A DNA stretch of 64,000 bases, taken from the NCBI GenBank assembly GCA_028716045.1, contig JAQUQO010000001.1, positions 128,942-192,941 of the forward strand, written 5' to 3'. Position 1 is the first letter of the stretch; the number at the start of each line of letters is the position of its first letter. The translations under genes and the position numbers were made by a program. Positions 1 to 64,000 of this stretch are shown one piece after another. Origin of the DNA: Patescibacteria group bacterium (GTDB taxonomy: Bacteria > Patescibacteriota > Patescibacteriia > JAQUQO01). The notes beneath the pieces were generated by a model. The model saw only the letters and a list, made by a program, of their open reading frames with translations. It did no database searches and had not been told where the DNA came from.

Positions 1-120
1 TGTAAGTTTTTTTTCTAATCCTTCGCAGCATTGTTTTCCGGTGTTTTCATTATATTCCATGTTTTCTTCCACACAGTCCGCGGCATTAACTATTATTGGA
101 GATAGAAAAAGAAGTAACAT
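1..120 (-). CDS. partial CDS (N-terminus only; the gene runs off the window start). Hypothetical secreted protein with a signal-peptide-like N-terminus MLLLFLSPIIVNAAD.
   Basis: ATG at 120..118 on the minus strand, with an open frame continuing to position 1. Not in the ORF track because it is truncated. Confidence 0.3.
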   Translation of the reverse strand, partial: MLLLFLSPIIVNAADCVEENMEYNENTGKQCCEGLEKKLT

Positions 121-169
121 CAAAAATACTGTTTTTTTTATTAATAGAAATGAGAGATTATTTTTCATT

Positions 170-1423
170 TTATTCGCTTAGTTGTATTTTATGAAGATTG
201 CCGGTTTGGTAATCGGTAAAAAATAGAAATTTTTGGTCTTGGGAAACCATAATGTCTTTGACCGTGAAAGTTCCGCCATAGGTTTCCGCCAGGAGAGTTT
301 TTATGCCGGTAGCGACGTCAATTTTATAAAGAGTGTCTGCGGTTTGATTTTTGTAATCCGCCACTAAGGCCGCTCCCTTGGGCAGTGATTTGGGGACAGC
401 GCAATAAACAACGTTTTCCTCGGCAAAAACGCATTTATCAGCCCAAGTATTGATATTCAGGGGACGGCGGTTACTGCCGGTTTCATCCCCGCCGATATTG
501 CTGACCCAAAGCTCCGGCTTGGAATCCGAAAGCTGGTTATAGACGCTAAAAAGAAGTTGCTCTCCGGATGGCGCCCAGCGTTCGGCAAAACCGTAGCCCG
601 GAAGCGTCAGAAGTTTGTAATTTTCCTGATTGGGCCCGATGAAATATAATTTTTGTTTGTCAGCGCCGGCACCGTTGGCGTACATCGCCACCATTTGCCG
701 GTTAGGCGACCAATCCACAATGACCTTATCAGCTTCCGTTCCCAATTCTTGAATGGCCTTGGCCTCGGAGCCGTCGCCATTGGCAATTAAGAGCCAGCGG
801 TTGTTAACATCCTCGCCGATACTCTTAGAAGCGATTTCGTCTCCGGTTGGAGAAAAATTAAAATCTGTCCAGTGTTTTGGCAGAGTGATTTGCTGGCCGG
901 TTTTAAAATTAAAAATAACATTAGAGCCGTCGGGATATTCCAACACCGATTTTTCTCTTGTCGGAGACCAGGCGATATCGCTCACGTTATAAAAAGTTTT
1001 ATCGGTAAGCAGGGTTGGTTTTCCTTCCGGAGTGAGGCGATAAAATTTGCCTTCATTTCTATTGTAATAAAGCAAATTGCGGCCGTCAGTATCCAAAGTC
1101 ACTCCGGTAGTCGCATTGGCTACTAAAGTCGTCACTGCCGTCAATCCGCCTTTGGCGGTTTTGGAAACGCCTTCGGGTAATACTTCGGGGGCGGTCAGCG
1201 GCTCGGCGGTTTTTGGCGGGGTTACTTCTTCCGCCGGAACGGTAATCCCTCCCGGCCGTTCTTCTCCCGCCGGCAGCAACCCCGGAGTTACTGTTGGCGG
1301 AGTAGTGACTGGCGGGGGAGTAATTGCCGGCTTTAAAAAGGCCGTGTAAATCAAATATCCAGCCGCGATAACCACCGCGATAAATAAAATTATCAGCGCG
1401 ATTTTTTTCCAATTAAAATTCAT
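170..1423 (-). CDS. TolB-like periplasmic beta-propeller protein. N-terminal TM helix, then a Pro/Thr-rich linker, then a WD40/DPP-IV-like propeller.
   Basis: 417 aa ORF. TM helix at the N-terminus. PTVTPG-rich linker. Repeated beta-propeller-like blocks (DGRNLLYY, DWSPNRQ, WAPSGEQLLF) typical of the TolB C-terminal domain. Confidence 0.55.
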   Translation of the reverse strand: MNFNWKKIALIILFIAVVIAAGYLIYTAFLKPAITPPPVTTPPTVTPGLLPAGEERPGGITVPAEEVTPPKTAEPLTAPEVLPEGVSKTAKGGLTAVTTLVANATTGVTLDTDGRNLLYYNRNEGKFYRLTPEGKPTLLTDKTFYNVSDIAWSPTREKSVLEYPDGSNVIFNFKTGQQITLPKHWTDFNFSPTGDEIASKSIGEDVNNRWLLIANGDGSEAKAIQELGTEADKVIVDWSPNRQMVAMYANGAGADKQKLYFIGPNQENYKLLTLPGYGFAERWAPSGEQLLFSVYNQLSDSKPELWVSNIGGDETGSNRRPLNINTWADKCVFAEENVVYCAVPKSLPKGAALVADYKNQTADTLYKIDVATGIKTLLAETYGGTFTVKDIMVSQDQKFLFFTDYQTGNLHKIQLSE

Positions 1424-1441
1424 ATAATTTATTTTTATTTA

Positions 1442-2059
1442 TTAAAATAGCGTATCAGTTAGAAATTTCTGCATCTGGTCAGAATTACCGTAAAGATATT
1501 CTATGAAGCGGAATGTCAGGTTATTCTTTACTAGGGCGTAAATCAAAGAAAAAATTCCGCAGATTATGACAAGTAAAAAAATATCAATCACAAACATTAA
1601 GAGTATTTCAAAAATGCCGATAGACCCGCTGAACCATTCTTTTTTAAAATCCCCCTTATTTATAAACCATTCGGCCCCAAACGGGCAGAAATATCTTAAT
1701 TTAAAGACACTCACCATAAAAAAATGAAAATTGATGTAGATTGTTCCGACCAGCGTGCCCCAGCCGAGCGCCCCCAATGCCAGCCAGGCCTTAGTTAAAA
1801 GTTGGGCGGTTAATCTTTGGCTAGCCACTGCGGCAACTCCTTCTTTGGTTTTTAAAGATTCTTCAATCAGGCCTTTGTTTTTCTTTGCTTCTTGGCGTAA
1901 CCGAGCCAACATACTTTTCGTTTCTACTGGAGGTGTCGGTGCGTTATCCACGGTTTTTTCTTCCGGAGTTCTTTGACTTGGCGGGAGGTTAAGACCCGAT
2001 TTTCTTTGCCGTTTAAATTCTTTAGCCCAGTTTCTTTGTTCTTCATTGGCGATTGCCAT
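1442..2059 (-). CDS. hypothetical membrane protein
   Basis: 205 aa ORF with several hydrophobic helices in the C-terminal half. Same strand as htpX, immediately downstream of it. Confidence 0.45.
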   Translation of the reverse strand: MAIANEEQRNWAKEFKRQRKSGLNLPPSQRTPEEKTVDNAPTPPVETKSMLARLRQEAKKNKGLIEESLKTKEGVAAVASQRLTAQLLTKAWLALGALGWGTLVGTIYINFHFFMVSVFKLRYFCPFGAEWFINKGDFKKEWFSGSIGIFEILLMFVIDIFLLVIICGIFSLIYALVKNNLTFRFIEYLYGNSDQMQKFLTDTLF

Positions 2060-2066
2060 ATAAATT

Positions 2067-2978
2067 TTAAGCCATTTGTCGAAGGATACTTATCCGTTCT
2101 TCTGTCGGCGGATGGGTGGAAAAAAGTTTGGAAAAATAAGCGCGCGAAGAGCCGAAAGGATTGGCGATGTAAAGATGGGCGGTGGCGTTGTTAGCTCCTT
2201 GAAGCGGAGTTTTGTTCTGCGATATTTTTTCCAGCGCCCGGGCCAGTCCTTCAGGATAGCGGGTGAGAAGCGCTCCGTCGGCGTCCGCCAAAAATTCTCT
2301 TTTGCGCGAGATGGCGAGTTGGATTAGTTTGGCGATTAGAGGCGAGAGTATGGCAAGAATAATGCCGGCGATAAATAAAATGGCGCCGACTTGCCCGCCA
2401 CGGTCGTTATTGTTTTTATGTCCGGAAAATTGGAAACGCACCATCCAGTCAGCCAGTAGCGCGATAATTCCTACTAGCACGATAATAATAGTCATCAGGC
2501 GAATGTCATAATTTTTAATATGCGAGAGTTCATGGGCAATCACTCCTTCCAATTCTTCATTTTCTAATTTTTCTACGATTCCCGTGGTCAGGGCGATGGA
2601 AGCGTGTTCAGGGTCGCGGCCAGTGGCAAAGGCATTGGGAGCGGGGTCGGGGATTAAATATATTTTGGGCGTTTGCAGTCCCGCGGCAATACAAAGATTT
2701 TCCACCAGGCGATAAACGTAGGGATTATCCTGTTTGGCAATCGGCTTGGCGCCGGCGGTCCAAAGAGCCACTTTATCTCCGCCGTAATAGCTTGTTAAAC
2801 TCATCAGCACGGAGATAATAATGGCAATCACCAGCCCGAAATTTCCCAGTTCATAAAGTTGCCCGAAAAACCAGCCAAGGAATAAGATAAAAATTACAAA
2901 AATAATAATCAACAGAGCCGTTTTTCGTTTATTGGAGGTGATTTGGTCGTGCATAGAAACATTAAAGCATAAAAGCAA
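2067..2978 (-). CDS. htpX: M48-family zinc metalloprotease HtpX
   Basis: 303 aa. N-terminal TM helices. HEXXH motif in GVIAHELSHIKNYD. Overall HtpX architecture. Confidence 0.85.
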   Translation of the reverse strand: MLLCFNVSMHDQITSNKRKTALLIIIFVIFILFLGWFFGQLYELGNFGLVIAIIISVLMSLTSYYGGDKVALWTAGAKPIAKQDNPYVYRLVENLCIAAGLQTPKIYLIPDPAPNAFATGRDPEHASIALTTGIVEKLENEELEGVIAHELSHIKNYDIRLMTIIIVLVGIIALLADWMVRFQFSGHKNNNDRGGQVGAILFIAGIILAILSPLIAKLIQLAISRKREFLADADGALLTRYPEGLARALEKISQNKTPLQGANNATAHLYIANPFGSSRAYFSKLFSTHPPTEERISILRQMA

Positions 2979-3026
2979 AAAAACAAGAAAACAAGTTTGC
3001 TTTATTGCTTCTATTATACCAATATC

Positions 3027-3055
3027 TTGACATTTTGTCTAAAATATGCCATAAT
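3027..3055 (+). promoter_or_regulatory. sigma70-type promoter, TTGACA-17-CATAAT
   Basis: ttgaca at 3027-3032, a 17-nt spacer, then cataat at 3050-3055. It lies upstream of the hairpin cluster and the 3305 ORF. Confidence 0.45.
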
Positions 3056-3123
3056 TATTAGATATTGAAAAATGCTCTTTAAAATTAACATTCCTGGCTT
3101 TCTTTAGGTATTAGTTTTTCTAT

Positions 3124-3219
3124 TCTCCCCCTTAGGATAAGGGGGAATAAAAGGGGGTTACGATTCCTTCTTGTTTCTTTCATAACCCCTCCCACCCTCC
3201 CCTTATCTTAAGGGGAGGA
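3124..3219. repeat. cluster of three GC-rich hairpins, CCCCTTA..TAAGGGG type
   Basis: ctccccctta-gga-taagggggaa. gggggtta-N22-taaccccc. ctcccctta-tct-taaggggag. The same hairpin style recurs at eight or more other intergenic sites. Confidence 0.6.
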
Positions 3220-3304
3220 GAAGAATCATAATCAAAACAAGGCCGGGAATGGTTTCTGGCTTGCAAAACATGGTAAGCTCTAAGTCCGCGCATAGGGTGC
3301 GGAT

Positions 3305-4033
3305 ATGGAGTACGCCGAGGAGGTAATAAAGATGAGTAAAAGAGGAAGTGAATTTTTGAAAGGTTTTGGGACAGGTTATGAAATTTTAAAGGTGATTATT
3401 AATGCGGTTTTAGACCGCGGCGGCACGGATGACAACCTGCGGTGTATTATTGCCGAAGGGTCAACTCTCCCGCACCAAATCGCCGAGCTTGTTCTCGGCA
3501 CTGGCAAACAGGAAGTCAAAGAGCAAGGAACTCCACCGCCCAAAAAGTTCTCTATTTGGAAAACCATTAACCTTGGCGTTGGCCCTCGGACTGCTACCGA
3601 GATTATTAAAGATTTTAATAAGATGAGTCCGCGTATGGAGATCAGCGGTTTAGCATCTGCTTTAATTGGTAATCCGTCAGAGTTTTTTGTGGCCTTTAAA
3701 GAGTTAGAAGTGAATCTTGTGATTGTCACTGTTAAAGAGCTTGGTTTTGAAGATGGAGTATGCTCCTATCAAGATATTTGTACTCGCGGTATAAAGATGG
3801 GGTTAACACTTTGCCCTCCAGAAGTAGGACCACAGCTCCGTCGGCAGTATTTTGGTCGGGGATTTCTTTGGATTGCCATGAACCCTATTACTGTCTTCGG
3901 AGGGGATAGTTATATATTTGTAGTCGGCACCAGGGGTGGCGAGCTAGATATTTCTACTTCCGATGCGATTTCTCATAAAAAAGAAAGCTGGGGCCCTAAT
4001 TGTCCATTTGTTTTTATTTGTCTCCAACCGTAG
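3305..4033 (+). CDS. hypothetical protein (start may be the internal ATG at 3332, which has GGAGG upstream)
   Basis: 242 aa ORF with no recognisable motif. An intrinsic terminator follows it. Confidence 0.45.
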   Translation: MEYAEEVIKMSKRGSEFLKGFGTGYEILKVIINAVLDRGGTDDNLRCIIAEGSTLPHQIAELVLGTGKQEVKEQGTPPPKKFSIWKTINLGVGPRTATEIIKDFNKMSPRMEISGLASALIGNPSEFFVAFKELEVNLVIVTVKELGFEDGVCSYQDICTRGIKMGLTLCPPEVGPQLRRQYFGRGFLWIAMNPITVFGGDSYIFVVGTRGGELDISTSDAISHKKESWGPNCPFVFICLQP

Positions 4034-4056
4034 TTACAGTTTATTATCAAACTCAA

Positions 4057-4097
4057 ACCCCTCCGACATTTTATCGGAGGGGTCTTTTATTTTTTTA
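4057..4097 (+). terminator. rho-independent terminator
   Basis: aacccctccga-cattttat-cggaggggt followed by a T-run. Confidence 0.55.
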
Positions 4098-4126
4098 TAT
4101 TGTTTTAATGTTTTTGTGTTCTCGTG

Positions 4127-4678
4127 TTAAAATGCCACTCGCGGCAATTCCTTTTCTCCCTCAGCCGCTTCAAAAAATTCTTTGGCTTTGAAGCCGAGCA
4201 TTCCTGCTACCATGTTGGCGGGAAATTTTTGCAGTTTGGTGTTAAAGATGCGGACGTTGTTGTTATAGAATCTTCGCGCTGCCTGGATTTTATCTTCAGC
4301 GTCAGTCAGTTCATCTTGTAAACGCATAAAATTATTTGAGGCCTTAAGGTCAGGATAGGCCTCGGCCACGGCAAATAAAGATTTTAAAGTGTTGGAAAGC
4401 ATGTTTTCCGCCTGGGCGTGTTCTTCCATGGTTTTGGCCCCCATAGCCGCGGCGCGGGCGGTAGTCACTTTTTCAAAAACCGAGGACTCGTGCTTAGCAT
4501 AGGCCTTCACAGTTTCCACTAAATTTGGAATCAGGTTATAACGCCTTTTCAGCTGGACATCAATGTCTGACCAGGCCTCATCAGCTTGATTGCGGCGGCT
4601 GATAAGCCCGTTGTAGGTAAAAATGAGCCAAACGATTATTAGAGCCAAAAGCCCTAAAAGCGCGTAAATAATTTCCAT
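4127..4678 (-). CDS. lemA: LemA family membrane protein
   Basis: 183 aa. N-terminal TM helix. The LemA signature region NGLISRRNQADEAWSDIDVQLKRRYNLIPNLVETVK. Confidence 0.8.
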   Translation of the reverse strand: MEIIYALLGLLALIIVWLIFTYNGLISRRNQADEAWSDIDVQLKRRYNLIPNLVETVKAYAKHESSVFEKVTTARAAAMGAKTMEEHAQAENMLSNTLKSLFAVAEAYPDLKASNNFMRLQDELTDAEDKIQAARRFYNNNVRIFNTKLQKFPANMVAGMLGFKAKEFFEAAEGEKELPRVAF

Positions 4679-4805
4679 AAATTTTCTTTTTTAACCCTCA
4701 ATTTGGGGGATTATTTATATTGATTAAATTAGCGATTTAATATAAAATAAAAATAAGCATTTCTTATTTAAATTATAAGTAAAAATCGGTTAAAAGTCAA
4801 TTTAT

Positions 4806-6158
4806 ATGAGTAAGATTAGCAAGGCCATTTTTAAGGCCTATGACATCAGGGGGATTTGCCCGACAGAAATCAATCCGGAAGTGGCTAAAAGGGTCGGCCA
4901 GGCCGTGGTGGAGTTTACCAAAGCCAAAATCGTGGTGGTGGGCAGGGACGCTCGGGAAAGCAGTGAAGAACTTAGCCGCGCTGTGGTTGAAGGCGTAATT
5001 TCTATGGGCGCGGACGTGGTGGATATCGGACTTTGTTCCACCCCGATTTTTAATTTTGCGGTAGCCGAGAACATCGATTTTGAGGCCGGAATTATGGTGA
5101 CAGCTTCGCACAATCCCGCAGAATACAATGGGTTTAAAATGGATTTTAATGATGGATTGCCTGTGAGTAGGGGCGCGGGGATGGAAGAAATTAAAAATTT
5201 GGTATCGGTCGGCAATTTTAAGGAAGCTCCTAAAAAGGGGGCGGTAAAGGAGCGGGATTATCTTTTGGAATATCTGGAGAGAGTTTTTACCTTAGTTGAT
5301 AAAAATGAAATAAAAAAATTAAAAGTAGTGGTTGATACAGGAAACGGCATGGGAGGTTTAACAATGTCAAAAGTTTTTGAAAGAATACCGCCGGAGCTCG
5401 TGCCTCTTTATTTTGAACTTGATGGCACTTTCCCTAATCACGAAGCCAATCCTTTGAAAGAGGAAAATTTAGTCGCTTTAAAAGAAAAAGTTTTAGCAGT
5501 TGGCGCTGATTTAGGAGTGGCTTTTGACGGCGATGCCGACCGGGTTGGTTTTATTGATGAAAAAGGAGAAACGATTTCCGGCGACCTTATCACCGCTCTT
5601 ATTGCCCAAGAATTACTAAGAATAAAGGGGAGCGGGAGAGTATTATATGATTTGCGTTCCAGTAATATTGTTTCCGAAGTAGTTAAAGCGGCGGGAGGAG
5701 AACCGGAGATGTGCGCCGTGGGGCATGCGACTATTAAAAAAATAATGGCAGAAAAAAAGGCGCTTTTTGCCGGCGAGCTTTCTTCTCATTTTTATTATCG
5801 CGATTTTTATAATGTGGAATCAGGGGACTTAACCCTACTTCTTGTTTTATCGCTTCTTTCGCGTTCCGGAGGAAAAATGTCAGCCCTGGCAGCCCCGCTT
5901 AAAAAGTATTTCCAGTCAGGAGAAATTAATTCCGAAGTGGAGAATAAAGAAGAGATAATGAAAAAATTGGAAGAAATTTACGGCCTAAAAGCAAAAAGTA
6001 TTTCCCATATTGACGGAATTAGGATTGATTTGGATGGCTGGTGGTTTAATGTCCGGCCCTCCAATACCGAACCGTTGCTACGCCTTAATTTAGAAGCGGA
6101 AACTAAGGAGATAATGGAAGAAAAAAGGGATGAAATCTTAAATGTCATAAAGGGGTAA
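4806..6158 (+). CDS. phosphoglucomutase/phosphomannomutase (alpha-D-phosphohexomutase family)
   Basis: 450 aa. Active-site TASHNPAEYNGFK. Mg-binding FDGDADR. Overall four-domain length. Confidence 0.85.
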   Translation: MSKISKAIFKAYDIRGICPTEINPEVAKRVGQAVVEFTKAKIVVVGRDARESSEELSRAVVEGVISMGADVVDIGLCSTPIFNFAVAENIDFEAGIMVTASHNPAEYNGFKMDFNDGLPVSRGAGMEEIKNLVSVGNFKEAPKKGAVKERDYLLEYLERVFTLVDKNEIKKLKVVVDTGNGMGGLTMSKVFERIPPELVPLYFELDGTFPNHEANPLKEENLVALKEKVLAVGADLGVAFDGDADRVGFIDEKGETISGDLITALIAQELLRIKGSGRVLYDLRSSNIVSEVVKAAGGEPEMCAVGHATIKKIMAEKKALFAGELSSHFYYRDFYNVESGDLTLLLVLSLLSRSGGKMSALAAPLKKYFQSGEINSEVENKEEIMKKLEEIYGLKAKSISHIDGIRIDLDGWWFNVRPSNTEPLLRLNLEAETKEIMEEKRDEILNVIKG

Positions 6159-6161
6159 TTT

Positions 6162-6950
6162 ATGGTCGGTATATTTGACTCTGGCATCGGCGGGCTTACA
6201 GTCGTCCGGGAACTGCAAAAAAAACTCCCCAAATACGATTTAATATATTTTGGCGATACAGCGCGCACTCCCTATGGCACCAAAAGTAAAGAAACCATTG
6301 TTAAATACGCTTTGGAGGATGCGCAAATTTTACTTAATAGGGGAGCGAAAGTGATAATTATTGCCTGTAATACTGCCTCGGCCGTGGCTTATGAGACCTT
6401 GAAAGAAAAATTCAAAGTACCGGTTTTTGAAGTGATTACGCCGGCAGTCAGGCGGGCCTTGGAATTAACGCAGAACAAGAGAATCGGCGTGATTGGCACG
6501 ACTGCCACTATCAATAGCAGTATTTACGAAAAGTTGCTTAAAGAGGGCAGAGAAAAAATAGAGGTTTTTTCCGCCGCTTGCCCGCTCCTTGTGCCTTTGG
6601 TTGAGGAAGGGTGGCTGGATACTCGCGAGACCAAAATGATAGTAAAAAAATATCTGCATCCTTTGCGGACGAAGAGCGTTGGTACCTTGATTCTGGGCTG
6701 TACGCATTACCCGTTGCTTAAAAAAATAATTCAGCCGCGGATTGGCAAGCGGGTTAATCTCGTGGATTCAGCCGAAGAGGTGGTTAAAGAATTCCAGCAA
6801 TTTTTAAAAGATAATCCTAAAATAGACGCTGAATTAAGTAAAACCAGCCAAGCGAAGTATTTAGCTTCAGATGTTTCGGCTCGTTTTCAAAATATCGCCG
6901 AAAAGTGGCTTAGTAAAAAAGTGGAGTTGGAGCGGGTTGATGTTCTTTGA
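6162..6950 (+). CDS. murI: glutamate racemase
   Basis: 262 aa. The motifs FDSGIGGLTV, IACNTAS and LGCTHYP are characteristic of MurI. Confidence 0.85.
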   Translation: MVGIFDSGIGGLTVVRELQKKLPKYDLIYFGDTARTPYGTKSKETIVKYALEDAQILLNRGAKVIIIACNTASAVAYETLKEKFKVPVFEVITPAVRRALELTQNKRIGVIGTTATINSSIYEKLLKEGREKIEVFSAACPLLVPLVEEGWLDTRETKMIVKKYLHPLRTKSVGTLILGCTHYPLLKKIIQPRIGKRVNLVDSAEEVVKEFQQFLKDNPKIDAELSKTSQAKYLASDVSARFQNIAEKWLSKKVELERVDVL

Positions 6951-7007
6951 TTAAAAAAGAAAAGCGCCCGATGAGTCGAGCGCTGGGAGATATTGAAAAA
7001 AAGAGTT

Positions 7008-7247
7008 TTACGAACGTTTGATGAAGTGGTGACTGTTGGCGGGATACTCCGTATCTTTTTCATATCCTTCATTCTTTAAGAACCATTCCATAATTTTCAA
7101 TGCTGCGTCGGCATCTTTCTCGTTAAAAAATATTTCCTCGACGGCATCCTCGCCATTACCCTCACCATTTTTATATACTTTAAACATCCATATTACTAAA
7201 AGGCCAATATCCATTTCGGAAATTACGAGATGTAACCTTTTTTCCAT
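7008..7247 (-). CDS. hypothetical small acidic protein
   Basis: 79 aa ORF directly downstream of a near-consensus promoter. Confidence 0.4.
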   Translation of the reverse strand: MEKRLHLVISEMDIGLLVIWMFKVYKNGEGNGEDAVEEIFFNEKDADAALKIMEWFLKNEGYEKDTEYPANSHHFIKRS

Positions 7248-7306
7248 TGTTTTTCCTCCTTTTTATGGTTTAAAAGTTAAATTTTATTATTCTAAATTAA
7301 TATAAT

Positions 7307-7335
7307 ATAATACCATATTTTAACAATTTTGTCAA
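7307..7335 (-). promoter_or_regulatory. sigma70 promoter, TTGACA-17-TATTAT. The -35 box and spacer are identical to the promoter at 20079-20107.
   Basis: Minus-strand read: cttgacaaaattgttaaaatatggtattat. It shares the 22-mer atattttaacaattttgtcaag with the locus at 20085. Confidence 0.55.
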
Positions 7336-7363
7336 GTAGAGACGCGATTAATCGCGTCTCTAC
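7336..7363. promoter_or_regulatory. perfect 28-bp palindrome directly abutting the -35 box
   Basis: gtagagacgcgattaatcgcgtctctac is its own reverse complement. It may be a regulator site or an insulator hairpin. Confidence 0.4.
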
Positions 7364-7381
7364 GCAAATTAAAATTTTTAC

Positions 7382-8491
7382 ATGTTTTACACCATTATCA
7401 TCTTTATCGCGGTTTTAAGCATCTTAGTTTTAGCCCATGAATTTGGGCATTTTATTGTTGCCAAAAAACGAGGCGTGAAAGTGGAAGAATTTGGCGTCGG
7501 TTTCCCGCCGCGCTTATGGGGCATTAAAAGAGGCGAGACGATTTATTCTATCAATTGGGTGCCGCTCGGCGGATTTGTGAAATTAAAAGGCGAAGGCGGT
7601 GAGGACACGGAAGATTTGGATAGTTTTGCTCATAAGAAAATTTGGGAACGCAGTTTAATTATCAGCGCCGGAGTTATAATGAACATCTTGCTTGCCGCTC
7701 TGCTTTTGGGTATCGGGTTCATTTTTGGCATCCCGCAGGCGATTGATGAAAATTTGCCGTCTTACGCCAAAGTCAGTGACCAAAAAATTAACATTATGGA
7801 AGTTATTGACGGTTATCCGGCTAAGGCGGCGGAGATAGAACTCGGAGATGTAGTTTCATCTATTGATGGCAATGAATACAAAAAAATCACGGAGATGCAA
7901 AATTATTTGGCTGATAAAAACGGTCAGCCGGTTATTTTTAAAATTCAACGGGGCGAAGAAGTGATGGAAAAAGAAATTGCGCCAGTAATATTGGAAGAGG
8001 GTTACGCGGGAATCGGAGTGGGGCTGGTGGAAAGCGGCAAAATTTCTTATCCTTGGCATTTGGCCTTTTGGGAAGGCCTGAAGGCGACCATTATATTGTT
8101 GAAGGCGATAATCTTAGCTTTTTACGAATTGTTTAAAAATTTAATTTTAGGTTACGGTTTAACGGCGGAATTATCCGGACCCGTGGGGATAGCGGTGGTG
8201 ACCGGCAAAGTGGCGCGGATGGGCATTTTACATTTATTGCAGTTTACTGCCATTCTTTCCGTGAATTTAGCGATTATTAATTTTTTACCGTTTCCCGCGT
8301 TGGACGGCGGCAGATTTTTATTTTTAATCATAGAAAAAATCCGCCGCAAACCAGTTAATCAAAAAATAGAAAATTTTGTGCATAACACCGGCTTTCTCCT
8401 CTTGATGCTTCTTGTGATAATTGTCACTTATCAGGACATCGTCAGATTCGGCGGAAAATTCTTGGAAATTTGGCAGAAGATTATTAATTAG
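7382..8491 (+). CDS. rseP: RIP metalloprotease RseP (site-2 protease, M50 family) with a PDZ domain
   Basis: 369 aa. HEFGHFIVAKKRG (HExxH). A PDZ-like central region. NFLPFPALDGGR (LDG motif). Confidence 0.85.
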   Translation: MFYTIIIFIAVLSILVLAHEFGHFIVAKKRGVKVEEFGVGFPPRLWGIKRGETIYSINWVPLGGFVKLKGEGGEDTEDLDSFAHKKIWERSLIISAGVIMNILLAALLLGIGFIFGIPQAIDENLPSYAKVSDQKINIMEVIDGYPAKAAEIELGDVVSSIDGNEYKKITEMQNYLADKNGQPVIFKIQRGEEVMEKEIAPVILEEGYAGIGVGLVESGKISYPWHLAFWEGLKATIILLKAIILAFYELFKNLILGYGLTAELSGPVGIAVVTGKVARMGILHLLQFTAILSVNLAIINFLPFPALDGGRFLFLIIEKIRRKPVNQKIENFVHNTGFLLLMLLVIIVTYQDIVRFGGKFLEIWQKIIN

Positions 8492-8555
8492 TTTTAGCCC
8501 CTTTCATTAGAGCGTTAAATTTGTTAAAATATTAGCGGTTAACTCCTATTACCTT

Positions 8556-9581
8556 ATGAAGGAAAAATTACAAAATCTTAAAGATTCGGCGAACAAAGAA
8601 ATCCTTGGTTGCAGGAATTTGGATTCTTTGCGCGAGCTGGAAATAAAATATCTTGGACGGAAAGGCGAACTCACGCAAGTCCTGCGCGGCTTGGGAGGGT
8701 TATCTATTGAAGAAAAAAAAGAAACAGGGCCTTTGGCTAATGAGGTTAAGATATTTATTACCAAGCTATTGGCGGAAAAAGAGCGGGGGCTTCAAGATGA
8801 AAGTTTTAAGGAGGAGTTGGGGAAAGAAGCCGTGGATATCACGGAACCCGGACGAGGGAGAGAATTTGGGCATTTGCATCCCAACACCACTATTCAATAC
8901 GGTCTGGAAGATTTTTTTAAATCTTTGGGGTTTATGGTTTTAGACGGGCCGGAGTTGGAATCGGATTTCTATAATTTTACCGCTGTCAATATCCCGCCCG
9001 GACATCCGGCGAGAGATATGCAGGATACTTTTTATATCAATGGTCACCCCGATTGGGTAATGAGAACTCATACTTCCCCGGTTCAGGTGCGGGCAATGGA
9101 GAAATACGGCGCGCCCCTGCGGATGATTGTGCCGGGGAAATGCTTTCGCAACGAGAATACTGACGTGCGCCATGAGCACACTTTTTACCAGCTGGAAGGA
9201 GTGATGATAGATAAAAATATAAGCTTTAATCATTTGAAGGGGATGGTGGAGGCAGTGGCAAGATATTTATACGGCGATGACACCAAGGTTCGTTTGCGTC
9301 CGAAATTTTATCCTTTTGTGGAGCCGGGAGTGAACGGCGAAGTGAGTTGTTTCTTGTGCAAAGGCAAGGGTTGCCGTTTATGCAAAAATACCGGCTGGCT
9401 GGAGATTTTTGGCGCCGGCATGATTCACCCCAATGTTTTAAAGGCCGGCAAAATAGATTATAAAAAATATCGGGGATTTGCTTTTGGTTTTGGTTTGACG
9501 CGCCTGGTGATGCTTAAATACGACATTGAAGACGTGCGACTTTTGGAAAGCGGCGATTTAAGATTCTTAAGACAATTTTAA
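8556..9581 (+). CDS. pheS: phenylalanine--tRNA ligase alpha subunit
   Basis: 341 aa. Class II motifs (FRNE, GAGMIHPNVL) and the C-terminal GFAFGFGLTRL. Confidence 0.9.
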   Translation: MKEKLQNLKDSANKEILGCRNLDSLRELEIKYLGRKGELTQVLRGLGGLSIEEKKETGPLANEVKIFITKLLAEKERGLQDESFKEELGKEAVDITEPGRGREFGHLHPNTTIQYGLEDFFKSLGFMVLDGPELESDFYNFTAVNIPPGHPARDMQDTFYINGHPDWVMRTHTSPVQVRAMEKYGAPLRMIVPGKCFRNENTDVRHEHTFYQLEGVMIDKNISFNHLKGMVEAVARYLYGDDTKVRLRPKFYPFVEPGVNGEVSCFLCKGKGCRLCKNTGWLEIFGAGMIHPNVLKAGKIDYKKYRGFAFGFGLTRLVMLKYDIEDVRLLESGDLRFLRQF

Positions 9582-9585
9582 TATT

Positions 9586-12138
9586 ATGAAAATATCATAT
9601 AACTGGCTCAAAGATTTTGTTGCCATCAAGGGTTCTCCCGAAGAAATTGGAAAAAAATTTACCGCCCATACGGTTGAAGTGGAGGGTATAGAAAATTTAC
9701 GCGAGAGTTTTAAAAATATCGTTGTCGGAAAAATTTTAGAAATCAGCAATCATCCCAATGCCGACAAGTTAAAGATTGTTAAAGTAGATATTGGTCAGAA
9801 AGATATTGAACTGGTTTGCGGCGGGACAAATTTAAAATTGGGTCAGCTCGTGGCCGTGGCTTTGCCGGGGGCGAAAGTCCGCTGGCACGGGGAGGGCGAT
9901 TTGGTCGAGCTTCAACCGGCTAAGGTGCGCGGGGTGGAGAGTGCAGGCATGATTTGCGGCGCGAGCGAAATAGGTCTGGAAAAAATTTATCCCCATGACG
10001 ACCATGAGATTTTGGATTTAAGTGATTTGAAATTAAAAATTGGAGAAAATTTAGCAACGGCGCTTGGTTATGACGATGTCATTTATGATATTGATAATAA
10101 ATCATTAACTAATCGTCCGGACCTTTTTGGGCATTATGGGCTGGCTCGCGAAGTGGCGGCTTTTACCGGCGGTCAGTTTAAAGGATACAAAGTTCCGCCA
10201 ATCAAGCCGGGCGGGTCCCTTAATTTAGAAGCCAGGGTTGAAGAGCCAAAACTTTGCCCGCGTTATATGGCCGTCGCGATGGAAAATATAAAAATCGGAC
10301 CTTCTCCGGAATGGTTGAGTAAACGTCTTTCGGCCTGCGGTTTTCGTCCCGTCAACAATATCGTCGATATAACTAATTATGTTCTTTTGGAATTGGGTCA
10401 GCCGATGCACGCGTTTGATACCCGCCGTCTTAATTTAAGATTTAAAAATCAATCCTTCGACAGGCTCAGGATTGACTCTGAGCCTATCAACTCGCTTCGC
10501 TCGCTCGGGGCGAATGCTGAGCCTGTCGAAGCAGAGCAAAGCCGAATGGGTCAAAAGTCAACATCAATCGTAGTTCGTCGGGCCAAAGCCGGGGAGATGT
10601 TTGTCACTTTAGACGGCGCCAGCCGCGGTTTGGATAGCTCCATGCTTGTTATTACTGACGAAGAGCACCCGGTAGCGCTAGCGGGGATTATGGGCGGCGA
10701 AGAGAGCGAAATTAAAGAAGAGACGACATCAATCATTTTTGAGTCAGCTTCTTTTGACGCGGCCAATATCCGCCAAACTTCAAGCAAGCTCGGATTGCGC
10801 ACGGAGTCCTCCATGCGCTTTGAAAAATCATTGGACCCGAATTTAGCGGAAGTCGCTTTGGCGCGCGCTGTGGAGCTTGTCAAAAAATTAATACCCGGAG
10901 CGCGTGAGGCCAGTAAAGTAGCAGATATTAGAAAGTTTAAATTAAATCAAGGGCCGATTAAGACCGATATTGATTTTTTCCAAGAACAAATCGGGGAGAG
11001 TATCAAACCGCCGGTTATCGTTAAAATCTTAAAAGATTTGGGTTTTGGAGTGAAAATTTCCGGTAAAAAATTGTCGGTCAGAATTCCTTCTTGGCGGGCC
11101 GCTAAGGACGTTTCAATACCCGAAGATTTAGTGGAAGAAGTTATACGGATTTATGGTTTTGATAATATCAAAGGAGAAATGCCGTCGGTGATGCTGGAAG
11201 TTCCGGAAGTAAACAAAGAGAGGGAAGGGGAAAGAAAAATAAAGACGATTTTATCTTTGGGAGAAGGGATGGATGAAGTTTATAATTATTCTTTTTTAAG
11301 CGAGAAAGATTTACAAAAAAGCGGATTTTCCTCTGCCTCGGCTATCGGGCTAGCCAACTCTTTATCCGAAGAATTAAATGTTTTGCGTCCAAGTTTAATC
11401 CCGGGATTACTAAAAAATGCGGTGGAGAATTTAAAATATTTTGATCATTTTGGTATTTTTGAGTTCGGCAGAATTTTTGAGCCGCCCGACGGAGAATTTT
11501 TAGTCGGCGGAGAAAACCGAGCATTTTTGCCCCGCGAACCATATCATGTGGCGGGATTAATGGTCGGCGAAGAGAAAGATTTTTTCTTTAAAATTAAAAA
11601 GGTAGTGGAGAATTTATTCTCTGAATTGGGTGTTGCCGCGGAATTCGCTAAAGCGGGGGACATTGCCGTTTTTGCTCATCCGGCGCGTTTCGCTGAAATT
11701 ATAATTAACGGTAAAATTGTCGGGGCGCTCGGCGAGATAAATCCGTTGACGGCCAATAATTTTGACATTAAAAAGAAAATAGCTTTTTTTGAAATTGATC
11801 TATCCTTTGTCCTGGCCGCTGGCCGAGGAAAGAAAAAGTATTCCCCGTTGCTGAAATATCCGGAGATTAAGAGAGATTTAGCCATAGTCGTTAGCGAGAG
11901 TGTGGCGTGGGGAGAAGTGGCCAAGGCCATATTTGACCTTGATAAACACATTATTAAAGATGTGCTATTATTCGACGTATATCGCGGGGAAAATTTAGGC
12001 GCGGGCAAGAAGAGCTTAGCTTTTCATATCGTTTACCGCGCGGACGATCGCACGCTTGAAACCAAAGAAGTTGAGGAAGTCCAAAAACAGATTATCAAAA
12101 AGCTGGAAGAAAAATTCAGCGCGGAAACTAGAAAATAA
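9586..12138 (+). CDS. pheT: phenylalanine--tRNA ligase beta subunit. It carries an in-frame ~40 aa insertion encoded by a GC-rich palindromic element.
   Basis: 850 aa. tRNA-binding N-terminus, B3/4 domain (HAFD...IVVRRAKAGE), B5 and FDX-ACB domains. It immediately follows pheS. Confidence 0.9.
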   Translation: MKISYNWLKDFVAIKGSPEEIGKKFTAHTVEVEGIENLRESFKNIVVGKILEISNHPNADKLKIVKVDIGQKDIELVCGGTNLKLGQLVAVALPGAKVRWHGEGDLVELQPAKVRGVESAGMICGASEIGLEKIYPHDDHEILDLSDLKLKIGENLATALGYDDVIYDIDNKSLTNRPDLFGHYGLAREVAAFTGGQFKGYKVPPIKPGGSLNLEARVEEPKLCPRYMAVAMENIKIGPSPEWLSKRLSACGFRPVNNIVDITNYVLLELGQPMHAFDTRRLNLRFKNQSFDRLRIDSEPINSLRSLGANAEPVEAEQSRMGQKSTSIVVRRAKAGEMFVTLDGASRGLDSSMLVITDEEHPVALAGIMGGEESEIKEETTSIIFESASFDAANIRQTSSKLGLRTESSMRFEKSLDPNLAEVALARAVELVKKLIPGAREASKVADIRKFKLNQGPIKTDIDFFQEQIGESIKPPVIVKILKDLGFGVKISGKKLSVRIPSWRAAKDVSIPEDLVEEVIRIYGFDNIKGEMPSVMLEVPEVNKEREGERKIKTILSLGEGMDEVYNYSFLSEKDLQKSGFSSASAIGLANSLSEELNVLRPSLIPGLLKNAVENLKYFDHFGIFEFGRIFEPPDGEFLVGGENRAFLPREPYHVAGLMVGEEKDFFFKIKKVVENLFSELGVAAEFAKAGDIAVFAHPARFAEIIINGKIVGALGEINPLTANNFDIKKKIAFFEIDLSFVLAAGRGKKKYSPLLKYPEIKRDLAIVVSESVAWGEVAKAIFDLDKHIIKDVLLFDVYRGENLGAGKKSLAFHIVYRADDRTLETKEVEEVQKQIIKKLEEKFSAETRK
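10455..10531. repeat. GC-rich inverted-repeat element lying in-frame inside pheT
   Basis: Perfect 15-bp arms: cttcgacaggctcag at 10455-10469 and ctgagcctgtcgaag at 10517-10531. Local GC is far above the rest of the gene. It falls between the conserved HAFD and IVVRRAKAGE blocks, where homologs have about 5 residues. Confidence 0.5.
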
Positions 12139-12150
12139 AATAATATAATT

Positions 12151-12444
12151 ATGTTTGAAACAAGCAAAGACCTGCTCTATGTTATTTTGGCGTTTTGTAT
12201 TTTATGGTTCACAATTTTTATTTGTTGGGCCATATATTACTTCGCCATGATTTTAAAGCAGTTTAATAAGACCCTACACAGCGTTTCCAATGTTGTGGAA
12301 AAATTCAGCGGCCTGGTTGATTTTGCCAAAGAAAAACTTGACCTCACCTCTAATGTTTTAGCGTTGATTTTTACGGGCATCAAGGAGGGGATTGGTTATT
12401 TACAAGAAAAGAAAAGCGCGAAAAGCAGGGGGAAGAAAAAATAA
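12151..12444 (+). CDS. hypothetical small membrane protein
   Basis: 97 aa. One or two TM helices and a Lys-rich C-terminus. Starts 12 nt after the pheT stop. Confidence 0.35.
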   Translation: MFETSKDLLYVILAFCILWFTIFICWAIYYFAMILKQFNKTLHSVSNVVEKFSGLVDFAKEKLDLTSNVLALIFTGIKEGIGYLQEKKSAKSRGKKK

Positions 12445-12521
12445 AAAATAAAATAAAAAATGAAAAAATAATTCTCGTCGGGGGGATTGTATTTTCATTT
12501 TTTATTTTGTTTTAATGATTT

Positions 12522-15500
12522 ATGGAGTTTGTTCATCTTCATCTTCATAGCCATTATTCTTTGCTTGACGGGTTGTCTAAAATAGACGACCTTGTTTTGC
12601 GCGCCAAAGATTATAATATGAAATCCTTGGCCCTGACTGACCATGGCGTGCTTTATGGCGCTGTGGAGTTTTATCAAAAGGCAAAAAAGGCGGGAATTAA
12701 GCCGATTATAGGAGTGGAAACTTACATGGCGCCCAATGGGCGTCATAGTAAAAATATAAAAACTGACGAGCGTCCTTACCACCTTGTTCTTTTGGCTTAC
12801 AATAATCAGGGATATAAAAATCTTCTTAAAATAGTGACTATCGCTCATCTGGAGGGTTTTTATTACAAACCGCGTATTGATTGGGAAGTTTTGGAACAGT
12901 ATCACGAAGGCCTTATTGCCACTTCCGCCTGTCTTGCCGGAGAAATCCCACGTTCAATTTTAAACGGCGACTTAAATAAAACCAGAGAAATTATCAAAAG
13001 GTATAAAAATATTCTCGGTCCGGAAAATTTTTATCTGGAAGTCCATTATCATCCGTCTATGCCCGAACAGGAGGAAGTGAATAAAGCGATTTTTTCTTTA
13101 AGCAAGGAATTGGACGTGCCGGTAATTGCGGCCGTGGACAGTCATTATTTATATCCAGAGGACAATATTGCCCAAGATATTTTACTTTGTCTGCAGAATA
13201 AGACCACTTTAAACGATGAAGATCGCCGACTTTGCATGATGGGCGAAGATTATTCTTTCAGCGCCTTTGAAAAAGCGCTGCAACACTTTAGTGATCATCC
13301 GGAAATTTTTGCCAATACTTTAAAGATAGCTGAAAGATGCAATGTGGAATTAGAACTTAAAAAAGTTCATTTGCCTTTTTTTGAAGTTCCCGGCGGCAAG
13401 ACCCCGGAAGAATACTTAAGAGAACTTTGCGAGGGTGGTCTTGAAAAGAGATATGGCATAACGCCGGAAAATAGAAAAAATTATCCGGAGATTATTGAGC
13501 GTTTAAATTATGAATTGTCGGTAATCGGCAAAACCGGTTTTGCTTCTTATTTTTTGATTGTGCAGGATTTTGTAAATTGGGCAAAAAATAACGGCATTGT
13601 CGTGGGGCCGGGGAGAGGCAGCGCCGCCGGCAGTATTGTTTCATATCTCGCCAATATCACTAATATTGACCCACTGAAATATGATTTGCTTTTTGAAAGA
13701 TTTTTGAACCCCGAAAGAATTTCCATGCCTGATATTGATTTGGATTTTGCCGATACTCGCCGCGATGAGGTTATCCGCTATGTTGAGGGCAAGTATGGCA
13801 AAGACCATGTGGCGCAAATTATTACCTTTGGAACAATGGCGGCGCGGGCGGCGGTGCGCGATGTCGGCCGCGTGCTCGGGTTAAGTTACAGTTATTGTGA
13901 TAAAATCGCCAAGATGATTCCCATGATGATGGATTTAAGCGATGCCTTGGAGAAAATTTCTGAACTCAAGGACGCTTACAATAAAGAAGCCGATGCCAAG
14001 AAATTATTAGATTTAGCAAAACGTTTGGAGGGTTCCGCTAGGCACGCTTCCACTCATGCCTGCGGAGTTTTGATTACCAAAGACCCGCTGACGGAATACG
14101 TGCCGCTCCAATATGCCAGCAGTGGAGATAAAACTATTGTTTCGCAGTATTCTCTTCATCCCATAGAAGATTTAGGCCTTTTAAAAATGGATTTTTTGGG
14201 GTTGAAAAATCTCACCATTTTGGAAAATACACTGGAGATTTTAAAAAAGGGTAGAAACATAGAGTTGGATGTTGATAAACTCCCCTTGGAAGATAAAAAG
14301 ACCTTCAAGCTTTTGCAGGCCGGGCTGACTACCGGAGTTTTTCAGTTGGAAAGTTCGGGGATGAAACGTTATTTAAAACAGTTAAAACCGACTAATTTTG
14401 AAGATATTATCGCCATGGTGGCGCTTTATCGTCCGGGACCGATGGAGTGGATTCCGGATTATATCGCCGGTAAGAATGGCAAAAAAGAGATTAGATATCT
14501 GCATCCCAAATTAAAACCGATTTTAAGCAAGACATTTGGCGTGGCTATTTATCAGGAGCAGGTGTTGCAGATTGCCCGCGATTTAGCCGGGTTCACTTTG
14601 GGCGAGGCCGATGTTTTACGCAAGGCGGTAGGTAAAAAAATCGCCGAGCTTCTTCAAGAACAAAAAACCAAATTTATCAACGGCTGTGTTAAAAACGGTA
14701 TTGATGAAAGTACTGCCCGAACGGTTTTTGAATTTATTGAGCCATTCGCCGGCTATGGTTTCAATCGCGCTCACGCCACTTGCTATGCCATGATTGCTTA
14801 TGAAACCGCTTTTATGAAAGCCAACTATCCCAAAGAGTTTATGGCCTCGCTCCTTACCGCCGAGCAGAATGATATTGACCGCATCGCTATTTTGGTTGAG
14901 GAATGCAATCAAATGGGGATTGAAGTTTTGCCACCGGATATCAATGAGAGCTATAAACAATTTACGGCCGTTATGGCCTCGGACAAGTCGCGCATTCGTT
15001 TCGGGCTTTTGGCTATAAAAAATGTCGGGGAGAATGTGGTGCAAACCATTATTACCGAAAGGAAAACCAATGGGCCGTATAAAGATTTAGAGGATTTTTT
15101 AACCAGAGTGAAGACCAAGGATTTAAACAAGAAATCTCTGGAAAGTTTGGTTAAATGCGGGGCGCTGGATAAATTTGGGGAGCGCAATCAAATGCTCCAA
15201 AATACGGAGAGAATTTTGGCTTTTATAAAAGAAACACACGAAGAAATAAATAATAATCAGGGTAATCTTTTCGGTCTCGCTCCGGCTTTTTCCATGGCCC
15301 CTTCTCTAAAATTAGATTTTGCCGAACCAGCTACTGATAAGCAGAAACTGGCCTGGGAGAGAGAGTTACTCGGTCTTTACGTGAGCGAGCATCCCGCCAA
15401 TGAATTTGCGGCTTCTTTTAAAAATTTAGTTTTACCGATTGGGAGTTTAGAAAGGTCTTTAACGAATAAATTTGTCAACATTCTGGGTGTTGTCGGAAAC

Positions 15501-16061
15501 ATCAAAAAAGTTCTGACCCGCAGCGGCGAGCAGATGCTTTTTGCTAAAATAGAGGATGGCGGTGGTAGCACCGAGGCCATTGTTTTCCCAAAACTTTTGC
15601 AGAATACTTACGCGTTATGGCAAGACGGGAAAATGGTTATTTTGAACGGCAGAATTTCCGACAAGGATGGGGAAGTAAAAATTTTAGTGGAGCGGGCGGA
15701 AGAATTAACTTCGGAAAATAAAGAAGTTGTTTATCAAAAATTTTATAGCCAATATCCCTCCATTGATATTTCTCATCGTCCCGATTTTTCCCCTAAGACA
15801 TCCGTCGCCGATTTAACGGCAAGAAATATCCCGCAATTTTCCATAATTATAAATCTTCCCGCTTCGGCGAACGGCCAGGTTATCAAAAAATTAAAAGAAT
15901 TTTGTTTCCGTTATCCCGGAGAAAGAAAAGTGTTTTTAAAAATAACCGGAAATTCGGAATCAGTCAAAACGATTGAAACCAATTTTAAAATCAGCTTTAA
16001 TGACGAGATAAAATCCGGCTTGGAGGAAATCGCCGGCCCGGGGACGGTTTTTAGTGGTTAA
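12522..16061 (+). CDS. dnaE: DNA polymerase III alpha subunit
   Basis: 1179 aa. N-terminal PHP domain (HLHLHSHYSLLDG). Conserved polymerase core and a C-terminal OB fold. Confidence 0.9.
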   Translation: MEFVHLHLHSHYSLLDGLSKIDDLVLRAKDYNMKSLALTDHGVLYGAVEFYQKAKKAGIKPIIGVETYMAPNGRHSKNIKTDERPYHLVLLAYNNQGYKNLLKIVTIAHLEGFYYKPRIDWEVLEQYHEGLIATSACLAGEIPRSILNGDLNKTREIIKRYKNILGPENFYLEVHYHPSMPEQEEVNKAIFSLSKELDVPVIAAVDSHYLYPEDNIAQDILLCLQNKTTLNDEDRRLCMMGEDYSFSAFEKALQHFSDHPEIFANTLKIAERCNVELELKKVHLPFFEVPGGKTPEEYLRELCEGGLEKRYGITPENRKNYPEIIERLNYELSVIGKTGFASYFLIVQDFVNWAKNNGIVVGPGRGSAAGSIVSYLANITNIDPLKYDLLFERFLNPERISMPDIDLDFADTRRDEVIRYVEGKYGKDHVAQIITFGTMAARAAVRDVGRVLGLSYSYCDKIAKMIPMMMDLSDALEKISELKDAYNKEADAKKLLDLAKRLEGSARHASTHACGVLITKDPLTEYVPLQYASSGDKTIVSQYSLHPIEDLGLLKMDFLGLKNLTILENTLEILKKGRNIELDVDKLPLEDKKTFKLLQAGLTTGVFQLESSGMKRYLKQLKPTNFEDIIAMVALYRPGPMEWIPDYIAGKNGKKEIRYLHPKLKPILSKTFGVAIYQEQVLQIARDLAGFTLGEADVLRKAVGKKIAELLQEQKTKFINGCVKNGIDESTARTVFEFIEPFAGYGFNRAHATCYAMIAYETAFMKANYPKEFMASLLTAEQNDIDRIAILVEECNQMGIEVLPPDINESYKQFTAVMASDKSRIRFGLLAIKNVGENVVQTIITERKTNGPYKDLEDFLTRVKTKDLNKKSLESLVKCGALDKFGERNQMLQNTERILAFIKETHEEINNNQGNLFGLAPAFSMAPSLKLDFAEPATDKQKLAWERELLGLYVSEHPANEFAASFKNLVLPIGSLERSLTNKFVNILGVVGNIKKVLTRSGEQMLFAKIEDGGGSTEAIVFPKLLQNTYALWQDGKMVILNGRISDKDGEVKILVERAEELTSENKEVVYQKFYSQYPSIDISHRPDFSPKTSVADLTARNIPQFSIIINLPASANGQVIKKLKEFCFRYPGERKVFLKITGNSESVKTIETNFKISFNDEIKSGLEEIAGPGTVFSG

Positions 16062-16117
16062 TTTTTTCGAAATATGCTATAATTTCCTTAGAGATAAGTA
16101 ATCTTAAGTATATTTTT

Positions 16118-17248
16118 ATGGTTACAAAAACATCATCCAAAAGCTTTTCGGTCAGTCTTTACAAAAAGATTGCCGTGAGTTTTATCACCCTTACCCTGAT
16201 TTTAGTGATATTGATTTTATATCTTTCTTTTTCGCAGGCGAAGATAAGCATCTGGCCGGTTAAAAAGATGACCAGTGCTGATTTATTGGTTGATATTATT
16301 AGAAATTCGGAAATAGAAGGTGTATTGGCGGGGGATACGTTTGAAATTACCGTAGAAGGAGAAGGAAATTTTTCTCCTACCGGAGGCAAAGAAGTGGAAG
16401 GGGTGGCTGAGGGCAAGGTAACCATTTTTAATAATTACAACAGAAACCAGCCGCTCGTGACCACTACGAGATTTTTAACCAAAGACGGATTATTATTTCG
16501 TTTGAAAAAGGGGACGTTAGTGCCGGCTGGCGGCAAAGTAGAAGCCGAAGTGTATGCCGACAAGGCGGGCAAAGCTTATGAAGTTGGCCCGTCAAAATTT
16601 ACTATCCCCGGACTTTGGGAGGGCCTGCAGGATAAAATTTTCGCCGAAAGTTTTGAAAAAATGTCGGGAGGCGTTAAAGCGGTGAAGATTATTAACGAAG
16701 ATGATATTGCGAAGGGCAAGGAAGAATTGGAGAAGAAATTTTTTGAAGAAGGAGTAAGTAAATTAAATGAATTAGCGGGCAAAAATTTAAACAATAATTT
16801 AATTTTTAAAGAAATTTTAGAAAGTTCTACTGATGTGATGCCGGGCGATGAAGTGGGAGAATTTACCATGGCGATAAAATTGAAATTAGTGGCCGTTGAC
16901 GTAGATGAGGATAAATTATTGTCTTTGGCTGAAACAAAAATGAAAAATAGTCTTTCTTCCGACCGAAGATTGGTGGAAATAAATAAGGACAGCGCCCGGT
17001 ATTCTTTAGGGAAATATGATTTGGAAAACGGAACGGCCACGCTCAACGTTTATTTGGAGGGCGAAACCGTTTTAAGAGAAACGAGTTTGATTTTTAATAA
17101 GGATAACCTTACGGGTAGAAGCAGGGCCGAAGCCGAGGCCTATTTGAAGGGTTTTGATTCCATAGATAAAGTAGAAGTTCATTTTTCCCCTTTTTGGGTG
17201 ACGAAAGTGCCAAAACTGAAGGACCATATTAAAATGGAGATAAAGTAA
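16118..17248 (+). CDS. hypothetical secreted or membrane-anchored protein
   Basis: 376 aa. A single N-terminal TM helix or signal anchor. No recognisable motif. Confidence 0.45.
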   Translation: MVTKTSSKSFSVSLYKKIAVSFITLTLILVILILYLSFSQAKISIWPVKKMTSADLLVDIIRNSEIEGVLAGDTFEITVEGEGNFSPTGGKEVEGVAEGKVTIFNNYNRNQPLVTTTRFLTKDGLLFRLKKGTLVPAGGKVEAEVYADKAGKAYEVGPSKFTIPGLWEGLQDKIFAESFEKMSGGVKAVKIINEDDIAKGKEELEKKFFEEGVSKLNELAGKNLNNNLIFKEILESSTDVMPGDEVGEFTMAIKLKLVAVDVDEDKLLSLAETKMKNSLSSDRRLVEINKDSARYSLGKYDLENGTATLNVYLEGETVLRETSLIFNKDNLTGRSRAEAEAYLKGFDSIDKVEVHFSPFWVTKVPKLKDHIKMEIK

Positions 17249-17288
17249 TTTAGCTTTAATATTTTATACCGGGGATTATTTAAAGAGT

Positions 17289-17316
17289 TTGACAAGTTTT
17301 TGTAAAGTGATACTAT
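17289..17316 (+). promoter_or_regulatory. sigma70 promoter, TTGACA-16-TACTAT, upstream of the thrS leader
   Basis: ttgaca at 17289-17294. tactat at 17311-17316. Confidence 0.5.
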
Positions 17317-17319
17317 ACT

Positions 17320-17497
17320 AAATAGTTAAAGGGTGATTGAAGTAGTTACCAACTATTTTCCGTTTATAGGACCCCGACTCCGCCTTTGCGGGGCGAGGCT
17401 AAACCCTTAATTAAGCGCCCTAAAAGGGAAGTTGGGTGGAACCGCCCCGATATAGCGTCGGGGTCCCAAGCAGTCGTTAGGATTGGTTGGGTTTTTT
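17320..17497 (+). ncRNA. probable T-box riboswitch leader (Thr-specific, ACC specifier) ending in an intrinsic terminator
   Basis: Stem I is aaatagtt...aactattt, with acc-a at 17348-17351 on the 3' side of the internal loop. T-box-like GGGTGGAACCGCC at 17434-17446. An antiterminator can form from ttggg / 7-nt bulge tggaacc / gccccga..tcggggt / cccaa. The cccaagcagtc (17465-17475) stretch, whose first five nt are the cccaa 3' strand of the antiterminator, can instead pair with gattggttggg (17481-17491) followed by T6, giving a terminator. Confidence 0.55.
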
Positions 17498-17552
17498 GTT
17501 TATAAAATATGAATAGCAGATAAAAGAATTTAAATAATTAAATCATTTTAAT

Positions 17553-19352
17553 ATGAATAAAGACACAGAAATTTTACGCCATTCATTAGCGCATTTGATG
17601 GCCGCGGCCGTGCAGGAACTTTATCCCGAAGCCAAATTTGGTATTGGGCCGGTGATTGAAAACGGCTTTTATTACGATTTTGATTTGCCGGAAAAGCTGA
17701 CTCCCGAAGATTTATTAAAAATAGAAAAAAGGGTGGGAGAACTTATAAAAAAAGATGTAGTTTTTACAAGGGAAGAAATGGATGTGGCTTCGGCTATTAA
17801 ACTTTTTAAAAAACTCGGTCAGGATTACAAGGTGGAACTTTTAAAAGATATTAAAGAAAAAGGCACTACCAAGATAAAAGGAGATGAATTTGAGGAAATA
17901 AGCGGTTTTAAGCCGGAAGCAGTGTCCGTTTACAGTACGGGGAATTTTATTGACCTTTGCCGCGGCCCGCACGTTGCTTCGGCCAAGGAGTTGTCAAAAA
18001 TGGGCTTTAAACTTCTCAAGCTGGCCGGAGCTTATTGGCGGGGCAGTGAGAAAAATAAGATGCTACAACGTATTTACGGATTAGCCTTCGCCTCGAAGAA
18101 AGATTTGGAGGAGCATCTAAAGATGCTGGAAGAAGCGGAAAAACGGGACCATCGTAAAATCGGCGCTGAGCAGGAACTGTTTTTTATAGACGATTTAGTA
18201 GGTAAGGGTCTCGTGATGTGGCAACCAAATGGTGTAATTATCAGAAACGAGATAGAAAAATTGGTGGTGGAGATGGAACGTCGGGCGGGTTATGTGCGTG
18301 TGGTGACACCCCATATGGCCAAAGAAGAACTGTATCTTACTTCCGGACATTTACCGTATTATAAAGAAAGTATGTATCCGGCTATGGTGATGGATGATGG
18401 CACGTATTATCTCAAAGCCATGAATTGTCCGCATCATCATTTAATTTTCCGTCACAAAAGCAGAAGCTACCGCGACCTGCCAATGCGTCTCGCGGAATAT
18501 GGCACCTGCTATCGCAATGAGCTCTCCGGTACTTTGGCGGGACTTTTACGCGTGAGGGGGTTAGCCATGAATGATGCGCATATTTATTGCCGCAGAGACC
18601 AGATAAAAGAGGAGTTCAAAAACGTGATGGAGCTAACCATGGGATATTTTAAAATTTTTAACCATAAGGATTATTGGTTTAGGTTGTCAAAATGGAGTCC
18701 GGAACATTTGGATAAATACATCAATGAACCGGACAATTGGGGATATAGCCAGAACGTTATTCGCGAGGTGTTGGAAGAGATGGGCGTCAAATATGTGGAA
18801 GCGGAAAATGAGGCGGCGTTTTATGGGCCCAAGGTTGATGTCCAATTTAAATCCATAATTGGCCGCGAGGAAACAATGTCCACTATTCAGCTTGATTTTG
18901 TGGCTAAAACGAGGTTCAATTTGAATTATATTGACGAAACTGGCAGAGAAAATAATGAAGTGTTCGTTATCCATCGCGCGCCCCTATCCACTCACGAGCG
19001 TTTTTTGGCTTTTCTCATTGAACATTACGGCGGAGTTTGGCCAGTGTGGCTTTCTCCGGCGCAGGTGGTAATTTTAACTGTCGGGGAGAAACATGCGGAT
19101 TTTGCCGGTAAATTAGTTGAAGGATTAAGAGCGGAAAATATCAGGGCAGAGCTTGATGTTTCCGATGAAACCGTGGGCAATAAAATCCGCAAAGCCGAGA
19201 AGCAAAAAATACCTTACATGCTGGTTATCGGCGATAAGGAAATGTCTTCGCCCAACCTTCAGGTGCGCGTGCGCGGTGAAAAGGAAGTGGTGGAAATGCC
19301 CAAAAAGGAATTTATTGAGAAAATCAAAAAAGAGATAGCTGAAAGAAAATAA
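17553..19352 (+). CDS. thrS: threonine--tRNA ligase
   Basis: 599 aa. N2 editing-domain motifs (HSLAHLMAAAVQ). Class II catalytic core. C-terminal anticodon-binding domain. Confidence 0.9.
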   Translation: MNKDTEILRHSLAHLMAAAVQELYPEAKFGIGPVIENGFYYDFDLPEKLTPEDLLKIEKRVGELIKKDVVFTREEMDVASAIKLFKKLGQDYKVELLKDIKEKGTTKIKGDEFEEISGFKPEAVSVYSTGNFIDLCRGPHVASAKELSKMGFKLLKLAGAYWRGSEKNKMLQRIYGLAFASKKDLEEHLKMLEEAEKRDHRKIGAEQELFFIDDLVGKGLVMWQPNGVIIRNEIEKLVVEMERRAGYVRVVTPHMAKEELYLTSGHLPYYKESMYPAMVMDDGTYYLKAMNCPHHHLIFRHKSRSYRDLPMRLAEYGTCYRNELSGTLAGLLRVRGLAMNDAHIYCRRDQIKEEFKNVMELTMGYFKIFNHKDYWFRLSKWSPEHLDKYINEPDNWGYSQNVIREVLEEMGVKYVEAENEAAFYGPKVDVQFKSIIGREETMSTIQLDFVAKTRFNLNYIDETGRENNEVFVIHRAPLSTHERFLAFLIEHYGGVWPVWLSPAQVVILTVGEKHADFAGKLVEGLRAENIRAELDVSDETVGNKIRKAEKQKIPYMLVIGDKEMSSPNLQVRVRGEKEVVEMPKKEFIEKIKKEIAERK

Positions 19353-19371
19353 TCTGGCGTAGTAAATAAAA

Positions 19372-19405
19372 AACAGTTCCGAGTGCTCGGGACTGTTTTG
19401 ATTTT
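19372..19405 (+). terminator. rho-independent terminator after thrS
   Basis: cagttccgag-tg-ctcgggactg followed by ttttgatttt. Confidence 0.5.
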
Positions 19406-19427
19406 GTCCGGCGTTATTTGTTGATTT

Positions 19428-19598
19428 TTAGTATCGCCGCCGGCAGTTAAGAAAGTCCGAAATTTTTCGGAAAAAGTCAATTTGCCGTTCCGCGGGGATG
19501 ATAGCAGTAATAAGGATAATAATTATTCCCATAACTATCAACGCCGTGGTTCCGGGTAAAACTTTCTTAATGCAATCCAAAATAAAAAATTTGTCCAT
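19428..19598 (-). CDS. small hydrophobic membrane peptide (56 aa), not in the ORF track
   Basis: ATG at 19598. A strong SD (caaaggaggaaaaATG). Hand translation MDKFFILDCIKKVLPGTTALIVMGIIIILITAIIPAERQIDFFRKISDFLNCRRRY. Preceded by a TTGACC-17-TAAAAT promoter. Confidence 0.4.
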   Translation of the reverse strand: MDKFFILDCIKKVLPGTTALIVMGIIIILITAIIPAERQIDFFRKISDFLNCRRRY

Positions 19599-19627
19599 TT
19601 TTCCTCCTTTGTAAAGTGCTTTTTATA

Positions 19628-19656
19628 ATTTTATCTGAAAATTCAAAGTAGGTCAA
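19628..19656 (-). promoter_or_regulatory. sigma70 promoter, TTGACC-17-TAAAAT, for the 56-aa peptide gene
   Basis: Minus-strand read: cttgacctactttgaattttcagataaaat. Confidence 0.45.
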
Positions 19657-19739
19657 GAGCGCGGTCGCAGTATCTGATTTCAAGGCGGGAGAAATTTAAA
19701 AGCCACCGGTTTTCCCAGCGGCTTTTATTTTTTCGTTTC

Positions 19740-20033
19740 CTATTCCAGATAACTGAAAGCTTTCAGTTGCTCCGGAGTGAATTTTTTGCTCATCTTGGCG
19801 AGCCCATAAGCGCGCCGCCGTTTTTCAATTGACTTTGTGTCTTTGAAACCGTGGAGCATAGATGCGGCCGTAAGGGGGTTTTGCTTCTTAAAATAATCAA
19901 AAGCTTCATTTGCCTCTTCACCCCATTCCCCGCTCATCGTGGCTTTGACAATAATATCAAACAAGCGATTTTCCTTGGCAGAGGTTGCGGCTGCAGCGCC
20001 CTTGGCCTTTTCTTTTCTTTTTAGTTTAGTCAT
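19740..20033 (-). CDS. hypothetical small protein
   Basis: 97 aa ORF under the duplicated consensus promoter. Confidence 0.45.
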   Translation of the reverse strand: MTKLKRKEKAKGAAAATSAKENRLFDIIVKATMSGEWGEEANEAFDYFKKQNPLTAASMLHGFKDTKSIEKRRRAYGLAKMSKKFTPEQLKAFSYLE

Positions 20034-20078
20034 TTTTACTCCTCCCTTTATTCAATTTTCAATTATATTTAACTAAAA

Positions 20079-20107
20079 ATTATAGCATATTTTAACAATT
20101 TTGTCAA
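20079..20107 (-). promoter_or_regulatory. sigma70 promoter, TTGACA-17-TATAAT (perfect consensus). The -35 box and spacer are identical to the promoter at 7307-7335.
   Basis: Minus-strand read: cttgacaaaattgttaaaatatgctataat. Confidence 0.6.
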
Positions 20108-20133
20108 GACCCGTCAGTCGCGACTGACGGGTC
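20108..20133. promoter_or_regulatory. perfect 26-bp palindrome GACCCGTCAGTCGCGACTGACGGGTC abutting the -35 box. Member of a three-copy family.
   Basis: It is its own reverse complement. The variant at 51730-51755 (gacccgtcggtcgcgaccgacgggtc) differs only at symmetric positions, i.e. compensatory changes. A degenerate copy sits at 52168-52193. Confidence 0.5.
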
Positions 20134-20397
20134 AAGCGGTTATAGCCGAAATTTGGCTAAGATTAAGGATATTTTTGCCATTAGTTTGTTTAAAAATAAA
20201 AAGACGGGCCTGTCGTTTTGGAAACAGGCCCGAGGGAAATAACGCCGGGAGAGGAGGAAAACCGGCGAATAAGGGGTTTTTGATGAGATTTTTTATCTCT
20301 TATTTGGGAGTATAACACAGATGTTAAATATAGTCAAGCGCTCGTTCGCAAGAGAGCATTGAAGGAAAAGCTTGATTATGTTAGAATATCTCTAACT

Positions 20398-21729
20398 ATG
20401 TTTTCAGCGCGATATTATTACAAAATCATAACCTTAGGTTGTCAGATGAATAAAAGCGATTCAGAGAGAATCGCCTCGCTGGTGGAGGCTCTCGGTTATA
20501 AAGAAGCGGAAGATATAGATTCCGCTGATTTAATAATTTTCAATACTTGCTCTGTGCGCCAAACGGCGGAGGACAGAGTACTTGGCAGGAACAGGGATTT
20601 TCGTCGGTTAAAAGAGAAAAATCCGCGATTGGTAATTGCCGTGACTGGTTGTATGGCTGGGCGAGATGGGGACGGGCAAATCAAAAAAAGATTGCCGGAA
20701 GTGGATTTATTTTTCCCGACCAAAGATTTAATTTATTTACCGAAATGGCTTCGCGAATTTCATCCGGAACTTTGCAACACCGGCGATAAACTAGTTGATT
20801 ATCTAAAAATAGAGTCGCGTTACAATTCATCGTTTCAAGCGTTTGTGCCGATTAGTAACGGGTGTAATAATTTTTGTACTTATTGCGTGGTGCCGTATAG
20901 TCGGGGCAGGGAAGTATATCGGCCAGTTAAGGATATTTTGAGTGAAATCAAAGATTTAGATTCCCGGGGCTATAAAGAAATAACTCTATTGGGACAAGTG
21001 GTTAATCGTTATTTGCCAGCAGATGAGGAAAATTTTTCAAAAAATAATCCTTACCAAGACAATTTTGCGCGTTTGCTTTGGGAGATAAATCAATTTCCAA
21101 ACATCAAAAGAATCCATTTTACCGCCGCTGACCCGCGCGATATGAACGACGAGATTATTGACGCCCTGACTTTGCCTAAACAAGTCAATTATCTTCATTT
21201 GCCCGTGCAATCCGGCGATAATGAAATATTAAGGCGCATGAATCGTAATTATACCCGCGAGGATTATTTAAGCGTTGTTAAAAAGTTGCGGGAGAAAAAA
21301 CCGGAAATTGCCCTAGGCACTGATATTATTGTCGGATTTTGCGGCGAAAACGAGGGGGCCTTTCAAAATACAGTGGATTTATACAAACAAGCGGATTTTG
21401 ATATTTCCTATACGGCGATGTATTCGGAGAGGACAGGAACAGTGGCTGCTAAGACGTTAAAAGATGATGTTTCTCGCGAGGAGAAGAAGCGTCGTTGGGA
21501 AATTTTACAGAAGTTGATGGAAGAAACAGTTTTAAGAAAAAATCAAAAATATGTTGGCAGAAAAGTGTCAGTTTTGGTTGATAAATATGAAAACGGATTT
21601 TGCTACGGCAATTCCAGCGAAATGAAATTAGTGGAATTTCCGAGCGGTGAGGATTTAACTTCTAAGATAGTTGGTGTTAAGATAGAAAAAGCGGAGGAGT
21701 GGATTTTGCGGGGAGAGTTAGACAAATAA
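20398..21729 (+). CDS. miaB: radical-SAM methylthiotransferase, MiaB-like (tRNA i6A37 methylthiolation). Start chosen at the internal MFSARYYYK.
   Basis: MTTase N-domain cysteines (LGCQMN..FNTCSVR..TGCMAG). Radical SAM SNGCNNFCTYCVVP. C-terminal TRAM domain. Adjacent miaA supports the assignment over RimO. Confidence 0.7.
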   Translation: MFSARYYYKIITLGCQMNKSDSERIASLVEALGYKEAEDIDSADLIIFNTCSVRQTAEDRVLGRNRDFRRLKEKNPRLVIAVTGCMAGRDGDGQIKKRLPEVDLFFPTKDLIYLPKWLREFHPELCNTGDKLVDYLKIESRYNSSFQAFVPISNGCNNFCTYCVVPYSRGREVYRPVKDILSEIKDLDSRGYKEITLLGQVVNRYLPADEENFSKNNPYQDNFARLLWEINQFPNIKRIHFTAADPRDMNDEIIDALTLPKQVNYLHLPVQSGDNEILRRMNRNYTREDYLSVVKKLREKKPEIALGTDIIVGFCGENEGAFQNTVDLYKQADFDISYTAMYSERTGTVAAKTLKDDVSREEKKRRWEILQKLMEETVLRKNQKYVGRKVSVLVDKYENGFCYGNSSEMKLVEFPSGEDLTSKIVGVKIEKAEEWILRGELDK

Positions 21730-21912
21730 AAAGCCCAACAAGTGATCGTTCCGCGAAAAGGAGGTTAACGCGAAAGTAATCAGGGGAACTCCGCATGGCG
21801 GAATTACTTGGCTTGTCGGGCTAGATTTATAGGTTACCCTAAGAATTTAGGGTTTTGGGTATTAAAAAATGTGCTTTTAGATTACCTCATAGCATAGCAG
21901 ATATCTTAAATT

Positions 21913-22842
21913 ATGTCAATCCTGCCTAAAATTATCGTCATTTTGGGTCCAACTGCTTCGGGCAAAACCGGGCTGTCTTTGAAATTGGCCAAAAAGTTTA
22001 AAGGCGAAATTATTTCCGCCGATTCCCGGCAGGTTTATAAATATATGAATATCGGCACGGCCAAAGAGCCGGGAAAATGGGAAAAGATTGGCGGTAAAAA
22101 AGTGTACGTGGCCGGAGGAATCCGGCATTATGTTATTGATTTTTTAGAGCCGGATAAAATCTTTAGCGCCGGGTCTTTTAAGAAAGAAGCGTTAAAAAAT
22201 ATTTACGATATTTTAAAAAGAGGCAAGATGCCGTTTATCGCCGGCGGCACGGGGCTTTATATTTCTGCTATTGCGGATAATTTATCTTTTGCCGAGACAG
22301 AATCATTGCCGGAATTGCGGCAGGATTTAGAGAAAAAAACTTTGGGAGAATTAGTTAAACTTTTAAAAAAGTTTGACCTTAAGGCCTACAAAAAAATTGA
22401 CCTGAAAAATAAGAGGAGAGTGGTGCGGGCGTTGGAAGTGGCAATGGTTACCGGCAAATCCTTCGTGGAGCAGAGAAATAAAGGTAAGAAACTTTTTAAT
22501 GTTTTAAAAATCGGCATTAAGATGCCGCGAGAGAAGTTATACGATAGAATCAATAAACGCGTGGACGAGCAGATAAAAGCGGGGTTGCTTCAAGAAACAA
22601 AAAAGTTGGTTAAAAAAGGTTTCGGTTGGGGATTGCCGGCCATGAGCGGGATTGGTTATAAACAAATGGGAATGTATTTGCGCGGGGAAGTTTCATGGGA
22701 CGAAGCCGTGAGAATTTTGAAGCGCGATACCCGCCACTATGCCCGCCGGCAGATGATTTGGTGGAGGAAGGACAAAAGGATAAAATGGGCAAAGGATTAT
22801 AAAAAAGCCGAGAGATTAGTAAAAAGGTTTTTAGCGAGATAG
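21913..22842 (+). CDS. miaA: tRNA dimethylallyltransferase
   Basis: 309 aa. P-loop GPTASGKT. SADSRQVYKYMNIGTAK is the MiaA signature. Confidence 0.85.
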   Translation: MSILPKIIVILGPTASGKTGLSLKLAKKFKGEIISADSRQVYKYMNIGTAKEPGKWEKIGGKKVYVAGGIRHYVIDFLEPDKIFSAGSFKKEALKNIYDILKRGKMPFIAGGTGLYISAIADNLSFAETESLPELRQDLEKKTLGELVKLLKKFDLKAYKKIDLKNKRRVVRALEVAMVTGKSFVEQRNKGKKLFNVLKIGIKMPREKLYDRINKRVDEQIKAGLLQETKKLVKKGFGWGLPAMSGIGYKQMGMYLRGEVSWDEAVRILKRDTRHYARRQMIWWRKDKRIKWAKDYKKAERLVKRFLAR

Positions 22843-22919
22843 CCATTGCTTGATTTTTAGAAATTTGTTATTATAAAAGCAGAACATTGAAATTTAAAAA
22901 AATGTGAAAGGAGACACAA

Positions 22920-23075
22920 ATGAGTGGCAGATATAAGACAGTGGAAGAAATAAAAAAGGAAATAAGGAAGAGATCAGGAGGGAAGGTGGGTCCGGAGGCG
23001 GAAAAGTTTTTGGAGCAGCGTGGAACTGTTCCCCATTTTCATTCTAGTTTTAATTATACGGAGGAGGAATTTTAG
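22920..23075 (+). CDS. small hypothetical protein (51 aa), not in the ORF track
   Basis: SD aaaggagacacaaATG. Hand translation MSGRYKTVEEIKKEIRKRSGGKVGPEAEKFLEQRGTVPHFHSSFNYTEEEF. An acidic 28-aa TTG-start ORF with its own GAGGAGG SD may follow at ~23080-23165. Confidence 0.3.
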   Translation: MSGRYKTVEEIKKEIRKRSGGKVGPEAEKFLEQRGTVPHFHSSFNYTEEEF

Positions 23076-23184
23076 GAAATTGAACAAAATTTATGAAGAG
23101 CAGAAAGAGAAGGTGTATCAAGAGCTTCTTAATGAAACCGGCGAGGATGAGAAGGATGAAAATTAAGCAGCGCAGCCTTATTTA

Positions 23185-23224
23185 ACAGTCCGGGTAAATA
23201 TCCGGGCTGTTTTTATTTTTTTAA
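23185..23224 (+). terminator. rho-independent terminator (bidirectional context)
   Basis: acagtccgg-gtaaatat-ccgggctgt followed by ttttatttttttaatt. Confidence 0.5.
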
Positions 23225-23255
23225 TTGAAATTCATGGTAGTACCGGTAAGCCATT

Positions 23256-24251
23256 TTATATTAATATCTCTCTATTGGAAGGGAAAACTATGCAGTTGCG
23301 GATATCCGATTCTCCCAAAATCCACTGCGACACTCTGGCCAGCCCGATGCCGCAGCCGGCATGCGGCACATTGCCATGTTTTTCCAGCTGTTCTATATAC
23401 CAGGCAAAATCGTTGATGCTTCCGCCCTTTTCCAATAATCTTCTGAACATCCGCGAATTTTTTAATCTTTTTTGCAGGGTGTCCGCATCATAAATTCTCG
23501 CCGCAGCGCCAACCGATTCGCCGCCGTAAGGTAGTATCAGGTCAGTGGAAAGCACCCGCCCGGGATTTTCTTTGTCCGGTATCATATTGAAGAATTTTTC
23601 CACCTCAATATTTTTTTTGAAATCATACATCGGGTCGGGGAAGCGGGTGATAAACAGTGGCTGGTCGCCGAAATATTCCACGAGTTTTTGCTCTTCTAAA
23701 CTCGAAATGTCGTCGCCCCATTCTTTTTTAAATCCAAGTTTGATGAGCAGTTTTATCGCTTCGTCGTAAGTGATTTCGTTAAAAATTTCCGGGCACTTAT
23801 TTAATCTTTCCGTGGTCGGGCCATCCAGCCCGATTTTTTCTTTATGTTTTGCCACGCCCACGGCGATGTTATGGATTATCCCCGCTATTTCTTTAAGCAA
23901 GCCATGGAAGTCGGTTTCCAGTTCAATTTCCAGCATTTGGAATTCGGTTAAGTGGCGCGCGTCGGCTTTGGGTTCGGCGCGGAAGCTTGGGCCGGCGCAA
24001 AAGACCTTTTTAAATTTCGGCACCATGGCTTCAAGGTAGAGCTGGCCGGTTTGAGCGAGATATCCTTTTTGGCCGCAAAACCAGCGGTCGTCATCTTCAA
24101 CCTTGACTTCAAAAAGCGTATTGATATTTTCGCAGGCGCCGCTCGCCCGCACAATGCGCGGCACCATGATTTCCGTGTAGCCGTTTTGTTCCAAATACTC
24201 GCGTCCGGATTTGATGATTTGATGGTTGAGTTTGACTAAGGTTTGGTTCAT
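23256..24251 (-). CDS. asnA: class II aaRS catalytic-core paralog, AsnA-like (aspartate--ammonia ligase / archaeal-type asparagine synthetase)
   Basis: 331 aa with no anticodon-binding domain. Motif 2 FRAE...TEFQMLE. Motif 3-like GCGIGLARV. Length matches AsnA. Confidence 0.55.
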   Translation of the reverse strand: MNQTLVKLNHQIIKSGREYLEQNGYTEIMVPRIVRASGACENINTLFEVKVEDDDRWFCGQKGYLAQTGQLYLEAMVPKFKKVFCAGPSFRAEPKADARHLTEFQMLEIELETDFHGLLKEIAGIIHNIAVGVAKHKEKIGLDGPTTERLNKCPEIFNEITYDEAIKLLIKLGFKKEWGDDISSLEEQKLVEYFGDQPLFITRFPDPMYDFKKNIEVEKFFNMIPDKENPGRVLSTDLILPYGGESVGAAARIYDADTLQKRLKNSRMFRRLLEKGGSINDFAWYIEQLEKHGNVPHAGCGIGLARVSQWILGESDIRNCIVFPSNREILI

Positions 24252-24275
24252 AGCGTTTTATTATTATTTATAAAA

Positions 24276-24518
24276 AATCCCCTCCATTTTACGGAGGGGA
24301 ATGGGAATTCGCGGGAATTAATTTTAGATATTTTCCCCCTTTGAAAAAGGGGGAAGTAAAGGGGGATTTAAAAATCTTAAATCCCTCCCCCCAATCTCGA
24401 GTACTCGAGATTGGGGTACTCCCCTTATTAAGGGGAGAGAAATATTTTTTATAAAGTCGGGAGATTGGCTGAGAATTTAACCTATAAAAAAAATCTCCCC
24501 GCTCGGGGGAGATTTTTC
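24276..24518. repeat. cluster of six GC-rich hairpins (CCCC..GGGG family)
   Basis: cccctcc-atttta-cggagggg. ttccccctt-tgaaa-aagggggaa. gggatttaa-aaatc-ttaaatccc. ccccaatctcgag-tac-tcgagattgggg. ctcccctta-t-taaggggag. aaatctcccc-gctc-ggggagattt. The 89-aa minus ORF overlapping this region is probably spurious. Confidence 0.6.
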
Positions 24519-24770
24519 CTCGGTATGTAAATATCTTTTTTGGATAATAGATAATCATATTCTAAGAATTAAGGATATCACGTTGGTACAGATTGTCAAA
24601 ATTTGCTAAGGTTAGCTAATTTTTAAAGAGTTATCCACAAAGTGCTGAGTATTAATTAATATCGTCAGAAACGGTAGTTTATGAAAGTTTAAGTTAACTT
24701 GTTGACAAAGTTTACCGCTTTTGTTAAATTATAAGACAGCTTTTATTGTTTAAATAGTCAGGAGGTAAAA

Positions 24771-24989
24771 ATGGGTAGTGTTCTTTGGGAATTTGCTGAA
24801 AATGTCGCTTTGTTAATTTGCGGTGAAAACACTGAAGAAGTTGAGAAAGCGAGAATAAATCAAAGAAAATTGATTGCCGGAGCAACCGACGGGGAGTTGA
24901 AAAACATCGCCATGATGTTTAGCTACGGGCGACCAATTGAAGCGGTTTTTGAAAATTTAAAGAAAACTCGCGAAAAGTTCAAAAAATAA
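24771..24989 (+). CDS. hypothetical small protein
   Basis: 72 aa. SD aggaggtaaaaATG. A TTGACA-containing promoter at ~24696. A terminator follows. Confidence 0.4.
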   Translation: MGSVLWEFAENVALLICGENTEEVEKARINQRKLIAGATDGELKNIAMMFSYGRPIEAVFENLKKTREKFKK

Positions 24990-25008
24990 TTTAATATGTA
25001 GCCGCCTT

Positions 25009-25040
25009 AAAAGAGGAGCAAAATTACTCCTCTTTTTTAA
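25009..25040 (+). terminator. rho-independent terminator (also serves the convergent gatB)
   Basis: aagaggag-caaaatta-ctcctctt followed by a T-run. Confidence 0.55.
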
Positions 25041-25047
25041 TATGGTT

Positions 25048-26589
25048 TTAATTCAGTTTTATCTTTATCATCTCCGCCACTTTTTGCGCGTTGGCGCGGC
25101 CCTTGGTTTCGCGCATCACCATACCGACAAGAAATTGTAAAATAGGTTCTTTGCCGTTTTTAAACTCGGCAACTTGTTGAGGATTATTTTTTATCACTTT
25201 ATCAATAATTTTTTCCAATTCATCGCTATTATCAATCTGCTCCAATCCTTTTTCTTCAATGGCGTGCGAAGGGTCGATGCCGGTTTTGAACATCATCTCT
25301 AAAACAGTCTGGGCGGTGGTAGTATTTAATTTGTTTTGATAAATCAAAGTGATAAATTCCGCAAAATTTTCCGGAGTGATTTTCGACTCTCGGGCGGTAA
25401 TTTTAGAGTCATCAAGAAGTTTTACAAAACGGTTGACGAGCCAGCCGCTTAAAATTTTTATCAACCTCTTTTTATTTTTATTCCAGATTTCTTCCGCCGT
25501 CCCTTCTATCTCCGGCAAATTATCCAGCCAATCCTTTAGTTCCGAGATTACCTCTTCAGTGTATTCTGACAGTTCTTTATCATTGACGATAATTCGCGCG
25601 TCGGCGGAAGTAAAACCGTATTCCTCGGCAAATCGTTCCCGCTTGGCCGCCGGCAATTCAGGCAGGCTATTTTTTACTTCTTTCAAAAGTTTTTTTAAAT
25701 TAAGCGGCGGCAGGTCCGTCTCGGGCATATAACGATAGTCGTGAGCCTCTTCCTTACCCCGTTGTTCTTCGGTCATTTGTCTTTCATCATTCCAGCCGCG
25801 TGTGGTTTGAAATTTTGGTGGTTGCCCCTTTTTCCAAAGTTCGGTCTGCCGTTTGATTTCGTAATCCAAAGCGCGTTCCACTGAACGGAAGGAGTTCATG
25901 TTTTTTATTTCCGTTTTAGCGGAAAGAGGGGAAAGCGTCGGCCGTTCTTTCTTATCAATTTTTATTTCCCGCAAAGAGATATTGGCATCGCAACGAAGCT
26001 GGCCTTTTTCCATATCGGCGTCGGAAACATCCAAATAACGCATTAGCAGGCGCAATTCTTGGAGGAAAATCTTGGCTTCTTCCGGTGAGCGAAAATCCGG
26101 CTCAGTGACTATTTCCAAAAGCGGGGTTCCGGAACGGTTGAAATCAACGAGCGACGATTCATTTTTTTGGTCGTGTACCAGCTTGGCAGCGTCTTCTTCC
26201 AAATGAATGCGCGTTAAATTTATTTTTATTTCGCGCGGTTCTTTTTCCTCGCGGTCGAAAATTCTAAAAGTCAGATATCCGCCGGCGGCAATGGGCTGGT
26301 CAAATTGAGAAATCTGATAACCCTTGGGCAGGTCCGGATAAAAATAATTTTTGCGGTCAAATTTAGAAAATTCAGCAATCTGACAATTTAAAGCCAGCCC
26401 GGCCAAGAGGCCGAATTTCAAAGCTCCCAAATTAAGCACCGGCAAAGCTCCGGGCTGACCAGTGCAGACGGGGCAGATATTGGTGTTAGGAGGGGCGCTG
26501 TCTCCCGCGTTCGGGCAGGAGCAGAACATTTTGCTTTTAGTTTTGAGCTGGACGTGAATTTCCAGCCCAATAACCGGTTGGAGATTCAT
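25048..26589 (-). CDS. gatB: Asp/Glu-tRNA(Asn/Gln) amidotransferase subunit B
   Basis: 513 aa. N-terminal MNLQPVIGLEIHVQLKTKSKMFC motif, conserved Cys/His cradle and a C-terminal GatB/YqeY tail. About 30 aa longer than typical. Confidence 0.9.
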   Translation of the reverse strand: MNLQPVIGLEIHVQLKTKSKMFCSCPNAGDSAPPNTNICPVCTGQPGALPVLNLGALKFGLLAGLALNCQIAEFSKFDRKNYFYPDLPKGYQISQFDQPIAAGGYLTFRIFDREEKEPREIKINLTRIHLEEDAAKLVHDQKNESSLVDFNRSGTPLLEIVTEPDFRSPEEAKIFLQELRLLMRYLDVSDADMEKGQLRCDANISLREIKIDKKERPTLSPLSAKTEIKNMNSFRSVERALDYEIKRQTELWKKGQPPKFQTTRGWNDERQMTEEQRGKEEAHDYRYMPETDLPPLNLKKLLKEVKNSLPELPAAKRERFAEEYGFTSADARIIVNDKELSEYTEEVISELKDWLDNLPEIEGTAEEIWNKNKKRLIKILSGWLVNRFVKLLDDSKITARESKITPENFAEFITLIYQNKLNTTTAQTVLEMMFKTGIDPSHAIEEKGLEQIDNSDELEKIIDKVIKNNPQQVAEFKNGKEPILQFLVGMVMRETKGRANAQKVAEMIKIKLN

Positions 26590-26647
26590 AACTTATGAAT
26601 TGACTTCGGCTGACGGATTATCGCTTTCAGTTTTGCCCATTTATTAA

Positions 26648-27388
26648 TTATATATTTGGTGTACTTGTTTCCGAAACAGCGGGGGCGGAAGCTTTATATT
26701 TTTTAACCTCCATAAAAAGAATTACTCCGGCGGCAGCCAAAAGCGGAGTGGCTATGACAGAGAGGATGTTATTTATTACCATGCCGATAACAGTGGTTAG
26801 CTCGTTCGTTCCGGCAAAGAAATAAATAAGCTCCATGGCCGCTCCGCCCACTATCATGCCGATAACAATATAAAAAAGTCCGGGGAGCACCCATCTCCAA
26901 AATATTTTCCACCAGTTGCCTTTCACTAAATCTTTGCTTGATTTTAATGATTCCAAAATGGTTTTATTTTCCAAAATGATAAAATAAAGGCAAAAAGAAA
27001 ACCAAACGTAAAAAATTATAGCGGGTATAACTAATAAAATCACACCGCCCAAAGTCAGCCAAGAAACCACCATAGAGCCGGCAAATACAACCCAAAATTT
27101 CCCCCAAGATTTTTGAAAATCCTCTTTCAGATTAACCGTTTCGTTTTTATAAAAGCCGACCAGTGATTTCATCAGAACGATGTTTGTCAAAATGCTTACC
27201 ACCCCGATTAAAATCCCCAAGATAGCCAAAATAACAGAGGCCCAGACGCTAACCCCCAAAAGAGGAGAAAAGGAAAGAAGCAGAGTGGCGATAAGCAGAT
27301 AGACGACGATTTTTGAGATGTTTTTAAGATTCTTGGTGACTAATTGCCACGCCGCGACAATCAATGACCAAATGCCGATTAATTCCAT
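26648..27388 (-). CDS. hypothetical polytopic membrane protein
   Basis: 246 aa with about 6 TM helices. Confidence 0.45.
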   Translation of the reverse strand: MELIGIWSLIVAAWQLVTKNLKNISKIVVYLLIATLLLSFSPLLGVSVWASVILAILGILIGVVSILTNIVLMKSLVGFYKNETVNLKEDFQKSWGKFWVVFAGSMVVSWLTLGGVILLVIPAIIFYVWFSFCLYFIILENKTILESLKSSKDLVKGNWWKIFWRWVLPGLFYIVIGMIVGGAAMELIYFFAGTNELTTVIGMVINNILSVIATPLLAAAGVILFMEVKKYKASAPAVSETSTPNI

Positions 27389-27394
27389 AATTTT

Positions 27395-28123
27395 TTATTT
27401 ATTTATAAATTGTTCCCAAAGTTTCAGGGTTTGTTCCCTTGTTTCTTCCAAAGTCGTTTCAGTATCAAGATAAACCACTTGGCTGCCGTGTTTTTCCAAT
27501 AAATCTTTAAGTTCTGCCGAGCGGTAAACTTTGTCTATCTTAGTGAGAAAAGGTAGTTTTTCAAACAGAGAATTATCCTGTTTCTCCGTCCGTTTGCCAA
27601 GCCGTTCTATGGCGGTCTCTGGTTTCAAAATCGGAATAATAAGAAGATTGGGGGAATGCTCTAAAGCCAGCTTGTTTCCCGGCAATTCCATTATTTTTTC
27701 TAAGGGATAGCCATTTTCCTGCGCCGGCTGGTAAACAAAAGAAGAAACAAAACTTCTTTCCTGCAGAATTATTTTTCCGGACTCAAGGAGCGGTAGGTGG
27801 ATTCTTTTGTAAAGTATTTCGCGGTCCAAGGCAAAGGCCTGGGCAATGGTTTCCGCCGAATAACTTCGGCCGTTCTTTTTGACCAGTTCTTCGCGGATGG
27901 CGGCGCCGGCCAGGGCGAAAGTCGGTTCAGCGGAAATAATGACGTGATAATTTTTCAAATCCTCAGCTTCGGGGAAATTTTTCTTTTCCTGCCAGTATCT
28001 TTTGAGGTCAAAAATACTGCATTCGTGCTTGGCGCACCAGTCGGCGATGGTATTAATGATTGTCCCTTTGCCGCAGCCGTCAATGCCATCGGCAACGATG
28101 AATTTACCTTTCATATTTTTCAT
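27395..28123 (-). CDS. tmk: thymidylate kinase-like P-loop kinase
   Basis: 242 aa. P-loop ADGIDGCGKGT, similar to the Tmk xGxDGxGKxT. Adjacent to thyX. Confidence 0.55.
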   Translation of the reverse strand: MKNMKGKFIVADGIDGCGKGTIINTIADWCAKHECSIFDLKRYWQEKKNFPEAEDLKNYHVIISAEPTFALAGAAIREELVKKNGRSYSAETIAQAFALDREILYKRIHLPLLESGKIILQERSFVSSFVYQPAQENGYPLEKIMELPGNKLALEHSPNLLIIPILKPETAIERLGKRTEKQDNSLFEKLPFLTKIDKVYRSAELKDLLEKHGSQVVYLDTETTLEETREQTLKLWEQFINK

Positions 28124-28155
28124 TTTATCACTTTATATTTTGTCCGCCCAACAAT

Positions 28156-29631
28156 TTATCCCGAAGAGTCGGTTTTTGGTCGGTAATTAAATTCCGGTTT
28201 GAAGAGAGTTGAGGCCCAAGAAGCTGAACCGCTTTCCATATTAACATTGATATATTTGGCCAAGAGCGGCTGAATTTCATTTAATTTTTGCCAGCAGGCC
28301 TGGGCAATGCGGCGGTAAGAAATATGGCCCTTGAGTCCGCTGCGCAGAGAAATAAAATGATGGAGTTCCCGCAAGTTCCAGGTGATGAGCGTTCGTTTTC
28401 TGAAAGCCAAGGGCACGGCATACTGCGCTTCATGAGGGAAGAGCGGATAAATTTTATTATAAAGTTCGGCGGCGCGGTCCATCACTTCTTGATAATCTTT
28501 TTCTAACCCCGCCTCCGTTATTTCTTCCGGCGTGGCATAGCCGTGTAAAACAGTCACGGCCTGATTAGTTTGCGTGCAGATGCGGTGGCGCTGGATATCG
28601 CGGAACGCACCGTAGTCCATCAAAATATCAAAAGTGTAATAAATATGTTCAAGCTCCCGGATTGGCTGGTCAAAGGCGGCGCGGCGCTTTAAGGATTCGT
28701 CAATTATATCCACTTTCCGTTCCGGGTTCATCTTTTTTACTTCAGCGTAAATTTGTTTATAGGGCAAGACGGAATGTTTATATAGAATGGCGGCCACTAA
28801 TTTGTCTTCCGCCTCGGCATCATAATCAACAATCACCACCGGTTCGGTCGCTTCCGGATTTTGCGACAAAGTTTTTTGGTCAAGGGCGGCCAGCGCAGCG
28901 TCGGTTTCCTTCAGATACTGATTGACATCAGCGAATTTTATGAGCGTGGGAGTAATTTTCAACGCCTCAATTTTAATGGCCTTGCCGATGGCGCGCATTT
29001 CATCCAGCGGATGCGAAAGCAGTTTGGCAATAGCGTGTTCCCAGGCGCGCGCGTTGGCGGTCATGCCAAGGTTGGTTAAAGTGGCTGTCGGCAGGAGATA
29101 GCGGATATTGTCGCAGGTACGGGCCTTAATGTTGGCTTGGTAAACTTTTTCATTTTCCTCCGGATTTTGAGGATATTTTTTACAAATATACGACTTCATT
29201 GGTTCGTTCAGCCGGGTGTAGGTGTCGAAAATATAATTCAGGGTTTCCTCATATTCTTTGCCCAGAGGCGAGTTCATAATTTTTTCCGGTTTGTAATAGC
29301 GGTTGCGGTCGAAAACCTGATAACGCGTTGATTTTTCCGTAAAAGAAGCCAGGCGATTATCTTCAATAACTTTGGTGGCCAAAATAGAAACATTTTCAAT
29401 GGCTAAATGAAGATTGGCGTGTTCAGCCACACTGCTGTGTCCATATCCCACCACCCACTTTTCATGGAAATCGGCGGATTTTTCATCAGTCAGCTCCGCG
29501 GCGATATCTTTGAATGATTCCGGGGAACGGGAACATTTGGCAAAAGCCACGGCCAATACTTCGGGTTTGAGGTGGTCCAAGGAGTAAACGGAAAGTTGGT
29601 TATTTTTTTCGCTCATAAAATCGGGAGCCAA
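28156..29631 (-). CDS. thyX: FAD-dependent thymidylate synthase ThyX (long form)
   Basis: 491 aa. ThyX RHR motif in FRDIQRHRICTQTNQ. A conserved ARTCDNIRYLLP...NARAWEHAI block. Long ThyX forms are known in some lineages. Confidence 0.7.
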   Translation of the reverse strand: MAPDFMSEKNNQLSVYSLDHLKPEVLAVAFAKCSRSPESFKDIAAELTDEKSADFHEKWVVGYGHSSVAEHANLHLAIENVSILATKVIEDNRLASFTEKSTRYQVFDRNRYYKPEKIMNSPLGKEYEETLNYIFDTYTRLNEPMKSYICKKYPQNPEENEKVYQANIKARTCDNIRYLLPTATLTNLGMTANARAWEHAIAKLLSHPLDEMRAIGKAIKIEALKITPTLIKFADVNQYLKETDAALAALDQKTLSQNPEATEPVVIVDYDAEAEDKLVAAILYKHSVLPYKQIYAEVKKMNPERKVDIIDESLKRRAAFDQPIRELEHIYYTFDILMDYGAFRDIQRHRICTQTNQAVTVLHGYATPEEITEAGLEKDYQEVMDRAAELYNKIYPLFPHEAQYAVPLAFRKRTLITWNLRELHHFISLRSGLKGHISYRRIAQACWQKLNEIQPLLAKYINVNMESGSASWASTLFKPEFNYRPKTDSSG

Positions 29632-29735
29632 ATTATTAAATTAATTGTGGATAAGTCAATTTGCTTATCCATTTTCGTTGGAGTAAGGTTATCTAATTAG
29701 CGTTCTTTAAAAACATAAAAATTTAGGAGAAAAAA

Positions 29736-30407
29736 ATGGATAAAACTTTGGCGGATATATTTTTCAACATTATCAGGCGCTTGTCTCGTGTACAGCGGTG
29801 GAACAAAGAAGAATTCGAAAACCGTTCTTATATAGAATCGTCGCTCAACCATTCTTTTGAATCGACACTTCTTGTTATTTGTGCCGTTGCTCTTGAAAAA
29901 AAATTCGGGAGGAAAGATTTTGATGCTTTTAAGGTTCTCGCCTGTGGCGCGTTACATGATATTGGCGAGGGGATACTTTTTGATGTCCCCTTAGAGGTCA
30001 AAGATGACGCGCGGGTGAAGAAAGCGTTAGAGGAGATGGAGGAAGAAGCAACTCAAGAATTAATAAAAAGGTTTCACCCGGCTATTAAAGAAGGTATTGA
30101 AGATGCTTATAATCTGCAGAAAGATAGAGAATCTTTTGAGGGAAAGCTTTGGTATGCCTTGGAGCTTTTGGGATACATAATGTATGCTTGGCGGGAGTAT
30201 CATCTTGGCCATGAAAATTTCAGTAAAGTATTCAAAAATAGTTTCCCGAAGCTATTGACATTAAGTAAAGAAATAAAGAGCGTGGAAATTCTTCTTAATG
30301 AATTCCGGCCGGTTATTGAGAGAATCCTTAAGGAGGAAAGTAACTCGCAAAAGGTATTACCCTTTTCTCTATTTGAGGTTAAGGGTGCTAAGGGAGGGGC
30401 CGGTTAG
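29736..30407 (+). CDS. HD-domain phosphohydrolase (YfbR-like 5'-deoxynucleotidase)
   Basis: 223 aa. H...HD metal-binding motifs (NHSFESTLL, ALHDIGEG, LFDVP). Confidence 0.6.
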   Translation: MDKTLADIFFNIIRRLSRVQRWNKEEFENRSYIESSLNHSFESTLLVICAVALEKKFGRKDFDAFKVLACGALHDIGEGILFDVPLEVKDDARVKKALEEMEEEATQELIKRFHPAIKEGIEDAYNLQKDRESFEGKLWYALELLGYIMYAWREYHLGHENFSKVFKNSFPKLLTLSKEIKSVEILLNEFRPVIERILKEESNSQKVLPFSLFEVKGAKGGAG

Positions 30408-30446
30408 AAACATCAGCCGTATAAGAGAGCAAATTAGCTCTCTTTT

Positions 30447-31031
30447 TTATTTCTTTATTTTTTCCAAAATTTTATCAATTTGTTTGTAAAGGTCGTCAAA
30501 ATCGTCGTCGTTGTCAATTATAAAATCAGCTTCTTTTTCCAAAGATTCTATCTGCTCTTCGGTTTCAGCCCCGTCTCTGTTTTTAAATTGCTCATAGGTC
30601 ATTTCCGCTTCGCCGACATTTTCCCCCCGGGTAATATATCTCTTGTAGCGTTTGGCCGCGTCGGTTTTAATATAAATCAGGTAAAAGTTATTAAGTTCTT
30701 TTAATTTTTTAATATCCGCCAGCCGGCGCACACCGTCAACGATAACCAGCGGGGCGGGGGAGTTGGTGGTCAATTTATACATAGCTTCCGCCAGAATTTC
30801 TTCTCCGAATTTTCCCCGCAAAATCGTGGAAACATCCTGTAAATTTTCCCGCGTTTTAGGTATGTTAAAAATATCCAGAGCTTGCCGCAGAGGGTCGGAG
30901 AATTTGATTTTAGTTCCGGCAGGATTTTTTTGGAGAATATATTTCCCCACCGTTTCTTTCCCGCAGGCGATTTTACCGGCCAGCCCGATAATGATATTAT
31001 TGCTTGTCATATTTCTCCACTGATTCGTCAA
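30447..31031 (-). CDS. P-loop nucleoside/nucleotide kinase (dNK/CoaE-like)
   Basis: 194 aa. Walker A GLAGKIACGKET. Overlaps the dCMP deaminase gene by 35 nt, suggesting coupling. Confidence 0.5.
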   Translation of the reverse strand: MTNQWRNMTSNNIIIGLAGKIACGKETVGKYILQKNPAGTKIKFSDPLRQALDIFNIPKTRENLQDVSTILRGKFGEEILAEAMYKLTTNSPAPLVIVDGVRRLADIKKLKELNNFYLIYIKTDAAKRYKRYITRGENVGEAEMTYEQFKNRDGAETEEQIESLEKEADFIIDNDDDFDDLYKQIDKILEKIKK

Positions 31032-31488
31032 AGTAATCCAATTCTATGCCCACTTGGCGGAACATCTCTTCCGTTTCCGCTCCGGCGTGATAGCGCTTTT
31101 CGCAGACCACCCTTTTGATGCCGGCGTTGATAATCATTTTGGCACAGGTGGAGCAGGGGGTCATTTTACAATATAAAGTCGCTCCGTCTATGGCCACTCC
31201 GAGTTTGGCCGCCTGCACAATGGCGTTTTGTTCGGCGTGAGTGGTGCGGACGCAGTGCTGGCTTTGGTGGCCGTCTTCGTGAACCATAGTTTTCATCTGA
31301 TGGCCGACTTCGTCGCAATGCGGCATGCCTTTGGGTGAGCCCACATATCCCGTGACTAATATCATTTTATCTCGGGCAATGACACAGCCGCTCCGCCCGC
31401 GGTCGCAGGTGGCGCGTTTAGCCACGGCCCGGGCTACCTCCATAAAGTATTCGTCCCACGAGGGCCTTTTATACGTTTCTTCCGCCAT
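30997..31488 (-). CDS. comEB: dCMP deaminase
   Basis: 163 aa. Zinc-binding HAEQNAI and PCSTCAKMI motifs of the CMP/dCMP deaminase family. Confidence 0.8.
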   Translation of the reverse strand: MAEETYKRPSWDEYFMEVARAVAKRATCDRGRSGCVIARDKMILVTGYVGSPKGMPHCDEVGHQMKTMVHEDGHQSQHCVRTTHAEQNAIVQAAKLGVAIDGATLYCKMTPCSTCAKMIINAGIKRVVCEKRYHAGAETEEMFRQVGIELDYFDESVEKYDKQ

Positions 31489-31569
31489 ATTTTGGTAGTT
31501 TAAAATGTTTTATTAGACCTCATTATTTTACTATTTTAACAAAGTTTTAGCAACAGATTTAACCCGGCC

Positions 31570-32211
31570 TTATTTTGCCGCAATGATTATCTGATTTATC
31601 CAGTTGGCTTTTTCTTTCACCAACGTTTCCTGCACGTCAAAAGCTAAATTTTTCAGCAACTGCCGGATTTTCCCCGGGGAATGATAGAACGACTGTATTT
31701 TTACGTTTCCTTTTTTAGTTTTTATTTTCGGCGGTTCTTTTTGATTGATATTAGTGATAACGAGCCGTCCGTCGTTTTTGAGCACGCGATAGGCCTCGTC
31801 AAAAAATCGTTCCGGATTTTTAAGATGGACAATCAGAAAAGCGGCGGTGATGATGTCAAAAGTTTCGTCGGGGAAAGGCAGTTGTTCCGCGTCGCCCCCC
31901 ACCGTTTTGATTTGTTTATTTTTGCGCCGGAGAATTTTCAACATTTCCGGAGAAATATCCAAGGCGGTGACTTCGGCTCCGGCCCGGGCGAGTTTAAGCG
32001 CCAACCGGCCGGTACCCGCTCCGACATCCAGAATTTTTTTATCCTTAATATCACCCAACGCCGCCGGCAGTTTTTCTTTTTCAAAACTGTCCAGATATTT
32101 CCCTTTTTTGTCATAGTCGGCGGCGGCTAAATCATAACCCCGCCGCGAGTCCAGAATTTTTATTTTATTTTTTGACATTATTGTGAGACAAGACAAATCC
32201 CACTCCGACAA
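31570..32211 (-). CDS. class I SAM-dependent methyltransferase
   Basis: 213 aa. Motif [14 protein letters not shown]. Methyltransf_11-like. Confidence 0.7.
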
Positions 32212-32235
32212 AATAGTAGAGTGGGATTTGTTATA

Positions 32236-32916
32236 TTAGACGGTTAATTTTATTGCCGGACCCATGGTGGAGGTGAGAACGGCGTTTCGGATGTAAATTC
32301 CCTTGGAAGTCGCCGGTTTGGCTTTTTGGATGGCTTCCATAGCCGTTTTGCAGTTCTCTATCAAATTCTTCGTGTCAAAAGAGATTTTGCCGACTAAGAG
32401 ATGAACATTGCCGGTGTCATCGTTTTTAAAACTCACTTTGCCCTTTTTTAATTCTCCGATAGTTTTGCCGATGTCCGCTGTCACCGTGCCGTCTTTAGGA
32501 GAAGGCATTAAACCTTTGGGGCCGAGAATCTTGGCCACAGCCGCGAGTTTTTTCATCATCGGCGGCGTGGCAATGGCGATTTCAAAATCTATTTTTTCGG
32601 TCTTTTTAAGTTCCGCGATGTATTCGTCATCGGCGACGATATCCGCGCCGGCCTCCTTGGCTTCTTTGATTTTATCACCGTCAACGAAGGCGGCGATTTT
32701 TTGGGTTTTGCCCGTGCCGTGCGGCAGGGCGATAGAACCGCGAACTTGCTGTTCTCCCTTTTTAGGGTCAATTCCCAGGCGGATGTGTAATTCCACGCTG
32801 GCATCAAATTTGACGTTGGAAGTTTTTTTGACCAATTCCAGAGCTTCTTCTATTGAATAGGTTTTTTTAGAGTCAATTTGCCCTTTGACTTCTTGGTACC
32901 TTTTAGAACGTGACAT
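32236..32916 (-). CDS. rplA: 50S ribosomal protein L1 (start trimmed to MSRSKRY)
   Basis: Conserved L1 sequence throughout. The ORF-track N-extension to 32985 covers the structured leader and is not coding. Confidence 0.9.
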
Positions 32917-33003
32917 ATTTTTCCTCGTGGTGCGAGTGTCCCCTTCGGCAAGCTCAGGGCTAGGCCGAGCGTAGAACTCCCACAATTATTTATAATTTTA
33001 CTT

Positions 33004-33426
33004 TTAGACGACGTCCAGCCCCATTTGTCTGGCAGTTCCTTCAATAATTTTCATTGCCGCTTCAATGTCATTGGCGTTCAGGTCGGACATTTTGGCTTCG
33101 GCGATTTGGCGGATTTGCGCCTTGGTGACCTTACCGACTTTTTCCTTATTCGGTTTGCCCGAACCCTTGGTAATGCCGGCGGCTTTTTTCAGTAATTCCG
33201 CGGCCGGAGGGGTTTTTAAGATAAAAGTGAAACTGCGGTCTTCGTAAATAGTAATTTCCACCGGAGTGATGTCTCCGCCCTTATCTTTGGTGGCATTGTT
33301 AAATTTTGCGCAGAAATCGGCGATATTGACTCCATGCTGGCCCAAAGCCGGTCCAATCGGAGGCGCCGGATTGGCTTTGCCCGCGGGGATTTGGAGCTTG
33401 ACCATGGTCATTACTTTTTTAGCCAT
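33004..33426 (-). CDS. rplK: 50S ribosomal protein L11
   Basis: 140 aa. [34 protein letters not shown]. Confidence 0.9.
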
Positions 33427-33505
33427 ATCTTATGATTAATTTATTATTAAATTTTTCACCGGCGAGAAGCCCCCGAAAATTCGGAGCGCCGATTCCATTC
33501 GCTAG

Positions 33506-34048
33506 CTATATTTTTTTGATTTGCAAAAAGTCCAATTCCACCGGTGTCTCGCGGCCGAACATAGAAACCAGTACTTTGATTTTGCCGCGCGATTCATCAA
33601 TACTGGAAACTTTGCCCTCAAATTCCTTGAAAGGTCCATCCACAATGCGCACCGGAGTTCCTTCCTCAACGTCAATTCTATATTTCGGTTCTTCCACGCC
33701 CATTCTGGTTTGAAGATTTTTAATCTCTTGTTCGGAAAGGGGAGTGGGGATGGTGCCGCTGCCGATAAATCCGGTGACGTTCGGCGTATTGCGCACCACA
33801 TACCAGGAATCGTCAGTCACCAGCATTTCCACCAGCACGTAGCCCGGAAAAATTTTTTCGGTGACAGTGTGGCGTTTGCCGTTTTTTATTTTAATCTTTT
33901 TCTCCGTCGGAATCAGGATATTAAAAATCCGGTCTTCCATTCCCATGGATTCTATTCTTTGTTTTAAATTTTCGGCGACATTTTCTTCATATCCGGAGTA
34001 GGTGTGAATGGCGTACCAGCGTCGCCCGCGTTCTATTTGTTTTGGCAT
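33506..34048 (-). CDS. nusG: transcription termination/antitermination factor NusG
   Basis: 180 aa. NGN domain (RWYAIHTYSGYE). C-terminal KOW. Confidence 0.9.
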   Translation of the reverse strand: MPKQIERGRRWYAIHTYSGYEENVAENLKQRIESMGMEDRIFNILIPTEKKIKIKNGKRHTVTEKIFPGYVLVEMLVTDDSWYVVRNTPNVTGFIGSGTIPTPLSEQEIKNLQTRMGVEEPKYRIDVEEGTPVRIVDGPFKEFEGKVSSIDESRGKIKVLVSMFGRETPVELDFLQIKKI

Positions 34049-34068
34049 ATTTTTCCCCCTGACGATTT

Positions 34069-34254
34069 TTATTTAATTAAAATTTCCACGCCCAAAGTGA
34101 AAAGATAATCCAAGGCGCCAAGAAAGATGGCCACGCCCAAGCTGATGCCGATAACCAGCATCGTGTAGTTGGTGGTTTCTTTTTTGGTCGGCCAAATAAC
34201 TTTTTTTAATTCCGTTTTGGCGCTTTTCACGTACTCAACAACTTTGTTACCCAT
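34069..34254 (-). CDS. secE: preprotein translocase subunit SecE
   Basis: 61 aa. Single C-terminal TM helix. Conserved position upstream of nusG. Confidence 0.8.
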   Translation of the reverse strand: MGNKVVEYVKSAKTELKKVIWPTKKETTNYTMLVIGISLGVAIFLGALDYLFTLGVEILIK

Positions 34255-34321
34255 AGAACGAGTTATTTTTTTAAGCTTATTTTAGCCAAGAAATCGGCTA
34301 AAATGACTTTTTTAAGGTCTT

Positions 34322-34380
34322 TAAAAAGGCCCGCGGGCCTTTATTAAATCTATTATAATGGGAGAGCGGGGAGAAGTCAA
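34322..34380 (-). promoter_or_regulatory. near-consensus promoter (TTGACT-17-TATAAT) followed immediately by a perfect GC hairpin plus a U-run (5' leader stem-loop or attenuator) upstream of secE-nusG-rplKA
   Basis: Minus-strand read: cttgacttctccccgctctcccattataat (plus 34352-34380). Then ggcccgcgggcc (34329-34340) followed by ttttt. Confidence 0.45.
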
Positions 34381-34443
34381 GGGGAGAAAAGAAGGCTGGA
34401 ATTATGAGATGGCATTAAGTATTTAGACATTTAATATCAAGGA

Positions 34444-34488
34444 AAATAAAAAACCGCCCTGTTACGCATTTGCGAGATTGGGGCGGTT
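34444..34488 (-). terminator. rho-independent terminator of the 34505-35116 gene
   Basis: Minus-strand read: aaccgcccc...gggcggtt followed by ttttttatttt. Confidence 0.5.
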
Positions 34489-34504
34489 ATTATGTTTGGC
34501 GATT

Positions 34505-35116
34505 TTAGAAAGAGAAGTGTAAACGGCCGACGGGTACGAAGGCATTTGGTGAATCGGGGAAGCGGCGATAGTGGATAGCTAAATTAAGCTCTACTTGTCC
34601 ATAGCTTAGAGTCATATTTGGCCCTCCGCCGATGGATTGTTTATCCCAGTCAATTTCTCCCCAGCCCTCTCCTTCCAGCCCGACCATCAGCGATTTGTTG
34701 AAGAGTCTATAGTCAATCATACCGAAGTAATAGAGCTCGTCAATCGGCCAGTGATTATATTCCACGTCTCCCCAGAAAAAAATATAGTCGTCAGTATAGC
34801 AGGGCATCAATGAAATTATCGGGGCGGCGTCATCTCCGGGACGAAAATTCCAGCCCACGGACGGTTCCAAAGCGAAGCCGTGGCCAAGATTGAATTTCGC
34901 GCCGGCGTAAAGATATGGGCTTAGCTCGCCGATGAGATTTCCCGCGGGGATAAAGTGCAGAGTGAGGGCGGAGAAATCATTTAATCTTTTTTCCGCATGC
35001 ACGAGCAATCGGAAACTCGCGTCAGACCAGTTGTCAGTTTCTTCTTTGGCCTCGGCGTAAGCGAAGAGTGTAGATATTAAGGTTAGTAAGGCAAAAATCA
35101 AACAAATTTTTTTCAT
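34505..35116 (-). CDS. putative small outer-membrane beta-barrel-like protein (signal peptide, C-terminal aromatic residue)
   Basis: 203 aa. Signal peptide MKKICLIFALLTLISTLFAYA. Alternating hydrophobic beta-strand pattern. The protein ends ...GRLHFSF, an OMP-type C-terminal Phe. Confidence 0.45.
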   Translation of the reverse strand: MKKICLIFALLTLISTLFAYAEAKEETDNWSDASFRLLVHAEKRLNDFSALTLHFIPAGNLIGELSPYLYAGAKFNLGHGFALEPSVGWNFRPGDDAAPIISLMPCYTDDYIFFWGDVEYNHWPIDELYYFGMIDYRLFNKSLMVGLEGEGWGEIDWDKQSIGGGPNMTLSYGQVELNLAIHYRRFPDSPNAFVPVGRLHFSF

Positions 35117-35211
35117 TTTCTTCTCTCCTTTGTTGTTGGGTTTTTAAGAAACAAGGTTGATGTGTCAGCTTAGCAGATTCGGTAAATTTTGTCAAGACCG
35201 CCTGGACGGGG

Positions 35212-35239
35212 TTGACAAAATTTGCGTATATGATAATAT
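35212..35239 (+). promoter_or_regulatory. sigma70 promoter (TTGACA-16-TAATAT) for the tRNA. Its -35 box forms a palindrome with the divergent -35 box of the 34505 gene.
   Basis: ttgtcaag-N16-ttgacaa spans 35189-35218. On the minus strand it reads TTGACA-17-TAAGCT. Confidence 0.5.
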
Positions 35240-35257
35240 CTTTTAAAGTTTGTTAAC

Positions 35258-35340
35258 GTCGTTGTAGCTCAAAGGCAGAGCACCCCGACAGCGCTAATGC
35301 TTAAACGGGGAGGTCGGGGGTTCAAGTCCCTCCAACGACC
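35258..35340 (+). tRNA. tRNA gene (83 nt, CCA not encoded) with a non-canonical 18-nt anticodon loop, consistent with an 11-nt insertion or intron. Anticodon undetermined.
   Basis: Acceptor gtcgttg/caacgac. U8, A14, GG18-19, A21. D-arm gctc/gagc. Anticodon stem ccccg/cgggg enclosing acagcgctaatgcttaaa. Variable loop aggtc. T-arm ggggg-ttcaagt-ccctc. Discriminator C. An intrinsic terminator follows. Confidence 0.6.
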
Positions 35341-35355
35341 TTAATTTAAATAACT

Positions 35356-35388
35356 AACGCCCTTCAAAAGAAAGGCGTTTTTTAAATA
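35356..35388 (+). terminator. rho-independent terminator after the tRNA
   Basis: aacgccctt-caaaag-aaaggcgtt followed by tttttt. Confidence 0.55.
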
Positions 35389-35419
35389 TAGATATCCCAA
35401 AGTTCAGCGATGTTCATTT

Positions 35420-35761
35420 TCATAAATATTTCACGAACTTGTTATTTTTATCCACCAAAATATTTTTAGCTTTGATTGGTTTGTCGGTTAATTCAAAGCC
35501 CATGATGATTATTTCCTCTCCTTTTTTAATCAAATGGGCGGCGGCGCCGTTCATACAAATAATTCCTGAATTTTTTTTGCCCACAATGACATAAGTTTCC
35601 AATCTTGCGCCAGAGGTATTACTAACTACTAAAACTTTTTCACCGGGCCAAAAACCGACCCTTTCAACCAAATCTTCGTCAATTGTAATACTGCCGATAT
35701 AATTTAAATCGGCTTCGGTAACCGTAGCCTTATGAATTTTGGAACGTAATATCCATCTCAT
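35420..35761 (-). CDS. panD: aspartate 1-decarboxylase (pyruvoyl-dependent)
   Basis: 113 aa. MRWILRSKIHKATVTEADLNYIGSITID, including the self-processing Gly-Ser site. Confidence 0.85.
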   Translation of the reverse strand: MRWILRSKIHKATVTEADLNYIGSITIDEDLVERVGFWPGEKVLVVSNTSGARLETYVIVGKKNSGIICMNGAAAHLIKKGEEIIIMGFELTDKPIKAKNILVDKNNKFVKYL

Positions 35762-35835
35762 AGTATTGATAAATAAAGGTGATTTGACTTACTTTAATTT
35801 TTTAGTTCTTTTTTATTTTTGGAACAGCACAGGGC

Positions 35836-35864
35836 TTGACTTTTATATTATTTTATGCTATACT
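35836..35864 (+). promoter_or_regulatory. sigma70 promoter, TTGACT-17-TATACT
   Basis: ttgact at 35836-35841. tatact at 35859-35864. Confidence 0.5.
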
Positions 35865-35919
35865 AATTTGATGTCAATTTTGGCGTTTAATTACATCAAA
35901 ATATAAAAGGAGGAGAAGT

Positions 35920-36234
35920 ATGGGTAAATGTTGGAGAAAAGACCATTTTAGGTCAAGGAGGGAGGAAAAACGTAATACGGAACGTTCTGAGTCATTAGAT
36001 GCCCTAGATAAGTGTGAAGTATGTGGGCAGGATTACGGGAAAAAACATTCCGGACCGGGTAAAGGGTCAAAGCACGAGGTGACATTCACAGCGTGTTGCT
36101 GGTCACCGTACAAATCTCATCCGAAAGGCCAACCCTGTTGCGAGTATGTCGAGGATGCCCTGGACCAAGGGTTGTCTTTAAAAAAGGCGATTGAAAAGGC
36201 CCGTGCCTTGCGCAAGAGAGATGACGCAAGATAA
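35920..36234 (+). CDS. hypothetical basic Cys-rich small protein (possible zinc-ribbon)
   Basis: 104 aa with CxxC pairs (CEVCGQ, ACCWSP, PCCEY). SD aaaggaggagaagtATG. A terminator lies at 36259-36290. Confidence 0.45.
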   Translation: MGKCWRKDHFRSRREEKRNTERSESLDALDKCEVCGQDYGKKHSGPGKGSKHEVTFTACCWSPYKSHPKGQPCCEYVEDALDQGLSLKKAIEKARALRKRDDAR

Positions 36235-36258
36235 GAAGCGTATTCCACTCAACAATTT

Positions 36259-36290
36259 GAAGCCGCATAGTTTATCTAGCGGCTTTTTTC
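36259..36290 (+). terminator. rho-independent terminator
   Basis: gaagccgc-atagtttatcta-gcggcttt followed by ttttc. Confidence 0.5.
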
Positions 36291-36363
36291 TTTCTATAAT
36301 TAACAAACATACAAAATGCTTTTGGGAAAAAAGGGCGCAGATTTTTATTGCGCCCGAGAGAGG

Positions 36364-36699
36364 TCAAAAATCCATACGGAATTCTTTGCCTTGGTCGTGG
36401 AATCCCAGTTTGGTATAGAGGTCGTGGACTTTTGTTCGAGAATACCGGCTGGTGGCAATTAGTTTGTAGCAACCCTTTTCTCTGGCTATTTTAATGACTT
36501 GTATAACAAGCTCTGTCCCCAGCCCTTTCCCACGCATTTTCCCCATGACATACACGTCCTCCATGAGACCAAACGGCTTTTTGTGTAGACCATTGTACAT
36601 TATGAACAAAAATGTCCTGCCGACCTCTTTACCTTTTTTGTTTCGCATTGAAATTTTAATGCCGTAGCACTTAGCTTTAACCTCAACAATTTTCATCAC
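36364..36699 (-). CDS. GNAT family N-acetyltransferase
   Basis: 111 aa. Acetyl-CoA-binding motif MGKMRGKGLGTELV. A minus-strand terminator lies at 36327-36355. Confidence 0.75.
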   Translation of the reverse strand: MMKIVEVKAKCYGIKISMRNKKGKEVGRTFLFIMYNGLHKKPFGLMEDVYVMGKMRGKGLGTELVIQVIKIAREKGCYKLIATSRYSRTKVHDLYTKLGFHDQGKEFRMDF

Positions 36700-36784
36700 T
36701 ATCCTCCTTCTTGCTGGTTTTGTATTTTTAACTTCTTTCCTAAAAGCATTTTATAAAAGAGCGATATTGCTGAACAAAATAGAG

Positions 36785-37018
36785 TTATTCTTTCCCTTTG
36801 TTTGGATTTTCGTTTGGATAACAACAAAGCACGTTATCTAAATATTCTACGCCGCAAAAATATTTGCAGATAGACGTGTTTTTGACTGCGCACTTATGTT
36901 CGTTGGTTTTTTCTGCGACATTCCACGGACACTTCATTTGCTTCCAGGACACATTTTTCTCAGAGGTTAAATCAATATCCATGTTTGCCCCGTCAAATTT
37001 ATTGATATGTTCGTCCAT
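36785..37018 (-). CDS. hypothetical Cys-rich small protein
   Basis: 77 aa with 8 Cys. No recognisable family. Confidence 0.3.
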   Translation of the reverse strand: MDEHINKFDGANMDIDLTSEKNVSWKQMKCPWNVAEKTNEHKCAVKNTSICKYFCGVEYLDNVLCCYPNENPNKGKE

Positions 37019-37045
37019 AATAATAATTTTATATCCCTCCGAGTT

Positions 37046-37068
37046 GGTTCAATCTTGCAGATTGAACC
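37046..37068. repeat. REP-like hairpin (copy 1): ggttcaatct-tgc-agattgaacc
   Basis: 10-bp stem with a 3-nt loop, directly 3' of the RAYT gene. Near-identical copies at 37605 and 38483. Confidence 0.65.
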
Positions 37069-37073
37069 TTTTC

Positions 37074-37574
37074 TTAATTTCTCTTATCCGCCAATTCCAG
37101 CAAATTTTCCGGATTAGCCGAAGACCAAATCCAATCTTCGGGACGTTTGACGTATTGTTTTCTGACCGGGTTTTGTTCTATATAATTTACTTTCTGCAGA
37201 TAGAATTTTTCGTTTTCAATAAGTTCCGGCCAATTTTTCGGTTGCCAGAATTGATAAGTATCATTTTCTTTAAAAAGTTCAAGGACGCGAGGCTCGGTTT
37301 CTGATAGATTCTTCTTTAATTCTTTTGAAGTAAAAGTTTTAAAATCTCTTGTAAAACCCGCAAGATCACTATTCTCAGCTATAAGATGGATGTGATTAAG
37401 CATGAAGACCCAGGCGTATATTTTTAAACTTTTATTATTCTGGCAGTATTGCAGAGAATTAAGCAGGATATTCCAGCGGTCATATCTGTCAAAAAGGTAG
37501 TACCAACGTTTAACTGTAAAAGTTAGAAAATGTATTTTGTTTTTTAATTCTTTGCTGATGCGAGGCGATGGCAT
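37074..37574 (-). mobile_element. REP-associated tyrosine transposase (RAYT / IS200-IS605 TnpA-like HUH endonuclease)
   Basis: 166 aa. HUH motif in FMLNHIHLIAE. Conserved C-terminal Tyr region. Flanked on both sides by REP hairpins. Confidence 0.7.
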
Positions 37575-37604
37575 TTTAGAAAGTTAAAATGAAAAGAAAG
37601 TTAT

Positions 37605-37678
37605 GGTTCAATCTGTAAGATTGAACCAACGGAAGGCTCTGCAAGAGCCGTAACTAGATATACGCTGTTATGTGCTGT
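37605..37678. repeat. REP copy 2 (ggttcaatct-gta-agattgaacc) followed by a second hairpin module, ggctctgcaagagcc-gtaacYagatatacgcYgttat
   Basis: The module at 37633-37678 recurs at 54995-55040 with about 90% identity. Confidence 0.6.
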
Positions 37679-37735
37679 AGTGAAAAGCAATAGCCGTCCC
37701 GAAGGGCGGCTATTATATTTTTGGTAATTTACTTT

Positions 37736-38293
37736 TTATAACTCTAAATAACCCTTTGCAACCCATTCAGCCAGCCATCCTGCACGATATTCATCATAAT
37801 TTTCAGGCAATTCGAATTTTCCTTCAGATGCTTGTTTTTGAATAATCCCGTCAAGTTTTTTTACTTCTTCAGGTGTCATCTTCTTTGCTAATTCGTCGAC
37901 GGCAACATCTCTTTTTGTTGAAGCTGCCATAAGATCTGGTTGTGATACGTCGTCACTTTCGCCCATTCTCTCACGAATTAAGTTGGCAACAGCCGAAGCC
38001 GTTTCAGCTATCTGCGGAAACTTTGCATCTGGGTAGACATCCCTTAATTGTTCCTGTATAGAAAATGGGTGAAATCTTTGCGCAGTTTCCCTTTTCCTTA
38101 TGATTTCGCTGTAATTATTTTGGAATTTTATTGCGGCTTCAAGAATTTCACCTTTTGGTAAATCTTTTAAAGCACCAATTGCTTCTTGTCTAGCTTTATC
38201 CATTGCTATTGTGATTTTCTCGGTTTCAGACGTTGCTTTGCTTTCATGCCCTTGAGATGGCGTTTCACCTTTAAATTTAAATTTTTCTGACAT
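37736..38293 (-). CDS. hypothetical protein (cargo between REP copies)
   Basis: 185 aa, hydrophilic, no recognisable motifs. Confidence 0.45.
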   Translation of the reverse strand: MSEKFKFKGETPSQGHESKATSETEKITIAMDKARQEAIGALKDLPKGEILEAAIKFQNNYSEIIRKRETAQRFHPFSIQEQLRDVYPDAKFPQIAETASAVANLIRERMGESDDVSQPDLMAASTKRDVAVDELAKKMTPEEVKKLDGIIQKQASEGKFELPENYDEYRAGWLAEWVAKGYLEL

Positions 38294-38482
38294 AATATTT
38301 TCGTTAGTTAATAAATTATTTGATAAGTTATGGCGACCTTGCCTAAAAGTAAATTACCAAAGATATTAAAAATTGTCAAACAATTTTTGGCTTTTCACTA
38401 TGGCACATAACTCGTCCTTATGTGTAAACAATGCGTATTAAGTACATAGTTTGGTATTAAAAATGAATTCGGAGTAGGTTCA

Positions 38483-38505
38483 GGTTCAATCTTGCAGATT
38501 AAACC
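38483..38505. repeat. REP copy 3: ggttcaatct-tgc-agattaaacc
   Basis: Same orientation and flank (ttt(c/t)c) as copy 1. Lies 8 nt from the gyrB stop. Confidence 0.6.
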
Positions 38506-38513
38506 TTTCCATT

Positions 38514-40613
<2,100 letters not shown>

Positions 40614-40737
40614 CTATTTACTTGTCGTTGATATTTATTAAAATTGTTATATTATCTTAGCATAAAAACAGGTAGGGCGCAAGGGGTTTTAAAGCGTTTA
40701 TTGCTTTTTTTTGCAGGGGATAAATTAGTTTATAGAT

Positions 40738-40806
40738 GCCCTCCCACCACCCTGTCCCTATCCCAAGTCCTCGGGACGGGACGCCCCTCCTCAGGCAGGA
40801 GGGGAA
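40738..40806. repeat. ~65-bp GC-rich two-hairpin element (direct-repeat copy A)
   Basis: caccaccctgtccctatcccaagtcctcgggacgggacgcccctcctcaggcaggagggg. About 85% identical to 42417-42480, in the same orientation. Confidence 0.6.
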
Positions 40807-40883
40807 GTTTGGTTTTTTATTATACTGGTTTGACAAAACGGCAAAAATATGGTATATTTTACTAATAAAAATAACCATTTTTT

Positions 40884-42404
40884 ATGGGTAATTTAGAAGA
40901 AAATAAAAGGTCTATTAAAGGGTCTAAAGAATATGGGGAATTTTTAAAAGAATTGGATAAATCTCCCGCTCCGGAGGTGAGTGCGGAAGAAATCGGAAGG
41001 TTCAAAGAAGAAATTGATAAAGAAATTGAATTTGACAAATTCAGAGAAGAACTGGATAAAATCCCCGCCAAAAAAGTTGAACGGCGTTTAGGGAAGAAGA
41101 GTGATTATTATCGCCGCTTTTATAGTAGAGTTTATGAGTTATCAGGCAGAAATAGGGAAGCGGAATTGGATAAAATAGAAAAAGAACTGGACGACCAGCA
41201 GATTTTTCTTGATGCGGAAGAGAAAAAATTAGCGGCGGAAGCGATGGGCAGCAGAAAAATTTCCAAAGAACTTAAGTCCAGGATTCTTAATTATAATAGA
41301 ACCGCTGATGAGATTAAAATCAAAAGGACGGCTTATAACGCCTTGGTTAAGAATTTTCAGGATTTGAAATTTACCGCAGATGAAAGGGATGTTGTTGAAA
41401 AACCATGGAAAGTTCACGGGGTGACCGAGGCCGATTTTCTTCCGGAAGAACCGGTTGAGGAGAGCGAAATTCCTCCCGAACTTACTCCGGCGGAAGAACA
41501 ACGGCTAGAAAAAGAAGCGGAGATAAAAGAGCGCGCCAGACGTTTGCGTTCGCCGGAAAAGACAGTGGAAATTGCGCCGGATTACGAAGCGGAAATTAAA
41601 AAGATGGAGGCGGCCGACGCAGAAGCTATAAAAAAATTAGAGGCCCAGATTAAGAGCGTTAAAAAATCCCCGCACCTCGCCGGAATAGTCCAGGGTTTCA
41701 AACCCAAAGAATTTGTAGCCAAAAGCAACCGTTTGTTTGACCTTGAAGAAGAACTTGTTTCCCAGGGATTTGTGCCGGGCCACCCGATTAAAAATTTTTT
41801 CAACAAACCGTTTGATAAAAACTACAGAAAATCAGTAAAAGAATTTAATGTTTTAAATAAGGACGTGGCGGCCCAGACGGATATCGTGGAAAATTATCTG
41901 GAGCTGGCTGATTCAGTTTCACCGGTGGAAGAGAGAGAAATGTTCGCCAGCAGAGAGAGGCCGATGGAAGAGGAACTGGCGTTCTATAAAAAAGAAATAA
42001 ATGCGCTGGAGAGCAAAATAAGGGAAGCGATAAGGAGAGACAAAGAAAATGCCGAGAGGATTGATTTTTCGGCCAAGGATTATTTTATTGATTTTATCTC
42101 CGTGACGAAATTGCAGGATAAGCTGATAAATAATTTTGGTTTTTTTATCGGTCAGGGCGGGGGTAGAAATTTGTGGGAGGCGATAAAAAGGGGCAATGTC
42201 AATGTTTATAGAAAATTTAAAAAAGACCACGATGGATTTTTAAGCGATTTAAATCAAAAAGATAGAATCTTAAAGTTATGCCTGGGCGCTGAGGCCCTGG
42301 AGAAAACGCGCCGGGCGATTAAGCATTTCCCTCAGCCAGAACTAATTGACCGTTTAGAGATGGCCTTAAAGAGAACGAATTTGGATAAAGAAAAAGCAGC
42401 TTGA
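40884..42404 (+). CDS. hypothetical coiled-coil, E/K-rich protein flanked by direct repeats
   Basis: 506 aa. Highly charged heptad-like sequence. No catalytic motifs. Confidence 0.45.
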   Translation: MGNLEENKRSIKGSKEYGEFLKELDKSPAPEVSAEEIGRFKEEIDKEIEFDKFREELDKIPAKKVERRLGKKSDYYRRFYSRVYELSGRNREAELDKIEKELDDQQIFLDAEEKKLAAEAMGSRKISKELKSRILNYNRTADEIKIKRTAYNALVKNFQDLKFTADERDVVEKPWKVHGVTEADFLPEEPVEESEIPPELTPAEEQRLEKEAEIKERARRLRSPEKTVEIAPDYEAEIKKMEAADAEAIKKLEAQIKSVKKSPHLAGIVQGFKPKEFVAKSNRLFDLEEELVSQGFVPGHPIKNFFNKPFDKNYRKSVKEFNVLNKDVAAQTDIVENYLELADSVSPVEEREMFASRERPMEEELAFYKKEINALESKIREAIRRDKENAERIDFSAKDYFIDFISVTKLQDKLINNFGFFIGQGGGRNLWEAIKRGNVNVYRKFKKDHDGFLSDLNQKDRILKLCLGAEALEKTRRAIKHFPQPELIDRLEMALKRTNLDKEKAA

Positions 42405-42416
42405 TTTTAAAATTTT

Positions 42417-42480
42417 CACCACCCCGTCCCGATACCGAGTCCTCGGGACGGGACGCCCTTCCTCAACAAGGAAGGGAATG
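42417..42480. repeat. ~65-bp GC-rich two-hairpin element (direct-repeat copy B)
   Basis: caccaccccgtcccgataccgagtcctcgggacgggacgcccttcctcaacaaggaaggg. Confidence 0.6.
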
Positions 42481-42512
42481 GTTAAGCGTATTTTTAAAAA
42501 CCGTTTAAAATA

Positions 42513-42541
42513 AAAAAGCCCTGGTTTTAGCCGGGGCTTTT
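42513..42541. terminator. bidirectional intrinsic terminator
   Basis: aaaagccctgg-ttttag-ccggggctttt flanked by A-runs and T-runs. Confidence 0.45.
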
Positions 42542-43159
42542 GAATACAAGGATTTTATCCAGTTTTTGGGAGTTGGTAATTGGCCTTTTGCCGTTTTTGC
42601 CGTTTTTTGTCCGATAGCCGTTTATTTTTTCTTCCTCCGGCGGGTAGACAAATTTAAATTCCGGGCCGTCTTCTCCCCATTGCAGGGTTATGGCTTTTAT
42701 GAAGTTTGAATCAAAAAGCCATTTAAATGCGTCTCGGTTGGCGGCGATATTCTGCGGCACAAGCGTCAGGCGGCTTTTGCAGGTTTTACCTTCGTTTTTT
42801 TCATCAATAACCGCGTTAATTTTGAAAAAGGACGCCTTGCCATCGCTGCCATGGAGCAGGAATCTGATTTTCGCCCACCAATCGTTGAAGAAGCGACTGC
42901 GGGTGCTAAATTCCACTTCCACTTTTTTCCTGCGGCTTTTCCGCCAAGGAGCGCCGCCCGGTGTCACGCTAAGCACTCTAATCCCGCACCCATTTTTAGC
43001 AAAGTATTCTTTCAGACCTTCTTCGCCGAGGTTTACGAGATTTTTATCGCCAGGTTCTTCTTTAAGGGGTTTCCGGTAAAGCCAAAGCGCAGTCACAAAT
43101 TTTTTAATTAACACCAAATATTCCCAAATATACCAAAGAATATCTTGAATGAGAGTCAT
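42527..43159 (-). CDS. hypothetical protein with an N-terminal TM helix
   Basis: 210 aa. Driven by a TTGACA-16-TAAAAT promoter at 43205-43232 (minus). Confidence 0.45.
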   Translation of the reverse strand: MTLIQDILWYIWEYLVLIKKFVTALWLYRKPLKEEPGDKNLVNLGEEGLKEYFAKNGCGIRVLSVTPGGAPWRKSRRKKVEVEFSTRSRFFNDWWAKIRFLLHGSDGKASFFKINAVIDEKNEGKTCKSRLTLVPQNIAANRDAFKWLFDSNFIKAITLQWGEDGPEFKFVYPPEEEKINGYRTKNGKNGKRPITNSQKLDKILVFKSPG

Positions 43160-43474
43160 TTTATACTCCCTCCTTCTTGTTGTTAAAGTTCCTAGTAACT
43201 TTGTATTTTACACCAATTGGGTTTTTTGTCAAGTGAAATTTATAAGAAAAGCCGTACCTACACATAGAAGTACGGCTTTTTAGATATCCATCTTGGCTTG
43301 CTCTCCGGGTATTCCCAAAGTATCCCTCAAGATACAGGCTACCGTAACGGAATCGCCAGGACTACCCTTAAGGAGAAGCGAAGTAAGATGGTGTTTTAAG
43401 AATACTAAATCATTAAACTTTTTACAAGATAGTAATTTGTCCCCAGCGTTATTTTATGCTATAATGCGAATAAT

Positions 43475-44380
43475 ATGGAAGAGAAGAATTCTATTTCGCC
43501 CATAAGCGACAAAGAGTTAAAATTCGGCTATTGGTTTTTAACCAAAAAACAGTTTTTTAAAAACCTGCTGGTGGCGTTTTTGATTTTATTAAATGTTATG
43601 GTGTGGGGTTATTCGTTTTGGAAGGTTATGCAGGATTTTATCATCAATCTGCCGGAGCGGGAACGCCTGTTGAGTATTTTGCCGCAGGACCTGGCTAATT
43701 TCAAAGGTTTAAGGGCGCAGAATGAACCGTCAGCGCCGGAAATTTCTTCAGTAGAGGTGATTTCCACGGGGCAGGGGAGATATGATTTCGTAGCCAGAAT
43801 TAAAAATCCCAATAGCGCTTGGGCGGTGTCTTCTTTTAATTATCAATTCAGAAGCCCGGGTTTTAATTCGGAAAAACTCAAAGGATTTATTCTGCCCGGT
43901 GAAGAAAAATTTATTATGAAACTCGGGGCGATAAGTTCCAGCCGCCCATCGGGTGTGATTGTTGATATTTCCGATGTCAGATGGCAAAGAGTAAACGCTC
44001 ACGAGATAACGAATTATCAAGATTTTTATAACAGCCGTTTGGGTTTGAAAATTGAGAATATCAAATTTAATTATTCAAGCGCCCTTGGCTTGGGCGAGAA
44101 ATTGCCGGTGAGTTCCGCGACTTTTGATGTTTATAACAATACCGCTTATAATTATTGGCAGGTCGGTTTTTACGTGTCGTTATACCGCGGGGGGACACTG
44201 GCCGCTGTTAATTATGTGACCGCTAAAGAGTTTAAATCCGGAGACCGGGTGTCGCTGGAGGCGCGCTGGTTTGAACCGCTGTCTTCGGTTTCAGAAGTGA
44301 GGATAGAGCCGGAAGTGAACATTCTGGCGCCGGAAGTTTACATGGAATTTAAGGGAACGTCGGAGGGGTGGAGGAGATAA
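43475..44380 (+). CDS. hypothetical membrane-anchored extracytoplasmic protein
   Basis: 301 aa with an N-terminal TM helix. Promoter TTGTCC-17-TATAAT at ~43431-43460. Upstream of ftsW/rodA. Confidence 0.45.
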   Translation: MEEKNSISPISDKELKFGYWFLTKKQFFKNLLVAFLILLNVMVWGYSFWKVMQDFIINLPERERLLSILPQDLANFKGLRAQNEPSAPEISSVEVISTGQGRYDFVARIKNPNSAWAVSSFNYQFRSPGFNSEKLKGFILPGEEKFIMKLGAISSSRPSGVIVDISDVRWQRVNAHEITNYQDFYNSRLGLKIENIKFNYSSALGLGEKLPVSSATFDVYNNTAYNYWQVGFYVSLYRGGTLAAVNYVTAKEFKSGDRVSLEARWFEPLSSVSEVRIEPEVNILAPEVYMEFKGTSEGWRR

Positions 44381-44386
44381 ATTCAA

Positions 44387-45481
44387 ATGCTTAGAAATTT
44401 TTTTTCTTATTTCAGGAGGTTTGACTGGCTTTTAATTTTAGCTGTTTTTCTCTTGGTTTGCTTCGGGCTGGCGGCCATTTACAGTATTGCCCTTAGTCAA
44501 GAGACGGCTAATTTTTTTAATTTTAAAAAACAGATAGCCGGAGCGATTATCGGTTTTGGGTTTCTTTTTCTGGCACCGCTCATTGATTATAAAATTTTCA
44601 GGATTTACAACCGATTTTTTTACGCCGCCGCCTTTCTTCTGCTGGCGGCCGTTCTTGTTTTTGGTAAAACTATCCGCGGCACCACCGGCTGGTTTGATTT
44701 TGGTGGTTTAAGTTTTCAGCCGGTGGAGCTGGCCAAATTGTTTTTAATTATTTTTTTAGCCGCTTATTTTGCTTTACAGTCGCGCGGGGAAAAATCTTTT
44801 CGCCAAATCGCGGTCAGCGGAGTGGCGACGGCGGCGCTTTGCGCCCTCGTCCTTCGCCAGCCGGATTTGGGTTCCGCCGCCCTGCTCTTTATTATTTGGT
44901 TTGGGTTGCTCTTATTACGAGGCATCAGCCGCCGGCACTTATTCATTCTGCTGACAATTTTTTTGATTATTTTTTTAGTCGGGTGGTTTTTTATTTTGCA
45001 AGATTACCAAAAAGACCGCCTCCTCACTTTTATTTACCCGGAACGCGACCCGCTGCAGAGCGGTTATAATGTCAGTCAGTCAATCATCGCCGTCGGTTCG
45101 GGGCAGCTGCTGGGGCGGGGGCTGGGTTTTGGTTCGCAAAGCCAGCTTAAATTTTTACCCGCCAGTCAGACCGATTTTATTTTTGCCGTTTTAGCGGAAG
45201 AGCTGGGCCTGCTCGGCGTAATTTTTATTTTTATTTTTTGGGCGTTGCTTTTTTGGCGGTTGATTTTAGCGGCTAAAAAAGCCCGTGACGATTTCCCCTT
45301 ATTTTTTATTTTGGGCGCGGGCCTGATTTTTTTAAGCCAGTTTTTAATTAATGTCGGCATGAATCTGGGGGTAATGCCCGTGACGGGCGTCACCTTGCCA
45401 TTTATGAGCTTAGGCAGCAGTTCTCTTGTTGCCAGTCTTTTGACCATCGGGATTGTTGAGGGGATAAGAATGAGAAGTTAA
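44387..45481 (+). CDS. ftsW: SEDS family peptidoglycan glycosyltransferase (FtsW/RodA)
   Basis: 364 aa, about 10 TM helices. Conserved SEDS blocks. Confidence 0.8.
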   Translation: MLRNFFSYFRRFDWLLILAVFLLVCFGLAAIYSIALSQETANFFNFKKQIAGAIIGFGFLFLAPLIDYKIFRIYNRFFYAAAFLLLAAVLVFGKTIRGTTGWFDFGGLSFQPVELAKLFLIIFLAAYFALQSRGEKSFRQIAVSGVATAALCALVLRQPDLGSAALLFIIWFGLLLLRGISRRHLFILLTIFLIIFLVGWFFILQDYQKDRLLTFIYPERDPLQSGYNVSQSIIAVGSGQLLGRGLGFGSQSQLKFLPASQTDFIFAVLAEELGLLGVIFIFIFWALLFWRLILAAKKARDDFPLFFILGAGLIFLSQFLINVGMNLGVMPVTGVTLPFMSLGSSSLVASLLTIGIVEGIRMRS

Positions 45482-45525
45482 AATATAATTTAAGCGGTCA
45501 TCGGGCGCCGATATTTTAGATGTCC

Positions 45526-45554
45526 TTGACATCTTTGACGGATTATTTTAGAAT
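45526..45554 (+). promoter_or_regulatory. sigma70 promoter, TTGACA-17-TAGAAT, for rplY
   Basis: ttgaca at 45526-45531. tagaat at 45549-45554. Confidence 0.5.
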
Positions 45555-45585
45555 AAAAACTACACAATAAAAATAAGAAATTTTT

Positions 45586-46278
45586 ATGAAATCATACTTG
45601 TTGGCAGCTGAAGTTAGAAATGCCGGTAAATCTTACAAGATTCGCGAAAAGGGTAAAATCCCGGTGGTTATTTATGGCAAAGGGATTGAGTCGCGGAATT
45701 TAACGGTTGATTATCCTCTTTTTAATAAAATTTACAAAGAAGCCGGAGAAAGTTCGCTGATTGATTTAAAAATTGGCGATGCCGAACCGATTAAGACCCT
45801 GATTCAGGATGTGCAATTTGACCCGGTAAAAAATACGATTCTTCATGCCGATTTCCGGCAGATTAATATGAAGGAGAAAATTACCGCTTCCATTCCTCTT
45901 AAATTTGTCGGCGTGGCTCCGGCGATTAAAGATTTTCAGGGTGTTTTTGTGACCAACCTGCATGAATTGGAAGTGGAATGTTTGCCGGGAGATTTGATAC
46001 ACGAGATTGAGGTTGATATTTCTCCTTTAAAAACTTTTGACGAGATTATTCGCGTTAAGGATTTAGTCGTTCCCAGTTCACTTACTATTAAAAATGGTTT
46101 AGAGGATGTGGTGGCCTTAGTCGCTCCTCCGAGAGAAGAAGAAAAAGAAGTGGCTCCGGTTGAAGAAATGAAAGAGCCGGAACTGGTGGGTAAGGAGAAG
46201 AAAGAAGGCGAGGCAGGGGAAGCGGTTGAAGCGCCTTCCAAAGAAACAGGCAAAGAAGCGCCAGCCGCCAAGAAATAA
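45586..46278 (+). CDS. rplY: 50S ribosomal protein L25 / general stress protein Ctc (long form)
   Basis: 230 aa. N-terminal L25 5S-rRNA-binding domain. A Ctc C-domain and an acidic/Lys tail. Confidence 0.8.
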   Translation: MKSYLLAAEVRNAGKSYKIREKGKIPVVIYGKGIESRNLTVDYPLFNKIYKEAGESSLIDLKIGDAEPIKTLIQDVQFDPVKNTILHADFRQINMKEKITASIPLKFVGVAPAIKDFQGVFVTNLHELEVECLPGDLIHEIEVDISPLKTFDEIIRVKDLVVPSSLTIKNGLEDVVALVAPPREEEKEVAPVEEMKEPELVGKEKKEGEAGEAVEAPSKETGKEAPAAKK

Positions 46279-46288
46279 AAATTTTTCT

Positions 46289-47431
46289 ATGCTGGAGGGA
46301 GATAAGGTGAAAAAAATAAAACGTCTTAAAAAAGTTTTTATCTATATTAAAGAACGGCCGTGGGTATTTTTAATACCGGTTTTAGCGGTGGCCGTTCTTT
46401 TGTTGTCTTATTTTATTTATCGTTTTTGGCTGACCCAACCGGCGCCGGAACCGGCGGGGCCAACGGAAGAAATCGTTGAGCCGCAGAAGAATTTAACGCC
46501 GCGGCGTCTTGACGGCACGCTCGTGGAGGCGGGTAAGGAGAATGTTTACCCGGTGGGGGTGATGATAGAAAATCATTGGGAAGCTCGTCCGCCGTCCGGA
46601 CTCGCCAAAGCCAATCTGGTTTATGAAGTGATGACCGAAGGGGGGATTACCAGATTTCTCGCGGTCTTCGCCAGCGGCGATGAGGTGGAGAAAATCGGTC
46701 CGGTGCGCTCAGCGCGTCCGTATTATCTTGACTGGGTAAGCGAGTTTGACGCTTTGTATATGCATTGCGGCGGCAGTGACGAATCTTTGATTGATATCAA
46801 AAAATACGACATTAATGATTTGAACGAATTTTATTACGGCAAATATTATTGGCGCTCCGGCCGTCCACGTCCGCACAATATCTATACTTCCTCGGATTTT
46901 ATCCGTAGGGCCTTGGAGGCGAGAGAATTAGATAAAGAAATTCCGGCCTACGATTCCTGGATTTATAAAGATGAGGGCGGGGAAGAATGGCATTCGCGGG
47001 CGGATAAGATAACCGTGGATTATGGCAAGCCGGAATTTTTAGTGGAGTGGAGCTATAACCCAGAAACTAATGATTACGCGAGGTTTGTGGCTGAAGAAAA
47101 ACACGCGGATGAAGACAATTCGGAGATTAAAGCGAAAAACGTGGTTGTCCAATATGTCAAAATGTGGACAATTGACGATTATGGCCGCAAAAAGATTGAG
47201 ACGACAGGGGAGGGCAGGGCAATTATTTTTAGAGACGGAGTGGTTATTGACGGCACTTGGAAAAAAGAGAAGCGCACCAGCCGCACTAAGTTTTACGATT
47301 CTACCGGCGACCCCGCGACTTCGTCCCTCAACGAGCGCGGGACTTCGCTCGGGGCAGGGGAAATACAGTTTAACCGCGGCACTACTTGGGTGGAGGTGGT
47401 GTCTAAAGTGCACGAGGTGAAGTGGGAGTAG
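46289..47431 (+). CDS. hypothetical secreted protein (DUF3048-like). Start chosen at MLEGDKVKK, downstream of the rplY stop.
   Basis: Signal-anchor helix followed by a large extracytoplasmic domain. The upstream part of the ORF-track frame (from 46226) overlaps rplY. Confidence 0.4.
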   Translation: MLEGDKVKKIKRLKKVFIYIKERPWVFLIPVLAVAVLLLSYFIYRFWLTQPAPEPAGPTEEIVEPQKNLTPRRLDGTLVEAGKENVYPVGVMIENHWEARPPSGLAKANLVYEVMTEGGITRFLAVFASGDEVEKIGPVRSARPYYLDWVSEFDALYMHCGGSDESLIDIKKYDINDLNEFYYGKYYWRSGRPRPHNIYTSSDFIRRALEARELDKEIPAYDSWIYKDEGGEEWHSRADKITVDYGKPEFLVEWSYNPETNDYARFVAEEKHADEDNSEIKAKNVVVQYVKMWTIDDYGRKKIETTGEGRAIIFRDGVVIDGTWKKEKRTSRTKFYDSTGDPATSSLNERGTSLGAGEIQFNRGTTWVEVVSKVHEVKWE

Positions 47432-47495
47432 CGGAGCTAATTTTTAATTTTAAAAAAGCCGGCATTGTGATGTCGGCTTTAATTTGTTTTTTAAT

Positions 47496-48299
47496 TTAGT
47501 CAGTCGTCAGCCACCCTTTAACTGTTGGCAGCAATTTTTTAATACTAAGGGATATGGCGAAGGCAACTATTTCACTGGCAACAATAAGCATAATGTAAGG
47601 GGCGATTATACCACGGACTGCATATATACCTACAAATCCGCCTACGAGCATACCCGCTATTAGTCCTGCGATTGAGGAGTTTAGGGTGATTTCGGTCGCG
47701 AATGAACCTGCAAATCCGCACCCGACCGCACCCGCGGATAGACCCACTAACGCACTCAAAAACATAGCATCTTTTTTATCCATCAGGCAGCCCTTATCCG
47801 CGAACCAACCTACTCCCGCGGCTAAGGCGGCAGATATAAGTATAGCAGCGTAGAAAACAAAAAGTCTTCTACCCCCCTTGGCCTTTAGCTGGTTTACTAA
47901 ACTGACTATTAAAATACACAGGGCAGGTATTATAAACATAAAAAAGGTGAGTACCCACTCCGCCTTTCTTTCCGTTCGGGTATCCCAAATTTCAACCCAG
48001 TGTTCTTGGCTATAGCCTACTGTCCGATTTGAGAAAACAGCCATCTCTTGCATAGGGAAAGAAAAACGATAGATGTTTTCCCTCCTTACATCTTTAATGA
48101 CAAATTCTTTTTGTTCACCCGTTACGAGTTTGTAGGCCATTTCGGCGGAAATGCCTTCAGGCACGTCGGGAATGCGTTGCTCAACTGTGGACACAATAAG
48201 AGTCCTTTCTTCCAGATAAACTTTTTTCTCCGTTTCAGCTTTCGCCAGCGGATTCGCAAAAGCAATAAAAAAAATCGTCGCAACTAAAATTTTTTTCAT
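47496..48299 (-). CDS. hypothetical membrane protein with a signal peptide
   Basis: 267 aa. Promoter TTGACA-17-TAAGCT at 48378-48406 (minus). That -35 box belongs to a ttgtcaag-N16-ttgacaa palindrome. Confidence 0.45.
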   Translation of the reverse strand: MKKILVATIFFIAFANPLAKAETEKKVYLEERTLIVSTVEQRIPDVPEGISAEMAYKLVTGEQKEFVIKDVRRENIYRFSFPMQEMAVFSNRTVGYSQEHWVEIWDTRTERKAEWVLTFFMFIIPALCILIVSLVNQLKAKGGRRLFVFYAAILISAALAAGVGWFADKGCLMDKKDAMFLSALVGLSAGAVGCGFAGSFATEITLNSSIAGLIAGMLVGGFVGIYAVRGIIAPYIMLIVASEIVAFAISLSIKKLLPTVKGWLTTD

Positions 48300-48412
48300 G
48301 GTTCTAATTCTCCCTGTGGTTTTTTATGGTTTTTAAAACAATTCCTTTATGTTATTTCAAAAAACAAACTTCTCCATAGCTTATCGTATTATCACTATTT
48401 TGTCAAGAGATA

Positions 48413-49294
48413 TTATTTTTTTTGACAATACTTCAAAACCATCACCCGCTCGCGGCCGCAGAGGTCTTTTTTTATTTGGACACGGTAATTTTTAGGGACA
48501 AGTTTTTTCAATCTCGCCGCTTGTTTCCAGCCGATTTCCAAGATAATAATTTGGGGCTGGCATTTGAGCAATTTTAATTGCGCGAAGAATTCACGGAATT
48601 TATCCAAGCCGTCCGGGCCGCCGTCAAGCGCTCCGCGCGGTTCGTATTTTAATCCAGGAAAGGCCATTTCTTTTTTGTTGAGATAGGGGAGATTGGCAAC
48701 GATAATAAAATTAGAATTAGGAATTAGGAATTTCCCTCGACCTGAGCTCGGGACGAAGGTTGAATTATGAATTAGTTCTAGTAAATCTCCTTGGAGAAAA
48801 GTAATTTGTTTTTCTAAGCCGTGGCGACCAGCGTTTTGGCGGGCAATTTTCAGAGTGCTGGCGGAAATGTCCGTGGCGTAATAATTTTTAAGGTCAGTAT
48901 TTTTGGCAATAGACACAATAATGGCGCCGGAGCCGGTGCCGATGTCAGCAATGGATTTTAATTTATATTTTTTAATATAGTTGATTGCTTCTTCAACTAA
49001 AGTTTCGGTTTCGGGGCGGGGGATGAGGACGTCTTTATTAACTTTAAAGTTTAATTTATAGAATTCTTGTTCCCCGACAAGATAAGCGATGGGTTCGTGT
49101 TTTTTCGCTCGCGCTGCCAGTTTTTTAAGTTTTTTTGCTTGCGAGACGGAAAGTTTTATTTCCGGATGCGCGTAAAGAAAAACGCGGTCTTTTTTCAGAA
49201 TGAATTGTAAAAGGACTTCCGTATCTAAAACGGGGGAGTAGGAGAATTTTTTCAGTTCAGTCGCGTATTTCTTAAGCGCTTGTTTGATAGTCAT
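48413..49294 (-). CDS. prmC: release factor glutamine N5-methyltransferase PrmC (HemK)
   Basis: 293 aa. SAM motif DIGTGSGAI. Substrate motif IVANLPY (NPPY-type). Adjacent to prfA. Confidence 0.8.
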   Translation of the reverse strand: MTIKQALKKYATELKKFSYSPVLDTEVLLQFILKKDRVFLYAHPEIKLSVSQAKKLKKLAARAKKHEPIAYLVGEQEFYKLNFKVNKDVLIPRPETETLVEEAINYIKKYKLKSIADIGTGSGAIIVSIAKNTDLKNYYATDISASTLKIARQNAGRHGLEKQITFLQGDLLELIHNSTFVPSSGRGKFLIPNSNFIIVANLPYLNKKEMAFPGLKYEPRGALDGGPDGLDKFREFFAQLKLLKCQPQIIILEIGWKQAARLKKLVPKNYRVQIKKDLCGRERVMVLKYCQKK

Positions 49295-49404
49295 GACCTA
49301 AGTATAACATGGAAGCATGGGAACATAAAAACATAAAAACAAAAACATTCCAACTAAAGGATAGTCCACTTTGCTTGCCGGTGGGGCGTAAAAAGTATTT
49401 TAAA

Positions 49405-49593
49405 TTGTCATTGCGAACCCCGCTTTAGCGGGGTGAAGCAATCTCTAATACATATAGATTATTTACTCCCTCGACGGCTTGATTGAGTTCATTAAAACCA
49501 AATTTTGGACTCTTACAATAGTATAAACATAAAATAAAAAAGAGCGAATTTTGCGGGGAGGGGAGGTTCAGTTCCCGCCCTTTAAAATTCGCT
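49405..49593. repeat. intergenic block of palindromic elements between prfA and prmC
   Basis: attgcgaa-ccccgctttagcgggg-tgaagcaat (49405-49445). A 57-bp palindrome, agagcgaatttt-gcggggaggggaggttcagttcccgccc-tttaaaattcgctc, at ~49540-49593. The ccccgcNNagcgggg hairpin recurs at 54972. Confidence 0.5.
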
Positions 49594-49680
49594 CGCCCTC
49601 CTTTAACCCTTAAAATAAGGGCAAAAGAATGGGGACAAGTTGTATTTATAGATTATCAAGATATTGAAAATTTGTCAATT

Positions 49681-50733
49681 TTAAACTTCCTGTGCTTTTA
49701 GCGCCTCAATTATCTGGTCCAATCCGCCGTCTAGAATAGTTTGGATATTGTGCCAGCTTTGTTTGAGGCGGTGGTCGGTAATTCTGTCTTGCGGGAAGTT
49801 GTAAGTGCGGATTTTGTCTCCGCGTTCGCCGCTACCGCCCTCTTTCCTTTGAGCGGCCAGTTCTTTCTGTCTTTTTTCTTCAGCCATAGCCAAAAGGCGC
49901 GAGCGCAAGATTTGCATGGCCCGTTCTCTGTTTTGCGATTGCGAACGCTCGTCTTGGCAGGAAGCGACGGTATTAGTCGGCAGGTGAGTGATGCGTACTG
50001 CCGAGTAAGTGGTATTAACGCTTTGGCCGCCGTGGCCGCCGGCGCAGAAAGTGTCTACACGCAAATCTTTCGGTTCAATTTTAAAATCAATTTCCTCGGC
50101 TTCGGGCAGGACGGCGACGGTGGCGGCGGAAGTGTGAATGCGGCCGCTTTTTTCGGTTTCCGGAACGCGCTGGACGCGATGTCCGCCCATTTCGTATTTC
50201 AGGTTGCCGTAAACGTCTTTGCCGCTGATGCTGAAAATAACTTCTTTAAATCCACCGATGCCGATGTTATTAGAAGAGAGTAGTTTGGTTTTCCAGCCCC
50301 TCTTTTCGGCATAGCGGGAGTACATGCGGAAAAGGTCGGCGGCGAAAAGCGCGGATTCGTCTCCGCCGGTGCCGGCGCGGATTTCCATAATGACATTCTT
50401 TTTATCCAAAGGATTTTTGGGTTTAAACGCCGTTTTTATTTCCGCTTCTATTTTTTCTTCATCTTTATTTAAAATTTCCAATTCTTCTTCGGCCAGCTTT
50501 TTCATTTCCGGTTCCTCGGATTCTTTGATTGTTTCCTCGGCGTCTTTAATTCCTTTTTTTATTTTATCCAATTTTTTTTTGAGCTCCGCGAATTCTCGGT
50601 ATTCGTCAAACTCTTGCGAGGCGGCTTTTAATTTTTTTGGGTCATTAATAACCAAGGGGTCGGTAAGGTCCTTTTCTAGTTGGCGGAATTTAACTACCGC
50701 TTCGTCTAATTTTTTTAGTATTTTTTCGTCCAT
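49681..50733 (-). CDS. prfA: peptide chain release factor 1
   Basis: 350 aa. GGQ motif. PxT-type tripeptide (QRVPETE). Adjacent to prmC. Confidence 0.9.
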
Positions 50734-50751
50734 AAATAAAATATTTTTTTA

Positions 50752-50878
50752 GGGGGTTGGTCTTAAATCCCTCCCCCCTCCGGGGTACTCCCTTTGAGAA
50801 AGGGAGATAGAATGTCCTCCTCCTTTGTAAAAGGAGGTGCCCTGTCCTGAGCTTGTCGAAGGGGCGGGGTGGAGGATT
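50752..50878. repeat. ~130-bp modular GC-hairpin repeat, copy E (direct orientation), upstream flank of the DUF559 gene
   Basis: ttggtcttaaatccct...tttgagaaagggagata...cctcctttgtaaaaggagg...gtcgaaggggcggggtggaggatt. Shares its ends and 3' module with the copy at 59190-59326 (inverted), and its 5' end with the copy at 51237-51325. Confidence 0.65.
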
Positions 50879-51235
50879 TTAGCCCTCTTCTGTTTCCCGC
50901 ATTATTTTTCCAATCACACCCTCCATATTGTAAAAAATATCCAAGTTAGTAAATCGCAGAATTTTTAAGCCGGACTGTTTTAGATATTTTTCTCTCTCGG
51001 CATCTTTGATGATATTATCTTTGTCAAAATGTTGTCCCCCGTCAATTTCTATAATCAGTTTCTTTGTCGGGCAGTAAAAATCCACGATGTATTTTCCAAG
51101 GGGCTTTTGTCTGTAAAATTGTAAACCGTTTATTTGTTTATTTTTGATTTTACTCCACAAAATTATTTCCGTTTTAGTCATGTTGCCTCGCAGGGCCTTA
51201 GATGCGTTTTTAAGTTTAGGGCTATAATAGCGCAT
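50879..51235 (-). CDS. DUF559 / Vsr-like endonuclease-domain protein
   Basis: 118 aa. Conserved DUF559 core (LRGNMTKTEIILWSKIKNKQINGLQFYRQKPLGKYIVDFYCP...IEIDGGQH). Confidence 0.7.
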   Translation of the reverse strand: MRYYSPKLKNASKALRGNMTKTEIILWSKIKNKQINGLQFYRQKPLGKYIVDFYCPTKKLIIEIDGGQHFDKDNIIKDAEREKYLKQSGLKILRFTNLDIFYNMEGVIGKIMRETEEG

Positions 51236-51236
51236 G

Positions 51237-51325
51237 GGGTTGGTCTTAAATCCTCCCCTGCCTACCGGACTTCGGTGAGCTCAGTCGAACCGCAGACAGG
51301 CTTTTGAGAAAGGGAGAGGGGATTT
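51237..51325. repeat. modular repeat copy G (direct orientation), other flank of the DUF559 gene
   Basis: ttggtcttaaatcctcccctgcct...caggcttttgagaaagggagaggggattt. Terminal inverted similarity: taaatcctcccct versus agaggggattta. Confidence 0.6.
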
Positions 51326-51390
51326 AGTTTATTTTATCATACAAAAACCGTCCCGACTACGCGGAACGGTTTGGTGTATTTTAAAATCAG

Positions 51391-51675
51391 CTACTTTTCG
51401 TTTTTAGCGGCTCTTTTGGCGGAACGGGCGGCGTGTTTGGCCTTTTTGCCTTTTCTGGTTTTGGAGGCGATTTCTTTCTTACCAGCTTTTTCTTTGAATT
51501 TTTCCACGCGCCTGGCAGTGTCAACAAGTTTCTGTTTGCCGGTGTAAAAAGGATGGCACGCCGAACAAAGCTCAACGTTAATTTCTTTTTGCGTGGAGCC
51601 GGTAATAAAAGAATGGCCGCAGGCGCAAGTCACCTTGGCGTCATTGAAATATTCAGGATGAATTCCTTTTTTCAT
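51391..51675 (-). CDS. rpmE: 50S ribosomal protein L31 (start trimmed to MKKGIHPEY)
   Basis: Zinc-ribbon CxxH/CxxC motifs (VTCACGHSF...[10 protein letters not shown]). Lys-rich C-terminal extension. The ORF-track 52-aa N-extension is rejected. Confidence 0.85.
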
Positions 51676-51729
51676 ATTGGCATTTAAAATTTTATAGTAT
51701 TCCCAGTGTATCACAGCCCGATTTTTTTG

Positions 51730-51755
51730 GCAAGACCCGTCGGTCGCGACCGACG
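51730..51755. promoter_or_regulatory. perfect 26-bp palindrome GACCCGTCGGTCGCGACCGACGGGTC (family copy 2), in the rpmE upstream region
   Basis: It is its own reverse complement. It sits between an rpmE-proximal ttgcca -35 box and a plus-strand TTGACC. Confidence 0.45.
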
Positions 51756-51840
51756 GGTCAGGGGCTTGACCTTTAATTAAATACATGTTAAGGTTAAAAG
51801 CGATGAGGATTTTACTTGTAGTACATTTCAAAATTTTAAA

Positions 51841-52113
51841 ATGAAAGAGGTGACACTAATGCCAAACAAAAATAAGGAAGAAGTTAACATTAATATCGAA
51901 TGTTGGGTAGACAGAGGGTTGATGTCAGATCAAGTCGATCAATTAAAGAAAAAATTGGTAGATGCAGCAGTAAGGGCTATTGGGCTCACCCCCAAACTTG
52001 ATCCAGGTGGAGACGTTAAAATCACTGTTCACTATGAAATTTATAGTGGCAGAGAGAAGCGGGAAAGAGTTTCGGGAGCAACATTTTTGGGGCTACAAGA
52101 AAAGCCAATATAA
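51841..52113 (+). CDS. hypothetical small protein
   Basis: 90 aa. SD gaaagaggtgacactaATG. Weak promoter TTGACC at ~51764. Confidence 0.4.
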
Positions 52114-52207
52114 CTAACCATATTTAAGCCGAAAGACAATTATGTCAAGTAGGCTTTTTTTGTCAAGACAAGCCAGTCGCGACCGACGGGTCTTGACAAG
52201 CCGAGGG

Positions 52208-52236
52208 TTGACAGAATACTCATGATTTGTTATATT
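52208..52236 (+). promoter_or_regulatory. sigma70 promoter, TTGACA-17-TATATT. Immediately upstream at 52135-52200 is a ttgtcaagac...gtcttgacaag palindrome array.
   Basis: ttgaca at 52208-52213. tatatt at 52231-52236. Upstream, ttgtcaagac-aagccagtcgcgaccgacgg-gtcttgacaag is a 10-bp perfect IR around the degenerate family palindrome. Confidence 0.5.
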
Positions 52237-52275
52237 ATTATGATGTAAATTAATAACAAGCAGGAGGATAAAGTA

Positions 52276-52593
52276 ATGGCCGAAACAGAGACCTTTAGAG
52301 TTATAAGTGCGTCTTCTTCTTATGGAGTCGTTGTGGTTGTTAGCCCCGAAGATGCTAAACCCGGAGATAAAGAAGCCAAATTTTTTCTTCGCAACCTTAA
52401 TGTGGGTATTAAAGATTTTGAACCAGTAACCGAAGATGTAGCCCTTGGCTATTTTAGCGGAATCGCGGATGGTCTGGGCCGTGGAAAGAAACCGGCAAAT
52501 CACTTCAATTCACTCAAAGAAGTAGCGGAGTGGGCTGATAAAGCCAACGAGCAAGCAATGAAGGAATTGATTCGGCGAGTAAAGGAAAGTTAA
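52276..52593 (+). CDS. hypothetical small protein
   Basis: 105 aa. SD caggaggataaagtaATG. Confidence 0.4.
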   Translation: MAETETFRVISASSSYGVVVVVSPEDAKPGDKEAKFFLRNLNVGIKDFEPVTEDVALGYFSGIADGLGRGKKPANHFNSLKEVAEWADKANEQAMKELIRRVKES

Positions 52594-52703
52594 AAGCAGC
52601 GGGCAAAAGAGGAGATGGCAAAGAAGTAAATTTCTCAAAAAATCCGTGGTTCAAAGAGCTACGGATTTTTTTTATTAATCTAAGTTGGATATTATTCAGA
52701 CCC

Positions 52704-52732
52704 TTGACTTATTTTATATGATGTGCTATAGT
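52704..52732 (+). promoter_or_regulatory. sigma70 promoter, TTGACT-17-TATAGT
   Basis: ttgact at 52704-52709. tatagt at 52727-52732. Confidence 0.5.
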
Positions 52733-52783
52733 ATTATACTATAAATTAAGTATAACCAATCAACTATTTAAGGAGAGCAGACA

Positions 52784-52972
52784 ATGGAGGACAATAAGAA
52801 GCCCTTTGTAACCGACAAGATTGCAGCTGGCTACATGATTCAGCGGGGCGGTAAAAATCATGATGGCGAATGGCTGACGCCTGAAGGCGAGTGGAGCGAA
52901 AGTGTTTTCGATGCGGCTACCTGGCCGACCAAGAAGGCAGCAAGGAAAGCCTTGAAAACTTTGTTCGGATGA
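52784..52972 (+). CDS. hypothetical small protein
   Basis: 62 aa. SD aaggagagcagacaATG. Terminator at 53005-53040 (gacgaccc-accaacgc-ggggtcgtc followed by T-run). Confidence 0.4.
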   Translation: MEDNKKPFVTDKIAAGYMIQRGGKNHDGEWLTPEGEWSESVFDAATWPTKKAARKALKTLFG

Positions 52973-53082
52973 ATCTCGTAAAAGATTTGCTTCTACGGAA
53001 GCTATGACGACCCACCAACGCGGGGTCGTCTTTTTCTTTTCAAAAAATAACAATATTACGACTTGTTATTTTTTGGGCGTAT

Positions 53083-53793
53083 TTATTTTTGAGCCCGCAG
53101 AAGGCTAAGCTTTAATTCTTTTTTGTAATCAGAAGAACACTTTTTTAAAACAGAATCCAAGATATTTTCAAATACATTATCTAAACCGTATAGTCTAATT
53201 AATTTTTTCTTTAACTTATCTAAATTTTGCTTGATATGATTATTTTTGTCAAACAAAATATCGCAGCAAATCAAATTTGAAAAGAAGGGTCTCGCTACCA
53301 ATACATTATTGATGTAATTTTTGTATGTCCGTATGAAGATTTTTTTGTATTCTTTAACATTTATAGCCTCGTCAACAAGTAAGCCGTTGATTGTTTTTAT
53401 TTTCAAAGGTTTAATATCTCCATGGTGGCTAGAACCTTTCCAAAGTTTAGCATTCAGATTACAAAATTTTTCAAAATAATCCCAAGTACAAAAACCCATG
53501 TTAATTTTTACATTATTTATCTTCTGATCGCACCAAAAAAGAACGCCCTTTTTTAAAAGTTCTAATTTAGCGTCAACAAAATATTTTGAATTGTTAAAGA
53601 AACTTTCTTTTTTAATCAGACCGACGTTTTTCTTTTTAATAATAAAAATTACATCAATATCAGATTTTGCCGTGACAGAAAAGAATTTTCCGTGAACCAT
53701 TGAGCCGGTAAGTAAAATGCCCTCAAAAATATGTTTATCAAAGTAGAAAAATAATTTTTTAATAATCCCTAATCTTTTTCCGGTTTCGTTCAT
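53083..53793 (-). CDS. minimal Pol-beta-superfamily nucleotidyltransferase (ANT/Lnu-like or TA-type NTase), within an AT-rich island
   Basis: 236 aa. NTase signature LTGSMVHGKFFSVTAKSDIDVIFI, i.e. GS-x(9-13)-D-x-D. Very AT-rich codon usage, local GC about 20-28% against ~42% elsewhere. Confidence 0.6.
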   Translation of the reverse strand: MNETGKRLGIIKKLFFYFDKHIFEGILLTGSMVHGKFFSVTAKSDIDVIFIIKKKNVGLIKKESFFNNSKYFVDAKLELLKKGVLFWCDQKINNVKINMGFCTWDYFEKFCNLNAKLWKGSSHHGDIKPLKIKTINGLLVDEAINVKEYKKIFIRTYKNYINNVLVARPFFSNLICCDILFDKNNHIKQNLDKLKKKLIRLYGLDNVFENILDSVLKKCSSDYKKELKLSLLRAQK

Positions 53794-53805
53794 AATGATA
53801 GCTTA

Positions 53806-54234
53806 CTAAAATTTAGCCATTTCTTTTGATAAGAGTTGCTCAAAGCTTTTCATCTCGTTAGAAAATTTGTGCAAATTCCCATAGTTATCCGAAATGATTC
53901 TTGAATAATTAAGCAACTTTTTTGATAGTTCGTCTGAAATGAGTTGTTCTTTCACGGTTTCCCAAATTTCATCATTGCACCAATCTTGTTTGCCCATATT
54001 TATCCATTTAACATGATATTTTTGTATAAATTTTCCGTCTTTCAAAACTAATGCGTCCCATTCAGAAGATATCGGCCGGTCAGCAGGGAATGGTTTTTTA
54101 TCAATTAACACTTGTTTGACTACGCGATGGGCTTTGGTTGTATAGTCAAAAGAAATAGCCTCCTTTTCATTCACGGAAACTGATATAAAAAACATCGTGC
54201 TGGGCGTGGGGTTGTAATCTACTTCAATATCCAT
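53806..54234 (-). CDS. hypothetical protein cotranscribed upstream of the NTase (candidate partner/antitoxin)
   Basis: 142 aa with a 12-nt gap to the NTase gene. No HEPN Rx4-6H motif and no obvious HTH. Confidence 0.45.
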   Translation of the reverse strand: MDIEVDYNPTPSTMFFISVSVNEKEAISFDYTTKAHRVVKQVLIDKKPFPADRPISSEWDALVLKDGKFIQKYHVKWINMGKQDWCNDEIWETVKEQLISDELSKKLLNYSRIISDNYGNLHKFSNEMKSFEQLLSKEMAKF

Positions 54235-54347
54235 AATTTTTGGTTAAAATTTTTTATTTTTGGCGTCAGTATTGACATTTTTGGAATAATGTGCTACACT
54301 GTGATGGTATCCAGTAAGTATACTAGTATAAAAAGGAGGATTAAAAA

Positions 54348-54530
54348 ATGAAGCAAAGAATGTTCGTTTTTATCTTAGGCGTATTTTTATGTGGGGTGTC
54401 TGGTTATATGCCGGAACAATTTTCTGGGTTTTTGTGCTTTCTCGGTTTCACGGCCGTTTTGACGGCTGTATTACCAAGGAGGGTAAACAGGGCCCATGAA
54501 GACTGGCGTGCCAACTACCGACCGGGGTAA
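54348..54530 (+). CDS. small hydrophobic membrane protein
   Basis: 60 aa. SD aaaaggaggattaaaaaATG. Promoter TTGACA-17-TACACT at 54270-54298. Terminator at 54559-54595. Confidence 0.35.
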   Translation: MKQRMFVFILGVFLCGVSGYMPEQFSGFLCFLGFTAVLTAVLPRRVNRAHEDWRANYRPG

Positions 54531-54588
54531 AACCCTTGTCTGAAAGTGCGTAAACTACGAAGCTGGGTCGATTCTTGACCCAGCTTTT

Positions 54589-54924
54589 TTATTTTAGTAC
54601 ATCTAACATCTCTAATAATTCTTGCTTGATTTTGTCTGGCGGAGTTGTGCTTTTGTCGGGATATTGCCGTTTTAAAGCGTAAAGTTTTTGTTTTAAAGTT
54701 TCCAATTTTTCCATAACGGCATTATATTTTTCAGAACCGAGTTCATCTTCGGCCTTTTTGCCAGACAGATATGTTTCTATGACAAAAACACGACTGCCAA
54801 AACACGCCAGCCAAGAATTTGCCGTTTCTTGAAATTCCTTTTCAATTTTTTCTGGAGACCCGGAAATCATATCTTTGGCTTCGTCAACTCGACTTTTGGG
54901 ATGTTCCTTTTCAAATTTTTCCAT
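54589..54924 (-). CDS. hypothetical protein
   Basis: 111 aa, helical, charged. Confidence 0.4.
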   Translation of the reverse strand: MEKFEKEHPKSRVDEAKDMISGSPEKIEKEFQETANSWLACFGSRVFVIETYLSGKKAEDELGSEKYNAVMEKLETLKQKLYALKRQYPDKSTTPPDKIKQELLEMLDVLK

Positions 54925-54971
54925 ATTTTTTAATTTTTATTATTCCACATAACGTTTGCGTGTATCTGATG

Positions 54972-55040
54972 CCCCGCTAAGCGGGGTATGGGTGGAGGCT
55001 CTGCAAGAGCCGTAACCAGATATACGCCGTTATATGATGT
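54972..55040. repeat. hairpin ccccgctaagcgggg plus the second copy of the ggctctgcaagagcc-gtaaccagatatacgccgttat module
   Basis: 54995-55040 matches 37633-37678. The ccccgc..gcgggg hairpin matches 49418-49433. Confidence 0.55.
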
Positions 55041-55070
55041 ATGTTTTTCTTTTTCGGCCCGTTAGGGTTT

Positions 55071-55103
55071 GTTTTTGTATAACAAACGAATTCGATTTTT
55101 CAA
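55071..55103. repeat. left 33-bp terminal inverted repeat (TIR-L) of a ~2.1 kb cassette
   Basis: tttttgtataacaaacgaattcgatttttcaat matches the reverse complement of 57116-57148 at 32 of 33 positions. Contains the palindromic core cgaattcg. Confidence 0.7.
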
Positions 55104-55164
55104 TTTTAGCGAAGGGGCAGAGGGGATAGGGGTGAATGCCCCATAGCTAAATTTGTTGATTAGT

Positions 55165-55902
55165 TTATTTCGCCTTCATCCACAAAGCATTAAAAAATTT
55201 TATCAATATAGCTGAATCTTTGCTATTTAATTTTGCTACTAATGCTGGACTGTTGGATGCGGCATCTTTGATAGAAGGACCGAGAATATAACCTATATCA
55301 TCAATAATTATACAGCGATCATGTAAGTCGCTATACTTTTTATCGTTAAATTTTTTATATTCTTTTTTAAAACGGACAACGCGGCTGTCGAAGGATCCTC
55401 TTTTTTGGCCATAAATTAGTTTAATTTCTAGATTTTTTGGTATACTATCTAATACATTATCAAAGATTGTTTCATCAACCCACGAATCCGCCACCATGAC
55501 CCTTAGCTTTGTATTAGCGAATATGCTACGCAAGAATTTATCAAAAGTATGCGTACTTTTTTTGTCAAAAATATAAAGCTGGCTAGAGGTTGATAATATA
55601 CTATTTTGTTCAAAAATAGTTATATCGGTGAGGTGTTGGATACCAGATTCATTTACGAGACATATTCCAGGTCTGACTGGGTCTACCCAGCCCTGCTGTT
55701 GGGCGCGGTTGTAAAAAACCGGATTGTAAGATTTTTTTGTTAGCACTTTCGGCCAGTGACTGCGAATATCTGAAATAGTGATTTCATGTGATACCCGGCC
55801 TTTTGCACAGTGCGCAGCAATTATCAAAAACATCTGCTGCCCGCTCAAATCTTTAAGCGGGAATGTTTTTAAGAATGCTTTTAGGTTTTTAGAGAAGTTC
55901 AT
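55165..55902 (-). CDS. winged-helix-like DNA-binding domain fused to a PLD-like (H-x-R-x4-D-x6-G) putative nuclease domain
   Basis: 245 aa. The N-terminal ~80 aa are homologous to the C-terminal domain of the 160-aa neighbour (L-S/T-G...F-L/V-I/L-x-A-H/Y...W.K...Y..RA...GW-V/L-D...G.Y.LT). The C-terminus has KLRVMVAD...LHDRCIIIDDIGYILGPS, which matches PLD HKD-motif spacing with Arg in place of Lys. Confidence 0.5.
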   Translation of the reverse strand: MNFSKNLKAFLKTFPLKDLSGQQMFLIIAAHCAKGRVSHEITISDIRSHWPKVLTKKSYNPVFYNRAQQQGWVDPVRPGICLVNESGIQHLTDITIFEQNSILSTSSQLYIFDKKSTHTFDKFLRSIFANTKLRVMVADSWVDETIFDNVLDSIPKNLEIKLIYGQKRGSFDSRVVRFKKEYKKFNDKKYSDLHDRCIIIDDIGYILGPSIKDAASNSPALVAKLNSKDSAILIKFFNALWMKAK

Positions 55903-55911
55903 AGGTCGTGT

Positions 55912-56346
55912 TTAGAAAATTTCATCCCAGCGTGCAGTGAGGTGATAAGAACCATTTTTTGTGGCATCAAGCCAGCCATTCTCTTTTGCCCTGGTGCCAT
56001 ATATACCAGTTGTCAGTTTCCCCCCCAACAGTCTACTGTGTTTGTTCCAGCAGGTTTTTACATCTTCGCTCGTCACATCCAACTTCTTTTTACTTTTTGA
56101 AAGATATGCCACAACCAGTACAAATCTTTTAGGGCCAGTTAATCCTTTTCCGTATTCTTTAAAAAATGCCCTCGAATTTTGGTTGAAATTTATTTTTGAT
56201 TTTTGAGTATTGGCTAAAGCTGGTTTGTGTGGTTGGCGTGTCGTGGTATTATTTTTATAATTTAATTTTTCTAAATTAGAACGACATTCTTCGGCGAGTG
56301 TAATAATTTGTGTAAGCTTGTTACATATGTTTTGTATTTTCATACA
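55912..56346 (-). CDS. stand-alone paralog of the winged-helix-like DNA-binding domain (start trimmed to MKIQNICNKL)
   Basis: C-terminal domain LTGPKRFVLVVAYLSKSKKKLDVTSEDVKTCWNKHSRLLGGKLTTGIYGTRAKENGWLDATKNGSYHLTARW aligns with the N-terminus of the 245-aa protein. The untrimmed ORF overlaps the upstream gene by 38 nt. Confidence 0.5.
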   Translation of the reverse strand, partial: CMKIQNICNKLTQIITLAEECRSNLEKLNYKNNTTTRQPHKPALANTQKSKINFNQNSRAFFKEYGKGLTGPKRFVLVVAYLSKSKKKLDVTSEDVKTCWNKHSRLLGGKLTTGIYGTRAKENGWLDATKNGSYHLTARWDEIF

Positions 56347-56356
56347 GGTTGCGAAG

Positions 56357-56572
56357 TTAAATATGATATTTATAAATAGTGTCATCTTTTTCACGTTTAA
56401 TTTTTTCCCTTCTGAGCAAATAGAGTAAATTTACTCTGATGTCTTCGGGTTTTTCTTTATAACCAAACTTATCCTTAAGCTCTTTTTGGATTTCTTCGGC
56501 AGCTTTTGAATGTTTGCTAATCACCTTCAATATTTTTTCGGCAAGACTGACTTTTTGTTGTTTCTTTTTCAT
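56357..56572 (-). CDS. small winged-helix / HTH protein
   Basis: 71 aa. Pattern SLAEKILKVISKH..AEEIQKEL...RVNLLYLLRREKIKRE..DTIYKYHI is typical of a small wHTH regulator. Confidence 0.45.
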   Translation of the reverse strand: MKKKQQKVSLAEKILKVISKHSKAAEEIQKELKDKFGYKEKPEDIRVNLLYLLRREKIKREKDDTIYKYHI

Positions 56573-56590
56573 AATATATAATATTTAAAA

Positions 56591-56962
56591 TTATCTACCA
56601 TAAACCCACTTCCCGTCGTTTTTTTTGCGACCCAAAAGTTTTTTTTGTACAAGCCCTATCACTACACCTGATAATGTAGTAGTGGGATAAATATAGCCCA
56701 TTTGTTCAAGTTTAGATGCGATTTCTCCAAGAGTTTTAGGTTTAGAAAAAAAGTTTTCTTCTCGTAGCTCAACAATAAGATCTGAAGCCGCGCGTCTTTT
56801 ATTTTCATCCCGTTTCTTTACGATAGACTTGGTTGCCTTTGTTCTTATTTCTCGTACTACAGATGAACGTTCAAAGTCGGATAGTATGGCGGCCAACTCT
56901 TCTTTTGTTCCTTCTATTGTTATAGATGATCCCGTCTTAGATTTAATGATTGCTTTTGGCAT
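56591..56962 (-). CDS. hypothetical protein with a C-terminal winged-helix-like domain (first gene of the operon)
   Basis: 123 aa. C-terminal KTLGEIASKLEQMGYIYPTTTLSGVVIGLVQKKLLGRKKNDGKWVYG. Confidence 0.45.
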   Translation of the reverse strand: MPKAIIKSKTGSSITIEGTKEELAAILSDFERSSVVREIRTKATKSIVKKRDENKRRAASDLIVELREENFFSKPKTLGEIASKLEQMGYIYPTTTLSGVVIGLVQKKLLGRKKNDGKWVYGR

Positions 56963-56999
56963 AGATTTTAAGTTTTAGTTACTTATTATTAATAATCTT

Positions 57000-57055
57000 A
57001 TTGTATATTATTGCTAAAATTTTGTCAAGTGTCCGCAATATATTTAGCAATAATA
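57000..57055 (-). promoter_or_regulatory. sigma70 promoter (TTGACA-17-TACAAT) overlapped by a perfect 13-bp inverted-repeat operator
   Basis: Minus-strand read: TTGACA (plus 57023-57028), 17 nt, TACAAT (plus 57000-57005). IR arms tattattgctaaa (57006-57018) and tttagcaataata (57043-57055). One arm lies in the -35/-10 spacer, a classic autorepressor layout. Confidence 0.6.
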
Positions 57056-57115
57056 GTAGTATTTAAAAAATGTCTGCCAATATTTTATTGGTAGACATTT
57101 TTATCCCCCTATTAA

Positions 57116-57148
57116 ATTGAAAAATCGAATTCGTTTGTTATATAAAAA
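57116..57148. repeat. right 33-bp terminal inverted repeat (TIR-R)
   Basis: attgaaaaatcgaattcgtttgttatataaaaa. Its reverse complement equals 55071-55103 with one mismatch. Confidence 0.7.
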
Positions 57149-57349
57149 TGTCGCCGTCTGGCGAAAAGGAAAAGTATATTTCATATAACTACCTATATCC
57201 CAACTTGTTGTTTTTTGCGCTAAGATATGATAAAATTTTTAGTAAATTGAGGTTATACCCCCAAGGGGTATAACCTCCCGTATTTTATTTACAGTAATAC
57301 TTTCACGAACATATTTATTTTATCCCATTCACCTCAAAAATTCAACCCA

Positions 57350-57378
57350 TTGCCAAGATTTTTGCCCTATGTTATAAT
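57350..57378 (+). promoter_or_regulatory. sigma70 promoter, TTGCCA-17-TATAAT, for rpsB-tsf. Followed by a ~120-nt leader with hairpin atcccga-gca-ttcgggat.
   Basis: ttgcca at 57350-57355. tataat at 57373-57378. Leader hairpin at 57443-57460. Confidence 0.5.
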
Positions 57379-57502
57379 CGGTATTACTTATTAAATCTCT
57401 CACATTTTAGGATTATTTGGCGGCCTTGTCTCATCCCGAGCATTCGGGATTGGGATTTGCCAAATAAGATGACTAAAATGGAGGCCTAAAAGGAAAAAAT
57501 TT

Positions 57503-58237
57503 ATGACCAAGATTCCATCTCTTTTAGAGATGCTCAAAGCGGGCGTGCATTTCGGACACCAAGCGTCGCGCTGGCATCCTAAAATGGGCCAATACATTTT
57601 TGGCCAAAGAAACGGTGTCAATATTATTGATTTGGAGAAGACCCAGGTTAAACTTGAGGAAGCTCTGAATTTTCTCAAAGAAACTGCCCAAAAAGGCGGT
57701 GTCATTTTATTTTTAGGCACCAAAAAGCAGGCGCAGGCCCTGGTGAAAAAAGCCGCCGAGGATTGCGGTATGCCTTATGTGACCGAGCGCTGGCTGGGTG
57801 GAACAATTACCAATTTCAGCGTTATTTCCCGTTTGCTCAAAAAATTGAAAAAGGTGGAAGCCGAGCGCGTTTCCGGCGAGTTGGGAAAATACACCAAGAA
57901 AGAGCAGTTGGTTATTAATCGCGAAGCGGAAAAAATGGATAAGGTTGTTGGTGGTATTAAAAATTTAGAAAAAATTCCCACGGCTTTATTTATAGTTGAC
58001 GTCAGAAAGGAAGAAACCGCCATCAGGGAAGCCAGAGCTAAAAATATCCCGATAGTCGCGGTTTGCGACACTAATGTCAATCCGGAAATGGCTGATTATC
58101 CGATTCCGGCCAATGATGATGCCAGCAAGTCAATTGAACTTATTTTAAATTTAGCGTCGGCGGCGGTCAAAGAAGGCAAAGGAGCTGTTGTCAAAGAAGA
58201 AAAGAAGGAAGAAAAAGTCAAAAAAGAAAAAAAGTAA
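57503..58237 (+). CDS. rpsB: 30S ribosomal protein S2
   Basis: 244 aa. MLKAGVHFGHQASRWHPKM. Lys/Glu-rich C-terminal tail. Confidence 0.9.
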   Translation: MTKIPSLLEMLKAGVHFGHQASRWHPKMGQYIFGQRNGVNIIDLEKTQVKLEEALNFLKETAQKGGVILFLGTKKQAQALVKKAAEDCGMPYVTERWLGGTITNFSVISRLLKKLKKVEAERVSGELGKYTKKEQLVINREAEKMDKVVGGIKNLEKIPTALFIVDVRKEETAIREARAKNIPIVAVCDTNVNPEMADYPIPANDDASKSIELILNLASAAVKEGKGAVVKEEKKEEKVKKEKK

Positions 58238-58326
58238 CAGGGGTTCTCCCCTGACAAGGGGAGTTAGAGGGGTTTAAAACCGTAGAAAAAGCGTAACCCC
58301 CCCTTCCCCCCTTATCAGGGGGCTGA
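58238..58326. repeat. GC-rich hairpin cluster between rpsB and tsf
   Basis: agggg-ttct-cccct. ctcccct-gaca-aggggag. cccccc-ttatca-gggggg. Confidence 0.5.
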
Positions 58327-58357
58327 ATAGTTATCAATTACTAATAGTTATATTTAT

Positions 58358-59173
58358 ATGTCCGTTGACCAAAATATTGTCAAACTTCGCGAATTAACCG
58401 GCGCGGGAATTTTGGATTGTAAAAAGGCGCTGGAAGAATCCGGCGGGGACGTGGATAAGGCACAGGAAATTTTAAGAAAGAAAGGAATCGCCAAAGCCGC
58501 CAAAAGAGCCGAGAGAGAAGCCAAAGAAGGCATTGTCAAAGTCGGAACTAATGGCGATAAGACCACGGGGTATATGGTGGAATTTAATTCCGAAACCGAT
58601 TTTGTCGCCCGCAACGAAAAATTTTTGGGATTTACCGAAGAAGTTTTTAATCTTTTTAAAAATAAAGAGCCGCAAGATTTAGATTCTTTATTTAACTTGC
58701 CGCTGGCTGACGGCAATACGGTAAAGGATTCTCTCGGCAGTTTGAGCGGTGTTATCGGCGAAAAATTGGACATCAAAAGATGCGCTCTTGTCTCCGGCGG
58801 CACAGTCGCCGCTTATTCCCATCTGGGCGGGAGAATCGGCGTGCTCGTGGCGCTGGATAAATCCGGAGAGGATGAGCTGGCTTATGACGTGGCTATGCAT
58901 ATTGCCGCTTCCAATCCTAAATATCTAAGCCCGGAGAATGTTCCAGCCGAGGAAGTTGCCAAAGAAAAAGAAATTTATCGCGAGCAATTGAAAAATGAAG
59001 GCAAGCCGGAGAATATCATTGATAAAATTTTGGCGGGGAAGATGGAAAAATATTACGGAGAAATTTGTCTGCTCAATCAAGTATTTATCAAAAATGAAGA
59101 TTTGACTGTCGGCCAGCTGCTTGACGGCCGGGGAGTCAAAATTAAGGATTTTTTCCGTTTTAGTTTAAATTAA
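58358..59173 (+). CDS. tsf: elongation factor Ts
   Basis: 271 aa. N-terminal UBA-like LRELTGAGILDCKKAL. Conserved EF-Ts core. Confidence 0.9.
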   Translation: MSVDQNIVKLRELTGAGILDCKKALEESGGDVDKAQEILRKKGIAKAAKRAEREAKEGIVKVGTNGDKTTGYMVEFNSETDFVARNEKFLGFTEEVFNLFKNKEPQDLDSLFNLPLADGNTVKDSLGSLSGVIGEKLDIKRCALVSGGTVAAYSHLGGRIGVLVALDKSGEDELAYDVAMHIAASNPKYLSPENVPAEEVAKEKEIYREQLKNEGKPENIIDKILAGKMEKYYGEICLLNQVFIKNEDLTVGQLLDGRGVKIKDFFRFSLN

Positions 59174-59189
59174 AAAAGCATAAAGGTTT

Positions 59190-59326
59190 AAAATCCTCCG
59201 CCCCGCCCCTTCGACAAGCTTAGGACAGGGCACCTCCTTTTACAAAGGAGGAGGACATTCTTATCTCCCTTTCTCAAAAGCCTGCCTGCCGGCAGGCAGG
59301 GGAGGTAAAGAGGGATTTAAGACCAA
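59190..59326. repeat. modular ~135-bp repeat, copy F, inverted relative to the copies flanking the DUF559 gene
   Basis: Its reverse complement matches copy E (50752-50878) along ttggtcttaaatccct and ttgagaaagggagataagaatgtcctcctcctttgtaaaaggaggtgccctgtcct-agcttgtcgaaggggcgggg-ggaggatt. Its central module is cccctgcctgccggcaggcagg, as in copy G. Confidence 0.65.
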
Positions 59327-59356
59327 TTTCTCACTCCTAAATTAAAATTTATTTTT

Positions 59357-60193
59357 ATGCGCGTGCTCAAGGTACAATTCACCCATTGGCATAAAGTTTA
59401 TTATTTTACGACCGACGATGAAACTCTCAATGTCGGCGATTATGTTATTGTGGAAACGGAACTGGGAATGGAACTGGGGAAAGTAGATGGTTTCACTACC
59501 ATGGAAAGAGTAAAGGAGCTCTTGAAAGAGCCGTCGGAAGAAGAGAAACAGGCCGGTTCGCCGGAGGAAATCAAGCCGATTGTCCGCCGCGCCACTTCCG
59601 GAGATTTGGACAAAGCGCGGGAGAACGAGTCGCGTCATGACGAAGCCATGGAGGTTTGTCGTCAGCTCATCAAAAAACACAGTTTGCCGATGAAACTCGT
59701 GGACGTTCATTTTTCTTATGACGGCGGGCGGATAACTTTCGCTTTTATCGCCGACGGGCGCATTGATTTCAGAAATTTAGTCAAAGATTTAACTCGCCGT
59801 TTTCAGAAATCCATCCGGATGCACCAAATCGGCGTGCGCGATGAAGCCAAAATATCCGGCGATGTCGGCCCTTGCGGCCGGACGCTTTGCTGTAAAAAAA
59901 TTCTTAGAGAAAATTACGGCGGCGTTAATACGGAAATGGCTTATGAACAACAGGTGGCGCATCGCGGGCTGGAAAGATTATCCGGGCAATGTGGGCGACT
60001 GAAATGCTGTTTGCGCTACGAATTGCCGATTTACGAGGAATTAAAAAAGAAATTGCCGGCTATTGATAGCACCGTCAAGACATCCAAAGGCAAGGGCAAG
60101 GTGATTGGCCATGAGATTTTAAAGCAAGCGGTAAAAGTTCAGTTGGACGAGGATACGATTATAACAGTGCCGGCGAACGAGATAAAAAAATAG
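59357..60193 (+). CDS. PSP1 C-terminal domain protein (RicT/YaaT-like)
   Basis: 278 aa. N-terminal VKVQFTHWHKVYYFTTDDETLNVGDYVIVETELG. C-terminal Cys-rich CGRTLCCKK...CGRLKCCL, as in RicT. Confidence 0.6.
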   Translation: MRVLKVQFTHWHKVYYFTTDDETLNVGDYVIVETELGMELGKVDGFTTMERVKELLKEPSEEEKQAGSPEEIKPIVRRATSGDLDKARENESRHDEAMEVCRQLIKKHSLPMKLVDVHFSYDGGRITFAFIADGRIDFRNLVKDLTRRFQKSIRMHQIGVRDEAKISGDVGPCGRTLCCKKILRENYGGVNTEMAYEQQVAHRGLERLSGQCGRLKCCLRYELPIYEELKKKLPAIDSTVKTSKGKGKVIGHEILKQAVKVQLDEDTIITVPANEIKK

Positions 60194-60225
60194 ATTTATT
60201 GATATAGCGGTATAGTAAATACAAT

Positions 60226-60254
60226 TTGACTTGACTGGCAATTTGAGTTATATT
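60226..60254 (+). promoter_or_regulatory. sigma70 promoter, TTGACT-17-TATATT
   Basis: ttgact at 60226-60231. tatatt at 60249-60254. Confidence 0.5.
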
Positions 60255-60297
60255 GAAGACATATGGATTGTTTCTTGATAATAAATGATTTTTTAAT

Positions 60298-60630
60298 TTG
60301 GGAAAATTTTTAAAGATAGAGAAGGAGGGAGTAGTAATGGATGAGTTAGAATTCAAAAAAATACTTGAATCCATGCAAAAGGAGCAACGCGAGAGGTTTG
60401 AAAAAATTGAATCCGCACTGACGGCGCGAAACAAAAGGTTTGAGAGGATTGAAGCCGTTTTAGATGCCCAAAACGTCAAACTTAGGGAAGTTGAATTACG
60501 TTTAAGTGAGCATGATTTCGTTTTTGAGCTTGGAGGAGGCGCGGCAAACTTAAAAATTCCCGTCCGGAAAAAGATGATACTCCACCGCACTATTGATGAC
60601 ACAGAAATTGTTCAAGATTACGATGCTTAA
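60298..60630 (+). CDS. hypothetical coiled-coil protein
   Basis: 110 aa. SD gaaggagggagtagtaATG. Terminator at 60653-60686 (aaaccgc-ttataaatatgg-gcggtttt followed by T-run). Confidence 0.4.
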   Translation: MGKFLKIEKEGVVMDELEFKKILESMQKEQRERFEKIESALTARNKRFERIEAVLDAQNVKLREVELRLSEHDFVFELGGGAANLKIPVRKKMILHRTIDDTEIVQDYDA

Positions 60631-60720
60631 TTTTTAACCATTTGTTCTTTCAAAACCGCTTATAAATATGGGCGGTTTTTTATTTTAACGCAGTTTAAAA
60701 TTGAACCAATCATTATTTTT

Positions 60721-60806
60721 TCCCTCCTTAGACAAGGAGGGGAAGGGGGTGGTTGGATTTTAAAATAACAAACTCCCTCTTCGCTCCCCCTTAGCTAAGG
60801 GGGAGA
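60721..60806. repeat. GC-rich hairpin pair upstream of gap
   Basis: ccctcctt-agac-aaggaggg. ctccccctta-gc-taagggggag. Confidence 0.5.
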
Positions 60807-60916
60807 ATTTTTATTATTATCCAATTTTCTCTCTTCTTTATTGGTGTTTGGAGTTTGGTTATTTTCTCTAAAATTTGCTATAATAAATATAAGTTAAAAA
60901 CTAATCACAATATCTT

Positions 60917-61930
60917 ATGTCTAAAAAAATACGCGTGGCTATCAATGGCTTTGGCCGTATTGGCCGCACTACTTTTAAAGCCGGATTTGGCAAAGAGGGG
61001 ATTGAGTGGGTAGCGGTTAATGATTTGACCGATGCTAAAACCTTGGCTTATCTTTTAAAGTATGATTCAGTTTATCATGAGTATCACCGTAAGGTTAGAG
61101 CTACCAAAAACGAGATTATTGTTGATGGCCAGAGAATCAAAGTTTTTGCCGAACGCGACCCCAAGAATTTGCCGTGGAAAGAATTGAACATTGATGTGGT
61201 TTTGGAATGCACCGGCATTTTTACTAATGAAGAAGGAGCCAGCCAACATCTCACCGCCGGCGCCAAGAGAGTGATTATTTCCGCTCCGGCCAAAGGCGGC
61301 CATGTGCCGACTTATGTTTTGGGAGTGAACAGCCATAAATACAAGAAAAGCGAAAAGGTGATAAACAATGCTTCTTGCACCACCAATTGTATTGCTCCGG
61401 TGGCGGCGATTATCCAAAGCCATTTTGGAATTAAAAAAGCGTTGATGACCACCATTCACGCCTATACCGCCGACCAAAATTTAGTGGACGGGCCGCACAA
61501 GGATTTGCGCCGCGCCCGCTCGGCCGCCATCAATATTATTCCCACCACTACCGGCGCTGCCATTTCTACCGGCGAAATTATTCCGGCTATCAGGGGCAAA
61601 TTTGACGGCCTCGCTATCCGCGTGCCAGTGGCCGTGGGTTCGCTGTCTGATTTCACTTTTTTGACAAAAAAGAAGACGACCGTGGAGAGAGTAAATAACA
61701 TTTTTAGAAAGATGGCCAAGCACCCGTTTTACAAAAATATACTCGCGGTCACCGACAGGCCGATTGTTTCATCTGATATTATCGGCAATGAATATTCGGC
61801 TGTTGTTGATTTATCTTTAACAAAAGTGGTTGATGGCGATTTGGTAAAAGTCATCGCTTGGTATGATAATGAATTAGGTTATTCGCACCGCTTGGCGGAA
61901 TTGGCAAGGGAAGTCGGCAGAAAAATTTAA
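60917..61930 (+). CDS. gap: glyceraldehyde-3-phosphate dehydrogenase (type I)
   Basis: 337 aa. NAD-binding INGFGRIGR. Active site ASCTTNCIAP. Confidence 0.9.
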   Translation: MSKKIRVAINGFGRIGRTTFKAGFGKEGIEWVAVNDLTDAKTLAYLLKYDSVYHEYHRKVRATKNEIIVDGQRIKVFAERDPKNLPWKELNIDVVLECTGIFTNEEGASQHLTAGAKRVIISAPAKGGHVPTYVLGVNSHKYKKSEKVINNASCTTNCIAPVAAIIQSHFGIKKALMTTIHAYTADQNLVDGPHKDLRRARSAAINIIPTTTGAAISTGEIIPAIRGKFDGLAIRVPVAVGSLSDFTFLTKKKTTVERVNNIFRKMAKHPFYKNILAVTDRPIVSSDIIGNEYSAVVDLSLTKVVDGDLVKVIAWYDNELGYSHRLAELAREVGRKI

Positions 61931-61942
61931 TAACATTTAAAT

Positions 61943-63130
61943 ATGCGTTCCATAAAAAACCTTCAGGATTTATCCGGTCAGCGAGTTTTATTGCGGGTGG
62001 ATTTTAACGCGCCGCTGGCCAAAGATAATAAGGGTAAAATTATTGTTGCCGATGACAGTAAAATAAAAGCGTCTTTGCCGACCATTGAGTTTTTATTAAA
62101 ACAAGGCGCGAAAATTATTTTACTATCTCATCTCGGCCGTCCCGAAGGAAAGTTTGCGAAGGGGTTAAGAATGGCGCCGGCAGTAGAGAGTTTGAAGCGG
62201 CTTTTGCCAAAAGATAAGAAGAAAATCGGTTATATGGAGAGCTGGAATTTTTCCGCCGTCAGAAAAGTCGTTGATTTGATGGGTAAGGGCGAAATTTTGT
62301 TTTTAGAAAATTTACGTTTTCATCCGGGGGAGGATAAAAATGGCGTCCAATTCGCGCGCTCTTTATCGGGTTTAGGCAGATTGTATATAGATGACGCTTT
62401 TGGCGTTTCCCACCGCGCCGAGGCGTCCACGGTGGCTATTACCAAGTATCTGCCGAGCTACGCCGGATTTTTAATGGAGAAAGAAGTGGAGGCGTTGAAC
62501 CGCGTAGTGAAAAATCCTCGTCGTCCCCTGCTGGTAATGATGGGCGGCGCGAAGGTTTCCACGAAAATCGGCATGATAAAATTTTTATTATCCAAAGCCG
62601 ATTATATTTTACTCGGTGGGGGCTTAGCCAACACTTTTTTAAAAGCCAAGGGATATGAAGTCGGGAAATCTTTAGTAGAACCAGAGGGCGTCAGATTGGC
62701 TAAAAAGTTTTTGGCCAATAGAAAAATAGTTTTGCCGGTTGATGTGGTAGTGGCTAAAAATAAGAACGGCAAGCCAATTGTCCGCCAGATAAAAGCCGTT
62801 AAGGAAAACGAAATGATTTTAGATATCGGTCCGGAGACCATTAAGCTTTTTGCTAAGTTAATTCGTAAAGCCAACACGCTTGTCTGGAATGGTCCCATGG
62901 GGTTTTACGAGAATAAAACATACAGCCACGGCAGTATCGCCTTGGGCCGGTTGGTGGCCGCGCGTTCATCGGGTCGGGCTTTTGGCGTAGTCGGCGGGGG
63001 AGAGACATTGGACGTTTTAGCCGCGACCAAGATGGCTAAATACATTGACCACGTTTCCACCGGCGGGGGAGCGATGCTGGAATTCTTGGAAGGAAAAAAA
63101 TTACCAGGGATTAAAGCGTTGGGTTTTTAA
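61943..63130 (+). CDS. pgk: phosphoglycerate kinase
   Basis: 395 aa. Conserved Pgk N- and C-domains (RVDFNAP, GGGA...L). Confidence 0.9.
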   Translation: MRSIKNLQDLSGQRVLLRVDFNAPLAKDNKGKIIVADDSKIKASLPTIEFLLKQGAKIILLSHLGRPEGKFAKGLRMAPAVESLKRLLPKDKKKIGYMESWNFSAVRKVVDLMGKGEILFLENLRFHPGEDKNGVQFARSLSGLGRLYIDDAFGVSHRAEASTVAITKYLPSYAGFLMEKEVEALNRVVKNPRRPLLVMMGGAKVSTKIGMIKFLLSKADYILLGGGLANTFLKAKGYEVGKSLVEPEGVRLAKKFLANRKIVLPVDVVVAKNKNGKPIVRQIKAVKENEMILDIGPETIKLFAKLIRKANTLVWNGPMGFYENKTYSHGSIALGRLVAARSSGRAFGVVGGGETLDVLAATKMAKYIDHVSTGGGAMLEFLEGKKLPGIKALGF

Positions 63131-63135
63131 TTTTA

Positions 63136-63209
63136 TCCCCCTGATAAGAGGGACTATGGGGGTTTGAGAATTGATTAACCCCCCCCAACCCCCCTTGTCA
63201 GGGGGGGGT
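63136..63209. repeat. GC-rich hairpin pair after pgk
   Basis: ccccct-gataagag-gg.. and ccccccttgtcagggggggg, the same family as the cluster at 58238. Confidence 0.45.
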
Positions 63210-63258
63210 ATAGTAAACAATTTTTGTTTCATAATTCTTAATTCATAATTCAAAACTT

Positions 63259-64000
63259 ATGTTAGACAAAATTTGTCCAAAGTGTAAATGGTTTGGCGCA
63301 GTCGGTACCATTTTAATTGTGTTAGTTTTTTTAGGAGTAATTGGCTGGTTGGGGGTGACCATTGTTTCCAAAATTAAATCTTATTCCTACATCGGCCGTC
63401 CCGAAGCTATGCGTGATACCATTACCATTTCCGGCGAAGGCAAAGTCACCGCCATTCCCGATATCGCCATGGTACGCATTGGTTTGACCACGGAGAAGAA
63501 ACAAGTGGCCGATGCTCAAAAAGAAAATACCGAGAAAGTCAATACTATTATCAAAGCGTTTAAGGATTTAAAAATAGAGGCCAAAGATATGGAGACCTCT
63601 AGTTATAATATCTATCCCAAATATGATTATACCGAAAGCGGTACCAAACTTTTGGGGTATGAGGTTAGCCAGCAATTGACGATTAAAATACGCGATTTAG
63701 ATAATGTCGGAGCAATTCTCGCTAAGGCCGGGGAACTCGGCGCTAACCAAATAGGCGGGCTGGAATTTACTATTGATGAGCCAGAGTCTTTGCGTCAGGA
63801 AGCGAGAGAAAAGGCCCTGGAAAACGCCAAAGAAAAAGCTGAAGCGCTGGCAGATATATCGGGAGTTAAGTTGGGGAAAATCGTTTCTTTTTCGGAGAGC
63901 AGTGGTGGTGTCGAGCCGCCTTATTATCGTTATGACAGTATGAAGGCCATCAGCGCTGAATCCGCCGGAGGCATGCCGTCTCCGGATATTCAAAGCGGCA
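63259..64000 (+). CDS. SIMPL-domain (DUF541 / YggE-like) protein, partial because it runs off the window end
   Basis: ATG at 63259. N-terminal TM helix. Conserved SIMPL blocks (ISGEGKV...PD.A.V..G, LGYEVSQ.LTIKIRD). Absent from the ORF track because it is truncated. Confidence 0.55.
   Translation, partial: MLDKICPKCKWFGAVGTILIVLVFLGVIGWLGVTIVSKIKSYSYIGRPEAMRDTITISGEGKVTAIPDIAMVRIGLTTEKKQVADAQKENTEKVNTIIKAFKDLKIEAKDMETSSYNIYPKYDYTESGTKLLGYEVSQQLTIKIRDLDNVGAILAKAGELGANQIGGLEFTIDEPESLRQEAREKALENAKEKAEALADISGVKLGKIVSFSESSGGVEPPYYRYDSMKAISAESAGGMPSPDIQSG

Follow-up and report, generated by a model that had tools for sequence, protein, structure and literature searches.

The gap between the divergent genes rpmE and rpsB in this Patescibacteria genome is probably a patchwork of accessory DNA whose core is a horizontally spread, modular four-gene conflict or defence cassette. 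Three of the cassette's products are small winged-helix proteins; in the fourth, o245, a winged helix is fused to a PLD-fold domain. Features of the gap are collected in Table 1; the window is the whole 64,000-nt stretch of DNA that we analyzed.

Table 1. Features of the rpmE–rpsB gap (window coordinates)
Feature	Position	Strand	Description
o90, o105, o62	51841..52972	+	Three small ORFs with promoter-like sites; near-average GC
o236	53083..53793	-	236 aa; possible Pol-beta-type nucleotidyltransferase-like orphan
o142	53806..54234	-	142 aa; 12 nt upstream of o236
o60 unit	54272..54587	+	Promoter-like site, RBS, ORF and terminator-like hairpin; GC about 46%
o60 promoter-like site	54272-54300	+	
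o60 ORF	54348-54530	+	60 aa, hydrophobic; AAGGAGG ribosome-binding site
o60 terminator-like hairpin	54559-54587	+	
o111	54589..54924	-	111 aa; outside the inverted repeat
Dispersed repeat	54996..55041		GGCTCTGCAAGAGCC hairpin, then GTAAC and GATATACGCNGTTATATG
Left arm of inverted repeat	55019..55106		Core 55072-55106
Operon o123-o71-o143-o245	55165-56962	-	Tight four-gene cassette
o245	55165..55902	-	Winged helix (about residues 1-95) and PLD-fold domain (about 105-245)
o143	55912..56343	-	Small protein; stand-alone copy of the winged helix from the o245 N-terminus at residues 51-138
o71	56357..56572	-	71-aa BlaI/MecI-type winged-helix DNA-binding domain without C-terminal domain
o123	56591..56962	-	Conserved first gene of the operon
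Operon promoter-like site	57000..57028	-	TTGACA, 17 nt, TACAAT; 11/12 matches
Palindrome, 17+17 nt	57066..57102		AAAAATGTCTGCCAATA ttt TATTGGTAGACATTTTT
Right arm of inverted repeat	57114..57199		Core 57114-57148
Hairpin	57249..57277	+	13-bp stem and T-rich tail; between right arm and rpsB promoter (57350-57378)

Composition and setting of the gap

The first-pass annotation described an AT-rich island of 20–30% GC at 53041–57150. The anomaly is genuine, and the stretch is compositionally foreign-looking DNA. Its GC content is 34.1% versus 42.0% window-wide, the lowest of all 4.1-kb stretches in the window (mean 0.419, s.d. 0.021; runner-up 0.388), and both of the lowest-GC 1-kb stretches (53051, 28.6%; 56251, 30.4%) fall inside it. 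The degree, however, had been overstated. Values of ≈28–31% are confined to two sub-blocks (53041–54250, 30.2%; 56151–57400, 31.1%), whereas 54251–56150 has 38.4% GC with individual 300-nt windows up to 44%; the lowest 300-nt window of the region has 26%. Low GC also continues to about 57400, past the proposed right limit of 57150. The flanks do sit near the window average, as had been proposed (rpmE and rpsB, 43% each; 51841–53040, 41.3%). GC3 is lowest in the seven minus-strand island genes (0.27–0.37, median 0.30); the 50 genes outside the island have a median of 0.47 (Mann-Whitney p = 2.5e-7), and just three of them fall within the island range. The dinucleotide signature is most deviant at 53–58 kb, with a distance delta* of 83.6 (mean 38.7, s.d. 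14.9). The proposed shift toward Lys, Asn, Ile and Phe is strong for o236 and o71, with Lys/Asn/Ile/Phe/Tyr fractions of 0.46 and 0.42, but the remaining island proteins (0.28–0.37) overlap the range of the window (0.30 ± 0.04). Low GC could partly stem from Lys-rich DNA-binding proteins. The view that uncharacterized genes concentrate in this foreign-looking stretch is supported.

In the nearest relatives examined, rpmE and rpsB remain neighbors and the genes between them differ. The closest genome found (L001, ribosomal protein S2 57% identical) keeps the order prmC-prfA-rpmE-rpsB-tsf with three genes, one of them PP2C-like, in the gap. The L007 gap holds one gene of 161 aa and another for a repeat-rich protein of 519 aa without assigned function, and in L010 prfA directly abuts rpsB. 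None of the island genes was found in L001–L014, nor, by tblastn, were o90, o105 and o62, which had been taken as native flank. These three ORFs are called in the public record and have no family matches; o90 is flanked by GC-rich palindromes at 51722–51759 and 52155–52192. Because they too are lineage-specific, the accessory gap exceeds the AT-rich block and spans the whole interval of 51.7–57.4 kb. At least three unrelated modules make up the block itself, which is thus a patchwork and not a single inserted island with defined ends. It has no integrase, flanking tRNA or direct repeats, and the target-site duplications anticipated at about 53040 and 57150 were not found, the shared words being AT-rich 9–10-mers within chance expectation.

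Horizontal acquisition, the central proposal of the earlier annotation, is well supported for the four-gene cassette, as detailed below; the synteny relatives (S2 ≤57%) are too distant to date it or to offer a clean empty site. For o236, o142 and o111, "inserted" is therefore indistinguishable from "ancestral and lost elsewhere". It could be argued that the AT-rich genes are native, fast-evolving and lineage-specific, shaped by AT mutation pressure, weak selection, low expression and Lys/Asn-rich products. The two homologues of o236, the small o142 family, the absence of integrase, tRNA or direct repeat, the distance of the relatives and further short low-GC patches elsewhere in the window would all fit. 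We nevertheless regard this explanation as very unlikely, given that GC3 is depressed beyond amino-acid-driven positions, that the dinucleotide signature deviates as well and that, for the cassette, 50–84% identical proteins occur in Acidobacteria and Gammaproteobacteria MAGs when the nearest S2 is only 57% identical.

Passenger genes

Four genes of the block, o236, o142, o111 and o60, are separate lineage-restricted passengers. The most AT-rich of all, o236 (GC 28%, GC3 0.295), is weakly supported as a Pol-beta nucleotidyltransferase-like protein: G30-S31 and D45-x-D47 are invariant within its three-member family, and its AF2 model (pLDDT 70.8) retrieves kanamycin nucleotidyltransferase ANT(4') (E 3e-4 to 9e-4), Tam41 and LinB as top Foldseek matches, at low TM values of 0.3–0.48. 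There is no Pfam or PDB match by sequence, and profile searches of Pfam, NCBIfam, PHROG and PADLOC lend no support to a nucleotidyltransferase. Just two homologues were found among 5.8 billion proteins. Both seem to belong to bacteria with similarly small genomes, and the one whose neighborhood could be read has no o142 partner beside it. The o142 family comprises 44 clusters of proteins about 145 aa long, out of 1.84 billion representatives, and matches no Pfam or PDB entry consistently; neither the Rx4-6H motif of HEPN proteins nor the GS/DxD motif of nucleotidyltransferases is present in the o142 sequence. The "NTase pair" of the earlier annotation thus shrinks to o236, as o142 has no assignable function.

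The protein o111 has no significant family match and was not found adjoining cassette homologues in other genomes. The o60 ORF is not called by the gene callers of the public record and has no homologues in profile libraries; we infer that it is coding solely from its promoter, ribosome-binding and terminator signals.

A four-gene operon within an inverted repeat

The four genes o123, o71, o143 and o245 lie 18, 13 and 9 nt apart, which points to one operon; its promoter-like site precedes the start codon of o123 by 38 nt. Promoter and genes are bracketed exactly by inverted arms of 88 nt that are 77% identical to each other and share a 35-nt core (34/35) that gave 0 chance matches in shuffles and has only two copies in the window. 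The label "TIR cassette" therefore describes something real if a terminal inverted repeat was meant, but Pfam, NCBIfam, PHROG and PADLOC profile searches detect no Toll/interleukin-receptor domain. Just upstream of the operon promoter, a 94% complementary palindrome is a candidate operator or insulating hairpin. The dispersed repeat, which covers the outer end of the left arm, shares 46 nt at 91% identity with 37634–37679, a copy that sits 60 nt from an IS200/RAYT-like gene.

Such an arrangement could mean that the cassette is a non-autonomous mobile insertion, with the arms as terminal inverted repeats, a transposase encoded elsewhere in the genome acting in trans and the four genes as cargo. 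Besides the exact enclosure by the arms, such an origin is favored by the recurrence at 37.6 kb, next to the IS200/RAYT-like gene, of part of the left-arm region, and by a weak inverted repeat of 19 nt around the homologous cassette in L018. We consider this origin unlikely, however. IS200/RAYT enzymes use hairpins instead of long terminal inverted repeats, no transposase lies in or beside the cassette and a search for target-site duplications gave none. L019, L021, L029, L032, L034, L036 and L038 lack the arms, and other cassettes cease to resemble this one at the DNA level inside the arms, at about 55152 and 57029, with the similarity to L036 and L038 ending at the operon promoter-like site. 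The repeat core, read outward, is also promoter-like. A mobile origin would in any case be compatible with a defence role, as it concerns only how the cassette arrived.

In the first protein, o123, a basic linker connects a KAxIKSKTGxxITIEG beta-hairpin/helix module at the N terminus to a winged-helix-like domain at the C terminus. Nearly all of its 125 homologues (52–84% identity) are exactly 123 aa long, and hhalign (96–98%) shows homology of its C-terminal half with other small proteins of such cassettes and with the Ymh-family HEPN N-terminal domain. The o71 family profile matches BlaI (1sd4, E 7e-4, residues 1–69 on 1–69) and MecI, and o71 scores E 1e-3 against NCBIfam BlaI, under the cut-off; its counterparts in L018, L019, L036 and L038 are 65–80% identical. 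The relation of o143 to o245 is evident by phmmer (E 9e-11) and, for the N-terminal domain, by hhalign (98.9% probability, 85 columns), and o143 is conserved directly upstream of o245 in L018, L019, L031 and L032. None of o123, o71 and o143 has a PADLOC match.

The predicted effector o245

More than 200 full-length homologues of o245 exist, and alignment A1 reveals invariant residues in the PLD domain: H194-D195-R196, D139, D148, D152, G208, P209 and K212. Pfam PLDc_2 is matched by 9 of 54 family members and Regulator_TrmB by one. The motif H-D-R differs from the catalytic H-x-K of PLD nucleases in that Arg replaces Lys; acidic residues after beta-2 and HDR before beta-5 fit the description of MIT_C/PB-PLD1 (PMC12065111). 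The solved HDR-type domain, that of MITD1, binds membranes without shown catalysis. In Foldseek searches with the AF2 model (pLDDT 87.4), the C-terminal domain matches NucT, Nuc, Zucchini, PLD3 and MITD1, whereas the whole protein best matches TrmBL2 (E 1e-10), a non-enzymatic archaeal chromatin/DNA-binding protein, and also TrmB. PADLOC PDC-S05 matches residues 105–233 (E 5e-15), a match that spans only the C-terminal 40% of the model, and NsnC matches with E 6e-4. One PDC-S05 representative cut T7 and T5 plating about 1000-fold in E. coli (bioRxiv 10.1101/2024.09.26.614923). That protein is described with a RhuM domain, and a RhuM protein of L021 is unrelated to o245.

Spread of the cassette and exchange of effectors

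Patescibacteria, Acidobacteria/Terriglobales and a Sulfuricaulis MAG carry full-length relatives of both o245 (46–74% identity) and o123 (52–84%). Horizontal spread is well supported, as these identities stand against only 57% for the nearest S2, and the same values suggest that the o123 and o245 phylogenies would be incongruent with ribosomal-protein trees. Cassette GC lies under that of the flanks in eight of nine other loci (49% versus 59% in Acidobacteria, for example). The cassette was not found in plasmid, phage or IMG/VR collections, which thus point to no vehicle.

The o123/o71/o143/o245 order is shared by L018 and L019, with identities of 35–37%, 71–80%, 59–65% and 73–74%, respectively. 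Elsewhere, o123 and o71, both small winged-helix proteins, recur in other phyla as a conserved head pair, behind which the effectors are interchangeable: PLD-HDR proteins, Ymh or AF_1680-type HEPN proteins and Mrr-type endonucleases, each with an N-terminal winged-helix domain. Protein lengths are 123-106-160-256 in L031 and L032 (Acidobacteria) and 123-71-111-266 in L036, whose 266-aa protein joins another N-terminal domain to an HDR-type PLD domain (hhalign 95.5%). L038 encodes 123-71-Ymh HEPN-Mrr_cat and L040 encodes 123-88-AF_1680, with the RNACGH motif present. A stand-alone copy of the effector N-terminal domain is often encoded directly upstream, with solo 82- and 88-aa proteins matching that of Ymh at 97–98%; o143 mirrors o245 in the same way. 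Ymh is a HEPN family typical of R-M operons (PMC3710099). R-M methyltransferases, two of them fused to LexA-S24, divergently adjoin the cassette in L019, L036 and L038, and Mrr, an SLFN-like helicase fused to an S24 peptidase domain, Fic/RhuM and serine recombinases are also nearby.

These neighborhoods bear on a further reading, in which the four proteins are DNA-binding regulators or nucleoid-associated proteins for the control of gene expression or chromatin, and the PLD-fold domain of a TrmB/TrmBL2-like o245 binds a small ligand or mediates oligomerization. The whole-length TrmBL2 and TrmB matches, the Regulator_TrmB hit, the resemblance of o71 to a repressor DNA-binding domain, winged-helix-like domains in all four proteins and the Lys-to-Arg change agree with it. 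Regulation as the sole role is nonetheless rather improbable, given that HEPN and Mrr endonuclease proteins take the o245 position behind o123-o71 elsewhere and that the cassette has R-M and other defence genes as neighbors instead of metabolic operons. The invariance across phyla of the PLD-domain His, Asp, Arg and Lys and of several further Asp residues, and the patchy cross-phylum distribution at GC lower than the host, also argue against it.

Proposed mechanism

Under the favored conflict or defence reading, accessory DNA would have accumulated in the variable gap between rpmE and rpsB. BlaI-like o71, o123 or both may repress the operon or sense a trigger. With a single H-x-R...D half-site, o245 would form an active site only upon dimerization, a requirement likened to that of the single-motif PLD nucleases Nuc, NucT and Zucchini. 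Sharing its winged helix but lacking an enzyme domain, o143 could keep o245 in an inactive hetero-complex or, alternatively, compete with it for the same nucleic-acid ligand. Infection or another disturbance would then release o245, and nucleic acid would be cut. No described defence system matches the whole o123-o71-o143-o245 operon. Overall, the cassette gives the impression of an anti-virus or toxin-type module that is so far undescribed, not of one that serves ordinary growth.

Composition and setting of the island

The block at 53041-57150, between rpmE and rpsB, has a GC content of 34.1%, compared with 42.0% for the whole window. It ranks lowest among all 4.1-kb stretches (mean 0.419, sd 0.021; next lowest 0.388), and both of the lowest-GC 1-kb stretches of the window fall within it. 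GC3 in its seven minus-strand genes ranges from 0.27 to 0.37 (median 0.30), relative to a median of 0.47 in 50 non-island genes (Mann-Whitney p = 2.5e-7), which makes the deviation more than an effect of Lys-rich proteins. The dinucleotide signature distance delta* also reaches its window maximum at the island (83.6 vs 38.7 +/- 14.9). GC content and codon usage thus bear out the anomaly reported in the first-pass annotation, which had the direction right but overstated the degree: rather than 20-30% GC across the island, the drop is uneven, with 30.2% at 53041-54250, 38.4% at 54251-56150 (where 300-nt windows reach up to 44%), and 31.1% at 56151-57400. The shift toward Lys, Asn, Ile, and Phe that it described in the island proteins is marked in o236 and o71 (ORFs are named by their length in amino acids) and not in the remaining proteins. 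Taken by itself, an AT-rich accessory patch or genomic island is ordinary.

The stretch at 34-39 kb ranks as the window's second most atypical by GC and dinucleotide signature. A tRNA is located at 35258-35340 (+; Rfam, 51.5 bits), in which the anticodon-loop region measures 18 nt instead of 7, suggesting an 11-nt insert or intron; ARAGORN reports no tRNA anywhere in the window.

To place the island in context, we sought synteny relatives with ribosomal protein S2, the rpsB product, in GTDB species representatives and JGI metagenomes. No close relative was found by S2, the best having 57% identity among the GTDB representatives and 49% in the JGI metagenomes. The best relative, L001, keeps the order DUF3048-prmC-prfA ... 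rpmE | rpsB-tsf, but its rpmE-rpsB gap contains three genes, a PP2C-like one of 369 aa and two small ones, and a RelA/SpoT-like gene and a 427-aa gene lie between prfA and rpmE. The gap in L007 (Saccharimonadales) holds a 161-aa gene and a 519-aa repeat-rich protein without assigned function, and in L010 rpsB is directly abutted by prfA. Searches of the relatives L001-L014 recovered none of the window's eleven gap ORFs. The content of the gap is therefore lineage-specific, and the junction is a conserved breakpoint that carries different genes in each lineage. L001, L007, and L010 keep rpmE or prfA beside rpsB without the island but share only 41-57% S2 identity with the window, so the comparison gives no date for the acquisition. 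The accessory gap here spans 51.7-57.4 kb and exceeds the AT-rich block.

Among the hallmarks of a classical genomic island, atypical composition is present, and an integrase, a flanking tRNA, and direct repeats are absent. Profile searches found no recombinase- or integrase-like ORF in the gap, which also has no tRNA (the only one in the window lies at 35.3 kb), and no significant direct repeat or att site was found at the island borders. The target-site duplication envisaged at 53040 and 57150 did not materialize, as only chance-level AT-rich words occur there or outside the inverted-repeat arms described below. No Rfam family matches across 51600-57550, even at E values up to 1.

Two further features were observed nearby. 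The DUF559 gene between prfA and rpmE, which has a Vsr-like endonuclease fold and a GC content of only 35%, is missing at that position in L001 and L007 and is probably another small accessory insertion, just outside 53041-57150. A GC-rich palindrome, TTTTTTTGGCAAGACCCGTCGGTCGCGACCGACGGGTC, occurs three times, at 51722-51759 and 52155-52192, on either side of o90, and at 20099-20134, and has the look of a family of REP-like or terminator hairpins in this genome.

Genes and repeats in and around the accessory gap
Feature	Position	Strand	Description or basis
prmC	48413-49294	-	ORF calls, public record
prfA	49681-50733	-	ORF calls, public record
DUF559 endonuclease-like gene	50879-51235	-	Pfam E 4e-34
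rpmE	51391-51675	-	ORF calls, public record
o90	51841-52113	+	Small ORF
o105	52276-52593	+	Small ORF
o62	52784-52972	+	Small ORF
o236	53083-53793	-	Likely NTase-like
o142	53806-54234	-	Small unnamed family
o60	54348-54530	+	ORF with promoter-like site and hairpin
o111	54589-54924	-	ORF
Inverted-repeat arm	55019-55106		88 nt, 77% identity between arms
o245	55165-55902	-	Winged helix and PLD fold
o143	55912-56343	-	Copy of o245 N-domain
o71	56357-56572	-	BlaI/MecI-type winged helix
o123	56591-56962	-	Cassette head gene
Inverted-repeat arm	57114-57199		As above
rpsB	57503-58237	+	ORF calls, public record
tsf	58358-59173	+	ORF calls, public record

The left part of the island

The first-pass annotation recognized a nucleotidyltransferase (NTase) pair in o236 and o142. 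o236 matches no profile in Pfam, NCBIfam, PHROG, or PADLOC and no Pfam or PDB sequence, and it has only two homologs among 5.8 billion proteins (54% and 48% identity). All three sequences share the motif L28-T-G-S31 ... D45-I-D47, which fits the hG[GS] ... [DE]h[DE]h motif of Pol-beta NTases. An AF2 model computed from these sequences (pLDDT 70.8; residues 117-167 unmodelled) has as its best Foldseek matches the kanamycin nucleotidyltransferase ANT(4') (6p01, 1kny), Tam41, and LinB, with E values from 3e-4 to 2e-3 and low TM scores (0.3-0.48). The GS...DxD motif of o236 and, in the model, an NTase alpha/beta core with a helical C-domain resemble ANT(4') and other two-domain Pol-beta NTases, although the fold match is weak, the model is of moderate confidence, and a sequence-profile match is absent. 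We found no pointer to aminoglycoside resistance. Overall, o236 is likely, rather than demonstrably, NTase-like.

No such features are seen in o142, which belongs to a small unnamed family (44 clusters) without a consistent Pfam or PDB match and has neither a HEPN (Rx4-6H) nor an NTase motif in its sequence; of the proposed pair, only o236 is likely NTase-like. An NTase-HEPN toxin-antitoxin pair was also considered and rejected, since o142 carries neither a HEPN motif nor a HEPN family match and the two genes are not kept together: P0123, the o236 homolog with a readable neighborhood, lies on a small-genome-type contig and has no o142-like neighbor. The other homolog is on a 2.2-kb contig that cuts off its flanking genes. 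No relatives of o111 were found. In the o60 unit (54272-54587, +), a promoter-like site close to consensus and a strong AAGGAGG, placed 8 nt ahead of the ATG, precede the ORF, and a terminator-like hairpin with a 13-bp stem follows it; the GC content of 46% stands out within the AT-rich block. The 60-aa ORF, uncalled in the public record, has two hydrophobic segments and may encode a small membrane protein or be a type-I-toxin-like gene.

A four-gene operon with a duplicated N-domain

The minus-strand operon o123-o71-o143-o245, hereafter the cassette, follows a near-consensus promoter at 57028-57000, and its genes are separated by 18, 13, and 9 nt. A candidate operator for the winged-helix proteins is the 17+17-nt palindrome at 57066-57102, which precedes the -35 box by 38 nt.

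o123 has 125 homologs (52-84% identity), nearly all exactly 123 aa long, and consists of a conserved N-terminal beta-hairpin/helix module followed by a C-terminal winged-helix-like domain. o71 is a BlaI/MecI-type winged helix alone: its residues 1-69 align to residues 1-69 of BlaI (profile against PDB, E 7e-4) and also to MecI, and its NCBIfam BlaI match falls below the cut-off. The protein ends at residue 71 and has no BlaI/MecI C-terminal dimerization/cleavage domain, and there is no BlaR-like gene nearby. Residues 51-138 of o143 copy the N-domain of o245 (phmmer E 9e-11; hhalign 98.9%), so that the two proteins mirror one another. By hhalign, no relationship is detectable between the o123-type and o143-type winged helices or between either and o71.

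o245 joins a winged helix to a PLD-fold domain

More than 200 full-length homologs of o245 (46-74% identity) were found, including in MAGs labelled Acidobacteria and Terriglobales. H194-D195-R196, D139, D148, D152, G208, P209, and K212 are invariant in the family alignment, and 90% or more of the sequences retain D201. Pfam PLDc_2 is matched by 9 of 54 family members. The canonical H-x-K-x4-D motif is absent from the family, the Lys being replaced by Arg (H-D-R-x4-D). PDB sequence searches were uninformative for o245, as for o236, o142, and o123. In the AF2 model of o245 (pLDDT 87.4), a winged helix at the N-terminus is followed by a long helix and an alpha/beta domain of seven strands. This C-domain has the PLD alpha/beta fold, with Foldseek matches to Nuc, NucT, FAM83, Zucchini, PLD3, F13, and MITD1 (NucT, Nuc, Zucchini, PLD3, and F13 at probability 1.00, TMt up to 0.70).

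Single-motif PLD nucleases superpose on the C-domain (NucT 6ehi, TM 0.70, rmsd 3.8 A; Nuc 1byr, TM 0.69) and, like o245, have a single half-site on each chain, implying an active site formed by a dimer. Nuc, NucT, and Zucchini differ from o245 in using H-x-K-x4-D rather than H-D-R-x4-D, in sharing only 8-14% identity with it, and in lacking its DNA-binding N-domain. Over the whole length, Foldseek finds TrmBL2 (the best match, E 1e-10) and TrmB, which have the same layout of winged helix, long helix, and PLD-fold C-domain but share 12-13% identity with o245 and have a different genomic context. The C-domains of TrmB proteins serve in sugar binding or oligomerization and are missing the HDR and Asp set.

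The variant motif is that of the MIT_C/PB-PLD1 subclass, which includes MITD1 and the C-terminus of some Menshen NsnC and BrxL proteins and is characterized by an acidic residue after strand 2 and an H-D-R before strand 5 (PMC12065111). Both traits are found in o245, with D143/E144 after strand E134-142 and H194-D195-R196 before E197-200; MITD1 (2ymb) is among its Foldseek matches, and a PADLOC model of Menshen NsnC matches it weakly (E 6e-4). o245 differs in having no Pfam MIT_C match and no inactive-PIN domain, and no NsnA/NsnB or BREX genes were found near it. We know of no HDR-type PLD domain for which catalysis has been demonstrated.

Two PADLOC models of the candidate defense gene PDC-S05 match residues 105-233 of o245 (E 5e-15 and 4e-13). 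The match is partial (model positions 169-286 of 306, or 158-281 of 285), and the winged-helix N-domain is o245's own. In PADLOC, PDC-S05 counts as a single-gene candidate; o245, by contrast, belongs to a conserved operon of 3-5 genes, and PADLOC has no match for o123, o71, o143, or other neighbors. One PDC-S05 representative, reported with a RhuM domain, protected Escherichia coli from T7, T5, and T4 (bioRxiv 10.1101/2024.09.26.614923). A relationship between o245 and RhuM was rejected (hhalign probability 0.8%).

The first-pass annotation had named this operon a TIR cassette. If a Toll/interleukin-receptor domain was meant, no ORF supports it by profile (Pfam, NCBIfam, and PADLOC) or by fold, the o245 model being a winged helix with a PLD domain; the term may have stood for terminal inverted repeat.

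A constant head with exchangeable effectors across phyla

Homologous cassettes occur in other genomes and phyla, and their gene orders, together with hhalign comparisons, reveal a modular architecture. The C-terminal half of o123, the extra 106-117-aa proteins, and the N-domain of Ymh form one family (96-98%); ahead of HEPN effectors, the solo proteins of 82 and 88 aa duplicate the Ymh N-domain (97-98%). The rule that emerges is a constant head, o123 and usually o71, behind which come one or more effectors bearing a winged-helix N-domain, each often preceded by a stand-alone copy of its own N-domain. In L034, the 186-aa protein upstream of the o245 homolog (5428-5988) opens with an o123-like motif, ARIKIDVSAGILEVEGDE, and its C-terminal end is o143-like by eye, which would make it an o123-o143 fusion; hhalign with this single sequence confirmed neither part.

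Gene orders of cassette homologs in other genomes (protein lengths in aa)
Locus	Order	Remarks
L019/L020	124-71-143-245	Gene order as in the window
L018	124-79-111-145-245-254	254 is a Ymh HEPN protein
L031/L032/L033 (Acidobacteria)	123-106-160-256	Gene calls in L031: 123-109-256
L029	119-108-82-240-246	240, Ymh HEPN; 246, o245-like; large serine recombinase adjoins
L034	186-246	
L021	125-90-117-246	
L036/L037	123-71-111-266	266, other N-domain and 'ELHDRYIIAD' PLD domain (hhalign 95.5%)
L038/L039	123-71-236-458-168	236, Ymh HEPN; 458, DUF8426+Mrr_cat
L040 (Sulfuricaulis MAG)	123-88-244-160	244, Pfam AF_1680 with RNACGH motif

The cassette neighbors are typical of defense islands. Methyltransferases lie divergently adjacent in L019, L036, and L038, two of them fused to LexA-S24, and come with an HTH_3 gene and a putative endonuclease; other neighbors include Mrr, an SLFN-like helicase fused to an S24 peptidase domain, Fic/RhuM, MazG, and serine recombinases. 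Fused LexA DNA-binding and/or S24 peptidase domains are carried by an N6/N4 methyltransferase in L019 (5400-6818), a C5 methyltransferase in L036 (7247-8824), and the SLFN-like helicase in L021 (4787-6793), architectures that suggest self-cleaving, damage-responsive control of restriction-modification (R-M) or defense genes.

Ymh is a HEPN family that occurs in R-M operons, and HEPN, REase, and PLD effectors have N-terminal modules in common (Anantharaman et al. 2013, PMC3710099). The cassettes of L018, L029, and L038, beside R-M genes, match that setting, and AbiJ-like architectures share the cassette logic of one N-terminal module combined with HEPN, Mrr-type REase, or PLD effectors. The stand-alone N-domain copies and the constant o123-o71 head, however, are missing from that description.

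In eight of nine other loci the cassette is AT-richer than its flanks (for example, 49% vs 59% and 32% vs 41% GC), tracking host GC. The proteins closest to the window o123 have 76-84% identity, with 62% to the Acidobacterial copy, and the closest relatives of the window o245, in L018/L019, have 74%; the difference between 84% and 74% suggests that the cassette has recombined internally. No vehicle for the cassette emerged: searches of 72,556 plasmids and 50,697 phages gave no match to o245, and its family profile found none in IMG/VR.

An inverted repeat encloses the cassette

The two arms of an inverted repeat enclose exactly the cassette promoter and its four genes. Their 35-nt core matches at 34 of 35 positions (0 expected by chance), includes CGAATTCG, and has only two copies within the 64-kb window. 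DNA similarity to the cassettes of L018, L019, L036, and L038 stops at ~55152 and ~57029, between the arms, and those loci have no such repeat, save a weak 19-nt pair in L018. Because the repeat is missing from homologous cassettes, the arms appear to be a genome-specific repeat and not the ends that accompany the cassette elsewhere. Of the features of a mobile insertion cassette, terminal inverted repeats are present, whereas a target-site duplication, a cognate transposase (none lies inside the arms), and, within the 64 kb, additional copies of the ends are absent. The segment 54996-55041, which overlaps the left arm at its outer end, has a second copy at 37634-37679; an IS200/RAYT-like ORF of 166 aa lies 60 nt from that copy. 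The arms may be transposon ends, or else a split palindrome or duplicated spacers that bear promoters.

The IS200/RAYT-like ORF itself (37074-37574, -) matches Pfam Y1_Tnp at E 2e-4 (21.8 bits against a cut-off of 23) and has HxH and YxxxQ-like motifs; the recurring segment 60 nt upstream of it contains a hairpin.

Implications

Horizontal acquisition was proposed for the whole island; it has good support in the case of the cassette, whereas for the other parts it is plausible, though unproven. We infer that the cassette is a defense, abortive-infection, or toxin-type module, in which o245 would act as a dimeric nuclease gated by o143, and o71 and o123 would regulate or sense. These inferences are tempered by the lack of demonstrated catalysis among HDR-type PLD domains, by the best whole-protein structural analog, TrmBL2, being a non-enzymatic DNA binder, and by the operon matching no described system. 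Our literature search found no paper describing the operon, and the family appears undescribed as far as available libraries and papers show.

A broader reading, which we put forward tentatively and consider rather doubtful, is that o123-o71-headed operons are widespread, undescribed modular immune or abortive-infection systems with a constant pair, swappable tethered effectors, and decoy gating. If so, the effectors would be an 'HDR' PLD enzyme, HEPN RNases, or an Mrr endonuclease, tethered by a winged helix, each of them controlled by a free-standing decoy of its N-terminal domain. Operons of this kind are present in Patescibacteria, Acidobacteria, Gammaproteobacteria, and probably further phyla.

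The family is a reasonable candidate for experiments, and its clear design, with a constant head, swappable nuclease-type effectors, and decoy copies of the effectors' targeting domains, makes it a good candidate for defense screening. Should o245 prove active, it would provide the first enzymatic function for the HDR (MIT_C-like) PLD branch, to which human MITD1 and the BrxL C-terminus belong; being evidently under selection, such a bacterial member would offer a tractable way into this variant. Patescibacteria have tiny genomes and few recognized defense systems. That a conserved cassette adjoins R-M genes in several of these bacteria, and occurs in free-living phyla as well, points to a layer of their immunity that has gone unrecognized and to gene flow into these episymbionts.

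Follow-up and report, generated by a model that had tools for sequence, protein, structure and literature searches.

A four-gene operon lies between rpmE and rpsB in the stretch of Patescibacteria DNA that we analyzed (the window, 64,000 nucleotides), and it is an uncharacterised variant of an already known candidate anti-phage family, PDC-S05. We lean towards explaining the locus overall as an acquired candidate defence (or toxin-antitoxin-like) operon, with an inverted repeat around it that is specific to this locus and lies outside the gene module. The four genes are co-directional, as an earlier note on this DNA had claimed; all are on the minus strand and follow a single promoter in the order A, B, C, D. 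The features, with their positions in the window, are as follows.

55019..55106, no strand: left inverted-repeat arm, by alignment, with a near-perfect core (55072-55106) and a degenerate outer part (55019-55056)
55056..55079, plus strand: terminator-like hairpin and T-run in the left arm, pointing into the segment
55165..55902, minus strand: gene D, 245 aa, with a winged helix (residues 1-96, nt 55615-55902) and a PLD-fold domain (residues 105-245, nt 55168-55590)
55267..55323, minus strand: codons for H194-D-R196-x4-D201-x6-G208-P-S210-x-K212, from family conservation
55912..56343, minus strand: gene C, 143 aa, whose winged helix is homologous to that at the N-terminal end of D; the start is that of the gene callers, and a GTG extension to 56394 is possible
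56357..56572, minus strand: gene B, 71 aa, consisting of a winged helix on its own, which is of the A type and weakly BlaI-like
56591..56962, minus strand: gene A, 123 aa, first of the leader pair, with a beta-hairpin and a long helix ahead of a C-terminal winged helix
57000..57028, minus strand: sigma-70-type promoter, TTGACA-17-TACAAT, 11/12 matches, conserved at the nucleotide level in loci L095 and L097
57006-57018 / 57043-57055, no strand: perfect 13-nt palindrome TATTATTGCTAAA / TTTAGCAATAATA, a putative operator that flanks the -35 and overlaps the spacer and the -10
57066..57102, no strand: 17-nt AT-rich hairpin (94% paired; loop of 3 nt) in the interval from the right arm to the promoter, with A and T runs beside it
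57114..57199, no strand: right inverted-repeat arm, by alignment, with its core at 57114-57148 and a degenerate outer part at 57162-57199
57141..57164, minus strand: terminator-like hairpin and T-run in the right arm, pointing into the segment

Gene C encodes a free copy of the winged helix of D

The earlier note had seen one winged-helix domain in three of the proteins. Winged helices are present, but they form two pairs: C shares its domain with the N-terminus of D (BLASTP 5e-13; hhalign 8e-24), and B shares another with the C-terminus of A (hhalign 2.5e-5), with undetectable similarity between the A-B domain and the C-D domain. Pfam yielded nothing usable for the four proteins, with no match at all for D, and NCBIfam gave only weak hints to VPA1262 and BlaI, the latter for B (E=1e-3). 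The third gene is probably the 143-aa one starting at 56343 and not a 160-aa ORF. The N-terminal part of its product consists of an amphipathic region and a linker (secondary structure judged by eye).

C had been described as a stand-alone copy of the DNA-binding domain of the effector. Indeed, it is encoded just upstream of D, and this arrangement is kept in 33 of 45 loci; in 12 loci C does not adjoin D. Of the 45 loci, 41 have one or more small winged-helix partners, and D is found alone in four. Locus L095 encodes a 111-aa protein followed by a 266-aa protein, the N-terminus of which matches the family of the 111-aa protein and the C-terminus the HDR domain of D, suggesting that the same free-copy logic is used there with another class of winged helix. 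The winged helices of C and D were 28.8% identical within a locus versus 28.1% between loci (permutation p=0.057), and since the first value exceeds the second only marginally, a matched specificity of C and D is at most conjectural.

A and B form a portable leader with its own promoter

A and B co-occur in L095 and L097, and the pair recurs together with its promoter, at 73-84% identity, ahead of unrelated effectors. These effectors include AF_1680, Hypoth_Ymh with Mrr, and an HDR-PLD protein whose winged helix is of a different kind; in L097 the leader is followed by an Mrr-type nuclease. The position equivalent to that of D is occupied in the sister operons by a Hypoth_Ymh protein and then an Mrr_cat nuclease, or by AF_1680. 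The Hypoth_Ymh protein contains an Rx4H motif, found by eye, which we take to be HEPN-like.

The predicted promoter and the perfect 13-bp palindrome overlapping it were both confirmed. None of 100 shuffles of the upstream 180 nt reached the length of this palindrome, and its half AGCAATAATATACAATAAG is conserved over the -10 in other A-B modules. Self-regulation of the operon, as proposed earlier, is plausible given this operator-like motif in related leader modules. A strong upstream palindrome was found in just 2 of 29 cases (the window strain and L001), for which the ORF starts are crude. The conserved operator half-site was visible solely in comparison with the closer A-B modules. The hairpin at 57066-57102 lies outside the homology that related leader modules have in common, and it may act as an insulator or terminator.

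D combines a winged helix with a PLD-fold domain of the HDR clade

The model of D confidently shows a winged helix joined to a PLD fold, which belongs to the HDR clade (MIT_C-like, PDC-S05 superfamily), and D is a predicted nuclease-like enzyme. The AF2 model (pLDDT 86.7) has the alpha/beta sandwich of the Nuc type, and Foldseek aligned it over its full length, both domains included, with TrmBL2 (2e-10) and also found NucT, Nuc, Zucchini and PLD3 (1e-5 to 1e-7); the strongest fold matches were FAM83A and FAM83B. The fold check on the 245-aa protein proposed in the earlier note thus returned both domains. Searching the PDB by sequence with D and the D-family profile gave nothing significant. 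The closest solved sequence relative is the membrane-binding C-domain of MITD1 (2ymb), which the profile matched weakly (E=0.03), aligning HDR with the IHDR of MITD1. Pfam MIT_C was matched by 3 of 87 superfamily members and PLDc_2 by 14 of 51 members of the D family.

Residues 193-210 contain the motif LHDRCIIIDD..GPS, with the H-x-basic-x4-D-x6-G spacing and the Arg in place of the canonical Lys that had been noticed before. Compared with the canonical HxK(x)4D(x)6GSxN, H194, D201 and G208 are correctly spaced, Lys is replaced by Arg196, which is invariant across the family, and GSxN by GPSxK. H194, R196, G208, P209 and K212 are invariant across the 51 D-family members, and H194, R196, G208 and S210 across 87 distant superfamily representatives; D139 is nearly invariant, and H194-D195-R196 invariant or nearly so.

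Alternatively, D could be a non-enzymatic DNA-binding regulator like TrmB or TrmBL2, with a PLD domain for dimerisation or ligand binding, and the cassette could be purely regulatory or nucleoid-associated. TrmBL2, its best full-length structural match, is a non-catalytic DNA-binding protein, the PLD folds of FAM83A and FAM83B, the top fold matches, and of MITD1, the closest in sequence, are not known to be catalytic, and Pfam Regulator_TrmB was weakly matched by 4 of the 51 family members (best 0.006). The missing canonical Lys also fits such a role, and the Asn of GSxN is replaced as well. We nevertheless consider it unlikely. In a superfamily of more than 2000 cluster representatives, the H, D, R, D, G and S of the PLD signature vary hardly or not at all, which is the pattern of an active or phosphate-binding site and not of a scaffold. 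Moreover, the HDR domain is known from fusions with TIR, methyltransferase and integrase modules, occurs in defence islands and is the core of PDC-S05, which is reported to be protective, and the sister operons have their Hypoth_Ymh protein and Mrr_cat nuclease, or AF_1680, in the place of D. We prefer to read D as the nuclease-like effector of the operon.

The inverted repeat is particular to this locus

The repeat pair, first described as 33 bp with 32 of 33 positions matching, proved to be 35 nt long with 34 of 35 positions paired (55072-55106 / 57114-57148; 97% complementary), so that the original coordinates were off by 1-3 nt. It continues outward imperfectly, with indels, to about 55019 and 57199 (about 88 nt). 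The 29-nt perfect core occurs just twice in the 64-kb window, the part of the ~0.9-Mb genome that this count covers, and 0 of 100 shuffles gave a match. Two NCBI MAGs and two independent Logan assemblies agree exactly in the sequence of the repeat; hence, it is not an assembly artefact.

Both flanks of the segment are strongly structured. A dispersed repeat overlapping the outer part of the left arm recurs at 37634-37671, a repeat copy adjoins a RAYT-like ORF, and the genome carries this RAYT-like ORF and REP hairpins. Most likely, the arms stem from a structured intergenic repeat of this genome with its REP and RAYT elements, of which they would be two copies that have diverged, or else they are the two halves of a single palindrome; the operon would now sit between them. 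If the arms have a function at all, it would be transcriptional insulation and not transposition or phase-variable inversion. The sharp inner edge and the near-perfect identity of the repeat core are outside what an origin from repeat copies or a palindrome accounts for.

The earlier note had suggested that the repeats mark a mobile cassette. The segment would then be a non-autonomous transposon or mobile insertion cassette with 35-nt IS-type ends and the four genes as passengers, mobilised by a transposase encoded elsewhere. A long near-perfect inverted repeat does bracket exactly a self-contained, low-GC acquired operon, a recombinase is missing inside as it is in mobile insertion cassettes, and the RAYT-like ORF and REP hairpins represent mobile-repeat machinery in the genome. 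Yet neither the 35-nt nor the 88-nt arms have a target-site duplication beside them (the longest direct repeat is a 3-nt CCA), the similarity fades outward instead of stopping sharply at element termini, and the rest of the 64-kb window contains no further copy of the core. Searching for the core in 185,579 representative genomes, which apparently do not include the source genome, gave one chance match, and metagenome and viral collections gave none. None of 30 testable related operons is flanked by the repeats, and homology with the relatives stops inside the arms, which thus lie outside the homologous region. We regard a mobile element as quite improbable.

It is highly improbable that the segment is invertible (phase-variable) and that the repeats serve as its recombination sites for a site-specific recombinase encoded elsewhere, another option raised in the earlier note: the length of the repeats is typical of invertible segments and the core contains a short palindrome, CGAATTCG, but the promoter, operator and all four genes are internal to the arms, so that inversion would not affect expression, no recombinase is encoded inside the segment (as noted before) or annotated in the gene table for 45165-64000, all four assemblies (at least two read sets) have a single orientation at 100% identity, and relatives lack the repeats. 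Going by these comparisons of sequence, the inverted repeat is locus-specific and lies outside the conserved gene module.

The operon was acquired in a variable islet

The GC content of the repeat-bounded segment is 34.3% (genes 30-37%), higher than the 25-30% estimated earlier, versus 42.0% for the window; the flanking rpsB and tsf have 43-44%. The low-GC tract runs past the repeat to ~53080. The four-gene operon is conserved across differing genomic contexts, and genes for restriction-modification and other defence functions abound around related operons. Relatives were not found on cultured plasmids and phages by tblastn or in IMG/VR. In L092 and L093, which are the closest relatives by S2 identity, rpmE and rpsB lie ~0.85 kb apart, versus 5.8 kb at the window locus; the S2 proteins of these relatives are just 73-75% identical to that of the window, and therefore this empty-site comparison is one of synteny alone, without intergenic sequence. 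Because related operons occupy unrelated contexts and the S2-nearest relatives lack the segment between rpmE and rpsB, the segment is, as far as gene order and homology tell, horizontally acquired and situated within a variable islet between these genes of a Patescibacteria genome, in agreement with the earlier proposal of horizontal acquisition. No RNA families were found over 54300-57600 (Rfam, gathering threshold and E<=1), and ARAGORN detected no tRNA as a possible integration site.

Proposed mechanism and significance

We infer both nuclease activity of D and a decoy logic for the operon. A and B would autoregulate it. D would dimerise through its PLD domain, like Nuc and BfiI, the dimer would form a single metal-independent phosphodiesterase site, and the winged helix would direct D to nucleic acid. 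C would gate or antagonise D, via the same ligand or by binding D, and this gating would spare self until infection or loss of the operon. It is possible, if rather doubtful, that the operon stands for a hitherto undescribed class of modular prokaryotic conflict systems made of an A-B leader, interchangeable effectors and a free winged-helix decoy or gate. In such a class, the leader with its own operator would drive interchangeable effectors that each join a winged helix at the N-terminus to a domain of the HDR-PLD or HEPN-like (Hypoth_Ymh, AF_1680) type. The HDR-PLD effectors would be paired with a free copy of their own winged helix, which would keep them off their nucleic-acid target or self DNA until infection.

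HDR-type PLD domains are the core of the abundant candidate defence family PDC-S05 and are also present in Menshen NsnC, BREX BrxL and human MITD1. The operon provides a minimal test case from a reduced Patescibacteria genome, with one effector, one free copy of a DNA-binding domain and a reusable two-protein leader. HDR-dependent catalysis, if shown, would inform several larger systems, and HDR-PLD domains that are truly catalytic would be relevant to the question of an enzymatic role of eukaryotic MITD1 and BREX BrxL. Gating of D by C, if shown, would represent an immunity logic of a simple kind, a 'decoy of the targeting domain'. The terminal inverted repeats are a local peculiarity and not a new type of mobile element.

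Comparison with known systems

The segment resembles mobile insertion cassettes in having inverted repeats around a transposase-free gene set, but here there is neither a target-site duplication nor another copy, conservation of the cargo does not extend to the repeats, and the similarity of the repeats fades outward. BrxR, CapW and C-protein regulators are distributed upstream of varied effector sets. Like the BrxR/CapW-type regulators and the C-proteins of restriction-modification systems, A-B is a small winged-helix leader with a palindromic operator upstream of unrelated effector sets; unlike them, it consists of two proteins instead of one, has no WYL or WCX domain and no detected sequence relationship to them, and its regulatory role is putative.

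D has the same layout as TrmB and TrmBL2, a winged helix at the N-terminus and a PLD-like fold after it, and they are its best full-length structural match. However, its sequence identity to them is 10-12%, and D does not belong to Pfam TrmB or Regulator_TrmB. The TrmB family is regulatory or chromatin-associated and has no link to defence islands, whereas the D superfamily keeps an invariant HDR..D..G.S. With Nuc, NucT, Zucchini, BfiI, NgoAVII and SauUSI, D shares the spacing H-x-basic-x4-D-x6-G, and with BfiI and NgoAVII also the combination of a PLD domain and a separate DNA-binding domain. It differs from these single-HKD PLD nucleases and restriction enzymes by the changes of Lys to Arg and GSxN to GPSxK and has no detectable sequence similarity to the members in the PDB. 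In contrast to BfiI-like type II restriction-modification, the operon and its neighbourhood in the window contain no methyltransferase; some related operons adjoin separate, divergently transcribed methyltransferase modules.

The HDR motif and an acidic residue after beta-2 are found in PB-PLD1 of Menshen NsnC, MIT_C of MITD1 and the C-terminus of BrxL (PMC12065111). D carries both marks of this clade, H194-D-R196 before beta-5 and D139 after beta-2, and the HDR domains of all four proteins are alike putative as enzymes. NsnC models were matched weakly by D (6e-4) and by 9 of the 87 superfamily members. The operon differs from Menshen and BREX in that it lacks BREX genes, an inactive-PIN N-domain and a ParB-like NsnA or NsnB, and the N-terminal domain of D is a winged helix.

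All 87 sampled superfamily members matched PADLOC PDC-S05 (best 2e-35). The C-terminal domain of D matches both PDC-S05 models, with 4.7e-15 (positions 169-286 of 306) and 4.4e-13 (158-281 of 285), and both D and PDC-S05 are found in defence-island contexts. Protection of E. coli against T7, T5 and T4 has been reported for another representative of PDC-S05 (10.1101/2024.09.26.614923), which was described as carrying a RhuM domain; D lacks such a domain. We do not regard D itself as a RhuM protein, as it fails to align with the RhuM/Fic neighbour in L005. The match of D to the first model covers just the last 118 of 306 positions instead of the full length, and D has its own N-terminal winged helix. 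Whereas PDC-S05 is a single-gene candidate, D is part of a conserved operon with a free winged-helix paralogue and the A-B leader.

Gene content, promoter and composition of the operon

The operon consists of four tightly packed genes, A to D, all on the minus strand and all inside the two arms of an inverted repeat.

Genes and control elements of the operon (window coordinates)
56591-56962, minus strand: gene A, 123 aa
56357-56572, minus strand: gene B, 71 aa
55912-56343, minus strand: gene C, 143 aa, start as set by public gene callers
55165-55902, minus strand: gene D, 245 aa
57028-57000, minus strand: promoter, TTGACA-17-TACAAT
57006-57018 / 57043-57055: perfect 13-nt palindrome, putative operator

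The 160-aa version of C in an earlier note on this sequence begins at a GTG farther upstream. The promoter and the palindrome described there are both present, and we compared this region with L095 and L097, two loci that carry A and B. Nucleotide homology of 73-75% identity runs from 56354 to 57016-57029, that is, from the stop codon of B to the -35 hexamer. Conserved within it are AGCAATAATATACAATAAG over the -10 and another motif, GCAATAAGTAA, in the leader. In a further related locus, L001, a perfect palindrome of its own, 14 nt long, occupies the corresponding position. On these motifs, it is plausible that A and/or B autoregulate the operon, in line with the self-regulation proposed earlier.

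The segment has a GC content of 34.3%, compared with 42.0% for the window and 43-44% for rpsB and tsf, so the 25-30% given earlier was overstated. Low GC runs on leftward to about 53080.

The operon is one module of a small variable islet

A fixed syntenic position of the operon would have spoken against the earlier interpretation. Contigs encoding the nearest S2 proteins (73-75% identical to that of the window) have the gene order prfA, rpmE, rpsB, tsf, PSP1, gap, pgk. The rpmE-rpsB interval measures about 0.85 kb in L092 and L093 and 5.8 kb in the window (51675 to 57503), where the repeat-bounded operon shares it with three short plus-strand ORFs and with three minus-strand ORFs that form a low-GC block. 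Hence, the position is not fixed, and the operon is one module of a small variable islet. Together with the GC difference, this supports the horizontal origin that had been proposed. Three orphan genes of this islet adjoin the operon (53083-54924, minus strand; 236, 142 and 111 aa; 28-36% GC) and have no Pfam match; on visual inspection, a GS...DxD motif resembling that of nucleotidyltransferases is seen in the 236-aa protein.

From about 57385, in the rpsB leader just beyond the rpsB promoter (57350-57378), the sequence is again conserved with the relatives. This leader (57385-57500) is conserved at the nucleotide level, in relatives whose S2 proteins are only 73-75% identical. It had no Rfam match at E<=1 and may be a variant of an S2 autoregulatory leader.

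The inverted repeat is not part of the gene module

A repeat search placed the arms at 55072-55106 and 57114-57148 (35 nt, 97% complementary, 2007 nt between them), in agreement with the inverted repeat reported earlier. The repeat core includes CGAATTCG. Its 29-nt perfect stretch occurs at these two sites only within the 64-kb window and was matched in 0 of 100 dinucleotide shuffles. By local alignment, the similarity, broken by mismatches and small indels, extends outward as far as about 55019 and 57199, so that each arm spans about 88 nt in all, with a sharp inner and a decaying outer edge. The locus is 100% identical, and in one orientation, in two NCBI MAGs and two independent Logan assemblies, which rules out an assembly artefact.

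D-family homology stops at the stop codon of D and A-B homology stops at the -35, leaving both arms and a 17-nt hairpin (57066-57102) outside all conserved sequence. The inverted repeat is not part of the gene module.

Structured elements in and around the repeat arms
54946-55036, plus strand: Y-shaped (three-way junction) folding element, z=-4.4, just left of the left arm
55056-55069, plus strand: left-arm G+C hairpin with T-run, pointing into the segment
57164-57151, minus strand: right-arm G+C hairpin with T-run, pointing into the segment
57249-57277: perfect 13-bp G+C-rich hairpin with T-tail, between the right arm and the rpsB promoter

The hairpin sequences of the two arms are unlike each other and both fold, and folding of both flanks is strong (z=-4.4 for 54940-55085, z=-5.3 for 57105-57300). 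We read the arms as diverged copies of one structured intergenic repeat, both facing inward, or as halves of one palindrome, with an acquired operon now lying between them. The arms may insulate the operon transcriptionally.

The mobile or invertible cassette proposed earlier was not supported. For a transposon, we found no target-site duplication at the arms and no flanking inverted repeat among 30 distinct related operons, each flanked by 350 bp or more of sequence on either side; the longest matches there were 8-14 nt, which is chance level, against 35 nt in the window strain. A search for the core 20-mer returned a single chance match in 185,579 representative genomes and none in metagenome and viral collections. 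An invertible switch is disfavored by the position of the promoter inside the segment, as it would travel with the genes on inversion.

Repeats are also found elsewhere in the window. The repeat to which the outer part of the left arm belongs has another copy at 37634-37671 (95% identity across 38 nt), directly adjoining a RAYT/IS200-like ORF flanked by inverted REP hairpins.

Repeats elsewhere in the window
37074-37574, minus strand: 166-aa ORF, weak IS200-like Y1 transposase match (E=2e-4, just under the Pfam cut-off)
37046-37071, 37605-37630 and 38483-38508: hairpin GGTTCAATCTTGCAGATTGAACC, inverted copies around the 166-aa ORF
50809-50886 / 59184-59261: 78 nt, 95%, one example of the long inverted intergenic repeats of the window

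The 166-aa ORF and its hairpins form an arrangement typical of a REP-associated tyrosine transposase. The 3' half of the Y-shaped element also recurs beside this ORF, as the partial copy at 37634-37671; the element has no Rfam match and may represent either a small RNA or a DNA structure of the REP type. The 78-nt repeat, a G/C-rich REP-like intergenic element with further matching pieces at 51240-51317 and 59264-59326, brackets an 8.3-kb stretch from rpmE to tsf with the whole islet inside. Rfam also reports a tRNA at 35258-35340 (plus strand, 51.5 bits), and ARAGORN finds no tRNA in the whole window.

Winged-helix partners recur with different effectors

All four proteins look like winged-helix proteins, which fall into two sequence classes. 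For A and D the assignment comes from models, for C from homology to the modelled domain of D, and for B from a weak BlaI match and its similarity to A. The C-terminus of C is homologous to the N-terminus of D (BLASTP 5e-13, hhalign 8e-24), which bears out the free paralogue of D's winged helix described earlier. B is a relative of A's C-terminal half (hhalign 2.5e-5), all B-type ORFs were recovered by an iterated A profile, and A shows no resemblance to the C-terminus of C or the N-terminus of D. Instead of three proteins sharing one domain, as the earlier note had it, there are two pairs, C/D and A/B. Pfam contains no entry for the A or the C family. The putative recognition helix is conserved, as YNPxFYxRAQxEGWV in D and FNxFYxxxAKExDWV in C, with positions common to both families. 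As a direct measure of whether C and D have matched specificity, identity over the shared C-D domain is 28.8% within a locus versus 28.1% between loci, a marginal difference (p=0.057).

Searches for the 245-aa gene located it in 80 metagenome loci and in several MAG contigs; cultured plasmids, phages and IMG/VR yielded no relatives. We analyzed 45 non-redundant loci with enough upstream sequence by ORF calling and iterated HMMER. C lies directly upstream of D in 33 of them, and 41 include one or more neighbouring small winged-helix genes. The simplest architecture is C-D and the longest A-A-A-C-D, and the A-B-C-D order of the window is also present in L002, L014, L015 and L090. The contexts vary between loci, with many restriction-modification and other defence genes among the neighbours.

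The closest homologues of A reach 84% identity, nearer than any homologue of D, and their neighbourhoods identify the A-B pair as a portable leader before other effectors. In L095, A-B is followed by a 111-aa and then a 266-aa protein; in L097 by Hypoth_Ymh, DUF8426/Mrr_cat and a 168-aa protein. L099 has A and an 88-aa protein ahead of AF_1680 and a 160-aa protein. Pairwise HMMER showed that the 266-aa protein of L095 is an A-type winged helix fused to a PLD domain with the HDR motif (H194-D195-R196 in D, with Arg for the canonical Lys), preceded by the 111-aa protein as a free A-type paralogue. Hypoth_Ymh proteins likewise begin with an A-type winged helix, and the free 88-aa protein of L099 is similar to the N-terminal part of Hypoth_Ymh proteins encoded at other loci. 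The L095 pair shows that an effector accompanied by a free copy of its own winged helix recurs with a second HDR-PLD effector and the other winged-helix class. This recurrence is the best comparative support for the immunity or competition proposed earlier, which is still an inference.

A-B-led operons are repeatedly divergent to a DNA methyltransferase gene (L002 3400-4818, L095 3247-4824, L097 3727-4821). The methyltransferase of L002 and that of L095 are fusions with LexA_DNA_bind and Peptidase_S24, with an HTH_3 gene and a nuclease-like gene beyond. This suggests a linked, possibly damage-responsive, restriction-modification-like module; it is not in the window.

Protein D belongs to a PLD-like superfamily with an HDR motif

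D itself has no direct Pfam match. Over residues 105-233 it is similar to the PADLOC candidate PDC-S05 (4.7e-15 and 4.4e-13) and weakly to NsnC. The D family comprises proteins of 245-257 aa from Patescibacteria, Acidobacteria and other uncultured lineages. Across 51 aligned members, H194, R196, G208, P209 and K212 are invariant, and 14 of the 51 reach Pfam PLDc_2. The AlphaFold model built from this alignment is confident (pLDDT 86.7), and Foldseek matched it to TrmBL2 over both domains (2e-10), followed by NucT, Nuc, FAM83, Zucchini and PLD3. The model and these matches bear out the earlier fold predictions and support D as a predicted fusion of a winged helix to a PLD-like domain.

Exhaustive HMMER gave a small full-length family, with 38 cluster representatives under 1e-30, and a superfamily of about 2200 representatives for the C-terminal domain. 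A set of 87 distant members shares H194, R196, G208 and S210 throughout, and D195, D201 and D139 are nearly invariant. All 87 match PDC-S05 (best 2e-35), and a few match NsnC, MkoC or DrmC. Some of the 87 are fused to TIR, methyltransferase or integrase domains.

Overall, the earlier observation was confirmed, apart from its GC figure and paralogue count. A nuclease chemistry of D, the role proposed for C and anti-phage activity are candidate functions. One PDC-S05 representative was reported to protect E. coli against T7, T5 and T4 (10.1101/2024.09.26.614923). The Arg in place of Lys in D is the hallmark of a known PLD sub-clade: the PB-PLD1 domain of Menshen is described with a conserved HDR motif plus, after beta-2, an acidic residue, and the same site is reported in the MIT_C domain of MITD1 and the C-terminus of many BrxL proteins (PMC12065111, 2025), a study that raised, and did not test, an enzyme role for HDR-type domains. 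Consistent with this sub-clade, the best PDB sequence match of the superfamily profile is MITD1, with IHDR aligned on HDR (E=0.03). The most fitting place for the system is in the candidate defence superfamily of HDR / MIT_C-like PLD (PDC-S05) proteins, where it adds a new variant of operon type.
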